From Pedosphaera sp. (lineage in GTDB: Bacteria; Verrucomicrobiota; Verrucomicrobiia; Limisphaerales; UBA9464), in NCBI GenBank assembly GCA_009695205.1, contig SIBK01000001.1, forward strand, positions 48,690-112,689: 64,000 nt of DNA, read 5' to 3'. This document shows, piece after piece, positions 1-64,000 of this stretch. The notes below the pieces were generated by a model. The model ran no database searches and was not told the DNA's origin. It saw only the letters and a program-made list of their open reading frames with translations. The position numbers and the translations under genes are program-made. Numbering within the stretch: the stretch's first letter is position 1; every line of letters starts with the position of its first letter.

Positions 1-692
1 TACCGGCGCGTTAAAAGCCGCTGGTCCGGCATCAGTTCGATCACCTCCCGACCTTCGATGAGTGGCAAAGGCGGGTAAGCACCCGGCATCGCCTCGGGAT
101 GATTCGGCCACATGTCATTCGAGTACGGGAGGCCAAAATATTCATCGAATCCGTACGCAGTCGGCAAATGCGGAGCGCGTTGACCGAGATGCCATTTTCC
201 GAACATGGCGGTTGCGTAACCCGCCGCCTTGAGTGAGCGAGCAAGCGTCCACTCGTTGGTATTCATCGCAATCTTGGAGTTCGGACTCAGAGCGCCGTGG
301 ATTCCGATTCGATTCGCGTAACAACCGGTCAGCAGCGAAGCACGGGACGCGGAGCAGACGGGTTGCGACACGTAAAAACTCGTGAATCGAGTGCCCGCTC
401 GAGCGAGCCGATCGATATTCGGTGTTCGAACATTTTTTGCACCAAAGCATCCGACGTCGGCATACGCCAAATCATCACAAAAGATTAGAACGATATTCGG
501 TGGGCGCCGCGGAGTTCTTGCGGCGGCCGAAAACGGCAGCGACAGCGTTAGAAGAAGCGCCCCCGCGACCGAGCGCTGCAGGACGAGCCGGCAACAAAGT
601 CCAAACCGGGCGATGTTAAAAAGAGCCGAGCAGGAGATCACGCCAACAAGGATGATTTTCGAAAGGCTGTCTAGGCAACAAGGAATCCGCAT
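1..692 (-). CDS. Arylsulfatase (Cys-type formylglycine sulfatase), 3' end runs off the window
   Basis: Not in the ORF track. Manual translation of the minus strand gives PNIVLIFCDDLAYADVGCFG...TPNIDRLA...CSASRASLLTG...GKWHLG, which are sulfatase motifs. The start is either ATG at 692 or GTG at 641. Confidence 0.9.
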   Translation of the reverse strand, partial: MRIPCCLDSLSKIILVGVISCSALFNIARFGLCCRLVLQRSVAGALLLTLSLPFSAAARTPRRPPNIVLIFCDDLAYADVGCFGAKNVRTPNIDRLARAGTRFTSFYVSQPVCSASRASLLTGCYANRIGIHGALSPNSKIAMNTNEWTLARSLKAAGYATAMFGKWHLGQRAPHLPTAYGFDEYFGLPYSNDMWPNHPEAMPGAYPPLPLIEGREVIELMPDQRLLTRR

Positions 693-859
693 TTTTGACA
701 CCCCACGCTAGACTATTCCGAGGAATTGGCGGCAGGGGGAAACTTCTGCATCCGGGAAACGGCTGTCGTCACGCGGGCCTTGGGATCCATTGCCAACTCA
801 GGACTTTCGGTGACTTTGAACATTGCACATCCTCCGATCATTCTGCATCGTCTCGATCC

Positions 860-2254
860 ATGAAGGTTACCTTTTACGGTGCCGCCCGCACCACGACGGG
901 TTCTCAGTATCTAATTGAAGTGAACGGGCAACGCATTCTGATGGAGTGCGGATTGTATCAGGGCCGGCGCGAAGAGTCCCTCGAGCGTAACCGGAACTTT
1001 GCATTCGATCCAAAAACGATCGATGTGGCGGTAGTGAGCCATGCCCACATTGATCACGTGGGGAACTTTCCAAATCTTTATAGACAAGGATTTCGGTCCA
1101 ACATTTTCTGCACCTTTGCCACCCGAGACCTCTCTGCCCTTATGCTCGCCGATTCCGCGGAAATCCAACGGGCGGATTGCGAATTCATCTCCAAACAGAG
1201 AGCCAAGAAGGGGCTCCCACCGGTCGAGCCCCTATACGATGCCCATGACGCCCACAAAGTGTCGGAACTATTCGTCACCATCAGCTATGACCGCCCGATG
1301 CTGATCGCCCCGGGCGTGAAGGTAACGTTCGTGGATGCCGGCCATATTCTAGGTGCCGCGCAAGTAATCCTCGATGTTGATGAAAATGGCAGGAAATTTC
1401 GCTACCTGTTCAGCGGTGATGTTGGCCGCCCCAACCAGGATGTTCTCCGGGATCCCGTACCCGTCGAAAACGTCGATTTTCTCCAGATGGAAAGCACCTA
1501 CGGCGATCGCGAGCACCATGATCCGGTCGACGCCCGCGGCGACCTATGCCGCCTGATTTCCGAGACAATAAAGCGGGGTGGCAATGTGGTTATTCCCGCA
1601 TTCGCCGTCGGACGAACTCAGCAGCTTGTCTATGAGCTCCATCAACTGACGGATGAAGGCAAATTGGACCGTGTGCCAATCTTTGTAGACAGTCCGCTGG
1701 CCGTAAATGCCACGGAAATATTCCGCCTCCACCCGGAGTGCTTTGACGAGCAGACCTACGAATATCTCCACAATAAGGGGAACCCTTTCGGGATGGAGAA
1801 TCTCACTTACATCCGGGATGTCGCGTACTCCAAGAAGCTCAATGAACTCAAGGATCCCTGCATCATCATCAGTGCATCGGGAATGGCTGAAGCCGGCCGG
1901 ATCCGGCACCACTTGATCAATCACGGAAAATGCCCGAAAAACCTGATTCTATTTGTTGGTTTCTGCGCAGAACACACGCTGGGAGCGCATATTCTCTCCG
2001 GGGCTAAGGTCGTCAATATTTTCGGAGAACTGCACGAGATTAACGCGCAAGTCGCTCGAATCGATGCATTCTCAGGCCACGCGGGAAAATCCGAATTGAT
2101 TCAGTACGTAAAGGCGATCACGGGCAATATCCGCAAGATCACCGTGGTGCACGGAGACGAACCGTCCGCGCTCGCCTGGGGTGATACCCTTCGGAAGATA
2201 AAACCAAATGCCGAGGTCATTGTTCCCGTTCGCGGGCAGTCCGTTGAATTTTAG
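860..2254 (+). CDS. MBL-fold beta-CASP metallo-hydrolase/ribonuclease
   Basis: MKVTFYGAARTTTGS start, SHAHIDH, AGHILG, MESTYG, FSGHA and VHGD motifs. ATG at 860 is preferred over 695. Confidence 0.9.
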   Translation: MKVTFYGAARTTTGSQYLIEVNGQRILMECGLYQGRREESLERNRNFAFDPKTIDVAVVSHAHIDHVGNFPNLYRQGFRSNIFCTFATRDLSALMLADSAEIQRADCEFISKQRAKKGLPPVEPLYDAHDAHKVSELFVTISYDRPMLIAPGVKVTFVDAGHILGAAQVILDVDENGRKFRYLFSGDVGRPNQDVLRDPVPVENVDFLQMESTYGDREHHDPVDARGDLCRLISETIKRGGNVVIPAFAVGRTQQLVYELHQLTDEGKLDRVPIFVDSPLAVNATEIFRLHPECFDEQTYEYLHNKGNPFGMENLTYIRDVAYSKKLNELKDPCIIISASGMAEAGRIRHHLINHGKCPKNLILFVGFCAEHTLGAHILSGAKVVNIFGELHEINAQVARIDAFSGHAGKSELIQYVKAITGNIRKITVVHGDEPSALAWGDTLRKIKPNAEVIVPVRGQSVEF

Positions 2255-2389
2255 CGCCTCAAGAACGGCGAATTGTTTGCCACCACAGTGGGGCCTTCCA
2301 CGACTCTTTCACTCTTCGCCGATATCGGCGGAACGGGTTCGCATGCCCCTCGTTCTCTTTAGCGCTTCTTTGCGACACTTTCCACGCGC

Positions 2390-4573
2390 TCAAGGCACCA
2401 ATTCCCCCTGCTCATCCAGTTCCGGAAACCAGCGTCGCGCTAACGCCGCCTTTCCAATGGCCGTTTTCGGACAGCGACGCACTAACGTCTTGTAAAATCG
2501 GTCCGCAGCCTTGGGATCACGGTACTTCAGCCACGAACCACTTTCAGAGAGGAACCTCGCTGCCTCCCCGGAGTTGTCCGGCAGGAGCCCGGAGGCCTCC
2601 AAGGCAAGATCCGCCCCCGTATAACGGTAGTGGAAACGGGTATCGGGATTCGCAGGTTCTCGGGTCGCCCGGCGTTGCTCCTCCACACTCGCGCGGTTGA
2701 TTCGTGGCAAGCCGTTCGTCCATTCGACGCGATCTCTACGACTCCGCTCGGGGCTCACACGACCCGCAAGGGTGATCCCTTCCTCAAATTGCCCCCCGTA
2801 AATTGAATAGTCCGGCTCCAACTCGGTACCCATCAACTCGAGTCCTTCCCATTGCGCAATCCGGGCGGCAGCCATCAAGGCGCGAGCTCGCTCGAGCGCC
2901 GAGAGCCGCGGATCGCGACCGCGCTTCAGTGTCGTCCCATAGACCCCAAGTCGGGATTTCAGTTCCTCCGGTAGAAAGACACGCGCCTCCGCGTATCGGC
3001 CAGCACGAATGAGTCGCCGCGCCAGCAGATGACGAACGTGCCCCGCCAGCTCGGCTCGGCCCTGCGCCACCCCCGCCGGCGACTCATCGGTTGCCTTCCG
3101 TATCGCAACGGGTGTTGGCCAGCGTCTTCGGACATATTCGTGGAGTTCAGCTAAAGTCAGCACCCGTTCCGAAACCCATGCCGCGTCATCCCAAAACCCA
3201 GCCCGCAGAAACGTATCGAGACTGTCAACATAATCACCGCGCGCCAGTTTCAACGTGGCAAGTTCTCCAAGAATCTGGTTTCCGGCGCCGTCATCGATTT
3301 TCTGGTTGCGTTCCCGTTCGAACGGATACTGCCATCCGGAGTATACATTAGGCGCCATCCCCTCTTCGGAACGGCGGGCGCCATTCACCGGAAATTTTAG
3401 CGTTAGGGAGGCGAGTAATTGGGCGGCCTGGTCCACCTTCCCCTCCCGGAGATAGAGCTTTGCACGAAGCCACTGGGCAGCCGGTTTGAATCCGGCCATC
3501 GACAACCACTCTTTCGCCGCCGTGAATTCACCGGACTGGTACGCCAGCAGGGCCAGCTGTTCAGCCGCCTCAACATCGCGGGCTCCTGCGGCTCGGAGCA
3601 TTTCGAGCCACTTCGCGCCATCCGCGTTCTGCCTCATCGCCTCCGCTGGGTCGTATTCGACCCGTTGTTCGGCGATCATCAACGCTGTGATCAATCGCCT
3701 CCCGCGCGGATCCGCAGCGAACCCTTTCACTGTGCGTTCACCTTCCGCCCAGGCCTTTCGCGCCAGCCAACGCAACGAAGCGCATGCCGATGAATCTCTC
3801 GCCGCGAATTGCTCGAGATATAGATCGCAGGCCGGTAGCAATGGCCCGGCTTCATAATGTGTCTTCGCCTCCCGCCCAAGGCTGTCCACCGCCAGATGCA
3901 ACGAATCAGCAAAACCCTGATGCGCGAGCGCGCGAACCTCTTGAAATCGCCCCCGCGCACGGAGGACATCGGTCGTTTCGGCAGCACGCCCCAGCATATA
4001 GGCAGCCCAAGTCGATTTGAATCGCCTTGCACCGGGTGGGAGCGCCAGTACTTCCTCCCACGCCGCCTTCGCCCCCCGAACGTCGCCTCCATACCAGGCG
4101 ACGGCCCCACGAAAATAGCCTGCGAACTCCGCGGGTAATTCCCTTACCGGCTTCAACTGTTCAATTGCACGCCGCCAACCGGACTGCCGAGCGTCCCAGC
4201 CTTCTCCATAGGGCTCTTCCTCGATCTTCCGGATGAGCCGCTCGAGCTTGCGTCGCACTGTCTCGTAGCGGCTCACTATAGAATGCGCGTCGGAAACTCC
4301 AGCCAGCGCTGCCCTTAGATCCTCAAGATCTACCCCGGCGGCGTCCGTTGTGAAACCCCGGGTTGTCCCGGTGTCTCGGGCACGATATGCAGTCGTGATA
4401 AGATGCATCCGTTGAAGTTCGTCACGGAAATCGACTTGTGGCGCCAACAGGAGCACCGAGTCACCGCCGTCGAGAAAACGGTTCGGAAAATCCGGGCCAC
4501 ACGCCAGCGCCGCCTCAATAACCATTACCGTCAGTACCCGTCGCAACCACCGATCATTCTGTCTCCAGTTCAA
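2390..4573 (-). CDS. Exported helical/TPR-like hypothetical protein, partner of the DUF3142 gene
   Basis: 727-aa ORF with a signal-like N-terminus ending ALA-CGPDFP and an Ala/Arg-rich helical sequence. It overlaps the end of the upstream gene by 20 nt. Confidence 0.7.
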   Translation of the reverse strand: MNWRQNDRWLRRVLTVMVIEAALACGPDFPNRFLDGGDSVLLLAPQVDFRDELQRMHLITTAYRARDTGTTRGFTTDAAGVDLEDLRAALAGVSDAHSIVSRYETVRRKLERLIRKIEEEPYGEGWDARQSGWRRAIEQLKPVRELPAEFAGYFRGAVAWYGGDVRGAKAAWEEVLALPPGARRFKSTWAAYMLGRAAETTDVLRARGRFQEVRALAHQGFADSLHLAVDSLGREAKTHYEAGPLLPACDLYLEQFAARDSSACASLRWLARKAWAEGERTVKGFAADPRGRRLITALMIAEQRVEYDPAEAMRQNADGAKWLEMLRAAGARDVEAAEQLALLAYQSGEFTAAKEWLSMAGFKPAAQWLRAKLYLREGKVDQAAQLLASLTLKFPVNGARRSEEGMAPNVYSGWQYPFERERNQKIDDGAGNQILGELATLKLARGDYVDSLDTFLRAGFWDDAAWVSERVLTLAELHEYVRRRWPTPVAIRKATDESPAGVAQGRAELAGHVRHLLARRLIRAGRYAEARVFLPEELKSRLGVYGTTLKRGRDPRLSALERARALMAAARIAQWEGLELMGTELEPDYSIYGGQFEEGITLAGRVSPERSRRDRVEWTNGLPRINRASVEEQRRATREPANPDTRFHYRYTGADLALEASGLLPDNSGEAARFLSESGSWLKYRDPKAADRFYKTLVRRCPKTAIGKAALARRWFPELDEQGELVP

Positions 4574-5936
4574 TCTGCACCTCTCTTTCTTCCGTTAGCC
4601 GTAACCAGCCGGCAACCCGACGTTCGCCCGGCCGAAGTTGCACCAAACCCGACCGAAGATTCAGCGTATCCGCTGATTCACCCACCGATTCAAATCCTGC
4701 AAGCGCATCGCGCGCTTCCAACTGGGCTCCCTTCCATGATAATTTTGCCGTGACGGGTCCTAGATAATTGGCCGCACCGTCGTTGCAGACAAAAACCTCG
4801 GTCACGTTCGGTTTTGACCGCCTCGTCTCCCAGCGCAAGACGGGTGTTGGAAATTCGCCGTTCATTACCGTTTCCAGCGTCGGCCACCGCCAGTTACGCT
4901 CGTCCCGGGCGGTCGGGAAACGATACCAAAGGATTCCGGTCAAACCCGATGGCGGCCGCGACGTCCAGTCCCGGACCAGACCGACGATGGACGCCGGATC
5001 GGTCGACACGACCCTCAATTGTGCGCCCTCAGGCCAGGCGGACTTGGGACCCTCGGCGGACAAACCGAGAAAGTTCCCGCGGACATCGAATGCCACGAGA
5101 TAACCATACGTGGGCAGTGCCACACGAAACGGCACCCCAAGCCGACTCGCTGTCGCTACCGCTCTCCGAGCAGCGTCCGGATCACAAAGAATGAATGGGG
5201 CACTGATAGTACGCGGCCGCTCCAGCGAGTGCACCTGGAGGACATAGCCCTCGGTGGCACGCGCCAGCGATTGGAACTCACGTCGCTTCAGCCAAGCAGG
5301 CAGGGCTGTGATGGTGAGGGGAGTTCGACCGAGCCGTGGACGTAGCTGCTCCAGCCATCGCCGATACCCCTCGAGACGGTTCTCGGCACAATCAAAATCG
5401 ATTTGAAATTCCGCTAAATCCAACCGATTGGATACCGCCTGAGAAAGCATCCCTTGGACCAGATCGTCGAGGACCGCCGCCCCGGCTTTGTTCGTTGCGA
5501 ACGTCCCGGAGTATCCTCCAATTCGTAGGCAGAGCCCAATCGGCCTGTCGAGCTTTCGCAACAAAGCATGATCGATCGGAACACGAATGACCCGGGGACC
5601 ATCTCGCTTCCAGGCGACTTCTGCGCCCAGCACAACAAGTCCAGCCATCTTCGGTCCGTGATCGATCAATGCGTCTTGCACTGAGGCGGTCCAGTCGCGT
5701 TGCCATACATAGGCCTGTTGCGGCAAGGGGCTCGTCCTGACACCCGGATCGCCGGAACTCTGTGACTGGAAAAACCTCCATGCCACGGCAAATCCGAGGA
5801 GGGCAATAAGTCCCAAGATCCCGGGTCGGACCCCGTAGGCGATCGAATGTTTGCCGAGGGCGGTTGAGGATGGCGCGATAGGGCGGCATCCGGGCCGGCA
5901 AGTCCAATTCACCCAGGCTTGTGAAATATGTTTCAA
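4554..5936 (-). CDS. DUF3142-family protein (GH18-like TIM barrel)
   Basis: AYVWQRDW, FQIDFDC, ITALPAW, YVLQVH and VALPTYG motifs, with an N-terminal membrane anchor. Start codon uncertain. Confidence 0.75.
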   Translation of the reverse strand: MKHISQAWVNWTCRPGCRPIAPSSTALGKHSIAYGVRPGILGLIALLGFAVAWRFFQSQSSGDPGVRTSPLPQQAYVWQRDWTASVQDALIDHGPKMAGLVVLGAEVAWKRDGPRVIRVPIDHALLRKLDRPIGLCLRIGGYSGTFATNKAGAAVLDDLVQGMLSQAVSNRLDLAEFQIDFDCAENRLEGYRRWLEQLRPRLGRTPLTITALPAWLKRREFQSLARATEGYVLQVHSLERPRTISAPFILCDPDAARRAVATASRLGVPFRVALPTYGYLVAFDVRGNFLGLSAEGPKSAWPEGAQLRVVSTDPASIVGLVRDWTSRPPSGLTGILWYRFPTARDERNWRWPTLETVMNGEFPTPVLRWETRRSKPNVTEVFVCNDGAANYLGPVTAKLSWKGAQLEARDALAGFESVGESADTLNLRSGLVQLRPGERRVAGWLRLTEEREVQIELETE

Positions 5937-6101
5937 GCCCTTTCAGTCTTCGGGACCGCTCCCAGACAGCAAGCTTCCGTGAAAGATGTTATTCACTGAT
6001 GCGACGGAGGGTGAAATGGAGCTCAGCGGCGAAAGGCTGCCCCGCATTCCGCCTGCGGTTGCGGATTGATCGACACCCGAATCCCGCTAGGCTAACGGCC
6101 C

Positions 6102-6602
6102 TTGAACGATGATCTTGAAAAGGCTTTCCGAAAGGTGTTCGGTCTGTTCCTCCTCACCCTCTTTGCCTATGTGACGGTCTTCGGTGCGTGCCAGGCCTAT
6201 CGGAGGCGGAACGGCGCCTGGACGATCACCTTTGACCGAGGGTTGGACGGAACCCCGGTGCTCCGGGTCGAACAGCCCAAGCTCCTGGCAGCCGGCGCCG
6301 TGAGTCTATCTTTCCCGGGAGAAGCTCTCAAACGGACAGATTTGCCGATCACAGCGGTTTTCAATTATCCCATCACCAATGCGATGCCCTTCGGTCCCGT
6401 GATCTTTGTGGATACATCCCAGCTACCGGGAGTCGTCACGCTGAATGTGTTCGGGCACGCAGTGGAGATTTTTCCGAGAACTTTGCGTCTCGATTTTCAG
6501 GAAATTCCCTGGAACCCAGGGACCAACATCATCGTCGCCGCTAGTGCGAAGCCGCCAGCGGAAAAATTGAATCAACATGATCAACAGTGGAAGGGCCGGT
6601 AG
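6102..6602 (+). CDS. Hypothetical membrane-anchored protein
   Basis: 166-aa ORF with one N-terminal hydrophobic helix, co-oriented with prmC. Confidence 0.65.
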   Translation: MNDDLEKAFRKVFGLFLLTLFAYVTVFGACQAYRRRNGAWTITFDRGLDGTPVLRVEQPKLLAAGAVSLSFPGEALKRTDLPITAVFNYPITNAMPFGPVIFVDTSQLPGVVTLNVFGHAVEIFPRTLRLDFQEIPWNPGTNIIVAASAKPPAEKLNQHDQQWKGR

Positions 6603-6653
6603 AGGTGACTGTCATTGGTCTCACGAAGAATTGATTTTGCGGATTATTCTGCC

Positions 6654-7538
6654 ATGACCCTGCGGGCCGCGATCCAAGCCGGTACAACGGTGCTCTCCGC
6701 AGCCGGCGTCGAATCCCCAGCCCTGAACGCCGAGGAACTGGTCGCCTCTACGGTTGGTCGCCGGCGACTCCAGGTTCTGTTGCAGCTGGACGAAACCCTC
6801 GACGCGGGACAGATCAACCGATTGGAGTCGCTCATCGAAAGACGGGCTCGACGCGAGCCACTGCAACACATGCTTGGCACGGTTGCATTTCTGGAACACG
6901 AAATGCGCGTCACTCCGGATGTCCTGATCCCGCGCCCGGAAACCGAATGCCTCGCCCGCGAAGCCTTGCAACTGCTAGATCGAACGTACGTCCCACACCC
7001 GATCGTCCTCGACTTCGGAACCGGCTCGGGCTGTCTGGCCATCAGCATTGCCAGCGGGTTTCGAGGCAGTCTCGTCCATGCGCTCGACATCTCATCGCCC
7101 GCTCTCGAAGTGGCAAGAGGCAACGCGGAACGCAATGGGGTGGCCGACCGCGTTCGGTTCCATCAGGGGGATGGATTTGCGGCGTTGCACGACGTGGCAA
7201 CGCCTGGACACTCGCTCCTCCAATTCAACTTGATTGTCTCGAATCCACCCTACGTTCCGTCCGCAGAGATCAGCTCGCTCGACCCGGAGGTTCGCAACTA
7301 CGATCCCCGTGCAGCGTTGGATGGCGGGCCCGACGGCTTGAAGTTCTACCGACTTCTTTCCACAGAGGCACCCGGATGGCTAAAACCCGGCGGATGGCTC
7401 GCAATGGAGTTTGGGGACGGCCAGACGTATGACCTAACCGCAATTTTCACGGTGAATAACTGGACGGAGCTGCGGGTGGAGAAAGACTTGAGCGGGCGGG
7501 ATCGAATCCTCATCGTTCGCTTGCCCGGGGGTTCGTAA
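6654..7538 (+). CDS. prmC: Release factor glutamine methyltransferase
   Basis: REPLQH, VLIPRPETE, DFGTGSG, SNPPY and ALDGGPDGL motifs. Confidence 0.95.
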   Translation: MTLRAAIQAGTTVLSAAGVESPALNAEELVASTVGRRRLQVLLQLDETLDAGQINRLESLIERRARREPLQHMLGTVAFLEHEMRVTPDVLIPRPETECLAREALQLLDRTYVPHPIVLDFGTGSGCLAISIASGFRGSLVHALDISSPALEVARGNAERNGVADRVRFHQGDGFAALHDVATPGHSLLQFNLIVSNPPYVPSAEISSLDPEVRNYDPRAALDGGPDGLKFYRLLSTEAPGWLKPGGWLAMEFGDGQTYDLTAIFTVNNWTELRVEKDLSGRDRILIVRLPGGS

Positions 7539-7649
7539 GCGATAACGGGCGGCCATTGCAGACGGGGCGCGAATCCACGCGCCCAATGCACGCACCGCCC
7601 GCAACAACAGCCCGGATACACCGCCCTTATGCGGTGCGGAAGTTTCACA

Positions 7650-8912
7650 ATGGACAGTTTTCTTATCCACGGTGGTTTGCCGCTTCACGGCGATGTGCAG
7701 ATCGGCGGCTCAAAAAATGCCGTGCTGCCAATCATGGCCGCAACCCTTCTAACCGCGGAGACATGCGTCATCCACCGGGTCCCGGATTTAAGTGATGTTC
7801 GGTTCATGGCGAGGATTTTGGAATCGCTTGGGGCCGAGGTCCGTTTCGAAGGCGGCACCCTCACCATCCGGGCTGCAGCAATCCAGGGGTTTGGTGACTA
7901 CGAACTGATCCGCAAAATGCGGGGTTCAATTTGCATCCTCGGTCCACTCGTCGCCCGCCTGCAGACCGCAACGGTTTCGCTGCCCGGCGGCTGCGTTATC
8001 GGCACCCGACCCATCGACCTCCACCTAAAGGGACTCGCTGCGCTCGGTGCCAAACTGACCATCGACAGCGGCTATGTCCGAGCCGAATCCCCCCGGCTGA
8101 ATGGCGCAATCGTTTTCCTCGGAGGCCGGGCAGGCCCCACCGTCTTAGGTACAGCTAATATCCTGATGGCCGCCACTCTCGCGGATGGCGTGACGGTTAT
8201 CGAAAGCGCCGCTTGCGAGCCGGAGGTTGTCGATCTGGCCAATTTTTTGAGCTCGATGGGAGCGAAGATTTCGGGCATCGGCAGCCCCACCCTTACTGTC
8301 ACGGGGGTCCGGGAACTCCATGGCACCGATCACGAGGTGATCGGCGACCGCATCGAGGCAGGGACGTTTGCAGCGGCAGCGGCAGCGACCGGTGGCGAGG
8401 TCGTCCTCCACGGAGCCCGCCCCGAACACCTCACCGCCGTGCTCGACAAACTCCACGAGGCGGGCGTCCGCACCGAACGTACCCAGGGAGCCCTCACCAT
8501 CAAAGCGGGTCGGACCCTCAGGCCCGTGGACATCACAACCATGCCCTACCCGGGTTTCCCCACCGATATGCAGGCACAGCTGATGACGTTGATGTGCCTC
8601 GCACCTGGCACCAGCGTCATCACAGAGCGGATCTTCGAATCGCGGTTCATGCATGCGGCAGAGTTGATGAGATTGGGAGCTGACATTTCGATCGAAGGGC
8701 CCAGCGCTATTGTAAAGGGTGGACGCCCGATAAGCGGAGCTCCCGTCATGGCCAGTGATCTGCGGGCCAGCGCAGCTCTCGTGATCGCCGGACTCGCAGG
8801 ACGAGGTGACACCCGGGTAAATCGCATCTACCATCTTGATCGAGGCTACGAGAAGATGGAGGAAAAGCTCCGGCGGCTTGGGGCCAAAATTGAAAGGGTT
8901 GACGGCGAATGA
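7650..8912 (+). CDS. murA: UDP-N-acetylglucosamine 1-carboxyvinyltransferase
   Basis: GSKNA, LPGGCVIGTRPIDLH, PYPGFPTDMQ, DLRASAAL and HLDRGYE motifs. Confidence 0.97.
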   Translation: MDSFLIHGGLPLHGDVQIGGSKNAVLPIMAATLLTAETCVIHRVPDLSDVRFMARILESLGAEVRFEGGTLTIRAAAIQGFGDYELIRKMRGSICILGPLVARLQTATVSLPGGCVIGTRPIDLHLKGLAALGAKLTIDSGYVRAESPRLNGAIVFLGGRAGPTVLGTANILMAATLADGVTVIESAACEPEVVDLANFLSSMGAKISGIGSPTLTVTGVRELHGTDHEVIGDRIEAGTFAAAAAATGGEVVLHGARPEHLTAVLDKLHEAGVRTERTQGALTIKAGRTLRPVDITTMPYPGFPTDMQAQLMTLMCLAPGTSVITERIFESRFMHAAELMRLGADISIEGPSAIVKGGRPISGAPVMASDLRASAALVIAGLAGRGDTRVNRIYHLDRGYEKMEEKLRRLGAKIERVDGE

Positions 8913-9322
8913 GCAAAATCATCGGTATTCTCATATTGGTGGCGTTCCTTTGGGCCTTTATGAAGTTCCGGGCCCTCTACACTCAGGTGCGACGGGACAC
9001 CGAAGGTCCTAGCAAGGAAGAACGGGCCGCCCAGGAGGCTGTTGCCGCCAATGCCCTGCCCGCCCTTCCGACGCCACAACTGGAAGCGTCTCTGCAGCAG
9101 GCAGTGACCGGTGGATCCACCGCCTTGAAAATCTGGCTGGACAAGTATGGTCAGTACGCGCCGGAATCCCGCCGCTCGGCCATCGAACTCGATTACGCTC
9201 AAATGCTGGTCCGCAGCAATCCCATGGAGGCCAAACGGGTCTTTCAATCCGCGAAAGCTCGATCGGGAGCCGACCCATTGCTATCCGACCGCATCAAAAA
9301 AATGGAGAAGACATTCCAATAA
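8909..9322 (+). CDS. Hypothetical membrane-anchored protein
   Basis: ATGA overlap with the murA stop; N-terminal TM helix. Confidence 0.7.
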   Translation: MSKIIGILILVAFLWAFMKFRALYTQVRRDTEGPSKEERAAQEAVAANALPALPTPQLEASLQQAVTGGSTALKIWLDKYGQYAPESRRSAIELDYAQMLVRSNPMEAKRVFQSAKARSGADPLLSDRIKKMEKTFQ

Positions 9323-9326
9323 GTAA

Positions 9327-9399
9327 GGGGTCGGTCAATAGTAACGTAGTATTTTGAATATGTTTCTGGCAGAATGCTACATTACTATTGACCGACCCC
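9327..9399. repeat. 73-bp inverted-repeat element (REP/MITE-like hairpin)
   Basis: Arm 9327-9353 (GGGGTCGGTCAATAGTAACGTAGTATT) matches the reverse complement of 9373-9399 at 25/27 positions. Confidence 0.85.
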
Positions 9400-9492
9400 A
9401 TATTCAAGCCTTGCAGCGTTCAAGAAATCCCGTAACAGTCATGAAAATCGCTGTCGGGTTTGCCTCACCTGCATCTCATCCCCTCTTGTTGA

Positions 9493-9963
9493 ATGGACAT
9501 CGCTTTCAAATGCCCGAACTGCACACAGGAGCTCGAAGTGGATTCCGGCGCCAGCGGCCAACAGATCACCTGCCCAGCCTGCTCCAAGACAATCACCATC
9601 CCCCCAGCGGACCCGACCAACCTGAGGGGTGGGAGCCCGGATGCCCCTCCCCCAGGCCGAGAGCACAAACATTTATCCGTCCCCGTTAGTGATGCCCCGG
9701 TGGCGACCCTCATTAAGAAGGCCCTGCCCCCCCTCGAATTAATCGCAAAGGACGGTCTGAGAGAGATCAAGATCAAGACAATCCGGCACGGCGACTGTCG
9801 GGAAGTGGGACACGATAACTTCGACAAGGTTGCCACCGAAATTCTCCAGAAAATCGGTCAAGAAAACATCATTTCGATCAAAACGATCAATTATTCCTAC
9901 ATCGAAAGTAGTAGTCAGAAATTGCTTACCGATTTCGGAATCCTGATCATTTTCAAAGGTTGA
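9493..9963 (+). CDS. Zinc-ribbon domain hypothetical protein
   Basis: N-terminal CPNC...CPAC followed by a Pro-rich linker and a globular C-terminus. Confidence 0.75.
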   Translation: MDIAFKCPNCTQELEVDSGASGQQITCPACSKTITIPPADPTNLRGGSPDAPPPGREHKHLSVPVSDAPVATLIKKALPPLELIAKDGLREIKIKTIRHGDCREVGHDNFDKVATEILQKIGQENIISIKTINYSYIESSSQKLLTDFGILIIFKG

Positions 9964-10007
9964 CCGGAGCCTGCCTCTTTGGACCCACGGAGCACTCTCG
10001 TTTAGCG

Positions 10008-12800
10008 CTAGGGGAACTCGAATTCGACCTTGCCCTTGGCACCCAGCACGAGAAACGCGGAAAACGCCTTCCCAGATTTGCTGATAAAGTTGCGCATCTC
10101 CGCGGTCCTGCCGCTGGCGAGAATCCTCATCACCTGCTCGCGATCCACGGGTTGTTGCAGGATCACCTTGCCGCACTTGAATGCGCACCGATTGCTGTCG
10201 GCTTGACTGCGTTCGCAGAGATAGTCCTCCGGGCCTTCAAACACTTTTGATTTGCAAATTGGACAGGCGCCCAGTGGTTCCTGGCCAGAGAAATCCAGTT
10301 TTACGGAGGCCACACCGGCGGCTTTGGATCCGCGGCCCGGCTTTTTCTCACGGGGAGCGAACTCAAAACTCACCTTTCCACTTCCGAGCACCAAGAAGGC
10401 CTCGAACTTCCGACCTGTCTTTTTGGAAACAAACCCCTTTAATAGGTCCGTTTTTCCCTCGGCGAGCAGCTTTACGACCTGCGCCTTTTCAATCGCCTGT
10501 TGCAGGATCACGGCACCCGTCTTGAAATCGCATGTCCGGCCCGGACCTGTCGATTTCTCGCAAACATAGTTCATCCCATTCTCGAACACGCGGGCGCCAC
10601 ACTTCGGACACTTCCCGAGCGGCTCCCGCCCAGTGAAATCGACTGCCTCGGATTTGCCATCCGGACCCGCGCCGTCTCCAAAATCAAACTTCGCTTCAAA
10701 TTCCGGTGTCAGCTTCACCATGGCCGCAAATGGGAATCCCTGGCGGCTACGAAATCCTTGAAGGGGACCAATTTGTTTCTCGCGAATTAGCGTCTCCACT
10801 TCGGAGCCATCAAACTGCCGTCCGGAAACAATCTTCCAAAGGGCGAAGTCGCACTTCTGACACTGGAATTTTTTGTATGTTTCGTGGATCTCCCCGCCGC
10901 ACTTGGGGCACGGGGTCGTCAAGACTCCAAAGTCTCCGGGAATGGTATCGTGTTCGTACGCCTTGGTCTGACCTACAATCCGCTCCGTCAGGGTGCGAAT
11001 CTCGGCCATGAAATCCTCCCGCTTCAACTGCCCACGCTCCATCCGCTTGAGCTGGAATTCCCAGTCCCCGGTCAGTTCCGGTTTGGTTAATTCCTGAATC
11101 CCGAGTCCGTTCAACAGAGCGATCAGCGAAAAGGCCTTCGCCGTTGCAATCAGTTCCCGCTGCTGGCGGAGCAGATACTGCTCGGAAATCAGACCCTCAA
11201 TGATCGATGCCCGCGTCGCGGGGGTGCCCAATCCCCGCTCGCTCATCGCCTCCCGCAGTTCCTCGTCATCCACTAGCTTGCCGGCCCCTTCCATGGCACT
11301 CAGCAGCGTGGCCTCCGTATGCCGCGGCGGCGGCTTTGTCCGGCATTCCCGGACCTCCACATCGCGGGTCTGCACCCGCTCGTTCGACTGCACCGGCACG
11401 AGTGTCGGCTCTTCGTCCTCCGTCTGCGCCTCCTTCCCGTACACCTCCAGCCAGCCGGGCTTCATCAACACCTTGCCCGAACTCTTGAACGGCTCGCCCT
11501 CCACCCGTGTGATCCGCAAAATTTCAAGGAATTCCGCTGCCGGGAAAAAAACCGCCAAGAAACGACGAGTCACCAGATCATACAATTTCTGCTCCGGCTC
11601 GCTCAGGCCGCGGGGAACCTGTCCCGTGGGGATGATCGCAAAGTGGTCGCTGATTTTCGCGTTGTTGAAAATTCGCTTGTTGGGACGAACCCACCCCAAT
11701 GTAAGAATTTTCCCCGCCAACTGTGCGTAAACCGTCTCCTCCAACGATCCCAGTGTCTCCCGGACGGTTCCCATGTAGTCCTCGGGAAGGGCCCGCGAAT
11801 CTGTTCGTGGGTAAGTCAGCGCCTTGTGCTTTTCATAAAGCGCCTGGGCAAGTACCAACGTGTTCTTGGCACTGAAACCAAACCGACCGTTCGCCTCCCG
11901 CTGTAGCGAAGTTAGATCGTACAAGAGCGGTGACATCTGAGTCGTTGGTTTCGTCTCCTCGGTCACAACTCCGATTTTTCCAAGACACTTGGCCCGTATC
12001 GCCTCAGCCTTCGCCTTGTCCCACAGCCTCTCCGACTTTAGCTCTGCATCGGCATCCCGGGCATCCAGTTTCCGGAATGTCTCGTCAAACCACCGCCCAG
12101 GATAGTCTCCAGCAGCAGCGCCAAATGTCCCCAATACCTCCCAGAAATCGCGCGGAACAAACTTTTTAATCCTCGCTTCACGCTCCACCACAATCGCCAA
12201 CGTGGGGGTCTGCACCCGACCCACCGTGGTCAACTGAAATCCTCCGGTCTTGTTGTTGAATGCGGTCATTGCCCGCGTGCCATTGATTCCAACAAGCCAG
12301 TCGGATTCGCTCCGGCACACCGAGGCATCCGCCAAGGGACGCATCTCCTGGTCGGTCCGCAACCCCTTGAAGCCAGCGCGAATCGCCGCCGGGGTCATTG
12401 ATTGCAGCCACAGCCGCTGAAGGGGCTGCCGTGCCCCCGTGTAGCGGATGATGTTGCGGAAAATCAACTCCCCCTCCCGCCCGGCATCACACGCATTGAC
12501 GATCCCGTCGACGTCCTTCCGCTTCAGGAGCTTGGCGAGGGTTTTTAGTTTCCCCTCGCTCTTCTCAATCGGCTTCAATCCGAAATGAGGCGGAATGTGT
12601 GGCAGCCCGCCAAAAGTCCACTTGCCCCGCTTGACGTCGTATTCCTCCGGCACGGTAAGTTCCAAGAGATGCCCGACAGCGGATCCCAACACGTGGTGGT
12701 CGCTCTCGTAGTAGTCCTCGAATTTTTTGAATCCACCTAAAGCCTTGGCAATATCTGCCGCGACGGACGGCTTCTCGGCGATGATTAAGGCTTTTCCCAT
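10008..12800 (-). CDS. topB: DNA topoisomerase III (type IA) with C-terminal Zn-ribbon repeats
   Basis: MGKALIIAEKPSVA, NACDAGREGELI, GRVQTPT, catalytic TYPRTDS and GLGTPATRA, plus repeated CPxC/FxSKxG modules. Start ATG at 12800. Confidence 0.93.
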   Translation of the reverse strand: MGKALIIAEKPSVAADIAKALGGFKKFEDYYESDHHVLGSAVGHLLELTVPEEYDVKRGKWTFGGLPHIPPHFGLKPIEKSEGKLKTLAKLLKRKDVDGIVNACDAGREGELIFRNIIRYTGARQPLQRLWLQSMTPAAIRAGFKGLRTDQEMRPLADASVCRSESDWLVGINGTRAMTAFNNKTGGFQLTTVGRVQTPTLAIVVEREARIKKFVPRDFWEVLGTFGAAAGDYPGRWFDETFRKLDARDADAELKSERLWDKAKAEAIRAKCLGKIGVVTEETKPTTQMSPLLYDLTSLQREANGRFGFSAKNTLVLAQALYEKHKALTYPRTDSRALPEDYMGTVRETLGSLEETVYAQLAGKILTLGWVRPNKRIFNNAKISDHFAIIPTGQVPRGLSEPEQKLYDLVTRRFLAVFFPAAEFLEILRITRVEGEPFKSSGKVLMKPGWLEVYGKEAQTEDEEPTLVPVQSNERVQTRDVEVRECRTKPPPRHTEATLLSAMEGAGKLVDDEELREAMSERGLGTPATRASIIEGLISEQYLLRQQRELIATAKAFSLIALLNGLGIQELTKPELTGDWEFQLKRMERGQLKREDFMAEIRTLTERIVGQTKAYEHDTIPGDFGVLTTPCPKCGGEIHETYKKFQCQKCDFALWKIVSGRQFDGSEVETLIREKQIGPLQGFRSRQGFPFAAMVKLTPEFEAKFDFGDGAGPDGKSEAVDFTGREPLGKCPKCGARVFENGMNYVCEKSTGPGRTCDFKTGAVILQQAIEKAQVVKLLAEGKTDLLKGFVSKKTGRKFEAFLVLGSGKVSFEFAPREKKPGRGSKAAGVASVKLDFSGQEPLGACPICKSKVFEGPEDYLCERSQADSNRCAFKCGKVILQQPVDREQVMRILASGRTAEMRNFISKSGKAFSAFLVLGAKGKVEFEFP

Positions 12801-12937
12801 AAGGAATGGGCGGACGTGTAGCCCCCGCACTCCTATTCCTGCAAGTGTTACTTTCTTGAAATTTTTCCTGAGAGCCTCGAAATCATGGCTCCCTGAACCC
12901 TGAAAGGCAACCCAGACGGCCTCGCTCCCCCGTTTCG

Positions 12938-13942
12938 GTGTTCCTCTTTCCGGCCCTTCTTGATTCAACCGGCGATGTCCGAGGCGGACTGAAAACGCAA
13001 CGGGATCGGCCGTCACCGGGGGCGCCCGAAAATGCAGTTCTTGTGAATCGCTCTGTTTTCTGCGATGAGTGGGTCGTGGCTCGGTTTCTTCAATTTATTG
13101 CCCTTGCGTGCTGGATGACTTTTCCACTGCGGGCACAATTTGGCGGATTCTTGGGCGGCGGCGAGATCGACGTTAGCGAGGACACACGCACGGCCCGGGC
13201 GATTGATACCCGCAGCACCGGAACTCCGAATTGGACCAACGCCACCGGCTTCGGGAAAGAGGCGTTCACCTTTGCCCGGCTTCGCTATGACAAAGATCCG
13301 GTTCATCGACCCATTGGACACACAGGCGGGTGGACCACCGATCTGCCCGACAGCGACCTGAACCTGTCGTTTCGCTTGCGGCAGATGACTTCACTGATGG
13401 TGGATCCAGACGGCCGCCTGCTCCGGGCCACCAATGTAGATCTGGTTAATTACCCCTTCCTGTTCGCGTCCGCGCCCGGGGCGCTACATCTGACGGAGCC
13501 AGAGGCCACCGCACTCAAGAAATACCTTCTCAACGGCGGCTTCCTCCTCATGGACGATTTCTGGGGTGAACGGGAATGGGCTAACTGCGAGACTGTGATG
13601 AAACTGGTCTTCCCGGACCGCAGTTTTTTTGAATTGCCCCTGGTTCATCCACTCTACCACGGTGTTTTTGAGATCAAAGCAAAGTATCAAAATGCCAACG
13701 TCGGGATGGGAATTCGCAGTGAACATACGGGCGTGACGTGGGAACGGCCGGACGCCAAGGAAGTACACCACCGAGGCATCGAGGACGACAAAGGCCGCCT
13801 TATGGTGCTCACGCTGCACAATACCGACACGGCGGACGGCTGGGAGCGGGAGGGCGAAAGCGACTATTACTTCCACAACTTCTCCGAGAAAATTGCCTAC
13901 CCACTGGGTGTGAACATCATCTTCTATGCAATGACCCACTGA
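12938..13942 (+). CDS. DUF4159-family protein
   Basis: FTFARLRY, W-TD-PDSDLNL, YLLNGGFL-DDFWG and LGVNIIFYAMTH motifs. The true start is probably about 130 nt downstream of 12938. Confidence 0.8.
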   Translation: MFLFPALLDSTGDVRGGLKTQRDRPSPGAPENAVLVNRSVFCDEWVVARFLQFIALACWMTFPLRAQFGGFLGGGEIDVSEDTRTARAIDTRSTGTPNWTNATGFGKEAFTFARLRYDKDPVHRPIGHTGGWTTDLPDSDLNLSFRLRQMTSLMVDPDGRLLRATNVDLVNYPFLFASAPGALHLTEPEATALKKYLLNGGFLLMDDFWGEREWANCETVMKLVFPDRSFFELPLVHPLYHGVFEIKAKYQNANVGMGIRSEHTGVTWERPDAKEVHHRGIEDDKGRLMVLTLHNTDTADGWEREGESDYYFHNFSEKIAYPLGVNIIFYAMTH

Positions 13943-14122
13943 CCGGCGTTAGCGAGAAGTCAAGAACCACGATTGGCACGACTCTCACTCAAGTAGCCGC
14001 GTCGTTGAACGCGGTGTTCGGCTGATCGCTCCCGCAGACGCCAATTCTTTTTTTCGGCTGATCGGAACTCAGATTGTGTCGCCGCCTCTCGTTTCCGGTC
14101 CCACCTTGAAGGCATCTAATCA

Positions 14123-15376
14123 TTGGTGAACGAACTCAGCTCCATTCTGAAGGTCTGGTGGGACGACAGACCCGGCTGTGCGACTTCCATGCTCGCCACG
14201 GTGGTTCACGTCGTCGGTTCCGCCTACCGGCGTCCCGGGGCGCGCATGCTTATCCTGCCGGACGGACGGCGACTCGGCACTATCAGCGGCGGATGCCTCG
14301 AGGGCGATGTCGCCCGCAAGGCTTCCAGGTGGACTTCAAACACAGGTAAGGCGCTCCGCGTCTTCGACAACACCACCGAGGATGCTGCCTGGGAATTTGG
14401 CTTGGGATGCAATGGGGTAATTTCCGTTCTGCTCGAAAGACTCGAGAACGGGCAAGTCGGAGCAATGCTTGATTTCCTGGATGCCCGGCAGGCAGCCAAG
14501 CAGCCCGCGGTCGTGGCGACCGTCATTCGCTGTGCCAACGAGCACGATTGCGAAGTAGGCGACCGACTCCTCTGCGATGCGGAAGGGTCCGTTGGCGGAG
14601 CACTTGACGGCTCGGATCTTGAGACCGATCTTTCTCCGGCAATCCAGGCTGCGTTCCGCGATCGCACCCACCGGCTCGTCAATCTTTCGTCGATGGAAAT
14701 CTTCGTGGAGTGGGTTGGCGCCCCTCAAAGGCTGGTGATCGTTGGGTCCGGCCATGATGTGATGCATTTGGTAAGCATCGCGAATCTCATGGGCTGGAGC
14801 GTGACGGTTGCCGACCGACCCTCCGCTTACGTCCAGCCTAATCGCTTCCCAGGCGCGGCGAAGGTGATCGCCCTGCCAGCGTCGGGCGGGATTGATGCCC
14901 TTGAAATCGACACCGAGACGGCCGTCGTCGTCATGACTCACAACTTTCCGCAGGACCGATTGTTGTTGCCACATCTGCTTCGGAAGCGCCCCCGTTATCT
15001 CGGACTTTTGGGACCCAAAAGCCGGGCAGAGAATCTCTTCCTGGAGAACGGTGAGGATCTTCGTCAGTGGGACGTGCACGCCCCGATCGAACTGGATATC
15101 GGGAGCGACCATCCTCAGACGGTGGCGCTGTCGATTGTCTCGGAAATTTAATCCGTCTTGACGGGCCGACCTTCGGGTTCATTGCGCCATCGCCACGGCC
15201 CCATTCACGGCCCTCCCACGGAGTGGGGCAACCCAGGCGCGGGGGGATCGAGCAGTCCCCGGAGAGATCGTCATTCCGTCCTGCTCCACCGACGTCTATA
15301 TCCATTATACCTAATATTGGACTCATCCTTTTGGCTGCGGGCGAGTCCTCGCGAATGGGGCAGCCGAAACAGTTGA
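14123..15376 (+). pseudogene. xdhC: XdhC/CoxI molybdenum-cofactor maturation factor with probable premature stop
   Basis: GSAYRRPGARM, ISGGCLE, GLGCNG and MTHN motifs. TAA at 15149-15151 interrupts SIVSEI*SVLTGRPSGSLR...GPIH, a family-like C-terminal tail that continues in frame. Confidence 0.75.
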
Positions 15377-15882
15377 TGGAGTTTCAAGGAAAACCTCTGA
15401 TTCGCCATGCCGCCGAAACGGCCTTGGCCTCCGTGTGCCGGCCGGTTGTGGTCGTGCTGGGCGCATTCGCGGAGGGGATCGCGCCTGCTCTTGCAGGACT
15501 CCCGGTCGAACTTGTATACAACCGAAACTGGGAGCTGGGCATTGGCACCTCGATCCATGCTGGAATCGAGGCCGTCGCAAAACACGATGTGCAAGGCGCA
15601 ATCCTATGCCTCGCGGATCAACCGCTGATCTCCGCAGCCATCTATAATTGCCTCGTTGCCACCCATGCCACGGCTGGCCGCGACATTGTCACGTCGGAAT
15701 ACTCCGGAACGGTCGGTGTTCCAGTTTTGTTCGGACGGGCGCTTTTTCCACGCCTGACTGGACTGGCGCCAGACAAGGGGTGCAAGGGGGTCAACCTGGA
15801 TCACCTCGAACAGACCTTGCGAATCCCGTGTCCGGAGGCGGAAACGGATATAGACTCGCCCGGAGATTTGGAGCGGCTTTGA
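15307..15882 (+). CDS. mocA: MocA-like molybdopterin cytidylyltransferase (start codon possibly degenerate ATA)
   Basis: [21 protein letters not shown] and DIDSPGDL motifs. An in-frame ATA at 15307 lies where an ATG is expected. Confidence 0.75.
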
Positions 15883-15931
15883 ACGCGATGACCCGTCGCT
15901 GCCGCCCGGCCTCGTGCCACTCAGTACCGTC

Positions 15932-17092
15932 GTGAAGCCGTCCATCTACATGGATTACCATTCCACGACGCCGGTCGATCCGCGCGTCTTCGAAGCCATG
16001 CGTCCATACTTCATGTAGCTTTTTGGAAATCCTTCCAGCCGCAGTCACCGCTTTGGCTGGGAGGCGGAGGAAGCGGTTCAGCGAGCCAGCCAGCAGGTGG
16101 CGGACCTGATTGGCGCCACACCCCAGGAGATCGTGTTCACGAATGGCGCCACCGAATCGAACAACCTGGCTCTCAAGGGCGTCTTCGAAATGATTCCCAG
16201 CCGCGGACGTCATCTGATCACGGTTGCGACGGAGCACCGCTCGGTGCTCGATGCCTGCCAGACGCTGGAACGGCGAGGCCCGCGCATCACGGTCCTCCCG
16301 GTAGATCGAGAGCGCCGGCTTGATCTGGATCAGATTCGGACCGCGGTGCTCCCGGATACGGCTCTCATCAGTGTGATCTATGCGAACAACGAAATTGGCG
16401 TGCTGCAACCGATCGGGAAGATCGGACGCATCGCCAGCGAGTGCGGAGTGCTGTTCCATTGCGACGCCGTCCAGGCCGCCGGCCAACTGTCGGTCAATGT
16501 CCAGCGTGACGAGATCGATCTCCTTTCGTTGAGCGCCCACAAGATCTACGGGCCGAAAGGTGTGGGAGCGCTCTATGTGCGCAAACGGGACCCTCCGGTG
16601 GAACTGACAGCACAGATTGACGGCGGAGGCCATGAACGCGGGTTGAGGTCTGGCACGTTGAATGTTCCGGGCATCGTCGGATTCGGTGAAGCCTGCCGGA
16701 TCGCCCGACTAACGATGCACGATGAAGCGAAGCGGATCGGAGTCCTGCGAAATCGACTTCGAGACCGACTGCTGGCGGGCCTCGATGGTATATATATCAA
16801 CGGCAGCCTTCGGGACCGTTTGCCTAATAATCTCAGCATGAGTTTTGCCGGCGTGGACGGGGAAGCATTGCTGATGAGCTTGGGCGACATCTCGGTGTCG
16901 CGCGGTTCAGCCTGTTCTTCCGCCCGGAAGGAAATCAGCCACGTGTTGAAGGCTCTGGGTGTTGAGGACTCCCTGGCCCAAGCGACCCTGCGTTTCGGTT
17001 TGGGCCGTTTCACGACGGAACAGGAAGTGGATGTGGCCACCGAGAGAACGCTTGAGGCCGTGCGGAATCTGCGTGCGAATCCCAGGGATTGA
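15932..17092 (+). pseudogene. iscS: IscS/NifS cysteine desulfurase interrupted by TAG
   Basis: GTG at 15932 gives [34 protein letters not shown] with TAG at 16016-16018. The same frame continues FTNGATESNN, SAHKIYGPKG and GSAC. Confidence 0.85.
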
Positions 17093-17292
17093 GAATTTCC
17101 ACCTGGAAACCGCATGAGTTTCTTGAATTTTTGTATGGGCCGGAAAGATCGGCTCGGCTTTTTTGAAGTGCTCCGCTTCCATCGGTGGATGTCAGCCCTG
17201 TTTCATTCGTATGCGAAAACCATGCGTTGGTTTTGGGGTTCAGGCGTTTCCTCCACCGGTGAATGACCGAAAAACCTTGAGAAAGCTCCCCA

Positions 17293-17778
17293 ATGTCGAC
17301 GTACAAACTCATTGTGAACGGATCCCCTCGCGAAGTTGAGGCGGATTCCAAGACAAAGTTGCTCTGGGTCCTGCGCGATACGCTCGGACTCACCGGCACA
17401 AAATTCGGCTGCGGAATCAGCGAATGCGGGGCTTGTTCCGTTCACATCAATGGAGAATCCATGCGCTCCTGCTAGAAGACCATTGAGTTCGCTTATGGAA
17501 AAGAGATCACGACAATTGAAGGGCTCTCTCCGGATCGAAACCACCCTCTTCAGCGTGCTTGGATGGATCTGGAAGTTCCCCCAGTGCGGGTGCTGCGAAT
17601 TCATGAAATGCCGCAGGTGAACGTGTTTACTGTCAAGAGTGGCGAACCTCCCAGTGGCATGGGGGAGCCAACATTGCCACCGATTGCGCCCGCAGTGGCC
17701 AATGCCGTATTCGCCGCGATTGGCAAACGGATTCGACGGCTTCCCATTCGAAAAGAAGACCTTACCACCGGTGGATAA
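17293..17778 (+). pseudogene. Remnant of IorA (2Fe-2S subunit) fused by deletion to the C-terminus of IorB (molybdopterin subunit)
   Basis: LRDTLGLTGTKFGCGISECGAC, TAG at 17473-17475, then ITTIEGL...HPLQRAW...VP(QCG), followed directly by VLRIHEMP...GMGEP...[20 protein letters not shown]. Confidence 0.85.
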
Positions 17779-17871
17779 AAGCCCAACCGGGCTTCCAGCG
17801 GTGTGGGGACTTCCGCCGTGCCCTTCAACCGTTCTTGCGCGAATCCACTTTGAAGCGTAGTCAATAGCTCG

Positions 17872-18528
17872 TTGAATCGCTGGCGACCAATCCTGGCCTT
17901 GTTCCTCGCGCTCGCGTGGATGCCAATGTTGCATTCCTGCGAAGTCGCGCATGCGCTGGGTATTGAGTTGCCTCATCAAGACAATTGCGGTCCGTCTCGC
18001 GAATCCCCCGGAGGTAACTGTGATCATTGCAGTTTCTGTCTGACAATGGACTCCGACGGAGTGGTGCCGTCATCAGCGCGAGTGGCCATTCCCAATTTCG
18101 ATGCAGGCTCTGTGCAGTGTGAATCTGTGTGGACCGCGCCGTTAATCGAGCCCTCGGCTGCGGCCCGCGTCCTGCCACCGAGTGAGCCCGACCGCCCACC
18201 TCAACGGTGGCGGTTCACCGAACGCGCGGCCATGCCGCCGCCGCCCGCCTGCCCTCCGCCCCTAACTCTGCCTGGCGCAGGTTACCCGTCTGTCCGGACC
18301 GCATTCGCGTGCCCGGATCTCTCCCTTTCCGCCCTATGCCTTTCCTGTTATGCCTCATTTAAAATCCTATCCGCTATCTGCCAAGTTTTCTGCCCTCCTA
18401 GTTTCCTGTATCGCCAGCATCTTGCTGGCGCGGGCCGCCGATCCAACCCTCATTCCACCGCTAACCCTTTCAGATCTCGTCGACGAAGCATTAACCCATC
18501 ATCCAGAGCTGCGATTTTACAAGGCTGA
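17872..18528 (+). CDS. Signal-peptide/CxxC/proline-rich small protein upstream of metal efflux genes (DUF2946-like); 3' end uncertain
   Basis: Hydrophobic N-terminus, HSCE, CDHCSFC and WRFTERAAMPPPP. The frame overlaps czcC by 179 nt, while a +1 frame ends at TAA 18263-18265. Confidence 0.55.
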   Translation: MNRWRPILALFLALAWMPMLHSCEVAHALGIELPHQDNCGPSRESPGGNCDHCSFCLTMDSDGVVPSSARVAIPNFDAGSVQCESVWTAPLIEPSAAARVLPPSEPDRPPQRWRFTERAAMPPPPACPPPLTLPGAGYPSVRTAFACPDLSLSALCLSCYASFKILSAICQVFCPPSFLYRQHLAGAGRRSNPHSTANPFRSRRRSINPSSRAAILQG

Positions 18529-19678
18529 AGTCGCCGTAGCGAAGGCTGGACACCACAATGCTGGGCGGCTGACGAACCCGGAACTTTCCGGGACTCTCGG
18601 CCAGAATCGAGTGCGTGATACGGCCGCAAAAGTATCCGGTGAAGGCGTCGCGTGGTCGGTGGGGCTCATGCAACAGTTCGAATGGCCCGGTCGTATCGGA
18701 CTTCGCAAGGCCATCGCCAATCAGAATATCGCGCTCGCCGAACTGGGTTTGGCGCGGTTCAAGGCGGCGCTCGCAAACCGCGTCCGGACACTCGGTTATA
18801 CGTTGGGTTCGGCCGTTGAGCAGGCGACGGTAAGCCGCGAGGTTGCAGAACGCCTCCGCGCCCTCCGCGAGGTGCTCGTGCAACGCGACCCATCGGGCCC
18901 CACTCCGCTGCTGGAAACGCGCATCATCGAAGCCACCGAACTCATCGCCCAGCGTGCCGCTTCGGAAGCCGAGCTCGCGGTCACCCACGCGCTCATTGAC
19001 CTCAACCAGCTTCGTGGCCGCAGTCCCGGCGCACCGCTCGCTTTGGCGACTTCAACACCGGTGTTCTATCCGGCGCCTGGGCTGGATGGGTTGTTGTCTG
19101 CTGCGTACACTAACAATTTCGACCTGCGCCTCCGCACATCCGAATTGGAGCAGCAGGGATTCCGCGTCGAGTTGGCTCGCAACGAGCGCTATCCCTCGTT
19201 CACGGTGGGTCCGACGTTGACCGAGGAGAACGCAGGGGATCGCCAGCGCATCCTCGGCCTCGCCGTCAGCATCCCTTTACCGCTCTGGAGCAACAACCGG
19301 GCGATTGTGGACGTGGCCAAGGCGCGACAATTGCAGGCGGAAGCGTCGTTGCAGGCCACCCAACGTGAACTGGACCGACAGATAGCTACGGCCGCGCGAA
19401 CCTACGAGGCGAAGCTCGCCGTGCTCTTCCGCTGGCGTGGCGATGCCATTGCTCACTTTCGCGAGGCTGCGGATACCGCCGACAAACATTATCGGTTGAG
19501 CGCTGTCCCGATGACCACTTACGTCGAATTACAGCGACAATACGTCGACGCTGTGAACGCGTTGCTCTCCACTCGACGCGAAGCTCTCGAGGCTGCTGCA
19601 CAGCTGGAAATTCTCACCGGCCTGACGGAACCACTAGTGGGTTGGAGTCTCGAAACGAAGCAGGAGATCGGGAAATGA
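18350..19678 (+). CDS. TolC/CzcC-family outer membrane efflux protein
   Basis: Signal peptide, OEP repeats (NPEL, SIPLPLW) and an ATGA overlap with the RND gene. Confidence 0.88.
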   Translation: MPHLKSYPLSAKFSALLVSCIASILLARAADPTLIPPLTLSDLVDEALTHHPELRFYKAEVAVAKAGHHNAGRLTNPELSGTLGQNRVRDTAAKVSGEGVAWSVGLMQQFEWPGRIGLRKAIANQNIALAELGLARFKAALANRVRTLGYTLGSAVEQATVSREVAERLRALREVLVQRDPSGPTPLLETRIIEATELIAQRAASEAELAVTHALIDLNQLRGRSPGAPLALATSTPVFYPAPGLDGLLSAAYTNNFDLRLRTSELEQQGFRVELARNERYPSFTVGPTLTEENAGDRQRILGLAVSIPLPLWSNNRAIVDVAKARQLQAEASLQATQRELDRQIATAARTYEAKLAVLFRWRGDAIAHFREAADTADKHYRLSAVPMTTYVELQRQYVDAVNALLSTRREALEAAAQLEILTGLTEPLVGWSLETKQEIGK

Positions 19679-22600
19679 TTTCCCGCATCCTGGAATTCTC
19701 GCTTCAACAGCGTGCCGTTGTGCTGCTCGGTGCGGTCGCGTTGCTAGGCGGCGGCCTGTGGTCCGCGTTTCATCTGCCGATGGACGCTGTGCCGGACATT
19801 ACCGGTGTCCAGGTCCAGGTAAATACCGAAGTCCCCGCGCTCGCTGCCGAAGAATCGGAAACCCTCGTCACCCAACCGATTGAGTTGGAGCTTGCCGGAT
19901 TGCCCGGCGTCGAGGAACTGCGCTCGATCACCAAGTTCGGTCTCTCGCAGGTAACCCTTCGATTCAAGGATGGCACCGATGTCTTTCGCGCGCGGCAATT
20001 AGTGACCGAGCGCTTGTCGGGAGCGCTCGAACAACTTCCGCCCGGCACCCTGCCCAAACTCGCACCCATCAGCACCGGACTCGGCGAGATCTTTTATTAC
20101 AGTGTCCGTTACCGTGAAGATACAACCAACAAGCCGGCGACGGAGCTTGAGCAACTCATCGAGTTGAGCGAACTCCAAACCTATTTCATCAAGCCGATGC
20201 TCCGCACGGTTCCTGGAATCGCGGAAATCAATGAGAGCGGCGGGTATCGCAAACAATTCGTCATCCAACCCCGACCGGACGTGCTCGCGGCGGCGGGCAT
20301 GACCTTTAGCGACCTCGCGGACCTCGTCGGGCAGAACGTCGAGAACGCCGGCGGGGGAATCATCAGCCGGGGTGGCGAACAGCTAACCATCCGCGCCGTC
20401 GGCCGCGTGCAAACCGTGGAAGACATCGCTGGGCTGCCGTTGAAATTCGGCGCGGGCATCAAGCCACTCTTCGTTTCGGACGTCGCGGACGTGAAAATAG
20501 GAACGGAATTCCGCACGGGCGCAGCCACGCTCAATGGCAGGGAAGCTGTCATCGGCACCACGATGATGCTCACCGGCGAGAACAGCCGCGCGGTCGCCGG
20601 ACGCGTGAAGGCACGGCTCGCAGAGATTCAGGAGAAGCTACCCGAAGGCGTGGAAATCCAGACGCAATACGACCGATCCGAACTCATCGGCCGCACCACC
20701 GGCACGGTGGAAAATAATCTGTTCGAGGGGGCTGCGCTCGTGGTCGTCGTGCTACTGCTCCTGCTCGGCAACTGGCGGGCAGCGCTCATCGTTTCCTGCG
20801 CTATTCCGCTGGCGTTTCTGTTCGCGTTGACGGGTATGGCGCGCTTCGGCATCTCCGGCAATTTGATGAGCCTGGGGGCGATTGATTTCGGACTCATCAT
20901 TGATGGCGCGGTGGTCATTGTGGAGAACATCGTCCGGCAACTTGGCCAGCGTCAGCATCAGCTTGGCCGCGCACTGACGGCAGAGGAACGTGCGCACGCG
21001 GTGCTGATGGCGAGCAAACAGATTGGCTCTCCGATGTTTTTTGGCGTCGTTATCATCATTGTGGTCTATGTGCCGATCCTCGCGCTAACGGGTATCGAGG
21101 GGAAAATGTTTCATCCGATGGCGCTGACGGTGATGCTCGCGCTGGGGGGTGCGCTGGTGCTGGCTCTCACGCTGATGCCGGCGTTGTGTTCGCTCATTTT
21201 GCGAGGGCAAATTCACGAGGGCGACAATCGCCTTGTCGGTTTTACCAAGCGTCTATACCAACCACTGCTGCACGCTGCCCTCAATCTCCGCTGGCTCGTC
21301 GTCCTCACCGCCGTGCTGCTCTTTGCGGGCTCGCTTTGGCTGTTCACTCGGCTCGGCGCGGAGTTCGTGCCCACCCTCGATGAAGGTTCCATTACCGCCA
21401 TGCTCTACAAGCCCGTCGGCATGAGCCTGGAGGAATCGCTCCGCACCGACATCGAGGTGGAGAATAAACTGCTCGAAGACTTTCCCGAACTCACGCGCGT
21501 CTTCTCGCGCATCGGCACCAGCGATATTGCCACCGACCCGATGCCGGTGAATGAAAGCGACGTTTACATTTTCTACAAACCGCTCAAGGAGTGGCCGGGC
21601 ACACCGGGCCGTCCGGCGAGCAAGGCGGAATTGCGCGTTCAAATCGAGACATCGCTCAAGCAAATCAATACCAACTACAACCTCCTTTTCGCGCAACCCA
21701 TCGAGATGCGATTCAATGAAATGCTCGAAGGCACGAAGGCCGAACTGGCCGTGAAGATTTTCGGTAGCGACTACGATGTGCTCGAACCTCTCGCGGAACA
21801 AATCAAGGGCATTCTCGAAAAAATGCCGGGGACGGCGCAGGTGGAATACGAAACGGAAGGCCGCACGCCCCAGTTGCAGATAAAGGTGAAGCGCGATGTG
21901 CTCCGCCGCTACAACCTGCAAAGCGGCGAAGTGAACAAGGTCGTCACCGCTGCACTCGCCGGGAGGGTTGTTGGCACCGTCGTCGAGGGCAATCACCGGC
22001 ACGACATCGTGGTGCGGATGGCGGAGACGTTGCGCGCGGACGATGAACAAATCAAAAGACTCCCGGTGCGCGTTGGCGAAAGCGGCATCCTTGCGCTCGG
22101 CAACGTGGTCGAGTTCACAAAAGTGAAGGCGGTGGAGCCCATTCAGCGAGACGACGGCCAGCGCCGGGCAGCCCTCATGGTAAACCTCCAGACGCGCGAC
22201 ATCGAAGGATATGTCCGCACGGCGGAGCGGAGCATCCAGGAGCAGGTCAGGCTGCCGGAGGGTTACCTCGTGGAGTTCGGCGGACAGTTTAAGAACTTGC
22301 AGGATGCCCGCGCGCGACTCGCCGTCGTGGTGCCCGCCGCACTCGTTCTCATATTTGTGCTCATCTTCCTCGCGTTCGGTTCGCTGCGACAGGCGTTGCT
22401 CGTATACTCTGGCATTCCGCTCGCCGTGACGGGCGGCGTGGCTGCCTTGTGGCTGCGCGGGATGCCCTTCAGCATTACGGCGGCTGTCGGTTTCATCGCG
22501 CTGACGGGCGTGGCGGTTCTTAACGGAATGGTGCTTGTCAGCTACTTCAACCAACTGCGCGAGGAGGGAAAAGCACTGCTCGATTCTGTCATCGAAGGCT

Positions 22601-22821
22601 CGCTCACGCGGCTGCGTCCGGTGTTAATGACAGCCGCTGTCGCCAGCTTCGGTTTTGTGCCGATGGCGATTGCGACGGGCGCGGGTGCGGAAGTTCAACG
22701 TCCATTGGCGACCGTGGTCATCGGTGGTATTCTGAGTTCCACATTCCTGACATTGGTGTTACTGCCGGTGCTTTATGCTTGGGCGGAGGGAAGAGCCAAG
22801 TCGCCGCGCGGCACCCCGTAG
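19675..22821 (+). CDS. czcA: CusA/CzcA heavy-metal RND efflux transporter
   Basis: DAVPDIT, GLGEIF, NLMSLGAIDFGLIIDGAVVIVEN, RLRPVLMTA and GAEVQRPLATVVIGG motifs. Confidence 0.95.
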   Translation: MISRILEFSLQQRAVVLLGAVALLGGGLWSAFHLPMDAVPDITGVQVQVNTEVPALAAEESETLVTQPIELELAGLPGVEELRSITKFGLSQVTLRFKDGTDVFRARQLVTERLSGALEQLPPGTLPKLAPISTGLGEIFYYSVRYREDTTNKPATELEQLIELSELQTYFIKPMLRTVPGIAEINESGGYRKQFVIQPRPDVLAAAGMTFSDLADLVGQNVENAGGGIISRGGEQLTIRAVGRVQTVEDIAGLPLKFGAGIKPLFVSDVADVKIGTEFRTGAATLNGREAVIGTTMMLTGENSRAVAGRVKARLAEIQEKLPEGVEIQTQYDRSELIGRTTGTVENNLFEGAALVVVVLLLLLGNWRAALIVSCAIPLAFLFALTGMARFGISGNLMSLGAIDFGLIIDGAVVIVENIVRQLGQRQHQLGRALTAEERAHAVLMASKQIGSPMFFGVVIIIVVYVPILALTGIEGKMFHPMALTVMLALGGALVLALTLMPALCSLILRGQIHEGDNRLVGFTKRLYQPLLHAALNLRWLVVLTAVLLFAGSLWLFTRLGAEFVPTLDEGSITAMLYKPVGMSLEESLRTDIEVENKLLEDFPELTRVFSRIGTSDIATDPMPVNESDVYIFYKPLKEWPGTPGRPASKAELRVQIETSLKQINTNYNLLFAQPIEMRFNEMLEGTKAELAVKIFGSDYDVLEPLAEQIKGILEKMPGTAQVEYETEGRTPQLQIKVKRDVLRRYNLQSGEVNKVVTAALAGRVVGTVVEGNHRHDIVVRMAETLRADDEQIKRLPVRVGESGILALGNVVEFTKVKAVEPIQRDDGQRRAALMVNLQTRDIEGYVRTAERSIQEQVRLPEGYLVEFGGQFKNLQDARARLAVVVPAALVLIFVLIFLAFGSLRQALLVYSGIPLAVTGGVAALWLRGMPFSITAAVGFIALTGVAVLNGMVLVSYFNQLREEGKALLDSVIEGSLTRLRPVLMTAAVASFGFVPMAIATGAGAEVQRPLATVVIGGILSSTFLTLVLLPVLYAWAEGRAKSPRGTP

Positions 22822-23004
22822 TCGCCGACGAAGAGTCCGCGCCAACCTCGTTCCACCAACGGTTCATGGGAGAGATCCTGAAACAGATGGAGGCCCAGTT
22901 GAGCGCAGGCGGGCGTCGGGTCAGAATACGAATGGTTGCGTTGCGCTTGCAGTTGTGTCGCAGTCGTTGACATGTGCCGGGTTACGCCGGAACATGCCCG
23001 CTTT

Positions 23005-24804
23005 ATGGCCGACCCGAAAGTGAATGAATCGATGGAAAAACTGGTTTCCCTCTGCAAACGACGAGGGTTTATCTTCCAGTCTTCCGAGATTTACGGAGGC
23101 ATCAACGGATTCTGGGACTACGGCCCGCTGGGCGCGGAGTTGAAACGGAACGTCAAGGATCTTTGGTGGCGGACGATGGTGCATCATCGCGATGACGTTG
23201 TCGGGTTGGAGGCCACGATTATCATGCATCCCGCCATTTGGAAGGCGTCGGGTCACGTGGACACATTTGCGGACATGATGCGGGAATGTCCTCTGACCAA
23301 GAAGCGGGTGCGGGCGGATCAGGTGGATCCGTTGTCGGGGACGATCTTGCGTTACACGGGCGCCGAGCTGCCCGGGGAAGGCGGTCGGATCGAAACGCCA
23401 GTGACGGTTCTCATGATCAAGGGGGATTACGTGGAGACCGTCCGAAACCGAGCGCGACAGCTCTATGTGGCGGCAGGGAACGACAAGTCGGCGGACCCCG
23501 CGCAGGTTAAGTTGTTGGGGGAAACGACGATTCTAGTTGAAAATTCGACGGATTTCCATCCAGACAGTCGAGTTGAATTGACCGAGCCACGGCCCTTTAA
23601 TCTGATGTTGCAGACGTATGTCGGGCCGATTCAGAGCGAGGAGAATATTGCGTATCTCCGTCCGGAAACGGCCCAGGCCATATTCGCCCAGTTTAAGAAT
23701 GTGACGGAGACATCACGGCAGAAAGTGCCCTTTGGTGTGGCACAGACGGGGAAGGCATTTCGGAACGAAGTGACGCCACGGAACTACATCTTTCGCTCGC
23801 GTGAATTCGAACAGATGGAGCTCGAGTTTTTTATCAGGCCGGATGAGGCCGTGGAGGCCCTTGCGGGGTCCGTGGCGCGGGCGTCTGACGGAGGGTGGCA
23901 AGGGGAGCCGCAGTCCAACTGGGGGTGGGAGGTATGGCACAAATACTGGGTTGAGCAACGCATCCGGTTTTACGAGGGGATTGGCCTGCCGCGCTTGGTG
24001 TTTGAAGAATACTGGCAGAAGCCCGAGGAGCTGGCGCATTATGCCCGAGCCTGTGTGGATATTCTCTATAAGTTTCCGTTTGGCACTCAGGAGTTGGAAG
24101 GAATTGCAGCGCGCGGTGATTTCGATCTGACCCAGCACGAGAAGCATTCCGGCAAGGCAATGGGTGTGTTCGATGAAGAATTGCGCGGAGCTTGGGCCCG
24201 GCTCGATGCAGGGGTTAAGAGCCGCATGCATGCCGGGTTTGTCGCGGCCAAGACGGAGGCGTTCTGCAAACGGGGCACTCCGGAAACCGACGCTCAGCAA
24301 CAGGCAGAGACGGAGGCGAAGACCTATTTTGAAAAGCTCGCAAAAGGGCAATTTGTGCCGCATGTAATCGAGCCTTCGGCAGGCGTCGATCGCCTGATTC
24401 TTGCCTTGCTCTGTCATGCCTACACGGAGGTGAGTGAAACGGACGACAAGGGGAAGGTCGAGACTCGTGTACTGCTGCGGTTCCATCCGAAGATTGCCCC
24501 GGTTAAAGTCGGGGTGATGCCCTTGTTGAAGAATAAGCCTAACCTAGTCAAGAAAGCGCTGGAGGTGCGTGATCTGTTGCGGCCACATATGACGGTTTTC
24601 TATGACGATTCGGGATCGATCGGTCGTCGGTATGCACGACAGGACGAGGCGGGTACGCCCTTCTGTTTGACGATTGATTTCGACACACTCGGTGAGAAGC
24701 CGGAGATGCTGGATACGGTAACCCTGCGGCATCGTGATGACGGACGGCAGGAGCGGATTCCGATCAGCGGTCTTGCGGAACGACTACTGCAATGGGTGCG
24801 GTAG
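23005..24804 (+). CDS. glyQS: Glycine--tRNA ligase (alpha2 type)
   Basis: CKRRGFIF, DYGPLG, YLRPETAQ, GKAFRNE, REFEQME, VIEPSAGVDR and IGRRYARQDEAGTP motifs. Confidence 0.95.
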   Translation: MADPKVNESMEKLVSLCKRRGFIFQSSEIYGGINGFWDYGPLGAELKRNVKDLWWRTMVHHRDDVVGLEATIIMHPAIWKASGHVDTFADMMRECPLTKKRVRADQVDPLSGTILRYTGAELPGEGGRIETPVTVLMIKGDYVETVRNRARQLYVAAGNDKSADPAQVKLLGETTILVENSTDFHPDSRVELTEPRPFNLMLQTYVGPIQSEENIAYLRPETAQAIFAQFKNVTETSRQKVPFGVAQTGKAFRNEVTPRNYIFRSREFEQMELEFFIRPDEAVEALAGSVARASDGGWQGEPQSNWGWEVWHKYWVEQRIRFYEGIGLPRLVFEEYWQKPEELAHYARACVDILYKFPFGTQELEGIAARGDFDLTQHEKHSGKAMGVFDEELRGAWARLDAGVKSRMHAGFVAAKTEAFCKRGTPETDAQQQAETEAKTYFEKLAKGQFVPHVIEPSAGVDRLILALLCHAYTEVSETDDKGKVETRVLLRFHPKIAPVKVGVMPLLKNKPNLVKKALEVRDLLRPHMTVFYDDSGSIGRRYARQDEAGTPFCLTIDFDTLGEKPEMLDTVTLRHRDDGRQERIPISGLAERLLQWVR

Positions 24805-24861
24805 ACCCGATGACCCCATTTCACTCCCGAATTCCGTCCTACTAGATCGCGATCATCCTGC

Positions 24862-25359
24862 ATGTCAGCCAAGACTCATGCCCCTACATTGTGGGGGATA
24901 ATCATATTCAAACTGTTCAAGGGTCTGGTGTTCCTTTCCATCGCTTTGGGAATCTACAGCCTTATTGACAACAATATTCCCAAGGATTTTCGCGCGCTTT
25001 TGGAGTTTCTGCACCTCGATCCTGAGAAGAAATTCTGGATCGATATCGCCCGCCTGCTCGAGGCAGTAACTCCGAAACGCCTCCTCTGGATCGGTTCGGG
25101 CACCGTTCTATACGCATCCATTTCACTTGTGCAGTCGTTCGGGTTGATGTTTCGCCGGAAGTGGGCGAGCTGGCTTGCGATTTCAGAGGGCGCATTCTTT
25201 ATTCCGATCGAAATCTTTGAACTGGGACACCATTATTCCGTTGGCCTTGCGGTAGTCCTATTCTTGAACATCGTGATCGTTTTCTACTTGTTTCGTAACC
25301 GGGAACGGTTGTTCGATCATAGCGGGGCGAAGCCGGCTTCGAAGCGGCCTACGGGCTAA
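24862..25359 (+). CDS. DUF2127-family membrane protein
   Basis: Four TM segments with FKLFKG and FIPIEIFEL motifs. Confidence 0.75.
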   Translation: MSAKTHAPTLWGIIIFKLFKGLVFLSIALGIYSLIDNNIPKDFRALLEFLHLDPEKKFWIDIARLLEAVTPKRLLWIGSGTVLYASISLVQSFGLMFRRKWASWLAISEGAFFIPIEIFELGHHYSVGLAVVLFLNIVIVFYLFRNRERLFDHSGAKPASKRPTG

Positions 25360-25456
25360 CCTGGAGAGGCTGTTTGAAATCTCCGGACGGACGGCAGCGG
25401 GACAATTCAGCTGAATTCAGCGCCGCCCCGCGACAGCCGGCAGTGGTGGAGAGACT

Positions 25457-26182
25457 CTATTCTCCAGCAAGATGTTCCTGCTGTATAATTAATTCACTGG
25501 CGATGATCGGATCCACACTCCAACGGCGGGCCAGCGGGACCACTCGTTCGGAGTTGGTCTGTTCGGGCGACATCTCCCCATAGGCTGGGGATACGGCTTC
25601 TTCGCCGTAGCTGCGAATCCGTAATCCGAGTAATCTCTCATCAAGGGTCACTCGGCCTTCGTTCCACTCCGTTGTGCCTGCCCACGCGTAGGCCCTCACC
25701 ACCAGACCGTCTCGTAGGCGAATCCACGAATGGTAGTTCAATACCCGGTCCGCGCTGAACAGTTGAACTTCGCCGATCTCCCGGCTGAGGCGGGTCAGAA
25801 AATGAAAACAAAAATCAACGTCCTGAGCGGGATCCGGCAGGGCACCCCCAATCACCAGGGACCATCCATCGACGGGTGGCGAAAGGAAAAGCGATCGCTC
25901 ACGGAAGCGCGAGAGCGCCTCGGACCAGAGACGGACGGCAGCTGGATCCAGCCGGAGCAATTCTCGAAGCAACGCAGTGTTCGTGCTGCGGATGGCGAGC
26001 CACCGAGGAGGCGGCTGACCGCCGAGAACACCCCGGTGTAACGTCAGGGCCGCAAGTTGATCGAAGCCGCGGTTCAGCCGTCGCAATTGCCGGACATGGC
26101 GGCGGTACAGGGCGACAAACACGGCACCCAAACCGACTACCAAGCCGAATGCACTGAGAAACGCTAAAAGAAACAGTTCCAC
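25457..26182 (-). CDS. Hypothetical membrane-anchored protein
   Basis: 241-aa ORF with an N-terminal TM helix and SPPVDGW, RAYAW and WSVDP conserved-looking motifs. Confidence 0.65.
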   Translation of the reverse strand: MELFLLAFLSAFGLVVGLGAVFVALYRRHVRQLRRLNRGFDQLAALTLHRGVLGGQPPPRWLAIRSTNTALLRELLRLDPAAVRLWSEALSRFRERSLFLSPPVDGWSLVIGGALPDPAQDVDFCFHFLTRLSREIGEVQLFSADRVLNYHSWIRLRDGLVVRAYAWAGTTEWNEGRVTLDERLLGLRIRSYGEEAVSPAYGEMSPEQTNSERVVPLARRWSVDPIIASELIIQQEHLAGE

Positions 26183-26388
26183 AATTCTCGGGTCCCATGT
26201 TCACGTTCGGAATGCCTCCGAATTTCGGGTGGAGCTGCAATCGATGCAACTTTCGTTCCCACTGGCACCGATAACGTCAGAACACAATGCCCCCAGTTAG
26301 CATGGGTTGATGTCGGCTGGCAAATCGGAAGTTTCGGGCAGCCTCGCAGCGGGTGCCGCCCGGTACCCGGGTCTCGTCACTCCAGGGT

Positions 26389-29300
26389 TCATGGAATGAT
26401 CCGGACGCGGTAGAATTGAATGACGTCGGCCGATTGTGGGGGAAATTGAACTGTGGTGGTGGTAGCGGTCACCTGGGCCGCAATTGTCCATCCGGTTGGT
26501 TCCAAGTTTCCACGGGATTCAAGCAGATAAATATGTCCCACGACTGCCGGGGATGCTTCGACTACGAGCAATCGGGTGAGTTGGGCGAGGGTTGCTTGGA
26601 GGATCGGAGACGGCGCGGGTGCCGGCGTGGTGGAGGTATTCAGCGCACCGGGAGTTGGCGCAAGTTCCGAATTCACGAAAGGTCCCGTGCCATCCGGAAC
26701 CCGGGCAAGCGAGTGATCGGTGGTCTGGGAGTTCCAAGCGACCGCATCGATCACTGAACCGGAACCGTCGGAAAAATAGACAGCGCCAAATTCAGATTCG
26801 AATTGAAGTCGACTGCCATCCGCCTGCTTGAGCATCGCCTGGACACTACGTCCCGAGATGGCGGTCAATGGCGGTAGGGGAAATTGTCGGAGGACGAGTG
26901 GGGCGGCGGACAGAGAGAAATTGTTGAGCAGCACTGGCAGATCGTTTTGATTGAAGAGTTCGACGAATTCACCAACCGGGGCACCATCCTTCTTGGTGTA
27001 CAGTTCGTTGATGACGATCCGCCTTGGATTTCCAAGAGCCATTCGGTTGTTGGCTGCACCGAAGGTCGGTTGGCCCAATCCCCAGGATCCGTTGTCCTGG
27101 CGCACCAGAGAAACTCCGGGAATTTGAGGTCCAAACACAATGCGATCCAGCACCGCTCCGCCCCGTGGAGTGCTGTCATATAGCAGGACCGACTCGCCGT
27201 CGACATCCAGCCCGAAACCCGTGTGGAATCCCAGCGGGGTCGCCAGCTTGTCGCAGAACACCGTGAGATAGCCGCCGGCGGGCAGCACCGTTCCGGCTGG
27301 GAAGACAAACTTGCGGGGCTTGGCGGGATCGTCGGTGAGACTGGTGCCCTCCAATGCGAACGGCAGGTTTCCGGGATTATAAAGTTCGATGAGATCCGGG
27401 CGGGTGACACCGAAAGGTGCGTCGTTCGTGTTGGATGCGAGAATTTCGTTGATCCGAACGTCGCCGAAATCGGCGGCAATTTGCCAGGTGGAGACGGTTC
27501 CCGGCTCGGCTTGCCAATCGCCCGCGGAGTTCTGTCCGAAGACCTGAAGGGAATGACTCCCGGTGGACAGCCCCGTGAGCAAAAGCGGCTCGTCCATGAG
27601 TCGGTCGGCGCTGAGAACTCCGCCGTCAATACGGAACCGGTATCGGCTTAGGCCGGGGCCGTACACACGACCGAGAATCGAGTGACGGGTGGTGGGGGCC
27701 TCAGGAATGCCTGTGACGATCGCGCCTGCGGGAACAAATGCTCCGAGATCAATCCCGCCGGGAGCCAGTCCGGCGGCAGAAGAACCAGTCTGTAGGTGGT
27801 AATCTTCGGGAGGAGAAATAAAGGCGGGATCTGCTGAAAAATCACCCACACCCGGCCACACAACCGTCTGGTCAAACAGAGAATTTTCGACCTTCAATTG
27901 AATCGTACCGTTCTCCAAGAGACGGGGGTCGAGATGCGCGATCACCGCGTTGTACTGAGACCATATATTATTCTGAAGAATGGCGCCGGCGGGCGGTGCT
28001 TCCCCTGGGCGGAGCGGTTCGGATACGGCCAGGGAGCCGTGTCTTCCGTGGACAAACGTATTATTGATTGCGGTGACGAATGAGCCCTCCTTGGCGATGA
28101 AATCGTAGTCATTGTCCACGAAGAGATTTCGTACGGCAACCCAGTGGCCATTTCGCGTGACGCCCCCGTAGGAGTGGTTCCCTCCGGAAATTGCGCCCGC
28201 TTCGCTGCCGTCGGAATTGGCTTTGTTGCAGTTCATGAAGAGGTTCCCCTCGATATGGGCATCCGTGCCGTCGAGATCTAGGATGTCATCACTGCCACCG
28301 AGGAAAACGTTGTCGATGAAGCGGGGAATAGGGCCTGGCCGGATGCCGCCGCTGAAGTCGATGATGTCAGCATAGCCCACCGTGCTTCCAAAGGTGTTGC
28401 CTTCAAAAAGCACCTGCCCTCCCGGCGGCCATGTCACATTTTCGCCGCGAACCGGTTCGATATACGCGACGGCCGGGAACGTGCAGTGGCGGACCACGAT
28501 CGAGCTGTCCGTAATCCAAATGATCTGTGTTCCAATTTCAGTAATTTTCTCAAAGTTTACGTCTTCCAGTAGGAGAAACGAATTTGTGATCCCTATCACT
28601 CCGGTGCGGTTTTCTCCGAAATCCGCGTATCGAATTCGAGTTTCAGTCGTGGTGTGATTCAGTTTAATGCCGGCCCAGTTGCCTGTCCCCAGGCGGTCAA
28701 AACGGATCCGGTTGGAGGCGGTTCCCTCCGCAATCAGCTGTCCCTTGACCTCCAGACCCGCTTTATTGTTGAACGAGACGCTCGTGCCGGGGGCAATTGT
28801 CAATACTCCACCAACCGGGATTACGGTCGGCCCTGTCACCTGTATAGCGCCGTCGGATGGCTGCCAATGAGTGCTGCCACCGAGCGTGCCTTCAACCGGT
28901 CGGATGGCAGTCGAAGCGCGGGCCATGCGCGCGGATCCTCGAGAGACGACTTGTCCACCCACATCGAGCGCCTCGATTGCGAGCGTATTGATTCCGGGAA
29001 GGAGGGGGACGGTTGCCTCCCATTTTCCTTCGAATCCATTCCAATCGGCTGGAATGCCGTTGACCCGAATGGCGCGCGCAAACTGGGGATTTGCGAGACC
29101 TTCGACCGTGACGGTATCCGCCGTGGTGGAACCGGTGCTCCCACCGGTGAGCGACGGAGTGGTGACACTGACCTTCTGAAGCAATGCCAGTTGCGCCGTC
29201 ACGAAATCAAAGCGCTTTTGGGCAGAAACCTTCATCCGGTTGACCACCTCGGCCGGGACATGAGGACGAAGGAGTTGATCCAGCACGGCGGCCACGCGGT

Positions 29301-31224
29301 CCGGGCGAAATACCGACGACATCAGGCGATGCAATTCGAGGTGGTACTGTTCTCCGATGCCAGGGGATCGCAGGAGTTTTCCAGGAGTCCCCTGTTTATT
29401 CAATCGGTTGTAAGCGGCTCGGTATAGAGAACTGCCAGTGCCATCGATATCGGTTCCAAGAACTGAATCGAGATCATATGGAATCAACTGGAAGCGGGGA
29501 TTATTGGGGCCGTGATAGACGTAGAATTCACCGGCCTCGCCCGAGCCCAGTGATGTTTCCGTGTCCCCGAGCAGTGTGTTGACCGCAAAATAGCGCATCC
29601 ACCCGGGGATGTCGGTGATTTTGCCGACTTCGGAGGTGTAATTCGTCGCGGGAGTAAAGTTTAGCACCCGAAGCAGTTCAAACAGATCCGACCAGTCATT
29701 TTCAGTCGTATTGCTCGCCTTGGTCACCCATCCGATCGTGAGGAATTCGTTCACATTGGTGCCCAACCATTCCAGCCCCATCCCACCGCAGTCGTATAGA
29801 TTACCTCCTGGATTGTCTGGGAACTCCGCCCGAGTATAGTCGGAGTCCAGGACCTCGTTGTGGGCCAGGAGGCCCGCAACCGGGCTTTCATTTCCAGTAG
29901 GAGCCACATTGTTTTCGCGCACCTCCACGAGCCGGGAACGCGCAGCCGCCAATCCCGCCAAGCGTGCAAGAGCCGACCCGGCAACCTGCGAGTGCGGGCG
30001 GACGCCGTTGAGGTTGATTTCGATAACACCCGCCCAGGAATGATCGTCTGGAAACAGAACTCGCCGTGACTTCGGCGCGAAAAGTCGTGAGGTCGACCCG
30101 CGAAGTCTCAGTCCGGTTGTATAGCGAATATGGTATGAATTATCCTCGTAGGAGACAAACGTGGTGTTCATTTTTGCATTGCTGCTCGCAGACCATATTT
30201 GTCCATCGATCTGAGCCAGATCAGCCCGCTCGGCCGCCATCATTATAAGGCGGAATCGCGGTAGAATTCCAACGGTAGAATCATCCACTTGGTAGAGCGC
30301 ATTGGCCAGTTGAGCGTTGGCGGGTTGCGTTGGCGCCGGCCACGAGCGCGCGCGGCCGCCGATGTCGACCGCTCGGATGTAGAATTCCACGATGGCTCCG
30401 TTGGTTTGAGGAGGAAGAACGGCCCGATATATTCCCCCGGAGAGTGAGCCATCGCCCGTCGCGGGGTCGATATCCATTGGCAGTGTCGTAAAGGTCGGGG
30501 CTCCGTCCAGTCGGTACGCGACCGATACGACCGATCCCGCGATCTCATCTGCGACGCGTGCGGTGATCGTGACCGGGTTAGAGGAGCTGGGAACCGGTGG
30601 CTGATGCTGAACGTTACTGATATAAGGGGCGACTTCTGTGGCGGACACCCCATTGACGGAGCCGGGGGTGCCTCCGGCCGTGCTGCTGGTTCTCCAGTTC
30701 TGGCCGGAATTGCCATCCCGCCTGGGACTAATTCGTTCAAGGGTGTAACCGCCACCGTCGTGCAGCGCAAACCATTCCCATCCCTGAAATTCGTGGTCCA
30801 ATGGCCCACGACGTCGTTCAGCCCAGTCGCCCTGCGTGTGAAATTCAAGAGAATCCGAGACGGCCCCCTTGGAATCGACCAGAGTAAGCGTTTCACCGTG
30901 CTGCCCTAGCGACCCAATCCAGTCACCCACCACGTTTCCGACAGTGGGATGAAGTTTGGAGAAGATAGATTTGTTGGCAGCGACGAGGAGGAATTGTCCA
31001 GGTGCGACGAATACATTCGGGAAATCGTAGGTCACTCCTCGACTTATTTTCCATCCCGCTAAATTCACGGTTTTTGTTCCCGTGTTATGAAGTTCGAGGA
31101 ATTGCTCCCCACGTATCCCGGACGGAGAGTGATAATAAATTTCGCTGATCACGACATCACCCGCCAGGGTCGAGGCGGCGGTGGCAACGGTGGCGGCAAG
31201 AGCCAGCCAGAGAAAAAGGTGCAT
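26389..31224 (-). CDS. Secreted multidomain protein: lamin-tail domains, CotH kinase and right-handed beta-helix
   Basis: Signal peptide; VVISEIYYH/VRINEILA/IVINELY LTD starts; CotH-like LRG-TS and IPYDLD; beta-helix DDILDLDG; C-terminal FYRVR. Confidence 0.85.
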   Translation of the reverse strand: MHLFLWLALAATVATAASTLAGDVVISEIYYHSPSGIRGEQFLELHNTGTKTVNLAGWKISRGVTYDFPNVFVAPGQFLLVAANKSIFSKLHPTVGNVVGDWIGSLGQHGETLTLVDSKGAVSDSLEFHTQGDWAERRRGPLDHEFQGWEWFALHDGGGYTLERISPRRDGNSGQNWRTSSTAGGTPGSVNGVSATEVAPYISNVQHQPPVPSSSNPVTITARVADEIAGSVVSVAYRLDGAPTFTTLPMDIDPATGDGSLSGGIYRAVLPPQTNGAIVEFYIRAVDIGGRARSWPAPTQPANAQLANALYQVDDSTVGILPRFRLIMMAAERADLAQIDGQIWSASSNAKMNTTFVSYEDNSYHIRYTTGLRLRGSTSRLFAPKSRRVLFPDDHSWAGVIEINLNGVRPHSQVAGSALARLAGLAAARSRLVEVRENNVAPTGNESPVAGLLAHNEVLDSDYTRAEFPDNPGGNLYDCGGMGLEWLGTNVNEFLTIGWVTKASNTTENDWSDLFELLRVLNFTPATNYTSEVGKITDIPGWMRYFAVNTLLGDTETSLGSGEAGEFYVYHGPNNPRFQLIPYDLDSVLGTDIDGTGSSLYRAAYNRLNKQGTPGKLLRSPGIGEQYHLELHRLMSSVFRPDRVAAVLDQLLRPHVPAEVVNRMKVSAQKRFDFVTAQLALLQKVSVTTPSLTGGSTGSTTADTVTVEGLANPQFARAIRVNGIPADWNGFEGKWEATVPLLPGINTLAIEALDVGGQVVSRGSARMARASTAIRPVEGTLGGSTHWQPSDGAIQVTGPTVIPVGGVLTIAPGTSVSFNNKAGLEVKGQLIAEGTASNRIRFDRLGTGNWAGIKLNHTTTETRIRYADFGENRTGVIGITNSFLLLEDVNFEKITEIGTQIIWITDSSIVVRHCTFPAVAYIEPVRGENVTWPPGGQVLFEGNTFGSTVGYADIIDFSGGIRPGPIPRFIDNVFLGGSDDILDLDGTDAHIEGNLFMNCNKANSDGSEAGAISGGNHSYGGVTRNGHWVAVRNLFVDNDYDFIAKEGSFVTAINNTFVHGRHGSLAVSEPLRPGEAPPAGAILQNNIWSQYNAVIAHLDPRLLENGTIQLKVENSLFDQTVVWPGVGDFSADPAFISPPEDYHLQTGSSAAGLAPGGIDLGAFVPAGAIVTGIPEAPTTRHSILGRVYGPGLSRYRFRIDGGVLSADRLMDEPLLLTGLSTGSHSLQVFGQNSAGDWQAEPGTVSTWQIAADFGDVRINEILASNTNDAPFGVTRPDLIELYNPGNLPFALEGTSLTDDPAKPRKFVFPAGTVLPAGGYLTVFCDKLATPLGFHTGFGLDVDGESVLLYDSTPRGGAVLDRIVFGPQIPGVSLVRQDNGSWGLGQPTFGAANNRMALGNPRRIVINELYTKKDGAPVGEFVELFNQNDLPVLLNNFSLSAAPLVLRQFPLPPLTAISGRSVQAMLKQADGSRLQFESEFGAVYFSDGSGSVIDAVAWNSQTTDHSLARVPDGTGPFVNSELAPTPGALNTSTTPAPAPSPILQATLAQLTRLLVVEASPAVVGHIYLLESRGNLEPTGWTIAAQVTATTTTVQFPPQSADVIQFYRVRIIP

Positions 31225-31257
31225 AGCGGGAGTTGAGGGCGGCGGTGGGCTTTGACG

Positions 31258-34200
31258 CTAAGGAAGGAGCCGCATCTGATAAAACTGTGCCGGGGCGCCT
31301 ACGGAATTGTGCTTTAGTTCCGCGGCGCCAGACGCATCCGAAACGCCCGATTTCACCTGTAGCCATTGTCTGAGATCGGTGGATGCAAAGAGGCCGACAG
31401 CCCGATTTGAAGGGCCGTCGAAGCGAATTGTCACCGTGCCAGCGGCGAGGTTGAAATGGCCGAAGCTGGTTTTAGTGGGCACGAAGGTGGAGCCGGCCGT
31501 AACGAGGATGTTGTCGACTCGCAATTCGGGTCTCCCTCCCGAGGCGGAGTTAGGGAGCGCATAGTATTTCCAACGGAGCTGGATGACCGGTTGATTCTCT
31601 GCAGCGGCCGGCAGCGGGATCGGTCCAAAAGGTTGAGAATGGCCCGGTGTGCTGCTGGCAATGTATTCGACGGGCAACCCGTTCTGACCCAACACCGAAT
31701 TGAACGGTGTGTTGGTGCCGATCCGCCATTGCAGACGGATTGCGTACGGACGCGAGTTCGTAACCGCGGTGCCGCCTATCCAGGAAACCTGTATGTTCGT
31801 TGCCTGATCCGTTCGCAGGGCAAGGAGGGCGCTTCCGGCGTACCCTTCATCCCGGGATTGCAGATCCGAGGTGTTGAGAAAAGCGAATCCGTCCGTGCCG
31901 AGTCCAAGGATCCTGCTGCGATTTGTCAGGTCGTATCGATTCGTCCAAAATGTTTCCATGCTGGCGGCAATGTCGGGATCTTTCACGGAGGTCTGTAGGA
32001 ACCGCATGGCGGCGGGATAAGAACCGGCGGGGGAATCAGGCGCCCAGGCTGTCAACGAATAGGGACCCGTAGCCAGGGTATGCGGATGAGGGACCACTGA
32101 GTTGAAATCGAAGCCGGGATCCACAGTGAATAGCGGCGTGATGAAGGTGTCGCGGTCCATTGCGAAGACGAGTGGGTTGTTGGTTTCGTTCCGGCCCTGC
32201 CATCCCGCAAAGCGATAGCCTGCGGCGGGCGTCGCCCGGGCTTTCACCGGGGATCTCAGGAAATAGAGGCCGGACCAAGGCAGGTTTGTGGGCTGGAAGT
32301 GAAGCGTGCTGAAATGCAGAGAACTGAGGCCGGCACCGGGTGTCGCTCCCAGCGTGACTCGAACCGACCCGTCGATTGGAAGGCGCGCGGAAATCAGCGA
32401 CCGGAGTACCGCCGGCCGGTTGTTGAGGAAACTGCGAACAATGTTTACATTCGTCGTCCAGTTATTGAATGACCCAATGGTATCATAGCCAATGAAGGGA
32501 CCGGCCCAGCGTTGAATGTGAGCGGGCATGCCTGGGGCGAGGCGGGCCCAGAATTCCTCAAGTCTTGGCAAGGTGTGTTCCGGAGCGAAGGTCGTGTTGA
32601 GGAGGTCGGCGAGACGATTCACAAACAATGTACGCCACGTGTCGTTCTTGACCAAACCACGCGGAAAGGCCACGGACCGTGAGGATTGGCCCGCGACGGG
32701 GGCGTCCCCAAACACAAAGAGAAACCGATCTTGCTGGCCTGGATTATAGAGCTCGGCGGGAGTGAAGCCCGCGTCCAGATCAATCATCGCCCATCGCCAT
32801 TTTCCGCCAGGCCGGTTGTCGCGCCAGGATAAAACATTATGCCCGGGCCAGTCGCCATTGTCGGCGAACAATTCCGTGCAGAGCCAATTGTTGTAATTCT
32901 CGATGTCCATGTGGCTGGAGGCCGCAGCATATAGGGACTCATTTTGAGGGGAACCTCCGAGAGTGTCGAACATGGCGTCGACCTGATCCACGAGGGTATT
33001 GTAGTCGCCGCGGCCGCCTCCGATCACTTCAACTTCATCCTTGAGAAGACTGATATCGGATGCCGGCACGCCCGAATGTCGGGCAATATGAGAAACATCA
33101 TCGCGTTCGCGGATTTCATGAATTCCCCAATACTGGCCGTTGATATAGACATGAGCTGGGCGATATCCCTGGGTTTCGAGTCCGACTTCAGCGCCCAAGG
33201 ATTGAGCGAGTCCGTCGCGAAGCATCGCTTCAGGCCAGTCGTTGCCGCTGTTTCGGAGGATTAGAGCGTCGAATTGATCAACCGACGAGCCTGGGAAGAG
33301 GGGATACTTCAAGCTTTGGCTACCATAACGGTCCCGTAAATGGAGGCGGAGGGATTTTTGGGGGAGGTAGCGCGTATACCCTCCGTGAATTCGCAATCCG
33401 CATTCAAAATCGAAGCCCGCCACGCCGTTGGTTTCAAAAAATTCCACGTGGACGGGACGTTCCCAGTCCTGGTTCCAGTTCTCGGATCCGAAGCCGGGCT
33501 GTGCCGGAGAAGGTGAGGGTCCCGCCACATACATTCCCCACGTGGGGTCGAACAGATTGGAACTGGTGGTGGCGAGCGAAACCACAGGCAGTCCCGGGGG
33601 AGTGTTCAATAAGTACGTGGCGGTGGCAGCCCGGCTGGCGACTCGGTTTGGGAAAACGGCCCGCGCGCGGACCACCGTGCTGTTAACAAACGTCAACGCC
33701 TGGCTAAGGGTCCGGGTGGAGGAATTACCCGGTCCGGGTAGTGAACCGTCCGTGGTATATTCAATCGTGCTGCCGGGCGGAAGGTTGGTGGTGATGAAGC
33801 CGACCTTGACCTGCCCCGCATACATCCCGGGAGCCGGAGTGAAGATGGGTTTTGGAAGAACGCCTGTCGTGACTCCTCCGGAATTTGCGCCATTCGGGCT
33901 CGGAGTGGTATACCATTGCCACGAAGGGCTGCCCAGAGCGCGCCCAAACGAAACATCCGACCGAGTTTCTATAGGCGGGGTCGAGTCGGCAATCGAGCCG
34001 TTAGGCCTCGTCAGTTGCAGGATGTCACCGTTGCCTTTCAGCTTGAAGTTCGTGTGAAGATTTTGAGAGGGGAGGTGCCACTTCCTGCTGAGATAGGTCT
34101 CCATCTGCACCCGTTCCACGTCGGTCAGTTGGCGGTTAAATGCAAGGATTTCATTGATCTCCCCGTCCCAGAAGCGACCGAGAAGTAACCCAGGGCGGTC

Positions 34201-35715
34201 CGCTGCCAAATTGTCGGCACTGGTGTCGCGGGTCGTCTTTACGCTGAGCAGAACGCGTCCCGGTGGAAACGGAGTGTTGTAGGGGACAACGGATTGTCCG
34301 TTGACCCAGACGGAATGTCTAGCGTCATAGAAAATATAGTGATTGGGACCGCGCACGAAGTCCCCTCCGACGCTGCCGCCCAGGATGGGGCGGTAGTTGT
34401 CACTTGCGGTTTCCGCCTCGCGCCCAACCCAGAATATTGTTCTGAGGTGGCTTAATTCCATTCCCATGGCGTCGTTAATTCCGTCGAATAGGATGCCGGT
34501 CTGGCCGGTGAGGGGATCCATGACCGGCACGGGCTGAAATTCAGCGATAGATTGGTAGGGGTTCGCGGCAGCTGCTGGAAGGGAATTGGGAGTTCCCCAT
34601 TTCTGCTGCAGGTATTTTTCAATTCCGGCCACCTCGGAATCCGCCAGCTCACGATCGAAGCAGAGAATCTCCGCCATGTCGCCGTTCCATACTTGGTTAA
34701 TATTGCCGCCTTTTACTATAAATCGTTCCGAACTGAGGTTGTTCGCCCGCATGTTAGCCGGCGCCACCAGTGACACGAGGTTCAAGCCGGAGTCCGCGCC
34801 TGCTGGGAACGGAGTGGTCAACGGTGGGACGCGCGCGCCGTTCAGACGCCACGCGCCATTGGTTCCACCCGGACTCGATCCCCGATAATTCCCAATCAGT
34901 TCACCCAGTTTGCCCCGTGCAAAATCATAGAACTCACTGTCACCCAGGAACGGACGAAGAACACCATCCCGTTGAGCCGCCTCCCTTCCTACGAAGAACA
35001 TTGTGCGGATTGTCTCCATCCTCTGCTTGAACACGAGGTAGTCGTTCCTTCCATCAAAGCGGACCAGACCTCCCGTCCCCGTCGTGGCCGCCAGACGGAG
35101 CGGACGATTATCGTTGGTCGACTGGGAGGCATCATTGCCGAGTCCGCTCTTGTCCTTCCATACCGAGACGGCGGACTGCACAAGTGTGAAACGGGCTAAG
35201 TCAGCGGCGTCGAGCCACAAGATTTTTCCTGAAACATTTTTTGGATCGAGTACCGTGATGTTGACATTGATCGTCTCCCGAGGAGTCTTGTCTTTCCACT
35301 CCGATAGCCGACCATTTGTCAACCGAAGGGTGGAGGTTTCGGACGCATCAATCCACCAGTTCAATCCGAGCAGATTGGTCGGGCTAAACCCTGGGGGCGG
35401 AGGAGTCCCATCGGGTGGCACTCGACGATCTTTGCCATCGATGAAGACGATCAAGCGCCCGCCGGGGGCTAAATCGACAGCGGGAAAGGTCCAGCGAAAC
35501 GGATTTGCCGGATCATCGCTCAGGCCATAACCGGTCAGGGTTGCGTTGGTTGAGCTCGGGTTGTGGAGCTCGACCCAACCACGATGGTCATTGTCTTCAT
35601 CGGCGAGGACGGTGCGATCCTCCGGCAGAACTTCATCGATTCGGACTTCGGCTGCTGCAACACCTATAAAAAACAGAATAAGGGCTGGCAGAAAAGTTGT
35701 GAAAAGCAGCTTCAT
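31258..35715 (-). CDS. Secreted multidomain protein: lamin-tail, LamG-like domains, Fn3-associated domain and CotH kinase
   Basis: Signal peptide; WVELHN...LHTNFKL; YTTDGS; WERPVHVEF, LRNSGND, NGQYWG, DWPGHN and WRW-DLD CotH motifs. Confidence 0.87.
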   Translation of the reverse strand: MKLLFTTFLPALILFFIGVAAAEVRIDEVLPEDRTVLADEDNDHRGWVELHNPSSTNATLTGYGLSDDPANPFRWTFPAVDLAPGGRLIVFIDGKDRRVPPDGTPPPPGFSPTNLLGLNWWIDASETSTLRLTNGRLSEWKDKTPRETINVNITVLDPKNVSGKILWLDAADLARFTLVQSAVSVWKDKSGLGNDASQSTNDNRPLRLAATTGTGGLVRFDGRNDYLVFKQRMETIRTMFFVGREAAQRDGVLRPFLGDSEFYDFARGKLGELIGNYRGSSPGGTNGAWRLNGARVPPLTTPFPAGADSGLNLVSLVAPANMRANNLSSERFIVKGGNINQVWNGDMAEILCFDRELADSEVAGIEKYLQQKWGTPNSLPAAAANPYQSIAEFQPVPVMDPLTGQTGILFDGINDAMGMELSHLRTIFWVGREAETASDNYRPILGGSVGGDFVRGPNHYIFYDARHSVWVNGQSVVPYNTPFPPGRVLLSVKTTRDTSADNLAADRPGLLLGRFWDGEINEILAFNRQLTDVERVQMETYLSRKWHLPSQNLHTNFKLKGNGDILQLTRPNGSIADSTPPIETRSDVSFGRALGSPSWQWYTTPSPNGANSGGVTTGVLPKPIFTPAPGMYAGQVKVGFITTNLPPGSTIEYTTDGSLPGPGNSSTRTLSQALTFVNSTVVRARAVFPNRVASRAATATYLLNTPPGLPVVSLATTSSNLFDPTWGMYVAGPSPSPAQPGFGSENWNQDWERPVHVEFFETNGVAGFDFECGLRIHGGYTRYLPQKSLRLHLRDRYGSQSLKYPLFPGSSVDQFDALILRNSGNDWPEAMLRDGLAQSLGAEVGLETQGYRPAHVYINGQYWGIHEIRERDDVSHIARHSGVPASDISLLKDEVEVIGGGRGDYNTLVDQVDAMFDTLGGSPQNESLYAAASSHMDIENYNNWLCTELFADNGDWPGHNVLSWRDNRPGGKWRWAMIDLDAGFTPAELYNPGQQDRFLFVFGDAPVAGQSSRSVAFPRGLVKNDTWRTLFVNRLADLLNTTFAPEHTLPRLEEFWARLAPGMPAHIQRWAGPFIGYDTIGSFNNWTTNVNIVRSFLNNRPAVLRSLISARLPIDGSVRVTLGATPGAGLSSLHFSTLHFQPTNLPWSGLYFLRSPVKARATPAAGYRFAGWQGRNETNNPLVFAMDRDTFITPLFTVDPGFDFNSVVPHPHTLATGPYSLTAWAPDSPAGSYPAAMRFLQTSVKDPDIAASMETFWTNRYDLTNRSRILGLGTDGFAFLNTSDLQSRDEGYAGSALLALRTDQATNIQVSWIGGTAVTNSRPYAIRLQWRIGTNTPFNSVLGQNGLPVEYIASSTPGHSQPFGPIPLPAAAENQPVIQLRWKYYALPNSASGGRPELRVDNILVTAGSTFVPTKTSFGHFNLAAGTVTIRFDGPSNRAVGLFASTDLRQWLQVKSGVSDASGAAELKHNSVGAPAQFYQMRLLP

Positions 35716-35845
35716 TACAAAAAATTCACGATCATGTCATCGGGAAGGGAGCAGAAATCACGCCAGCTTCAAGGCGGATCTACCAGAGATGGATCTGCCT
35801 CAGGAGCTCAGTCCGCTGGATCAAGGTGGTACTCCGGGAGCGCGC

Positions 35846-36565
35846 TCATTTGATCCCCGCCAAACGTTCCTTCCATAGCTTGAAAAGATCCACCGTGGCT
35901 CGCACATCCCGCAGGCAGTACTCCGCGATCTTGCGATATTCACCGGCGGCCAGAAGGTCATTGACATCCATGCCGGTCACGCCGTGGCTTTTTGGCGATT
36001 CAATTCGGAACGCTTTGCAGTAGAAATCCAAGTTGAATCGGCGAGCAGCCCCATCCCGCCCGCTGACGCCGTAGAAGGTGAGCTGTTCGGCCAGATCACA
36101 ATGAGGGTCCGTTTGGTAACGGTATCCCAACCAGTCCTTCCGGCTGATGGGCACGCTGAGCAAAGCGGAGCGAAGGTAGAGGAATGGGACGTCAAATCCG
36201 CGACCATTGAACGTGCATACGTTGTCGTAGTGCTTCGCAACATCCCAAAAGGCCGTGAGCAATTCGTTTTCGTCGACGCATGGCACAAACTCAACCGGCG
36301 CATTCTCGAGGGTCTCCTCTTCAAAATCGTCAGCTTGAAACAGCACCTGTCCACGTCCGGTTTCGGCGTTGAGCATGGCGATGCAGACCACCTGGGCGGT
36401 GAACGGCCAGAGGCTGAAATGCTGCTGAATTTCCGCACGCTTCAGCGCCTTCGCCGTCTCATCAGGCTGCCGCTCCGCGTCGCGAAACAGATACTCCTGC
36501 TGGACGTCATCAAAATGCTCCAGGCCCAGGGATGAGGTTTCAATGTCGAATACGAGACGCGGCAT
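35846..36565 (-). CDS. Stand-alone DEDDy 3'-5' exonuclease (PolB-exo/RNase H-like)
   Basis: FDIET, FNGRGFD and YCLRDV exonuclease motifs. Confidence 0.85.
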   Translation of the reverse strand: MPRLVFDIETSSLGLEHFDDVQQEYLFRDAERQPDETAKALKRAEIQQHFSLWPFTAQVVCIAMLNAETGRGQVLFQADDFEEETLENAPVEFVPCVDENELLTAFWDVAKHYDNVCTFNGRGFDVPFLYLRSALLSVPISRKDWLGYRYQTDPHCDLAEQLTFYGVSGRDGAARRFNLDFYCKAFRIESPKSHGVTGMDVNDLLAAGEYRKIAEYCLRDVRATVDLFKLWKERLAGIK

Positions 36566-36825
36566 GCGGACCTTGTTCTAACCCGTGTCGCCGCATCCGG
36601 AAAGTGCAACGTTTGCCGGATTTGAAGGCAAGCATTGCCGGAACACCGCATTCCCACGTCACTTTTCGCATCCAAATGATACTTTGTCGCAGTTTTGAAT
36701 GTTTCTGAGCCGAATGTCATCACTCGCGGCTCATCGGCTATCGCAGCAGGCACCTCAATGCCGTCAGACTTGGCGTGTCATTGCAGTTGGATCCGTTGGG
36801 CAGGATACGGTAGAGTCCCCAAACA

Positions 36826-37680
36826 ATGAACTCTCCCCACCTTCTCGCACGGATCGCCATCGCTTTGTTCTCCCTTAATTGGGCGGGGCTCGCGGCGACG
36901 ACGGACGATCCAGGACTTCAGCTTGTTCGAGAGGGGCATTGGCTCACCATTCGCGGACCACGATTGCCGGGTGAGATTCGGATCAATTATCTGGAAGCGT
37001 ATTGTCGCGCAGGCTCTACCGAGGCCGATTGGGTGAAGCATACAACCATCAAGCATAAGAATGAGTTGGTGTCGATGAGCGCCGATGGGAAAGTGCTGAA
37101 ACTGAAGGATACGCTCGAAGACGGAGTCATTGTCGAACACACCATCACGGCAAAAAGGGACGAAGTTGATTTTCGACTCACCGCGCACAACCCAAGCGCC
37201 GTTCGCTCCGAGGCTCATTGGGCTCAACCCTGCGTTCGACTCAGTGCGTTCATGGGATTCGACGAAAAGACGGCAGGTAACGCCACGGATTATCTGCCGC
37301 GTTCGTTTATTTTCCTTGATGGCAAACTCACGCGCATGCCCACGCCGGATTGGGCAACCCAGGCGCGCTATATGCCTGGGCAAGTGTGGTGTCCTCAAAA
37401 CATCCCGCGCACCGATGTGAATCCACGTCCCTTGAGTCCACTCGTCCCTAGCAACGGTCTTATCGGGTGTTTCAGCGCGGACGATAAACTCGTCTACGCC
37501 ACGGCATGGGAGCCGTATCAGGAATTATTTCAAGGGGTCATCCGCTGTTTGCATAGCGACTTCCGTCTGGGCGGCCTGAAGCCCGGTGAGACCAAACAGA
37601 TCCGAGGGAAAATCTACCTCGTTCCGAATGACATCCCAGCACTGATGAAGCGCTACCAGAAGGATTTTCCGGCGCAGTGA
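36826..37680 (+). CDS. Secreted hypothetical protein
   Basis: 284-aa ORF with a signal peptide and a natural-looking beta-rich sequence. Confidence 0.75.
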   Translation: MNSPHLLARIAIALFSLNWAGLAATTDDPGLQLVREGHWLTIRGPRLPGEIRINYLEAYCRAGSTEADWVKHTTIKHKNELVSMSADGKVLKLKDTLEDGVIVEHTITAKRDEVDFRLTAHNPSAVRSEAHWAQPCVRLSAFMGFDEKTAGNATDYLPRSFIFLDGKLTRMPTPDWATQARYMPGQVWCPQNIPRTDVNPRPLSPLVPSNGLIGCFSADDKLVYATAWEPYQELFQGVIRCLHSDFRLGGLKPGETKQIRGKIYLVPNDIPALMKRYQKDFPAQ

Positions 37681-37689
37681 AGGGTAGGT

Positions 37690-39576
37690 TCAATGGGCGC
37701 TCTCGTGCTCTCTGATATACTCTTGCTTTAAGCCAAGTTTCTCCGGGGCATGCAACACCAGCATCTTCATTCGTATATCCAGCGGTATCGAGGATGTCGT
37801 CAGCTTTGATACAACCACCATCAAGGTGATTGCCAAGGGGACCGCCCACAAAGCCGGTTGTTCGCACAAAATCCGCTGCAGCGGATGCGCAGCCCAAAAT
37901 GCTTCGAGCGAATGGGCCTTCATCCACGCGAGCCAGTCGGGCATCGGCTTGCCTGAATATTTCGCCGACATCGTCGTGACGAATGTCGTAAAACTCGTCA
38001 TCGAGATCGCGATCATCGCGAAGAGTCCGCCCGTCAACATTCCGGTCGCGGCACCTTGAACGGTCATTCCTCGCCACCAGATGCTCATAAATAGAAGCGG
38101 AAAATAGCTCGCTGCCGCGATGGCGAAGGCTTGTCCGACCATGAAGTTAATCTCGAAATCTTCCGCCAGACACCCCAACCCGACCGCGACCACACCGACA
38201 GAGATGGCGCACCATTTAAACATCCGCATTCGGTCTGCCGCGGAGGCGCTGGGCCGGAGTATGCGGCCGTACACATCATGGGCCAGCGCGCCCGTCATGC
38301 TTACCAACAAGCCGGAAAAAGTGCTCATGAACGCGGCGAACGCGCCCGCGCATGTAATACCGCTGAGCACCGATCCAAGCACGCCGAAGCGCTCGCGCAA
38401 GATCGTTGGGAGCCGCAACACGATCCCGTCGGTGCCTTTCACTCCCGTCAATCCATTATATAGCTCAGGCATCAGATTGCGGCCCAAAACACCGAACATC
38501 GGTGGGAAAATATAAAAGACTCCAATCAGGATCATCACCCACATCGTGGTCCGCTTCGCAGCCATGCCATCGGGATTGGTATAAAAGCGGACCAGGATGT
38601 GAGGCAATCCGGCGGTGCCGCACACGAGCGCGATGATCAGGGAATAGGTGTAGAGCAGAGCAAGTCTACGGGAGGATTGAGGATCCAGCTTTGCGGCTCT
38701 AGCCGCTTTGGTTGTCAGCGGACCGAACGGCGCGAGCCATGTTGCATCGGGTGGCGCCTTTGCGGGGAGTATTCGAGCGGGTTGAGGTCCTGTTCGGGTG
38801 GAATTCCCGCTCGTTTCAATTTTTTCCTGAAACGGAGGGTTTGCTCCCGGACTTGCGGCTAACTGTTTCGACTGCACGGAAGGATCGGCGACGTTTACTC
38901 CGAGCTGCTTCCCATATCCGCCGTACACCGACAGGAGCACAAATACCGGCACAGCGATGGCAAACATTTTCATCCAGTATTGGAATGCCTGCACCAGCGT
39001 AATGCCCTTCATGCCGCCCAGGGCCACGTTAAAGGTGATCACCGCCCCAACCATGACAACGCCGACCCAATACGGCAGACCCCTCTGGCCAAACCAGGCG
39101 ATGTCTTGAAAAATGTACGCCAAAGTCGTCCCGGCACCCTTCATTTGCGGCATTGTATAGAAAAATCCGATGAACAGGACGAAAACGATCGCGATCTTCC
39201 GGAACATCGGCGAATCGTAGCGGCCTTCGGCGAAATCCGGGATGGTATAGGCCCCAAACCGCCGCAAGGGCCCGGCTATGAACAGCAGGAGAAACAAATA
39301 GCCGCAGGCATAACACACCGGATACCACAGGGCGTCATAGCCGGAAGACATCACCATGCCCGCAACTCCCATGAACGAGGCAGCACTTAGGTATTCGCCG
39401 GAGATGGCGGACGCATTCCAACCGACACTGACGCCGCGGCCCGCGACGAAAAAGTCGGAAGCGGTCCGGGAACGGCTCGCAGCCCAGAACCCCACCACAA
39501 TTGTGGCGAGCACCGTGAAGCTGCTGCAGGCAAGAATCCAGGAATCTACAGCAGCGAGGAGTAGGGAAGTCGGCAT
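37690..39576 (-). CDS. Cation/monocarboxylate symporter (SSS family, ActP-like)
   Basis: DFFVAGR, SGEYLSAASF, YTIPDF, GTAGLPHILVRFYT and AFAIAAAS motifs. Confidence 0.9.
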   Translation of the reverse strand: MPTSLLLAAVDSWILACSSFTVLATIVVGFWAASRSRTASDFFVAGRGVSVGWNASAISGEYLSAASFMGVAGMVMSSGYDALWYPVCYACGYLFLLLFIAGPLRRFGAYTIPDFAEGRYDSPMFRKIAIVFVLFIGFFYTMPQMKGAGTTLAYIFQDIAWFGQRGLPYWVGVVMVGAVITFNVALGGMKGITLVQAFQYWMKMFAIAVPVFVLLSVYGGYGKQLGVNVADPSVQSKQLAASPGANPPFQEKIETSGNSTRTGPQPARILPAKAPPDATWLAPFGPLTTKAARAAKLDPQSSRRLALLYTYSLIIALVCGTAGLPHILVRFYTNPDGMAAKRTTMWVMILIGVFYIFPPMFGVLGRNLMPELYNGLTGVKGTDGIVLRLPTILRERFGVLGSVLSGITCAGAFAAFMSTFSGLLVSMTGALAHDVYGRILRPSASAADRMRMFKWCAISVGVVAVGLGCLAEDFEINFMVGQAFAIAAASYFPLLFMSIWWRGMTVQGAATGMLTGGLFAMIAISMTSFTTFVTTMSAKYSGKPMPDWLAWMKAHSLEAFWAAHPLQRILCEQPALWAVPLAITLMVVVSKLTTSSIPLDIRMKMLVLHAPEKLGLKQEYIREHESAH

Positions 39577-39627
39577 GAGAGAAAAGTGTGGGTTAACTAG
39601 ACGCCTTCGATGAGGTTGTTGCGGTTC

Positions 39628-39945
39628 TCAGCGATTCTGAGACGGAGTCTGCCGACTGTCTGCGGCATCACGGACTTCCGCGTTCTCCAGGTCGATGGAC
39701 CGGCGGATGAAGAAGCCTGAAATGATCCAAACCAGTGGGAAAAAGAGGACGCCAAGCAGGAGCCAGGTCCGTGTGAATCCGCCAATTCGTTGGGCCATGA
39801 ATTCCGGGGCGAAGTAGTTGCAAAGTGGCAATCCCAGCAAGGCAACGAGAAATGCGGCGGCACAGGAAATGGACAGGCGGAGTTGCCGGGACATCAATTG
39901 GCGAAGGAACGTCTCGCTGTGAACACGATCAGGCGGGGTTTGCAC
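39628..39945 (-). CDS. DUF485-family small membrane partner of ActP-type symporters
   Basis: Two TM helices, located immediately upstream of the SSS symporter. Confidence 0.8.
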   Translation of the reverse strand: MQTPPDRVHSETFLRQLMSRQLRLSISCAAAFLVALLGLPLCNYFAPEFMAQRIGGFTRTWLLLGVLFFPLVWIISGFFIRRSIDLENAEVRDAADSRQTPSQNR

Positions 39946-40146
39946 CCGGGTGGTGTATCAGGGAGGGACCGATGTCACAAGCCGGGCGGTTATCTGGAGC
40001 GGCGATTGGGCCTTCCCGATGTTGTGGGTGCTTCCAATCCTCACGGCTCGCGATTTACCGATTTTTCAAGTGTTGCCAACACGTTGGGGGTGCTCGGAGC
40101 AAAGCTACGGAGCAGCGCCAGAGAGCAGCCCCAGGACTCCGGACTC

Positions 40147-40351
40147 CGTGAATCTAAAGGGTCCGTCTCCCGGCATCGCGGCAACTGCACACGTTTCATT
40201 GCCTCGGATTAAACCACAACCTTTTGTTGCATATGCGACAAAAGGTTGCGTGAGCGATTGATTGATTGATTGAACCGTAAAGCGGCGATGGGCACCCTTC
40301 CCTCAACCGATACGGAGAGAGCGGCCGGGAGAGGGGCCTTTCAGTGTCACG
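40147..40351. repeat. REP/MITE-like element with imperfect 28-bp terminal inverted repeats
   Basis: 40147-40174 matches the reverse complement of 40324-40351 at 22/28 positions. The ends resemble the repeats at 57282 and 60131. Confidence 0.65.
40217..40248. repeat. 32-bp palindrome, copy 1
   Basis: CAACCTTTTGTTGCATATGCGACAAAAGGTTG; one mismatch between arms and 30/32 identical to the copy at 50294. Confidence 0.9.
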
Positions 40352-40401
40352 TTTTTTCCGAGTCGACAAAAATTCTCGGACCGATATCAGGAGTTCTGAG
40401 C

Positions 40402-41334
40402 TCAGGGTGGGAGCCAACTCATTTCTCCGGACAGCCAATGCAGAATCTCCGGTATGGCATCGGTCTCCGAGCGCGCCCCTGCCTCCACCAACCGGAATCG
40501 ATCGCTTCGAGGCCGCCATATCGTTGCATTGGATTCTCTCCACAAGGCAACCCCCGGCAAACCCACTGCGGCAGCTAGGTGCGTGATGCCAGAATCGTGC
40601 CCCACAAACGCGTCGGCGCCGGCGAGTCGCTGCGCGACCTCCGGCAGGGGTCGTCCCGTCAAGACCTCGCAGCGTTCCCTGGGTAGTTCCAAAGACAATT
40701 GTTCAAGACGATTCCCCTCGGCCTCCCCTCCAATAAACAGGACCCGGCGACGAGGATCGTCTCCCAGATTCCTCATCAAGTGCTGCCAAAACTCCGCTGA
40801 CCAATTCTTGCTCGCGCTTCCGCTCCCGGGATGGACTGCCACGAGCCGTTGATCATGATGGGATAGGCTCGGAGAAATTCTTGTCGTGATTCGAGGGATA
40901 GGATCCGCCCCAAAAACGGCCACCCGTTCAAGAGGTCGCAGCATTTGATCCGTCGCGTGCTGTGCGGACGTTTCGTCCGGGCGATGAGGTCCCTGGATCA
41001 CCTGTGCCCGCGTCACTCGAGATAAGTTGTCTCGGAAGATTTCGTCCGGATCAAACAAGTAGCTGAAGATTACGTGACATCCGGCGAAATACTCCGACAT
41101 CGCAGGATCCAGGGATCCGTTGCGTGCAAAGAAGCCTGCGAGCGCGCGTGACTCAATCGGGATGACGGCATCAACAACTCCCGCCGCATCTGCGAGGCTG
41201 GCGATGTGCGGGTATCCAAGCACTTCGAGGCGTGTGTCGGGAAACGTCGAGCGAAGCGCAGCGAGAGCTGGCAGAGTTAGAATGAAGTCACCGATTGCGC
41301 CGCCTCGGATTACCAGGATTTTCCCCTGTTTCAT
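40402..41334 (-). CDS. Glycosyltransferase family 9 (heptosyltransferase-like)
   Basis: ILVIRGGAIGDFIL, HPGSG--KNW and GHDSGITHLAAA motifs. Confidence 0.9.
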   Translation of the reverse strand: MKQGKILVIRGGAIGDFILTLPALAALRSTFPDTRLEVLGYPHIASLADAAGVVDAVIPIESRALAGFFARNGSLDPAMSEYFAGCHVIFSYLFDPDEIFRDNLSRVTRAQVIQGPHRPDETSAQHATDQMLRPLERVAVFGADPIPRITTRISPSLSHHDQRLVAVHPGSGSASKNWSAEFWQHLMRNLGDDPRRRVLFIGGEAEGNRLEQLSLELPRERCEVLTGRPLPEVAQRLAGADAFVGHDSGITHLAAAVGLPGVALWRESNATIWRPRSDRFRLVEAGARSETDAIPEILHWLSGEMSWLPP

Positions 41335-41343
41335 TGGTCGAGG

Positions 41344-42102
41344 CTAGATCCGTGTCAACTCGTGCTGGATCACGGCAATGGCGGCGATGGCTGCGGTGTC
41401 AGCGCGCAAGACGAGCTTGCCCAGCGTTATAGGAATAGCGCCCGCGGATCGGAACTGCTGGAGTTCTTCGGGTGAAAAATCGCCCTCAGGACCGATCGCG
41501 ATGGCGATGGTTTTGGGCTGCCGCTGATGCTGTCGAAGAAAATCGGTGAAGGCCGTTCCGATGTGGCGTGCGTTGGATTCCAGGGAACAGAGAAGAACCA
41601 GCTCCGGTCGGCCGTGGGTGGAATTTTTTTGAAGCCATTCCTCGGGCGTCACCGCCATCTCGATTGCCGGTAGCCAGGGCGTTCCGCACTGCTTTGCGGC
41701 TTCAATCGTGGTGGTCCTCCAGCCCGACATTTTGCTGGCTGTGTCGGCGGGGGCTAGCACACGGACGCTTCGGGCGGTGGCAAGGGGAACGATCTGGTGG
41801 GTCCCAAGCTCCGTCGCCTTCTGGAGGATTGTATCCCACGCCTTGGACTTGACGAGCGCTTGTAGGAGCGAGATGGCGGTGGTGGAAGCGGGAAGTTGTT
41901 GCCGGCGGAGGATACGAGCCGAAACGGCGGATTTGGTGACGCGGCTTACGATGCACTGTAAAAGAGCGCCGGCACCGTCCAGAATTTCGATCGATTCGCC
42001 GGGATTGACTCGCAGGACACGTGCGGCGTGCCGGCTTTGGTCGTTCCCGAGCGTGATGGTCTTCTGCTGGCAGGCTTCTGGTGGCAGAAAGAAGCGATGC
42101 AT
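41344..42102 (-). CDS. rsmE: 16S rRNA m3U1498 methyltransferase
   Basis: HAARVLR, QKATELG, IGPEGDF and LG--VLRADTA motifs. Confidence 0.93.
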   Translation of the reverse strand: MHRFFLPPEACQQKTITLGNDQSRHAARVLRVNPGESIEILDGAGALLQCIVSRVTKSAVSARILRRQQLPASTTAISLLQALVKSKAWDTILQKATELGTHQIVPLATARSVRVLAPADTASKMSGWRTTTIEAAKQCGTPWLPAIEMAVTPEEWLQKNSTHGRPELVLLCSLESNARHIGTAFTDFLRQHQRQPKTIAIAIGPEGDFSPEELQQFRSAGAIPITLGKLVLRADTAAIAAIAVIQHELTRI

Positions 42103-42161
42103 GGAGGTGGAGATGACGTAATTTCGGGAAGTCCGATTGGCAACAGATCGGGAGATGGGAA

Positions 42162-43322
42162 TCAGCTGAAGAATTCGCGAGCCCGTTCGAAGAAGGAACG
42201 ATTGTTGGGGTTTACGTCGTGGCCGCAGAGGTGGGCGAACTCTTCGAGTTTCTGGCGTTGAGCCGCATTGAGGTTGGTGGGGATTTCGACAACGATGCGA
42301 ACCATCAGGTCGCCGGTGCCATGGCTTTGCAGATCCTTTGCACCGCGCCCTTTCAGACGGAATACCGTGCCGTTTTGGGTGCCGGCGGGCACCCGGATTT
42401 GAGCACCGCCGGAAAGTGTGGGGACGTTGACTTCTGCGCCGAGAGCGGCCTGGGAAAACGTGACAGGGACTTCACAGACGAGGTTGCTCCCATCGCGTTG
42501 GAATATTTCGTGTTCCCGGACACGGAGCTGGACGTAGAGATCCCCGGAGGGTCCGGCGCGGAAACCGGCGACACCGTTTCCCGTGGAACGGAGGCGCATC
42601 CCGTCGTCCACACCTGCCGGAATCTTCAGCGTGATGGTTGAAGATTGAGTCTTGCGACCCTGTCCACCGCAGGATTTGCAGGGTTTTTCGAGCGTTTGAC
42701 CGGCGCCACTGCAGCGTGGGCAAGTTTGCTGGATACTGAAAATTCCTCGAGACATTACGACCCGGCCGCGGCCGCCACATTGGGTGCACGGGATTCGGCG
42801 GGATCCTTTTTCTGCACCGGTCCCGGAGCATGTGTCGCAGGCACCCGGTTTGGAGATGGTGATTTGCTTTTCCGCGCCGTGAATCGCGTCCTCGAGCGTA
42901 ATCTCGAGGTCATAGCGCAGATCTTCGCCGCGTTGCGGTCCACCGGGGTTGGCTTCCTCGCCGCCGCCAAAAAAACTTTCAAAGATGCTGCCGCCGCCAC
43001 CACCACCGCCGCTGAACACCTCGCGGAAAATATCCATCGGGTCATGGAATCCTCCGCCACGCCCACCGGCACCGTTTCCAGCGCGAGCGCGGGGATCGAA
43101 GGCGGCATGGCCAAACTGATCGTATGCCGCGCGCTTTTGAGGATCGCTAAGGGCTTCGTAGGCCTGGCTGAGTTCCTTAAACTTGTCCTCAGCCGACTTA
43201 TCACCCGGGTTTTTATCCGGATGAAATTTTACCGCAAGCTTGCGGTAAGCCTTTTTGATTTCCTCGTCGGATGCCGAGCGGGCAACGCCGAGAATTTCGT
43301 AATAATCACGTTTACTAGCCAT
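42162..43322 (-). CDS. dnaJ: Chaperone DnaJ
   Basis: [13 protein letters not shown] motif, G/F-rich region and four CxxCxGxG repeats. Start ATG at 43322. Confidence 0.97.
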
Positions 43323-43326
43323 CGAG

Positions 43327-43917
43327 TCAGTCTTGGGTTGAGCCGGATGGGCATGCCGAGGAAGCGGGGGATTTGGCCACGACGACGCTGGCGGGGCGGA
43401 GCAGACGTTCGCGCAGGCGGAAGCCTTTGCGGAGCTCCTGAACGACCTGTCCTTCGGGTGCGCTCGTGGTCTCGAGTTGCGAGACGGCTTCATGCAACGC
43501 GGGGTCGAAGGGTTGCCCAAGGACGGAGATTTCTTCGAGGCCGAGCTCCGAGAACGCGGCGCGGAGTTGGCCGTGAATCATCAAGACGCCGGCCTTGAGT
43601 ACGTCGATATTTGTGTTCGGTTGGTTTGCGGCGGCCATGGCCTTTTCAAAACTGTCGAGAATCGGCAACAGGCGGACGATAACACCTTCGGCGGCTGCCT
43701 TGCGGGTTTCGTCGCGTTCGCGAGCGGCTCTTTTTTTGAAATTATCGAAATCGGCGGTTGTCCGGAGCAACCGTTCAAAGAGCTCGGCTGCCTTGGCGCC
43801 CTCAGCCTTCAATGCTTGGATCTGTTCGGGGGCCAAGGTTTCGGGTGTGAAGTCTACGAGCGTCGGGGAGGTTTCCCCGGGCTGAACGGTGTTGGGTTCT
43901 GTCGGTTCCTGGCTCAT
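43327..43917 (-). CDS. grpE: Nucleotide exchange factor GrpE
   Basis: [18 protein letters not shown] and [15 protein letters not shown] motifs. Confidence 0.96.
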
Positions 43918-43982
43918 TTCCTCTTAAGTGGTCGGCAAGATAGAAGGGCGAACGGGGCAGAGCAAGTGGGTGAGCCGAGTCG

Positions 43983-45038
43983 TCAAATCAGTCCTGCGGT
44001 TTCGGGGTAACCGCAGACGATATTCATGCTTTGGACAGCCTGCCCGCTGGCACCCTTGATAATGTTGTCTTCGGCGCAGATGACGATGAGCCGGCCGGTG
44101 CGGAGATCGAGCCGCCAGGCGATTTCCACGACATTGGTGCCGACAACATTCTTGGTATCGGGGAGGGCCTTGCCTTCGAGGATGCGGACGAAAGGTTCCG
44201 TTGCGTAGGCGGCATAGTAGCAGCTCGTAATCATTTCTGCGAGAGCCGCCGCCTCGGCCTTGGAGCTGAAGTGGTGAGCTGGAGCTAAATAGAGGGTGGT
44301 GAGGATGCCGCGGTTCACGGGGATGAGGTGAGGCGTGAACTGGACGGTGACCGGGGTGTCGGCGGCGAGGCTCAATTGTTCCTCGATCTCCGAAAGATGA
44401 CGATGCTTTGGGATGCCGTAGGGGCGGACACTCTCGTTGCATTCGCAGAAGAGATAGTCCAGCTCCGCCTTGCGGCCTGCTCCACTGACGCCGCTAAGCG
44501 AGTCGGCAATAATGCCGGCCGACTTGATGAGTTGGGCTTTGAGGAGTGGAACTGTCGGGATGAGAATGCTAGTGGGGTAGCAGCCTGGCGAGGCGATGAG
44601 CGAGGCAGACTTGATCTGAGATCGGTAAAGTTCAGGGAGGCCGTAAACAGATTTTTCGAGAAGCGACGGGGCGGGGTGAAGATGGCCGTAAAACTCGGCA
44701 TAGATTTCAGGGCTCTTGAGACGGAAATCGGCACTGAGATCGATCACCGTGCAACCAGAGTTCAAAAGAGGCACGGCGAACTCGGCGGCGACTCCGTGTG
44801 GGAGGGCAAGAAAAACAAAATCAGCCTGAGTCGCGAGAACGCCGGCGTTGGGTTCCGAAAATCGGAGAACCTTGGATCGCGGGTGGCTAGCAAACCTAGG
44901 AAAGACTTGCGCAACGGTCAGTCCGGCATTTTGTCGCGAGGTGACGGCGGCGAGATGAACGAGGGGATGGTTGAGCAGCAGGCGGACGAGTTCTTCGCCT
45001 GAATAACCAGACGCACCGACGATTGCGACGTTTTTCAT
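43983..45038 (-). CDS. argC: N-acetyl-gamma-glutamyl-phosphate reductase
   Basis: VGASGYSG, DLSADFR, PGCYPT, SGVSGAG and DNIIKGASGQAVQ motifs. Confidence 0.96.
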   Translation of the reverse strand: MKNVAIVGASGYSGEELVRLLLNHPLVHLAAVTSRQNAGLTVAQVFPRFASHPRSKVLRFSEPNAGVLATQADFVFLALPHGVAAEFAVPLLNSGCTVIDLSADFRLKSPEIYAEFYGHLHPAPSLLEKSVYGLPELYRSQIKSASLIASPGCYPTSILIPTVPLLKAQLIKSAGIIADSLSGVSGAGRKAELDYLFCECNESVRPYGIPKHRHLSEIEEQLSLAADTPVTVQFTPHLIPVNRGILTTLYLAPAHHFSSKAEAAALAEMITSCYYAAYATEPFVRILEGKALPDTKNVVGTNVVEIAWRLDLRTGRLIVICAEDNIIKGASGQAVQSMNIVCGYPETAGLI

Positions 45039-45110
45039 GGAATGAGGAATTGACCAGGCGCTCGGCGTCCGGAGTGTCTGAGAGACTGGAAGGCGAATTG
45101 AGTGGAGTGC

Positions 45111-45150
45111 AAAACAAAAACCCCGCCGTCGGCAAGGCCGGGCGGGGTTT
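45111..45150 (-). terminator. Rho-independent terminator after rplM-rpsI
   Basis: The minus strand reads AAACCCCGCCCGGCCTTGCCGACGGCGGGGTTTTTGTTTT, a GC stem followed by a U tract. Confidence 0.8.
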
Positions 45151-45166
45151 GAAGGAGATTGGGCGA

Positions 45167-45565
45167 TTAGCGTTTCGAGAATTGGAAACGAGCACGCGCA
45201 CCCGGTTGGCCGTACTTCTTACGTTCCTTCATACGAGGGTCGCGGGTGAGGAGACCCTCGGCTTTGAGGAGAGGACGGTAGGCGAGATCGGCCTTGAGTA
45301 ATGCGCGAGCAATACCGTGGCGGGTTGCGCCGGCCTGGCCGGTGGGACCTCCGCCCTGGACGTTTACGCGCACGTCAAATTTGCCGCTGGTCGATGTCGC
45401 CGTAAACGGCTGCAGCACTGCCATCCGCTGCTGTTCCAGCGGAAAGTAGACTTCGAACGGGCGGTTATTAACGGTGACTTTTCCTGCGCCGGAGGCGAGG
45501 CGAACTCGGGCGACGGATGTCTTGCGGCGGCCGGTGCCGAGAAATTCAGTGACTTTGGTGACCAT
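45167..45565 (-). CDS. rpsI: 30S ribosomal protein S9
   Basis: [22 protein letters not shown] and ERKKYG...FQFSKR motifs. Confidence 0.98.
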
Positions 45566-45584
45566 GATTTGAGTTTGGAAAAAT

Positions 45585-46019
45585 TCAGCCTGCGTACTCG
45601 AGCTTGGCCGGCATTTGAGCGGCATGCGGGTGATCGGAGCCTGCGTAAACCTTCAGTTTCGTCAACAGTCGGTCTGCGAGGCGGTTCTTCGGCAGCATGC
45701 CCTTGACAGCATGGAGCACGAGACGTTCCGGGTGGGCCGCTCGGACCTGAGCAACCGTGCGGTACTTTTCTCCCCCTTTCCATCCAGAATACGACATGTA
45801 CTCCTTGGCGGTTTCTTTCTTGCCCGAGAGCAAAACCTGGGCGGCGTTAATCACGACCACGAAGTCGCCGGCATCAAGGTGCCGCGTGAAGGTCGGTTTG
45901 TTTTTGCCGCGCAGAACGTCGGCCACCTGGACGGCCAATCGGCCCAGGACGGCGCCATTGGCATCAATGATTTGCCACGCGCGTCGCTGCATGTCCGGCT
46001 TCGGAAGATAAGTCTTCAT
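45585..46019 (-). CDS. rplM: 50S ribosomal protein L13
   Basis: [31 protein letters not shown] and KLKVYAG--HPH motifs. Confidence 0.98.
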
Positions 46020-46071
46020 CAAAAGTTCCAATCAAAAGGAGCGAAGGAAGTATCAATCGCCCGGGGACTCG

Positions 46072-47340
46072 TCAACTGTGTTTTCCTGTTGTTTCATCCA
46101 AGCAGGTCACCCCAGGGAGTGGAGTGCCTTCCAGAAACTCGAGACTAGCTCCACCGCCAGTGCTCGCAAAACTTACCTTGTCGCCCAGTCCAGCCTTGTT
46201 CACGGCCTTCACGGAATCGCCACCACCGATGATGGATTTGGCGCCGTGAGCCTGGGTCGCTTCCACAGCCGCCCGAGCCACCGCAGTGGTTCCAGCAGCG
46301 AACCGGGCATCCTCAAACATCCCCATCGGCCCGTTCCAAAGAATCGTTTTTGCGCAGGCGAGGACGGCGGCGTACTGCTTCGCTGTTTCCGGCCCGATGT
46401 CGAACCCTTCGGCATCTTCCGGAATGTCACCACTAACTACCCGCGGATTCTGGAGGTCATAGACCGGTTTGCCCTTCTTGTTCAATTTTCCGGTGTCAAC
46501 CGGCGTGGCAATCACGGTATCGGAAGGGAGCAGGAACTTTACGCCCCGTTTCCGAGCCTTGTCTTCGGCGGCGAGCGCCGTGCCGATATGGTCTTTTTCA
46601 ATGAGGGATTTTCCTGTTCTGCCTCCGTGGGCCAGCTTGAACGTGTACGCCATTGCGCCGCCAATCAGGACGGTATCGGCCTTGTCGAGGAGGCGGTCGA
46701 TCACTTTGATTTTGTCAGAAACTTTCGCGCCGCCGAGGATGACGACAAACGGACGAACCGGATGTTCCAGTTCATCACCCAGGAACTTCAGTTCCCGCAG
46801 CATGAGAAGTCCCGCCGCACAGCGGCCACTCCACGCTTTGACGATGCGGGCGACGCCGCAGGTTGAGGCGTGAGCTCGGTGCGCAGCACCAAATGCGTCA
46901 TTGACGTACACATCCGCAAGGCGCGCGAGGCGGGCAGAAAAAACCGGGTCATTCGCTTCTTCTTCAGGGTGGAACCGCACATTTTCCAGCAGGAGTATCT
47001 CGCCGTCTTTCAGGCCGTTTGCGGCAGCTTCAGCCTTTTCACCGACGCAATCGTCAACGAATTGCACCGGGCGCCCAAACATTTCCCCCAGTTTTTCGGC
47101 AACCGGCCGCAAACTCATGGTTGGTTCCCGTCGGCCCTCGGGACGCCCCAGGTGGGCTGCAAGCACCAGCCGCGCTCCTTTGCTGGCAAGCAGTTCAAGG
47201 GTTGGCAGGGTTTCCCTGATCCGGGTGGCGTCGTTGATGACCATACAACCGTCTTTTTCCTCCATCGGGACATTGTAGTCCACGCGCAGGAAGACCCGCT
47301 TACCGGAGACGTTCAGGTCGGCGACCGAGAGCTTGGCCAT
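46072..47340 (-). CDS. pgk: Phosphoglycerate kinase
   Basis: RVDYNVP, HLGRP, LLENVRF, DAFGAAHRAHAS, GGAKVSDK and STGGGASLE motifs. Confidence 0.98.
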   Translation of the reverse strand: MAKLSVADLNVSGKRVFLRVDYNVPMEEKDGCMVINDATRIRETLPTLELLASKGARLVLAAHLGRPEGRREPTMSLRPVAEKLGEMFGRPVQFVDDCVGEKAEAAANGLKDGEILLLENVRFHPEEEANDPVFSARLARLADVYVNDAFGAAHRAHASTCGVARIVKAWSGRCAAGLLMLRELKFLGDELEHPVRPFVVILGGAKVSDKIKVIDRLLDKADTVLIGGAMAYTFKLAHGGRTGKSLIEKDHIGTALAAEDKARKRGVKFLLPSDTVIATPVDTGKLNKKGKPVYDLQNPRVVSGDIPEDAEGFDIGPETAKQYAAVLACAKTILWNGPMGMFEDARFAAGTTAVARAAVEATQAHGAKSIIGGGDSVKAVNKAGLGDKVSFASTGGGASLEFLEGTPLPGVTCLDETTGKHS

Positions 47341-47502
47341 AAAAAGAAAGGTTGTCGAAAACAGGAATTCAAAAATACGCGACGATCGAGCAGCGATCCG
47401 TCATGGTAAATCGTAACGCCGATCTTCGCACGCGGAACCCCGAATCCGCAGGAATCGGGCCGCCAATTATAGCGAGCGGCTGTTGGGTGTCCAATCGGTT
47501 TT

Positions 47503-48609
47503 TTGAACTGGGCAATGTCCGTTAAGCTCGCACCATTGTCAGACATGTCCCGCCCCAGTGCGTCCGCAATACCCATTCAACCGCCCTCAGCCGCTTTCCG
47601 CGGCAAATTGGCTGGAATGGCTGCGCTCGTTTTTCTATCCGCGTCGTTGCTTTTGGCCCGTGAAAGCCGGGTCCGGCCTCCAACGCTACGCCAATTCATG
47701 GAGAAACGGGGATACACGGTCGTCAAGGTGGACCGTACCCCAGAGCAACATCTCATGGTGAACGGGCGGATCGACGGCAAGCGGGCGCGGTTTGTCGTTG
47801 ATACAGGATTCACTTTTAATGCGGTGGAAACCAACTGGGCCAAGCGTCTGCCGCGGGTGTCATCGCAGGAGGAAGCCGCGCTGACACCGCCGGGAAATCC
47901 GCCGGGATCGTTTCAATTCGCACGCCTCAACCATTTTGAACTGGATGGCCGGCCGTATCCGGCGGAGGTCGCCATGGTGACCCGGTGGTGGCAGCGGGGT
48001 CTATTTCTTCCGTGGATGCCGGTTTTTAGGATGGGGGGCGCGCTCGATTGTGATGCGGTGCTGGGCGTCCCCTTTCTGCAACACCACAGGGCGGTCATCG
48101 ACTATGGCCAACCGCCGGGACTGTTTGTCCGCGGCACGGCGCCTTCCTCGGAGGCGACGCGGGAAATTGAAGAATCGTTCCGTTTGAGTGGGTTTGCACC
48201 CGTAGAACCGATCTACCTGCCGCCAGGGAAATGGGTGGTATCCGCCCGAGTGAACAACCGGCAGGTGGGGTTATTGGTCGATACAGGCGGATACCGCACT
48301 GTCCTTGATCAGAGATTGGCCGCTGAGCTCGGCGTGAAGATGAGGCCGGGTGTGGATTTGATGCACGGTGTGGAAGGACGGCAGTCCACCATGACGGACG
48401 CCAGAATCCAGCGGCTCGAGTTGGGCGAGTCGGTCTTTACTAACCTCACGGTATCCGTGGCGGATCTTGCACCGTGGAATTTAAGCCCAACCCAGAAGAG
48501 TCTGCTTCTTCCCCGCGGGATTCTCGGCTCCGACCTCCTTACGGAGACCCGAGCGATTCTTGACTGCGAAACGCCGCGAATTTGGTTTTTGAAATCCGCA
48601 GTCCGGTGA
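47503..48609 (+). CDS. Secreted two-domain retropepsin-like aspartyl protease
   Basis: Two DTG motifs (VVDTGF, LVDTGG), each with a downstream xLG motif, plus a signal-like segment. Start uncertain. Confidence 0.8.
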   Translation: MNWAMSVKLAPLSDMSRPSASAIPIQPPSAAFRGKLAGMAALVFLSASLLLARESRVRPPTLRQFMEKRGYTVVKVDRTPEQHLMVNGRIDGKRARFVVDTGFTFNAVETNWAKRLPRVSSQEEAALTPPGNPPGSFQFARLNHFELDGRPYPAEVAMVTRWWQRGLFLPWMPVFRMGGALDCDAVLGVPFLQHHRAVIDYGQPPGLFVRGTAPSSEATREIEESFRLSGFAPVEPIYLPPGKWVVSARVNNRQVGLLVDTGGYRTVLDQRLAAELGVKMRPGVDLMHGVEGRQSTMTDARIQRLELGESVFTNLTVSVADLAPWNLSPTQKSLLLPRGILGSDLLTETRAILDCETPRIWFLKSAVR

Positions 48610-48643
48610 TTATCGAAGAAGGCCATTAGCCTGCATGCCCATA

Positions 48644-49333
48644 CTATAAAGGTTTGAGTCGGGTATACGGCTCATCCTCCCAGTTGCTACCTGGCCAGAA
48701 AAAACTGTCCACGGCCCCATCATACCGAAGGGCGAGGTCACGGATGTTGGTCTTCTTCCACAGACCGGGTTGCAGGCGGGCCGTCCACCCGCTGTAGAGA
48801 TGTCGATGCCACGGGCACGCGGCGACGATGAAACGCCCTTGCCAGCGGTTGATTTGATCCTTCAGCCACAACTTTCCCTCGGCGGGCACTTGCTGAGAGG
48901 CACCCATATGATAGGCGTAGCTCGTGGTGAAATCACCGGGCGCCCCGTAGTACTCCCAGCCCAAGTCGATGGGTATCCGTCCATTAGTACGGTCGGATTT
49001 GCAAATAAAGACGTTGGTGGTGGCGAGATATTTGGAGCTCTCCAGGTAGTTCGTGCCACCGCCGGAATAGCCGCTCCGAAGGCCTGGGTTTACCAGGAAA
49101 AGAGGAGGACGATCCTGATTGTCCTCCTGGTAAAGCCGGATGCCGATCCCGATCTGCTTCAAGTTGTTTACGCAATGCATCCTGCGGGCTAGCTCTGTCG
49201 AGCGGCCGAGCGTGGGCAGAAGCATTGACGCGAGAATCGCGATAATTGCGATCACGACCAGCAGTTCGATGAGGGTGAAGCCCGCGGAAGATATTGCCGC
49301 AAGGGGGCGGCGACGGCGGAAACCGGAGTTCAT
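48644..49333 (-). CDS. Prepilin-type N-terminal cleavage/methylation domain protein
   Basis: [23 protein letters not shown]...CVNNLKQIG. Confidence 0.9.
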
Positions 49334-49431
49334 TGTTCGGATCGAATATCCGCCTGGCCCGGAAGTCAATGTTCGAGTGGTGCCAGGACGCGTCCATAAA
49401 GCCTCTCAAAGATTCATGCGTCGTCGTTTAA

Positions 49432-49463
49432 CCAACTTTTGTTGCACCTGCGATGAAAGGTTG
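49432..49463. repeat. 32-bp palindrome, copy 2 (degenerate)
   Basis: CCAACTTTTGTTGCACCTGCGATGAAAGGTTG; 26/32 identical to copy 3 and followed by the same TTGyGG flank. Confidence 0.8.
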
Positions 49464-49471
49464 TTGTGGAG

Positions 49472-50257
49472 CTAGGTGAGGTGGAACGTGTGCAGTTGTC
49501 GGCTGGCATCGCGCAGCACTGCCACTCGCTGTTGCCATGCCTGTTCACCCAAGTACCCGGGGGGGAGTATCGGGTCGGGAAGCATTGGATCGTACGTGAC
49601 AGCCGCCAACCAAGCCTTACGTTCCGCCGCCGCCCACCGCAGCAACGCCTTTGCCGCCGCATCGCTTCGAAGAACGCCAACCGGTCGCTCGAAAAGGGTT
49701 TTTAGATGTTGAGAATAGAGTCGATTGATGCGCTCGAAGTCCCATGCGCCGGCGACGATTTCCGCGTCTGATTCGCCGGCACCCGGACGGGCCTCTAGCA
49801 GAATGAGCGATTTTACATTGATCTTTCCGCCGCCGAGAACCTGCCGTTCCTCGGTCAGCGGGTCGGGTTGAATCCACACGCTGTTTTGGAGACACCCGAA
49901 GCTCTTTTGGCGCAAATAGCGTCGCAGGCGTTCACGCTCGGTGTTTTTTCCCGTGGGCACGTCGAAGAGCACTAGCCTCCACTGGCCGTCCCAAGGTCGT
50001 GCCCAGCGTTCCTGGGGGTCTCGCCCACCCAAGACCCGCAAACGCCCTTGCGCGGATAGCCGATAGAGCCGGTCGTCCTGAGAGCCGGTGCCCCGTTCCA
50101 GGAGTTGTTGCCGCTCCAGCAGGGCGACCTGACGCATGAGTCCGTTGCTGTAAGCCCAGCTTTCGTAGGAATCGGTCAGGTTTCGAAACGTTGGCTGGAT
50201 CAGCAGTTCGGCGGACCAGAGCAGCAGATTTAAGAATTCCTCGGTCTTGGGCTGCAT
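49472..50257 (-). CDS. PaaX-family protein (wHTH-like, Cas2-like middle and PaaX C-terminal domains)
   Basis: YRLS--G, WDGQWRLVLFDVP, LR---FGCLQNSVWI, AWDF and DPMLP--ILP--YLG motifs. Start ATG at 50257 (MQPKTEEFL). Confidence 0.85.
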   Translation of the reverse strand: MQPKTEEFLNLLLWSAELLIQPTFRNLTDSYESWAYSNGLMRQVALLERQQLLERGTGSQDDRLYRLSAQGRLRVLGGRDPQERWARPWDGQWRLVLFDVPTGKNTERERLRRYLRQKSFGCLQNSVWIQPDPLTEERQVLGGGKINVKSLILLEARPGAGESDAEIVAGAWDFERINRLYSQHLKTLFERPVGVLRSDAAAKALLRWAAAERKAWLAAVTYDPMLPDPILPPGYLGEQAWQQRVAVLRDASRQLHTFHLT

Positions 50258-50293
50258 TGGAAAAATTTGGAACAATAATGATAAAAAGCAATA

Positions 50294-50325
50294 CAACCTT
50301 TTGTTGCATCTGCAACAAAAGGTTG
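50294..50325. repeat. 32-bp palindrome, copy 3
   Basis: CAACCTTTTGTTGCA-TC-TGCAACAAAAGGTTG with perfect 15-bp arms. Confidence 0.92.
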
Positions 50326-50498
50326 TTGCGGGTCTTCTTGAAGTCGGATGAGCAGGATTCGTCGCGCGCCTTGGCCACTGAAGGGAGTGGAGGCAGGCGT
50401 CTCCTTCACGATGCGCCAAGCCTGCTGCTTCACGAATAGACTCCGTATTCAATACGACCGAGGAGATCCTCGACTTCACGGACGCTGAGTTCCGGAAA

Positions 50499-50573
50499 TG
50501 GTGCGCGGTACAGGGTTCGAACCTGTGACCCCTACAGTGTCAATGTAGTGCTCTACCACTGAGCTAACCGCGC
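50499..50573 (-). tRNA. tRNA-Val(GAC)
   Basis: GCGCGGTTAGCTCAGTGGTAGAGCACTACATTGACACTGTAGGGGTCACAGGTTCGAACCCTGTACCGCGCACCA folds as a cloverleaf with anticodon GAC and an encoded CCA. Confidence 0.97.
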
Positions 50574-50642
50574 GTCTGCCAAGAGCGGCCCGGAATCTAC
50601 GGGTCGACCCGGGTGAGGCAAGGTCTTTTTCCAAGGTCCGCA

Positions 50643-51599
50643 CTAAAGCTGCAACCCAGACTGCATTTTTTCGGCTAGGCGTTTGGTGAATTCCTCGGCC
50701 GCATTGTACCCGGAAATCTTGAGCTTGGTCTGGAATGCTGCCACTTCAATCAGACGGGCCAGATCGCGACCCGGCCGGACAGGAATCGTCATCCGAGGCA
50801 CCTGAATCCCCAACAATTCTTCGTACACCTGATCCAGTCCCAAGCGGTCTACCTCCTTGGCATCGTCCCAATTTTTCAGTTCCACCAGCACGTCGACACG
50901 CTTTTCGCGGCGGACAGCACCGACACCGAACGTTGCGGCAACATTAATAATCCCGATACCGCGCACCTCCATTAGATTGCGGCCCTCTTCCTTCGCAGTG
51001 CCGACCAACTCCCGCCCCTCGCGGAGTTGCAGCAGCACGACGTCGTCAGCGACCAGACTGTAGCCGCGTTCGACCAGGCCCAACACAGCCTCGCTCTTGC
51101 CGATGCCGCTCTCACCCTGGACGATCACCCCCACGCCCTGGATGTCCACCATGCAGCCATGGACCTGTCCGCTTGGGGCAAACATGTCTTCCAGCGCAAG
51201 CGTCGCTAGATTGATGAATTTCATGGTGATCCATTCGCTTTCAAACACGGGAACGCCTGTCGCATTGGCGGCGTTGATCAAACTTTTCTCCGGCTTGATT
51301 CCGCGACAAAAAACGACGCAAGGAATCCGGTGAGCGAACAGTTCACGGTACCGGGTTTCGCGAGTTTGGCGGTCGAGGGACCCTAAGTAAGCGGTCTCGA
51401 CATTGCCAACGACCTGAACACGGCGCGGGGCGAAGTATTGTTTGAAACCGGCTAGGACGAGGCCGGGGCGATTGACGGTTGGTTCGCGGATTGGGCGTTG
51501 GAGACCGGACTCGCCGGCGAGTTGCCGCATCTTGAGGGCTTCGGAGTGTTTGGCGAAGAATTGTCGGACCGTGATCGGCGGCTGTTTCGGGGAATTCAT
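50643..51599 (-). CDS. hprK: HPr kinase/phosphorylase
   Basis: NRPGL, HG--V, GESGIGKSE, LVADD, MEVRGIGII and PVRPGR motifs. Confidence 0.96.
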   Translation of the reverse strand: MNSPKQPPITVRQFFAKHSEALKMRQLAGESGLQRPIREPTVNRPGLVLAGFKQYFAPRRVQVVGNVETAYLGSLDRQTRETRYRELFAHRIPCVVFCRGIKPEKSLINAANATGVPVFESEWITMKFINLATLALEDMFAPSGQVHGCMVDIQGVGVIVQGESGIGKSEAVLGLVERGYSLVADDVVLLQLREGRELVGTAKEEGRNLMEVRGIGIINVAATFGVGAVRREKRVDVLVELKNWDDAKEVDRLGLDQVYEELLGIQVPRMTIPVRPGRDLARLIEVAAFQTKLKISGYNAAEEFTKRLAEKMQSGLQL

Positions 51600-51658
51600 A
51601 GAAGGGGTTGCAATGTAGGTCGCATGGGCCCGGCACCCGGCTGGTCAGGCCGTTTCAT

Positions 51659-52606
51659 TCAAAAGGCATTCGCGATGCGTGTCGAGCCGGGAGCCATCAC
51701 GTCCCGGGCTAGCTCCAGAGCGCCGACGGGTACGGAGTCTTCGCGCAGCTCAGCGAGCGCCACTCGGGGGCCGGGAAGAAAGGAGTCCATGACATAACGT
51801 GGGAGCCGGTCTTGCACGCGGGATCGCAGGGGTTCACCGAGCAGGGAGAGTCCGCCGCCAAGGATGATGATCTCTGGGTGGATCAAATTTACAACATGCG
51901 ACAACCCGAAGGCGAGGTCATCGACCGTCTCGTTTAGGAGCCGTGTTGCGAGTTCATCGTGGGCCGTGAGGGCGGCCGTAAGATGGCGTGCCTCGCAACC
52001 CGGGGAGCCGGCACAGAGCTGGCCGAGCGCCGTATTCGGCTCCTGGACGATGGCATTGCGGATACGTTGATCCACGGCCCACCCGGAACACCGCTTCTCA
52101 AGGAGAGTTCCCGTGCGGTCGAGTCGGATGTGGCCGATCTCAGCCTCACCGGGTTTTGCCCCGTGATAGATCCGGCCGTCGACGACAAGCCCGCCTCCCA
52201 CGCCGCTTCCGAGTGTGACATAGAAAACTGGGTTTGAACCACGTCCGGATCCATGTCGAGCTTCGCCGAGGGCTCCCGTGTTGCCGTCGTTATCGACGGC
52301 TACCGGGAGTGAAGTCCGCTCGTGCAACCACGATCTCAGGTCGAACTCAGACCATCCCGTCACCTGGTGGGAGCAGCAAATCCGGCCTGTTTGCCAATCC
52401 ACGGGGCCGCCGAAGCCGACCCCGACTGCCACGGGGTGCAAGCGTTGGAGCAGGGCTGGAAGTGTCGATGCAATTTGCGATCGAATGCCGGCACCGCCAC
52501 TGGCGGGATTGACGGTGAATCGGTGCCGTTCGACGATCGAGCCGACGTCGTTTCCAGCGACCACCTGCAGTTTGGTGCCGCCGATTTCGATTCCGACGAG
52601 ATGCAT
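51659..52606 (-). CDS. ROK-family sugar kinase
   Basis: GIEIGGTK, DND-N--ALGE, LGSGVGGG and EIGH motifs. Start ATG at 52606. Confidence 0.9.
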   Translation of the reverse strand: MHLVGIEIGGTKLQVVAGNDVGSIVERHRFTVNPASGGAGIRSQIASTLPALLQRLHPVAVGVGFGGPVDWQTGRICCSHQVTGWSEFDLRSWLHERTSLPVAVDNDGNTGALGEARHGSGRGSNPVFYVTLGSGVGGGLVVDGRIYHGAKPGEAEIGHIRLDRTGTLLEKRCSGWAVDQRIRNAIVQEPNTALGQLCAGSPGCEARHLTAALTAHDELATRLLNETVDDLAFGLSHVVNLIHPEIIILGGGLSLLGEPLRSRVQDRLPRYVMDSFLPGPRVALAELREDSVPVGALELARDVMAPGSTRIANAF

Positions 52607-52674
52607 GAGTGAATTCAGACGACACTGTTTGGAAACATCAAAAAACAAACGACGAATTTTGTGAGGTCGCCGTC

Positions 52675-55600
52675 TCAGACCCAATCGCACATCGATTCGA
52701 CCGCGGTGGAGGAACCGTCCCGGAGCCAGCCATCCAATTGAGCGGGATCCTTCAATTGCTGGCCGCGCTGTCGGGAAACTGCCACAAAACGGCAGGCCAC
52801 CTCGGGCAACGCGGTGAGGTCTCCCCAAAGTTTTTCGAATTGGAGTACGGGGAAGACGTCTTCCTGGCCGTGCCCCCATCGTTTCTTGACCTCTTTGAGG
52901 GTGATGTAGGTTGGCAACCGGGCGGCGAGAATTCGAACGGCGGCCGTGATTTTTTCAGCCGGCCCAGGGCCCGCGTGCAGATCGTTCCCGGCGAGTATAT
53001 CCGCCCGTGACAGGCCGAAGGCCGACAGGAGGCGGTCGAGATCAATCCAGGTGGTCATCGAGTTGTAGTAGCGGAGGTGGAATTCCTGCTCGTCTCGAGG
53101 GAGGGCCAATCCTTCGATGAGGCGGACCGACCTGTTGATTCGGGCAAGCCCTCCACCTCGGTCTTCGAGACGGCGGGATAACATTTCGAACGAAAGTGCG
53201 GCGCCGCATTCTGCGTGGAGGCCGAGCAATCCAGGGTCGACGGACGCCCCCAACGTATCGATGTTATGAAGGAGAAAATACTTCAGCTGTGGCCGTTCTT
53301 GGAGGAGGCCAGCCAGAACGCCGTTTCGCAGCAGATTCGGGAACTCGTAAAAATGTCCCACTGGGTGCAGACACTGCAAAGGAACGTTGTCGGTATAGTC
53401 GGAGGCTTCCGGACCGGATCGCGCCCAACGGATGAGGGCGGTGCGGAGGCTGTCGCGCACCTTTTGCTGCTGTTCGTCCAGCCGTTGCTGAGGCATCTCC
53501 TCCCAGGCAAACCGCAAATCGCGCTCGGTCGGAACAAGCCGGAGTCCAACGCTGCGGCCGGGTGAGAGGAGTAATGGCCCGGGATACGTCGGGAAATCTG
53601 CCCGGTCGAGATATGCGGCAGTCGGGCCGTGCGTAAAATGGCTCGTCGTAAACAAGTGCGGGATCGGAACTCCAGCGAGGCGCGAGCTCCGGCGTGATTT
53701 CGCGAGATGCACTTCCAGAAACGTGCGATGTCGACCCGCAAACTGGCTGAAAGGACTCAGCGCCTTGCAGATTCCGGCTCCCTGAGTCCAGCGCGATCCC
53801 GCCCCGGCCGACAGCGTGATCACGGCCACCTCGCCGTTCCGCAGGATTTCTTCACCGCGCCGGCGCCACGCCTCCGCGTCGGACCCTTCCGATGCAATCG
53901 TTTGAACATCGGAATCCTCGACATTCTCAATGTTCGTGTCGGCGCGAAGACGATTCTGTGCGAGGCCGATTCGCCCGCTACGCAGGTCCGCCCGAATCTG
54001 CTCGTGTTGCACGCGGTCAAATCCGTTCTCGTTGAGCAGGGATATCAATGAATCGCTGCCGGACGCCAAACTCCGCCCACGCGGCAGCAAGACATCGAAG
54101 AGGCCCGGCGCCAATCCGCGGAATGCCTCGACACTCCTGGCTGCATTGCCCACCCGGTCAAGCTCAGCCCGCCGGGTGGCCGACAACTCGTGCCGCTGCT
54201 GGCGCAAGAGGCGGGGAATCGTGAGTGTATAGTATCCGGCCGGCATGAGGGCGTGTTCGCCCATGAGTAAATCCGCCCGGGTGCCGTGTTCGTTAATTGC
54301 ATAGTCAAAAACCACTGGCTCCATTGCGAATGGGAGCGCGTGTTGCAATTCCCGTCGGGTGCGGGAAAGAATCTCTTGCAGGCGCGATTGGGCGGCCTCC
54401 TTGCGCCGTGGATCGAAAATGAACCCCATGCCTCCGCCCGACATCCCGCCCAACATCCAAAATCCCCAAAAGTCGGCTCCAAATTCGGCCTCCACTCGCG
54501 CGATGAGTTGTTCCGTATAATAATTGGTGGCCCAAGGGATGATTGTCTGGATCGGTCCGCGAAAATTACGTGTCGTGGCCTTCCCTAAAGCCCGGATATC
54601 CCCTTGTTTTAGGGCGAGGAGGATTTCATCCAGAATGTTTAGCGCATCGCGCCGCGCCTCCCATTCTCTCTCGGACCGCAAGAGATATTTCTCGGTGACC
54701 ATCTCGAGGATGGGACCGACGTTTTGAGCCATGCCTCCGTGGACAACCACCAGGGAGTCCTGCAATTTGTGGCGCGTTTCGTCCGACACCGCGTCCAGCC
54801 CGAGAATGCGGTGCTGCGGCATCAGGCGTCCGCGGCTTATCCCCCATTCCGGGTCGCCGTCCGCGGCCAAAACGCCTTCAATAAGTTTCATCCCAGGCCA
54901 GACGCCTCCCGAGTCCTGCCAGCCGCCGCCGGAGCCCCCCAGCCATTCTCCAAGCAATGCCCGGGCAAGAACGAGGCGTCGTTCGGATTCCTCCAAGGGT
55001 CCGGTGAGCGACGCCGCCTGACCGGTCGCTCGCATACACACGCTGATTAATGAGCCAAGGAGATTCGTGGAAACCGCCAGGCGCGATCCTTTCGGGATGT
55101 CGTTTACCGAGGAAACAATCTCCAGCCCGCGACCCGGCCCGACCAACCGCGCAAGCAGATCTTCCAGCGATTGCCCCGAACCCTCAATCCCGGGTGGCAC
55201 GATGCCCGATGCGATGACCGCCGCCTTCAGCAATCCGAGGTAGTCCCGGGCAAAATCGAACACCTCAGCCAACGACGTGATATCCGAGCTTGCAGCCAGA
55301 TCGACCGACGTCAGCCGCAACAGCGGTTCATCGAGAACCCGCAACCAGGCGCTTACCGGCGGGCGCGGTTCCGGATCCCGCGCATGCACTCCAAGGTCCA
55401 CCGAAATATTGAGAACACGCGCTCCTTCAGGGAAATCCATCCCAAGGAAAAAAATGTCACTCCACGCCGAATGCGTTAGATCCATCCGCACCGGAGTCAG
55501 TTCGCGAAGGATTGGAAACGAGCCATCCGGACCACAACGCAACAGCTCGGGTCGCAGTCGCAACGGTTGATCGGCGGGATGTCCCATGCGGAACATCCAC

Positions 55601-56049
55601 TGATTGCCCCGCACCGTTCGGACACTGCGCCGTACCTGGTCGGCGAGAGTCTGGAATGCGAGCCGTTGGTAGGCCGTGGCGAGGGCTGAACAAAGTCCAT
55701 CCGACGCCCCGTCGTTCACCTGCACCGCCAAAAAAGTGTCGATGGCCTCCTCAAACCGGCGGTTGAGCAGTTGTTCGAAACCGAGGAATGGAATGAGCGG
55801 GCATCGTGAATTATCTGTACCGGGCGCCGCGGTGGCGATGAGCGGTGGTAAATGAAACCGATGGAGGGCGTAGAGGAAAAAAAGGGCGCGGACCCTTTCA
55901 TATAGGTTGTCGCTGTTGCGGCGGAAGAGATCCAGTTCGGCGGCGGCATTCAGCAGATCCGATGCGCTCGCTCCGCGACATGCCATCTCCAGCGGTTGAT
56001 TCCGCACGGATGGATCCGAAGAAGTGATGAGGCCGGAAAGACTGCGCAT
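52675..56049 (-). CDS. GHMP-family sugar kinase fused to a UDP-sugar pyrophosphorylase domain
   Basis: PVRMDL, PKGSRLAVS, GGWQD and LGGMSGGG (GHMP-like), followed by LSAGAGSRW, HPVGH, HNIDTLG, RGGGL and QFEKL (UDPGP-like). Confidence 0.8.
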   Translation of the reverse strand: MRSLSGLITSSDPSVRNQPLEMACRGASASDLLNAAAELDLFRRNSDNLYERVRALFFLYALHRFHLPPLIATAAPGTDNSRCPLIPFLGFEQLLNRRFEEAIDTFLAVQVNDGASDGLCSALATAYQRLAFQTLADQVRRSVRTVRGNQWMFRMGHPADQPLRLRPELLRCGPDGSFPILRELTPVRMDLTHSAWSDIFFLGMDFPEGARVLNISVDLGVHARDPEPRPPVSAWLRVLDEPLLRLTSVDLAASSDITSLAEVFDFARDYLGLLKAAVIASGIVPPGIEGSGQSLEDLLARLVGPGRGLEIVSSVNDIPKGSRLAVSTNLLGSLISVCMRATGQAASLTGPLEESERRLVLARALLGEWLGGSGGGWQDSGGVWPGMKLIEGVLAADGDPEWGISRGRLMPQHRILGLDAVSDETRHKLQDSLVVVHGGMAQNVGPILEMVTEKYLLRSEREWEARRDALNILDEILLALKQGDIRALGKATTRNFRGPIQTIIPWATNYYTEQLIARVEAEFGADFWGFWMLGGMSGGGMGFIFDPRRKEAAQSRLQEILSRTRRELQHALPFAMEPVVFDYAINEHGTRADLLMGEHALMPAGYYTLTIPRLLRQQRHELSATRRAELDRVGNAARSVEAFRGLAPGLFDVLLPRGRSLASGSDSLISLLNENGFDRVQHEQIRADLRSGRIGLAQNRLRADTNIENVEDSDVQTIASEGSDAEAWRRRGEEILRNGEVAVITLSAGAGSRWTQGAGICKALSPFSQFAGRHRTFLEVHLAKSRRSSRLAGVPIPHLFTTSHFTHGPTAAYLDRADFPTYPGPLLLSPGRSVGLRLVPTERDLRFAWEEMPQQRLDEQQQKVRDSLRTALIRWARSGPEASDYTDNVPLQCLHPVGHFYEFPNLLRNGVLAGLLQERPQLKYFLLHNIDTLGASVDPGLLGLHAECGAALSFEMLSRRLEDRGGGLARINRSVRLIEGLALPRDEQEFHLRYYNSMTTWIDLDRLLSAFGLSRADILAGNDLHAGPGPAEKITAAVRILAARLPTYITLKEVKKRWGHGQEDVFPVLQFEKLWGDLTALPEVACRFVAVSRQRGQQLKDPAQLDGWLRDGSSTAVESMCDWV

Positions 56050-56207
56050 GACAGGGGCAGAGACTCCGCGAAGGCCGGCGAACGGTCAATGTTGGTCGAT
56101 ACTTTCAATCCGATCGAAGGCGAGCGATTCCACAAAGATCGATCAGCGCGCAATCTGGGCTTACATCGCCTTTCTTCTTCTTCCGGTTTCCTGTATTTCT
56201 CCCGACC

Positions 56208-57278
56208 ATGTTTCAGCACATCGCCCTCGCTGACTTTGATCTCACCACCCTTGCGCAACAATTTGCGATGTGGGGCTACAAACCGAGTCACGCCGCGCGG
56301 GTACTCCGGGCATTTTATTCCGGCGATGACTTCTTGCCTGCGGTCACGTTCGGTCTGCCCCGGGGTTTGGTCGAGCGGATGCGGACTGGGTTCGCTCCCA
56401 GCGCCGCGACGGTGGTCGAGCGGCAGCTGGCCAGCGATGGAACAACCAAACTGCTGCTCCGTCTGGGCGATCAGCGAACGGTGGAATCGGTGCTGATGCC
56501 CGGCTTCCGGGCGGATCGCGCCGCGGGTTGCCTTTCGTCGCAGGTCGGCTGCGCGATGGGTTGTGATTTTTGCGCCACGACCAAGACCGGCTTCGAACGG
56601 AATCTCACCGCCGCAGAAATCGTCGAACAGTTTTTAGCCCTGCGGCGCGAGGCGTCCGCCGTCGGCCGCAGACTGCAGACCGTGGTCTTCATGGGCATGG
56701 GGGAACCGCTTCTCAACCTCGAACACGTTCTCGCGGCTGTGCATCGGCTTGCAGACAATTCTCTCGGAGCACTCGGCTGGCGGCAGATCACCGTCTCCAC
56801 GGTTGGTATCGTGCCTGGGATCGATGCGCTCACGTCCACGGGCCTCAATTTCCACCTCGCGGTTTCCCTTCACGCCCCCGATGACACCACGCGCGCCCGG
56901 TTGTTGCCTATGGGTAAGCGATTTCCCATCGCGGACATCCTGGCTGCAGCCGATCGTTTCCAAGCTCGCCGCGGTCGGCCGGTGACGATCCAGTACTGTC
57001 TGCTTGCCGGCGTGAATGACTCTCTGGACCATGCCCGTCTCCTCGCCGAATTGCTCGGCACGCGCCGCATGCACATCAACTTGCTTCGCTACAATCCCAC
57101 CGGCCTGAGTTTACGGGGCGTCGCCTATGAGCCGGCGTCCGATGAATCCGCCGAGGCGTTTGCAGGGGTGCTGCGCGGACGCCAACTCGTCGTACATTTT
57201 CGCCGTTCGCGCGGCCCTGATATTGACGCTGCGTGTGGCCAATTGCGCCGCAGGGCCGGCATCGCCTCAGAACTCTGA
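56208..57278 (+). CDS. rlmN: RlmN/Cfr-family radical SAM RNA methyltransferase
   Basis: CLSSQVGCAMGCDFCAT, VFMGMGEP, SLHAPDD and DIDAACGQL motifs. Confidence 0.88.
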   Translation: MFQHIALADFDLTTLAQQFAMWGYKPSHAARVLRAFYSGDDFLPAVTFGLPRGLVERMRTGFAPSAATVVERQLASDGTTKLLLRLGDQRTVESVLMPGFRADRAAGCLSSQVGCAMGCDFCATTKTGFERNLTAAEIVEQFLALRREASAVGRRLQTVVFMGMGEPLLNLEHVLAAVHRLADNSLGALGWRQITVSTVGIVPGIDALTSTGLNFHLAVSLHAPDDTTRARLLPMGKRFPIADILAAADRFQARRGRPVTIQYCLLAGVNDSLDHARLLAELLGTRRMHINLLRYNPTGLSLRGVAYEPASDESAEAFAGVLRGRQLVVHFRRSRGPDIDAACGQLRRRAGIASEL

Positions 57279-57281
57279 CCT

Positions 57282-57347
57282 CGTGGAATCTAAAGGACCC
57301 CTCGCCCGGCCTCGGCAGCCACGCTGCCCGCATCGGATGCGGGGAGA
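57282..57347. repeat. REP-like dispersed repeat
   Basis: CGTGGAATCTAAAGGACCCCTCGCCCGGCC...CCCGCATC-G-GATGCGGG hairpin, similar to the repeats at 60131 and 40147. Confidence 0.65.
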
Positions 57348-57624
57348 CTGGACTTACACCATTTACTTGCTCAGCGCGATGCGGAACGGCGCTTGCAAAA
57401 GTGGAGCCTACCCACTACCACTTTCTAAGTGGCCGCGGCCATTTGCAGCGGTGTTTGGAGTTCGCAACCATGACCCTTTGCATAACGGTCAATACAATCG
57501 GGCTGAGCTCTAAGAGCCGGCGACCCCAAATGAAGGGCACGGGATGGGAGCGGCCTCATGGTGTGACGCGACTGACACCTCTGCGGTCGCCGGGCAAAAT
57601 TGTTGGCGCACAACTCGACCTCCG

Positions 57625-58651
57625 ATGTCAGCCCGCGGTTTAAATGTCATACTGGCCGTCGTCGCTATAGTATTGGGCAGCGTCGCGGCGAACTTTGGCC
57701 TTCGCCTTCGACACCTCCAATCACAGGCGGATGCCGTTGCTTTCCGTGACGCTACCATGGATCCCGAAACCACGGCTGGGCCGGTTATCATGGAGTCGTC
57801 GACCCTCCCCGCTTCGAAGGAAAATCGGGAGGAATCCCCGCCGGCACTGGATCGGGCATCTTGGAAGAGGCTCGAGGCCGACGATTACCCAACCTACATC
57901 CGTAATCTCCGGCAGACGGGCTGTCCGGAGTCGACGATCCGCGACATCATCATGGGCAATTTGAACCGGAATTTTGCGTCACAACGGGCGCAATTGACGA
58001 CTCCCAGTGTCCCGCCGTTCTGGCAGTCGGTTCCGAAGCTTTCTGGGGGGGAACTCCAGGCTCGAGAGGAGCAGTTGCGCGCGTTGGATCAGAAAAAGAA
58101 GGAGATGCTCCGCAGCCTACTGGGGATCGATCCCGGGATTGAACTGCGCAAGATCCGGGACGGATTTGGCTATACCGACAATCGCCTCGGAGGTCTTTCC
58201 GAGGAGAAGCAGGATCAGGTGAGTCTTGTGCGCGAGGAGCAAAACGAGCTTTGGCGGCAGGTACAGGCGGCCCCCGTGGATCCCGCAGCGTCGCCGGATG
58301 CGTTATCGCTGGAATTGCAGCGGCTGGACGAGGATCGGTTGGCTCGATTGGCGCAGATTCTCAGGCCGGCGGAACTGATTGAGCACGAGCTGCAGACATC
58401 CTGGACGGCCATCCAACTTCGTGAAAGCCTCGCTGGCTTTCAGACCAGCGCGGCTGAATTCCGGATGCTTTACGATCTGCAGAAGCCGTTCGACGATGAG
58501 TATGTTCACAGGTTTGGCAACCGGACGGACGGACGAGGAAGCCCTGCTCCGCAAACAGTCGGCGGGGCAGCAGCTTGAGGTCCGATACAAAACCGTTCTT
58601 GGGGAACAGCGATACGCCGAAATCATGGCGGAGCAGAGAAACAAACCCTAG
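57625..58651 (+). pseudogene. Membrane-anchored helical hypothetical protein frameshifted at a (GGAC)3 tract
   Basis: N-terminal TM helix and YIRNLR--GCPE-TIRDII. Removing one GGAC at 58523-58534 joins the frame to EEALLRK...LGEQRYAE...NKP*. Confidence 0.65.
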
Positions 58652-58723
58652 CTTCAGCTTGCTTCAACCCGGCGAACGGGTCGCCGATCACTGTCAACCA
58701 ATCACCGGTGCGCGATCCGTCGG

Positions 58724-60142
58724 ATGCCCTACCGAATCATGCTTCCTATCCCGCCCCGTGTCACCTCGCCCCGTCACTGGTTGCTCGGCCCGGCGTACTA
58801 TGCCCAACGCGATCCGTTGCGCGTGATTCCGCAATGGATCCGTGAGTGCGGCGACATTTTCACGATCACATCCCCGTTGGGAAAGGCAGCCGTGGTCGCC
58901 ACCCCGGAACTCGCGCACCAGGTGTTGGTCGCACGCTCAGCCCGGTACCAGAAGAAGAGCCGCGCCTACGCCGTGCTCCGCCTCCTCTTGGGCAACGGCT
59001 TGGTCACGAGCGAAGGAGAATTCTGGCGCGGGCAACGGAAACTCGTGCAACCGGCCTTTCATCGCCGCCGGCTCGACGCGCTCTTCGGCATGATGGTCGA
59101 GCGCGTGACCGACTGCATCGAACGGCTCGCCCTCGATGCTTCGGGAACCGTCCCCGTCGATATGACTCCGATCCTGTCGCACCTCACACTCGATATTATT
59201 GCGCGGGCGATGTTCAGCTCCGATGTCGCAGGCTCGGCGGCGGACGTGAGCCGCCACATCGCCATCCTCAATCAGTATGCATTGCGGCTGCTCCGGCAGC
59301 CGTGGCTGTTCTTGTTGCCCCGAGGAATCCCCACGCCGTTCAACGGCGCACAAGTCCGTTCCTTCCGGGGGCTGAACCGGATTGTCGCCGATATCATCCA
59401 AGCCCGCCGCAAGGAACCCGGCGCGCACGATGACCTGCTGGCCATGCTGTTGTCCGCAGTCGAGGAGGGCACAGGGCGCGGCATGACGGACGAACAGCTC
59501 CGCGACGAGGTGATGACCATTTTTGTGGCGGGGCACGAGACGACGGCAAATGCCATGGCGTGGTTGCTCCATCTCGTTTCCCAAAACAGCGCCATCGAGG
59601 AGCGATTGCTGGAGGAGATCGACGCGCACTGGCCGGCCGGCGGGCTGACGCTGGAATCTCTCGGTGCGTTCCCCTACGTGCGCCAGGTCATCGAGGAATC
59701 CCTCCGCATCTACCCCTCGATCTGGTCGATCGGCCGCCAGTGCACCAAGGAGGATGAACTCGGCGGCTACCGGATTCCGGTAGGGATGAACGTCGTGGTG
59801 CCCATCTTTTACTTCCACTGGAGCGAACGTTATTGGGATGAACCCGGGGAATTCGAACCGTCACGCTTTGCACCCCGGCACAGGCCGTCCGCGGAGCCCC
59901 TGATCTATTTCCCGTTCGGCGCCGGTCCGCGAAGCTGCATTGGCAACCATTTCGCGCTGCAGGAGCTGATGATCCTGACGATCCTGCTCCATCGCAATTA
60001 TCAATTCCTATCCGTCCCGGGCTTCCGAGTCGAGCCCGACCCGCTCATCACATTGCGGCCGCGCTATGGGATGCAATTGCAGGTCCGTCCGCGTTCGGAG
60101 CATCGGACCTCGCCTCAGGAATCCGAACCTCGTGGAAACTAA
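58724..60142 (+). CDS. Cytochrome P450
   Basis: GNGLVTSEG, AGHETTA, EESLR, F-P-RF and heme motif FGAGPRSCIG. Confidence 0.95.
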   Translation: MPYRIMLPIPPRVTSPRHWLLGPAYYAQRDPLRVIPQWIRECGDIFTITSPLGKAAVVATPELAHQVLVARSARYQKKSRAYAVLRLLLGNGLVTSEGEFWRGQRKLVQPAFHRRRLDALFGMMVERVTDCIERLALDASGTVPVDMTPILSHLTLDIIARAMFSSDVAGSAADVSRHIAILNQYALRLLRQPWLFLLPRGIPTPFNGAQVRSFRGLNRIVADIIQARRKEPGAHDDLLAMLLSAVEEGTGRGMTDEQLRDEVMTIFVAGHETTANAMAWLLHLVSQNSAIEERLLEEIDAHWPAGGLTLESLGAFPYVRQVIEESLRIYPSIWSIGRQCTKEDELGGYRIPVGMNVVVPIFYFHWSERYWDEPGEFEPSRFAPRHRPSAEPLIYFPFGAGPRSCIGNHFALQELMILTILLHRNYQFLSVPGFRVEPDPLITLRPRYGMQLQVRPRSEHRTSPQESEPRGN

Positions 60143-60212
60143 GTAGCCCCTCACGCGACCTCTGTGGCCACCCTCCCCGCATCGGATGTGGGGAGGGCAG
60201 AGGTGAGAGGCC
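60131..60212. repeat. REP-like dispersed repeat overlapping the P450 stop codon
   Basis: CGTGGAAACTAAGTAGCCCCTCAC...CCCTCCCCGCATC-G-GATGTGGGGAGGG...GTGAGAGG. Confidence 0.65.
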
Positions 60213-60284
60213 TGGGGGTGTCGCGCTTACGCCAACGACCCCGCGCTTGCCACGCCGACGTGTTTCGCGAAAGCTCGCGTCCAC

Positions 60285-61409
60285 ATGCCGTTCACCTCGC
60301 TCATGCAGAGTGCTCCCGGACCGGAGACCGTCATCGATGGCGCGCGGTATCTCTATTTTGCCGGCACCAGCTATCTCGGCCTCGCCGCGCACCCGGAGGT
60401 CATCGAGGCGGGGTGCGATGCCATGCGCCGCTATGGGGTCCATACGGCGACGACGCGAGCGCGCTTCGGCACCAATCCGCCAGTGCGCGAAGTTGAGCAG
60501 CGCGCGGCTGAGTTCTTTGGCACGGAGGACGCCTTCTACTTCAGCAGCGGCTACGTGGCGAACCACATCATGGTCGCCGCGCTTGCGCCTGAAGCGGAAT
60601 CGGTGCTGGTGGACGAGGCGGCCCACTATTGCGTCATGGAAGCGGCGCGCCTGACGGGGCTGCCGGTGGAAATGTTCCGGCATCGCGATGCGAAGGATCT
60701 CGCACGGCGGGCGCAGAATAAGTCCCGCGTGCTCGTGATGGCCGACGCAGTCGGGCCGTCCAGCGGCACGCTCGCTCCAGTTTTGGACTATCTGCAGGCG
60801 CTGGCGGGATGCAACCGGGCGCTGCTGCTGCTCGACGACGCGCACGGCTTCGGCGTGCTCGGCGACAAAGGGCGCGGCCTGCTCGACGAACTCGGTCTCT
60901 GGCCTAGGGCGAACCGCTTGCCCGCGTTGCAAGGCGTGAGCCTCTTCGTCTGTGGCACGCTTGCCAAGGCGCTCGGCGGCTTCGGAGGAATCATCCCCGG
61001 CACGCGCGAATTCGTGGCCCGGGCGCGGGTGTCATCACACTATTTCGACGGGGCGAGTGCGCCTGCCTCCGCTGTCGCCGGCGCGACGGCAAAGGCGTTG
61101 GAAATCGTCGCCACCGAACCTGGACTACGAACTCGACTGCGTGAAAACACCCTCCGGTTGCGCGCCGGATTGCGCCGGCTGGGACTCGACGTTCCAGCGA
61201 GCACGACAGCGAATCTGGGTGTAACCGTGGGCGATGAGTCCACGATGCGGCGCATCCACGAGGCGTTGAAGGCCTGCGGAATCATGGTTCCTTACGTCGG
61301 CACCTACAGCGGCATTCCTCCCGAGGGCGTGCTGCGGTTCGCGGTGTTCGCCAATCATACGGATGCTCAAATCGACCGACTGCTTGGGGAACTCCGATCC
61401 ATCCTATGA
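60285..61409 (+). CDS. PLP-dependent alpha-oxoamine synthase family enzyme (BioF/Kbl/SPT-like)
   Basis: YLGLA-HP, SGYVAN, FRH-D, DDAHGFG and TLAKALG (PLP lysine) motifs. Confidence 0.85.
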   Translation: MPFTSLMQSAPGPETVIDGARYLYFAGTSYLGLAAHPEVIEAGCDAMRRYGVHTATTRARFGTNPPVREVEQRAAEFFGTEDAFYFSSGYVANHIMVAALAPEAESVLVDEAAHYCVMEAARLTGLPVEMFRHRDAKDLARRAQNKSRVLVMADAVGPSSGTLAPVLDYLQALAGCNRALLLLDDAHGFGVLGDKGRGLLDELGLWPRANRLPALQGVSLFVCGTLAKALGGFGGIIPGTREFVARARVSSHYFDGASAPASAVAGATAKALEIVATEPGLRTRLRENTLRLRAGLRRLGLDVPASTTANLGVTVGDESTMRRIHEALKACGIMVPYVGTYSGIPPEGVLRFAVFANHTDAQIDRLLGELRSIL

Positions 61410-61455
61410 AATTCCCGCTGCGCAAGCAGCCCGCACCCCGAAACTAGATCGCACC

Positions 61456-62483
61456 ATAGAACTCCGCCTCCGGGACCTCCGCCTGCCCATGCGTCACGCG
61501 TTCACGATCGCGCTGGGCACGACCACCGTGCAGCACAACCTGCTTGTCGAGCTGCAGCAGGATGGCATGAAGGGCTATGGCGAAGGCGCTTCGTCCCACG
61601 CGTACCACGCGTTCACCGCCGATTCCATGCGCGCGGCGCTCGAAGCAGCCCGTCCGCAGATCGAACACGAATCGCTCGACGACCCCTCAACTCTCTGGGA
61701 CCGCCTGCTGCCGGTGCTGGGCCACAACCGCTTCGCGCTCTGCGCGCTCGATCAGGCGGCGCACGACCTGTGGGGCAAGCTGCGCGGCGCGCCCGTCTGG
61801 AAGCGATGGGGGCTGGAGCTGCGCAACCTGCCGTTGAGCAACTACACCCTCGGCATCGATCCGATTGAGAAGATGGTCGCCAAAATGAAGGAATTCGACG
61901 GGTGGCCAATCTATAAGATTAAGCTCGGCACGCCCGACGACCTCGCCGTTGTCCGCGAGCTGCGCCGCCACACCGACGCGGTGTTTCGCATCGACGCGAA
62001 TACCGCCTGGAGCGTGGAGCAGACTCTCGCGCTCGCGCCGGAGCTGAAGACGCTAGGCGTGGAGTTCATCGAGCAACCCTTGAAGGCGGATGATTGGGAG
62101 GAGATGCGCCGCGTCTTCCGCGAGTGCCCGCTGCCGGTGTTCGCGGATGAGAGCTGTCTCGTCGAAGAGGATGTGCCGCGCTGCGCCGGATTCTTCCACG
62201 GTATCAACATCAAACTGACCAAGGCGGGCGGGCTCATGCCTGCTCGGCGGATGATCGCTCGCGCCCGGGAGCTCGGTCTGCGCGTCATGGTCGGCTGTAT
62301 GAACGAGAGCTCGGTCGGCATCAGTGCCATCGGCCAACTTCTCCCGCTGCTCGATTATGTAGACATGGATGGCGCGGTTCTTATCGCCCGGATATCGCCA
62401 CCGGTGTATACTTGGACAAGGGTCGCGCGATTTTTCCTGACGAGAATGGCAACGGAGTCCGGTTGCTGGATCCTATTGAATGA
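61456..62483 (+). pseudogene. L-Ala-D/L-Glu dipeptide epimerase (enolase superfamily) with a degenerate start and C-terminal frameshift
   Basis: GYGE, KIKLG, DAN, EQP, ADES, NIKL-K-GG, GCMNES and DMDG motifs. ATA at 61456 precedes ELRL. A frameshift near 62390 restores DIATGV...NGNGV...* ending at TGA 62481-62483, which overlaps the next ATG. Confidence 0.8.
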
Positions 62484-63686
62484 ACCCGCTCATCCCCGCA
62501 ACCGATCACACCAGCCTCTGGGCTATCATTGCCGTGGGGACGGCCGTGGCGGTCTGGCTGGAGCAGACGTATCGCTGGGCCGCGCGGCTAAGCGGGCCGG
62601 TGCTTGCGTTGATCATCGCGATAGCGCTGGCGAACACCCGCGTGGTGCCGACGGAATCGCCAGCCTACGAATTCGTCGGCGACTGGCTGGTGCCGCTGGC
62701 CATCCCGCTGCTGCTCTTCCGCGCCAATATTCGTGAGATTTTCCACACCGGCGGGCGGATGTTCCTGGTCTTCCATATCAGCACCGTAGGCACGCTGCTC
62801 GGGACATTCCTCGCAGTCTAGCTGCTGCGCGGGCGGCTCGGCTCGCCGGACACCGAGCACGCCGCGGGTATGATGGCCGCGAGCTATATCGGCGGCGGCG
62901 TGAATTTTCTCGCGCTGAAGGCCAGCTACGGGGTACGCGCCGAGGATCTCAAATCCGCTCATTGTCTCCGACAACTTCGTGATGGCGGGCATCTTTGTCA
63001 CACTGCTCGGCATCGCCGCGAGCCGCTGGTTCCGGGCACGTTTCCCGCATCCGCACTCGCTCGATGCAGACGCCGAGGTCGCGAAGACCCTCGCCGCCTC
63101 ACACTGGCAGCGGAAAGGCATCGCGCTGATCGACGTGGCAAAGTCCTTCGCCTTCGTGGCCGTCGCGTTGGCCGGCGTGGCGGGACGCCTGACAAAAAGC
63201 GCGTTTGGCGATGTGACGCACGGGGGCATGGGCCTTCAGACGATCGCGGTGCTTTGTACGAATAAGTTCGTCCTTCTCACTTTGGTCGCACTGGCGATGG
63301 CCACGGTCTTCTCCCGACCGCTGAAAGAAGTGAACGGCCCCGAGGAGTTCGGCAGCTACCTGCTGTCGCTGTTTCTCTTCACCCTCGGCCTGCCCGCTGA
63401 TCTCGTAACCGTGCTGACGCAGGCACCGTTCTTCTTCGTCTTTTGCGGCATTATCGCCGCGGTCAACCTCGCCTTCACGCTCTCCGTCGGAAAACTTCTT
63501 CGCCTGAACCTTGAAGAACTCCTCCTCGCCGTGAACGCCAACCTCGGCGGTGCTCCAAGCGCCGCGGCAATGGCTATCGGCGCCGGATGGTCGCGGCTGG
63601 TTTTGCCGGGGATCCTTGTGGGCATATGGGGCTACGTGATTGGCACGCCGATCGGGGTGCTGGTGGTGGAGTTGCTCCGGCGTTGA
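62480..63686 (+). pseudogene. DUF819-family membrane protein with an internal stop and a frameshift
   Basis: LVPLAIPLLLF, TAG at 62819-62821, ASYIGGGVNF, a frameshift near 62951 before NPLIVSDNF, then ANLGGAPSA and PGILVGIWGYVIG. Confidence 0.8.
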
Positions 63687-63773
63687 AATCCATCGCGTCC
63701 GGTGGCCGGGTAGAGCTGAAATTAGAACGGATGGAGTTGGAAATTTTTTCCAACGTCGTGCATCTTACCCAAT

Positions 63774-64000
63774 ATGGCCAATATCATTGCCCCCCCACCT
63801 TGGCGGATCCCCGACTCGCTGGTAACTCCTGAAAGTGTCTATCGCAGCCGCCGCCGGTTCCTCCGTCATTTGGGTTTCGGTGCGGCCGGCACCCTCGCAC
63901 TTGCCAGTGCAGGCTGTGGAAATTCCGAATCGGCCGTGCCACCGGTTTCCTCCGGCACGAATTCAGCCGGTGGATTGGACGCCCCTGCTGCTGGAGTCGG
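63774..64000 (+). CDS. msrP: Probable MsrP (YedY) periplasmic methionine-sulfoxide reductase, 5' part only
   Basis: Not in the ORF track. MANIIAPPPWRIPDSLVTPESVYRSRRRFLRHLG shows the TPE-VY--RRxFL Tat leader typical of MsrP; the catalytic domain is outside the window. Confidence 0.7.
   Translation, partial: MANIIAPPPWRIPDSLVTPESVYRSRRRFLRHLGFGAAGTLALASAGCGNSESAVPPVSSGTNSAGGLDAPAAGV

Follow-up and report, generated by a model that had tools for sequence, protein, structure and literature searches.

A palindrome-bracketed PaaX-family gene of Pedosphaera sp. looks like a self-contained, relocating unit of protein and binding site

A PaaX-family gene bracketed by two palindromes in a genome of Pedosphaera sp. 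looks like a new self-contained, relocating unit of a protein and its binding site, and not like a phenylacetate regulator. The window analysed here is a stretch of 64,000 nucleotides, in which positions 49432-50325 belong to a large family of ~0.9-kb single-gene cassettes of the Verrucomicrobiota. Each cassette consists of a PaaX-family gene placed between two copies of a 32–46-bp palindrome that is private to the gene lineage. The recurrence of this layout with private palindromes across Verrucomicrobia is what points to a self-contained unit instead of a regulator of phenylacetate degradation. We read the gene product as a homodimer that binds the palindrome and regulates its own gene, encoded on a discrete 0.9-kb cassette that relocates and leaves solo derivatives in the manner of REP/RAYT, and assign this reading a probability of about 0.6. 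A full-text literature search that covered few papers from subscription journals found no description of a palindrome-bracketed PaaX-like cassette family, and no paper containing both "PaaX" and "Cas2".

The bracketed gene and its surroundings

The PaaX-family gene occupies positions 49472..50257 on the minus strand and encodes 261 aa, with its TAG stop at 49472-49474. Upstream of it lies a perfect palindrome of 16+2+16 nucleotides (50293..50326, 34 bp), whose 32-bp core at 50294-50325 reads CAACCTTTTGTTGCA-TC-TGCAACAAAAGGTTG; 36 nt separate this core from the ATG (50255-50257), and the centre of the palindrome is 54 nt before the ATG. A degenerate copy with five mismatches (49432..49463) lies 8 nt past the stop codon. 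On the plus strand the two copies are followed by TTGCGG or TTGTGG, and a repeat search aligns the two over 52 nt in direct orientation with 75% identity. A third copy is found at 40217-40248, about 10 kb off, and all three lie upstream of minus-strand genes. The arrangement that a first-pass annotation had described by inspection of the window, including the shared right flank and the direct-repeat relation, is therefore present in the sequence. Matches to the palindrome at three or fewer mismatches were seen in 0 of 100 shuffles of the window, which excludes a chance origin of the copies.

The outer boundaries of the cassette are marked by the upstream palindrome on the 5' side and by the downstream palindrome on the 3' side. 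When folded as single-stranded DNA, the upstream copy reaches −16.2 kcal/mol (z −7.9), compared to −3.7 kcal/mol (z −0.8) for the downstream copy. The latter has lost its hairpin potential, and the second bracket is accordingly a decayed relic in this window. The upstream palindrome is presumed to be both the binding site of the protein and its auto-operator, and the AT-rich 36-nt spacer on the minus strand (50258..50292), which starts with TATTGC, is presumed to hold the core promoter and a short leader of the gene. The motif (C/T)AT(T/G)G(C/A) directly follows the palindrome in most loci. A sigma-70 scan of positions 49250-50620 returned no promoter-like site and no consensus match in the spacer, so that we can only infer a promoter there. 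On the minus strand, the same scan flagged a terminator-like signal made up of the upstream palindrome and ATTGCTTTTT; the T-run is not general among loci.

The minus strand also carries a tRNA-Val(GAC) gene (50499-50573), separated from the upstream palindrome by 173 bp, close to the distance of about 170 bp noted earlier. An Rfam search of positions 39000-51000 of the window (E ≤ 1) returned this tRNA alone. The stretch occurs in four DNA sequencing runs from two studies, with no RNA run listed. The Logan contigs of these four runs are short and end at the palindromes: one of them (X2, 49256-49782) spans the DUF1559 gene, the decayed palindrome and the 3' end of the PaaX-like gene, while the upstream palindrome is overlapped from either side and not bridged. 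No joint omitting the cassette is listed among these contigs.

Recurrence and discreteness of the cassette

Among 41 relatives, the PaaX-like gene is present in nine, the 32-mer in seven and both in six. A generalised core, TTTGTNNCANNTGNNACAAA, occurs in 8 of 9 gene-bearing relatives compared with 3 of 32 others (p = 1.4e-5 by Fisher's exact test, a value that overstates the significance because related genomes are not independent), and a control with the reversed pattern gave zero everywhere. One relative (G034) carries palindromes and no detected PaaX-like gene. Across the class Verrucomicrobiae the gene was found in 34 of 301 genomes and 28 of 156 genera, with at most eight matches per genome, and at 50% identity and E ≤ 1e-30 there are 347 protein clusters.

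The flanks of the gene were surveyed at 80 loci from named Verrucomicrobiota MAGs, a palindrome being counted as strong at a score of at least 12. A strong palindrome was found upstream in 50 of 78 testable loci (28 had none) and just after the stop codon in 43 of 76 loci (33 had none), with both sides occupied in 31 of 74; random control windows in the same loci yielded one strong palindrome in 400. The upstream palindrome is centred 52–54 nt from the ATG in 40 of the 50 loci. Among 20 loci of more distant homologues, a flanking palindrome is present at 17 and palindromes on both sides at 11, with a different sequence each time. An intact homologue in G002 (contig C19) has no palindrome with arms of at least 9 nt.

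Palindrome sequences differ from lineage to lineage and match within a locus. Upstream and downstream half-sites diverge by 6.6% within a locus compared to 32% between loci (36 loci), and 0 of 5000 permutations reached the observed degree of cognate pairing. One genome (G028) contains two palindrome families, each around its own paralogue. The expectation that homologues would be bracketed by palindromes co-varying with the protein was largely borne out, and solo palindromes occur almost only in gene-bearing genomes.

DNA homology between cassettes halts at the outer palindrome edges. In comparisons of 2073 locus pairs, the alignments begin 70–80 nt before the ATG in 530 pairs and stop 30–49 nt after the stop codon in 440. 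Where pairs are at least 85% identical and have at least 400 nt of flank, the similarity is confined to the cassette in 49 of 73. Cassettes 88–93% identical are found in different contexts; housekeeping DNA within the same genus is only 80–83% identical. The 145 neighbouring ORFs fall into 113 clusters, including parE|parC, enolase, thrS, uvrB, metH and rsgA, that is, unrelated housekeeping genes with no paa linkage. The parE–parC gap measures ~94 bp in the genome studied here and 1180 bp with a cassette in L058, the two genomes being distant from each other, and the cassette of the window is placed exactly at a break of synteny with two congeners. No target-site duplication was seen. Neither was a clean empty site found: the cassette flanks in G015 and G028 have no usable orthologues, and in the congeners G001 and G002 DUF485 is preceded by an intergenic region that is about as long but unrelated in sequence, and so does not represent an empty site. 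The PaaX-like protein has no relatives in IMG/VR viral contigs or PLSDB plasmids and no match in PHROGs.

Dispersed palindromes and the question of a regulon

The genome under study (4.95 Mb) contains a single PaaX-like gene and 22 palindrome sites on 16 contigs. The solo palindrome in the window (40217..40248, one mismatch) lies ~270 bp upstream of DUF485-actP and belongs to a mosaic repeat of ~290 bp ("family A"), whose copies are 85–93% identical and show few independent changes in the palindrome. It is adjoined by what is left of a PaaX-like gene's 3' end (40158..40216, plus strand), which reads ...RVRLPASRQLHTFHCL followed by an 8-nt spacer; its stop codon is mutated, the intact cassette reading ...VAVLRDASRQLHTFHLT and stop. 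When the last 70 nt of the cassette without the palindrome were searched by blastn-short (matches of at least 14 nt and at least 94%), six of six non-self matches adjoined solo palindromes, and alignment revealed such a remnant at nine of 20 solo sites, so that six to nine of these sites retain it. Many solo sites of this genome retain the last 15–60 nt of the gene; the inner 5' flank of nine cassettes is matched by no solo. A blastx comparison of the solo flanks with 81 proteins returned nothing at E ≤ 0.01 because the 3'-end remnants are too short. A conserved small ORF (MERVQLPRC) found 17 nt from many solo palindromes was dropped as a gene, since it runs antisense to the 3'-end remnant and varies in length between 25 and 93 aa.

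In the complete genome G279 the genome's own palindrome occurs seven times, as two copies flanking the gene and five dispersed solos; its congener G325 has no palindrome of this type. These five solos are bare palindromes with no gene remnant, so that the 3'-remnant pattern holds only for the genome of the window and weakly for G022. One paralogue (g) of G124 has no solos at all. Within genomes the 15-nt palindrome arms are near-invariant and the 2-nt centre is free to vary. Symmetric double changes number 0 against 13 single changes in the genome of the window and 6 against 3.3 expected in G022; they are not enriched, and these counts give no sign of hairpin selection. The 22 copies form no arrays and show no regular spacing. 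At two sites in this genome GTAG was noticed by eye directly after the palindrome.

The first-pass annotation had offered two readings of the palindrome, as part of a RAYT/REP-like unit and as an operator of the gene itself, of a prepilin-like gene and of DUF485-actP. As an operator of its own promoter the palindrome is plausible in view of the constant spacing to the ATG and of E. coli PaaX, which is reported (PMC9493321) to repress its own Px promoter and to use a 39-bp inverted repeat operator, TGATTC(N27)GAATCA. The proposed control of the other genes is not conserved among genomes. In four other gene-bearing genomes the 1.5 kb around actP are free of palindromes, the palindrome site at uvrB is not conserved in four to five such genomes, and in 42 of 71 loci the cassette is followed downstream by a convergent gene. 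Sites in the genome of the window mostly lie 50–300 bp upstream of at least one gene; two of the 22 lie between convergent genes (Peptidase_S9/ffh on contig C55 and Hydrolase_4/PQQ_2 on C111), and the adjoining genes have no common function. Of 58 cassette-neighbour ORFs with a best match in this genome, three lie within 3 kb of a palindrome, where about two are expected by a rough estimate. Of the 20 palindrome sites in G022, six have flanks orthologous in the genome of the window, and the palindrome is present at none of these six places. A conserved regulon was rejected on the negative actP and uvrB sites and the overlap of three neighbour ORFs against the two or so expected. The window contains no phenylacetate genes, as had been noted, and PaaA_PaaC (PF05138) has no match in the whole 93%-complete genome.

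The protein, competing explanations and significance

The 261-aa protein matches Pfam PaaX_M at 2.3e-18 (66.5 bits against a gathering score of 24) and PaaX_C at 1.1e-3 (19.8 bits, below the cut-off of 22). It starts with a winged helix, continues with a Cas2-like domain in the middle and ends in a helical PaaX_C-like domain with the conserved motif DPLLP..LLP..Y.G..W, and its profile aligns through DPLLP..LLP to the solved structures 8a39 (2e-9 in a PDB profile search) and 3kfw. An AlphaFold2 model (pLDDT 79) matches 8a39 (E 1.6e-8, TM 0.54) and 3kfw (E 9.6e-8) in Foldseek, and the whole chain as modelled has the fold of the PaaX superfamily (8a39, 3kfw, 3l09); Cas2 chains appear at ranks 7–20, over the middle domain. 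Scores fall below the curated NCBIfam cut-offs both for the PaaX equivalog (TIGR02277, 58 bits against 264.55) and for cas2 (TIGR01573, 18.6 against 24.5), and the PADLOC Cas2 models give only weak matches (1.6e-4 to 1.6e-3). Beyond this weak Cas2 similarity, the protein gave no match to any family of transposases, recombinases or nucleases. Strand beta1 ends in D99, an Asp of the Cas2 type that all 81 of 81 aligned sequences share and that 8a39 and 3kfw lack in the stretch aligned with them. A homodimer model scored 0.46 (best of three controls 0.00), a pass of a mark that is reached by 20 of 30 solved one-chain pairs and one of 23 solved single chains and that may here reflect memory, as PaaX-family dimers are already solved. 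Contacts agree between runs by at least 97%, pLDDT is at least 77, and the predicted interface comprises residues 93-99, 123-127 and 150-162. The highest mutual information links residues 103, 106 and 109 with half-site positions 4-5, a lead only, as such values are confounded by phylogeny.

These results lead us to propose that the PaaX-like protein, as modelled, dimerises through its Cas2-like domain and that the dimer would bind its own palindrome with one half-site per subunit, as the co-variation and the analogy with the E. coli PaaX operator suggest. Bound to the upstream copy, centred ~54 nt before the ATG, the protein would repress its own promoter. The two palindromes may represent the ends of a relocating unit because homology halts there and the neighbours are unrelated housekeeping genes, and the solo palindromes would be derivatives of the cassette, to which the protein probably still binds. 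The DNA could be moved by the protein itself, by recombination between palindromes or by host enzymes. A palindrome-bound protein with solo derivatives would amount to REP/RAYT-like behaviour built around a transcription-factor-like protein. The RAYT/REP-like reading put forward earlier is largely upheld by the cognate co-varying palindromes, the solos and the ends of homology, and falls short in that no target-site duplication was seen and no transposase family detected.

It is also possible, though we think it rather unlikely, that the gene is an ordinary chromosomal, autoregulated PaaX-family repressor with lineage-specific operators and regulon, perhaps with an acyl-CoA-type ligand, and that the repeats and variable neighbours arose by operator turnover and genome rearrangement with no mobility involved. 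The PaaX-family fold and profile, the conserved effector-like C-terminal domain, the constant distance between palindrome and ATG, the location of most sites upstream of genes, the sparing of the palindrome in family A copies and the precedent of E. coli PaaX, reported to bind TGATTC(N27)GAATCA and to repress Px (PMC9493321), all fit this account. Two considerations weigh against mobility in general: the PaaX_C-like C-terminus is more to be expected in a regulator that responds to a ligand than in a protein of mobility, and homology would also end at the palindromes if unconstrained intergenic DNA diverged around a conserved operator. The account is less easily reconciled with a second palindrome after the stop codon, with the convergent neighbours and the sites between convergent genes, with the lack of conservation at actP, at uvrB and at the six G022 orthologues, with adjoining genes of no common function, with solos that bear remnants of the gene's own 3' end, with 88–93% identical cassettes in different contexts, and with private palindromes for each examined paralogue, some genomes having several matches (at most eight).

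The opposite extreme, that the PaaX/Cas2-like protein moves the DNA itself and so defines a new class of bacterial transposable elements, appears improbable to us. On this account the two winged helices of the dimer would grip the outer palindrome arms, the inner bases would be read by helix alpha1 (residues 103-116), which is rich in Arg and belongs to the Cas2-like domain, and the paired D99 residues at the dimer interface would be placed above the free dinucleotide in the centre and cleave it, leading to excision, reinsertion and one-ended copies that leave a 3' end with its palindrome as solos. We consider it very unlikely that the palindromes are classical REPs moved by an IS200-like Y1 transposase with the PaaX-like gene as a bystander. 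On contig C92 (L011) two palindromes do flank a 339-aa Y1_Tnp gene and also adjoin a 647-aa gene with Y1_Tnp and WD40, but this is the one place of nine in the genome with Y1_Tnp near a palindrome, the PaaX-like gene is the one consistently bracketed in the examined loci, and the palindrome type follows its lineage. An integrase-type islet at the 3' end of tRNA-Val, in keeping with the earlier remark that such ends are common integration sites, is hardly credible and has been largely refuted: synteny with G001 and G002 does stop 3 nt past the tRNA 3' end, and the DNA that follows the tRNA there is on contig C103 here, but the 1.19-kb segment specific to this genome contains no integrase, and a tRNA gene is present at 0 of 89 other PaaX-like loci (1.5–2.5 kb on each side). 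The tRNA-Val adjacency is incidental.

The preferred reading, a palindrome-binding protein on a relocating cassette, can be set beside several known systems. To our knowledge, the known links between dispersed palindromes and a cognate flanked gene all involve HUH tyrosine transposases (REP/RAYT). In the pdif modules of Acinetobacter plasmids, genes lie between XerC/D sites, and dif sites consist of two 11-bp arms around a central region of 6–8 nt (6-nt Xer spacer). The cassette resembles these as a small gene module between two palindromic protein-binding sites in varied contexts; unlike them, it has invariant 15-nt arms around a free 2-nt centre, which sets it apart from Xer-type dif sites, encodes its cognate protein inside and is chromosomal, with no PLSDB match. 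As in IS elements and MITEs, it is a discrete unit with identical terminal repeats, shorter derivatives that keep one end and an embedding in mosaic repeat families, but it has no recognisable transposase or observed target-site duplication, and each of its ends is a palindrome. The likeness to Cas2 lies in the central domain, which matches structurally and weakly by sequence, and in the beta1 Asp within the modelled interface, whereas the repeats form no CRISPR array and the sequence scores stay below the curated cut-offs. REP/RAYT systems, as described in published abstracts and in PMC3733652, have a usually single-copy protein gene flanked by a palindromic repeat that is scattered extragenically. 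The cassette shares with them the gene flanked by a dispersed extragenic repeat, the repeat type that follows the protein lineage, the possibility of several protein/repeat families per genome and the patchiness among relatives. It differs in having a PaaX-family winged-helix/Cas2-like protein and not an HUH/Y1 transposase, in longer and nearly perfect palindromes in 0–40 copies compared to hundreds, and in that the gene itself appears to shift position; REP repeats carry a conserved GTAG or CGTC tag at one end, of which the GTAG seen by eye at two sites is the only counterpart noted here. With E. coli PaaX the cassette protein shares fold and domain order (8a39), a long inverted-repeat operator and autorepression, both reported for E. 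coli PaaX (PMC9493321) and presumed here, and dimerisation through the central domain, here modelled. It differs by a genome with no paa genes, by the low equivalog score, by a half-site conserved at all 15 positions and not only at six, by the second site after the stop and the solo sites, and by the retained D99.

The cassette gene is present in roughly a ninth of the sampled Verrucomicrobiae genomes. The family would be one in which a protein of a transcription-factor family with a Cas2-like core fills a RAYT-type role. If the protein only binds, the family would clearly exemplify how a regulator gene travels with its operators, and would be a natural library of dozens of orthogonal pairs of protein and 36-bp operator. 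If the protein also cuts, it would represent a mobile element of a new kind and, outside CRISPR, a free-living relative of the association between Cas2 and repeats. Were the protein indeed the mobility enzyme, a nuclease of the Cas2 fold would be at work on palindromic repeats that have no part in CRISPR, which would bear on the origin of the association of Cas2 with repeats.

The palindrome-bracketed gene of the window

The first-pass annotation described, at 49432..50573, a PaaX-like gene bracketed by two palindromes beside a tRNA gene, and the sequence agrees with that description. The ORF (49472-50257, minus strand, 261 aa) is preceded by a perfect palindrome at 50294-50325 (34 bp if positions 50293 and 50326 are counted), 36 nt upstream of the ATG, and is followed 8 nt past the stop by a copy with five mismatches at 49432-49463. 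A third copy with one mismatch lies at 40217-40248, upstream of DUF485-actP, and tRNA-Val(GAC) occupies 50499-50573. No palindrome matches occurred in 100 shuffles of the window. As single-stranded DNA, the upstream palindrome folds with −16.2 kcal/mol (z −7.9); the downstream copy has lost the hairpin (−3.7 kcal/mol, z −0.8). We refer to the ~0.9-kb unit of gene and flanking palindromes as the cassette, and to palindromes away from any PaaX-like gene as solos.

Two congeners (G001 and G002) match the source genome (G000; the window is contig C68) on one contig as far as position 49308 and on a second contig from the tRNA 3' end, and the intervening 1.19 kb is specific to G000 in this comparison. 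At this synteny break (49309-50495, with L031, L032, L036 and L037), both congeners carry after tRNA-Val sequence found in G000 at the end of contig C103. Four DNA sequencing runs from two freshwater studies contain the window stretch, and no RNA runs containing it are listed; a read-derived contig spans the 3' junction of the cassette, and the upstream palindrome is spanned by none. Independent of the palindrome is a ~118-bp repeat at 40014-40131 with no Rfam match and more than 25 genome copies (73–85% identity), which probably breaks the assembly, as several copies are located at contig ends (C3, C9, C94, C129).

Cognate palindromes and discrete units across Verrucomicrobiota

An alignment-based scan with one genome per species yielded 80 loci, nearly all from Verrucomicrobiota MAGs and 51–85% identical. 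Of 78 testable loci, 50 had a strong palindrome (score ≥ 12) no more than 150 nt upstream. Downstream, 43 of 76 had one in the first 100 nt past the stop, and 31 of 74 had both, compared with 1 of 400 random windows of the same loci. In 40 of the 50 upstream cases, the palindrome centre and the ATG were 52–54 nt apart. Palindrome sequences vary widely among loci (for example ...TTTGTCGCATATGCGACAAA..., ...ATGTCACACGTGTGACAT... and ...TTGCATCAGGTGATGCAA...), whereas the two copies of one locus agree, with a 6.6% difference within loci compared to 32% between them (36 loci; 0 of 5000 permutations). The expectation that homologues would be flanked by their own cognate palindrome, co-varying with the protein, is largely borne out.

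Among 20 more distant loci from a class-wide sample, 17 had a flanking palindrome and 11 had both, and paralogues there each carried their own 36–46-bp sequence. In that sample the gene occurred in 34 of 301 genomes and 28 of 156 genera, with at most eight matches per genome. The complete genome G279 contains a private palindrome seven times, twice flanking the gene and five times as dispersed solos, and its congener G325 has no copies; for one paralogue in G124 the palindrome is limited to its two flanking copies. Some PaaX-like copies (L060, L118, L029 in G027:C27, G090:C20, G290:C126) have one or two in-frame stops, mostly TGA, and are likely decaying cassettes. For ten loci (L041, L045, L054, L055, L059, L089, L090, L093, L114, L120) the MAG label is Bifidobacteriaceae, Haliangiales, Methylomirabilota or Nitrospirota, which reflects either mislabelled or contaminated bins or transfer beyond Verrucomicrobiota.

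DNA alignments between loci begin 70–80 nt before the ATG in 530 of 2073 pairs and end 30–49 nt after the stop in 440 of 2073; these points are the outer palindrome edges. Where identity was at least 85% and enough flank was available, 49 of 73 pairs were confined to the cassette, as were 13 of 26 at ≥ 88% and 4 of 8 at ≥ 90%; by comparison, housekeeping DNA near the window is 80–83% identical within the genus. Clustering of the 145 ORFs nearest to the cassettes gave 113 clusters of ordinary genes, including enolase, thrS, uvrB, metH, rsgA, bipA and glycosidases. At four loci the cassette sits between parE and parC, which lie 1180 bp apart with a cassette (L058) compared to ~94 bp in G000.

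Co-occurrence was compared among 41 genomes of the same order, nine of which encode the PaaX-like protein. The 32-mer (≤ 3 mismatches) occurs in seven of the 41 (G000 21 copies, G022 38, G011 6, G028 4, G015 3, G027 3, G034 2), and a reversed-pattern control gave none. A generalised core, TTTGTNNCANNTGNNACAAA, is found in 8 of 9 gene-bearing genomes versus 3 of 32 others (Fisher p = 1.4e-5, or 4.7e-5 without G000; both values are optimistic because related genomes are not independent). In G028 each of two paralogues is flanked by its own palindrome family, the C66 homologue having a perfect variant 41 bp before the gene and again 13 bp beyond the stop; the G022:C484 homologue has two copies on each side. 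The intact G002 homologue (C19, 57% identity) has no detectable palindrome. Elsewhere in that congener, C228:221-471 holds a cassette relic, a 46-aa fragment of the G000-type C-terminus (74% identity) with a perfect TTTGTTGCATATGCAACAAA core behind it. In G004, which lacks the gene, C34:28008-28027 carries TTTGTTCCACGTGGAACAAA, one symmetric position apart from cassette palindromes (TGTTGCA-NN-TGCAACA); it resembles a parS site.

Solo palindromes

The single PaaX-like gene of G000 (tblastn; 4.95 Mb, 142 contigs, 93% complete) is accompanied by 22 palindrome copies on 16 contigs, 20 of them with at most two mismatches over 30 specified positions. Arm positions 2–16 from the axis are nearly invariant, and the central two bases vary freely (TA, CC/GG, TC/GA, CA and others). 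Neighbouring genes share no theme (Ser/Thr kinase, ABC transporter, DUF1559 proteins, sulfatase, cytochrome c, proline racemase, uvrB, purB, CutA, a cupin, others), and at two sites the flanking genes converge. Many of the palindromes form part of larger mosaic repeats: family A (~290 bp, seven copies, 85–93% identity), family B (four copies) and family C (two copies).

Several sites have further features. The palindrome-adjacent sulfatase gene of L009 (C90) is split into two ORFs (2156-3076 and 3137-3574) and may be a frameshift or pseudogene. In L011 (C92:28611-39090), palindromes at 4001-4032 and 6449-6480, whose flanks are oppositely oriented, surround a 339-aa gene that partially matches Y1_Tnp and abut a 647-aa gene (Y1_Tnp plus WD40-like repeats) adjoining uvrB. 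An AEP-TOTE primase and helicase gene (L006, C44, 887-2611) lies 1–2 kb from a family B palindrome and directly adjoins cassettes, as upstream neighbour, in two other MAGs (L095, L097), which may point to a common setting in a mobile or conflict island. A flank motif like TTTGGCCATTTCTGGCGG, 12–15 nt from the palindrome, is common to solo sites of two genera (L125-L144 in G022; C55 and C111 in G000).

In G000, solos read ...RVRLPASRQLHTFHCL, a stop, 8 nt and then the palindrome, and the cassette reads ...VAVLRDASRQLHTFHLT, a stop, 8 nt and then the palindrome. When the last 70 nt of the cassette, palindrome excluded, were compared with G000, all six non-self matches (≥ 14 nt, ≥ 94%) were located beside solos. 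By alignment, 9 of 20 solos retain a 3'-end remnant, five more have the shorter motif TGCCTCnGA, and GAGGC lies within 35 nt at 13 of 22 sites; no solos matched the 5' inner flank of nine cassettes. A small ORF beside the palindromes (MERVQLPRC) was rejected as the antisense of the PaaX-like C-terminus. Only in G000 is derivation of solos from the cassette 3' end shown, because the evidence in G022, whose solos keep ~17 nt resembling their own cassette end, is weaker and the five solos of G279 consist of the palindrome alone.

A regulator-like protein and a proposed relocating unit

The protein matches Pfam PaaX_M (2.3e-18) and weakly PaaX_C, and in a PDB profile search E. coli PaaX (8a39, 2e-9) and Rv0674 (3kfw, 1e-9). 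It falls below the PaaX equivalog (58 vs 264.55 bits) and cas2 (18.6 vs 24.5 bits) cut-offs. Along its entire length the AlphaFold2 model (pLDDT 79) matches 8a39 (E 1.6e-8), 3kfw and 3l09, and its middle domain matches Cas2 chains. All 81 sequences keep the Cas2-type Asp that closes beta1 (VLFDV, D99), whereas the aligned stretch is LLLSE in 8a39 and IVTSIG in 3kfw. A homodimer model (interface residues 93-99, 123-127 and 150-162) scored 0.46 versus 0.00 for the best of three controls, a mark reached by 20 of 30 same-chain-pair proteins versus 1 of 23 single-chain proteins among solved structures; runs agreed in at least 97% of contacts with pLDDT of at least 77. Since PaaX-family dimers are already solved, this may reflect likeness to them and not independent evidence. 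For half-site positions 4-5, which are inner and variable, mutual information peaks at residues 103, 106 and 109 (helix alpha1, Cas2-like domain); phylogeny confounds this signal, which is therefore no more than a lead.

A review reports the E. coli PaaX operator TGATTC(N27)GAATCA and autorepression of Px (PMC9493321), so a palindromic site of 32–40 bp and self-control are traits of the family. Given this precedent, the co-variation and the constant spacing, specific binding of the protein to its palindrome is very likely, and autoregulation of the gene is likely. That the protein is just an ordinary regulator with palindromic operators is a minority possibility. In 42 of 71 loci the neighbour on the downstream side is convergent, so the second palindrome is not generally an operator for the following gene. 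The suggested control of DUF485-actP is not conserved: around actP in G011, G015, G022 and G028, neither a palindrome nor a core-like motif occurs within ~1.5 kb. None was found near uvrB in five gene-bearing genomes, nor at the G000 places orthologous to the 6 of 20 G022 sites whose flanks could be matched.

We favour, with a probability of about 0.6, a cassette that relocates, with solos derived from it. In favour of this reading are homology that stops sharply at its boundaries, near-identical cassettes whose neighbours are unrelated, a distribution both patchy and multicopy, paralogues with private palindromes, and solos that adjoin gene-end remnants. Against mobility count the lack of a recognisable mobility enzyme in the cassette, the conserved effector-like C-terminal domain, and the absence of any insertion footprint or empty site among the loci; part of the pattern could also come from divergence around a conserved operator. 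The self-contained REP/RAYT-like unit, one of two readings in the first-pass annotation, holds in large part. Dependence on a RAYT, the Y1 transposase cognate to REP palindromes, is very improbable, and an islet at the tRNA even more so: of 89 other PaaX-like loci, 0 have a tRNA gene in the 1.5–2.5 kb on each side. Searches among viral and plasmid sequences gave no relatives.

A full-text literature search, with most subscription journals outside its scope, returned no description of palindrome-bracketed PaaX-like genes and nothing naming both 'PaaX' and 'Cas2'. The verrucomicrobial REPs known so far carry GTAG tags and are linked to RAYTs (PMC3733652). A relocating PaaX-like cassette with solos derived from it would be analogous to REP/RAYT systems.
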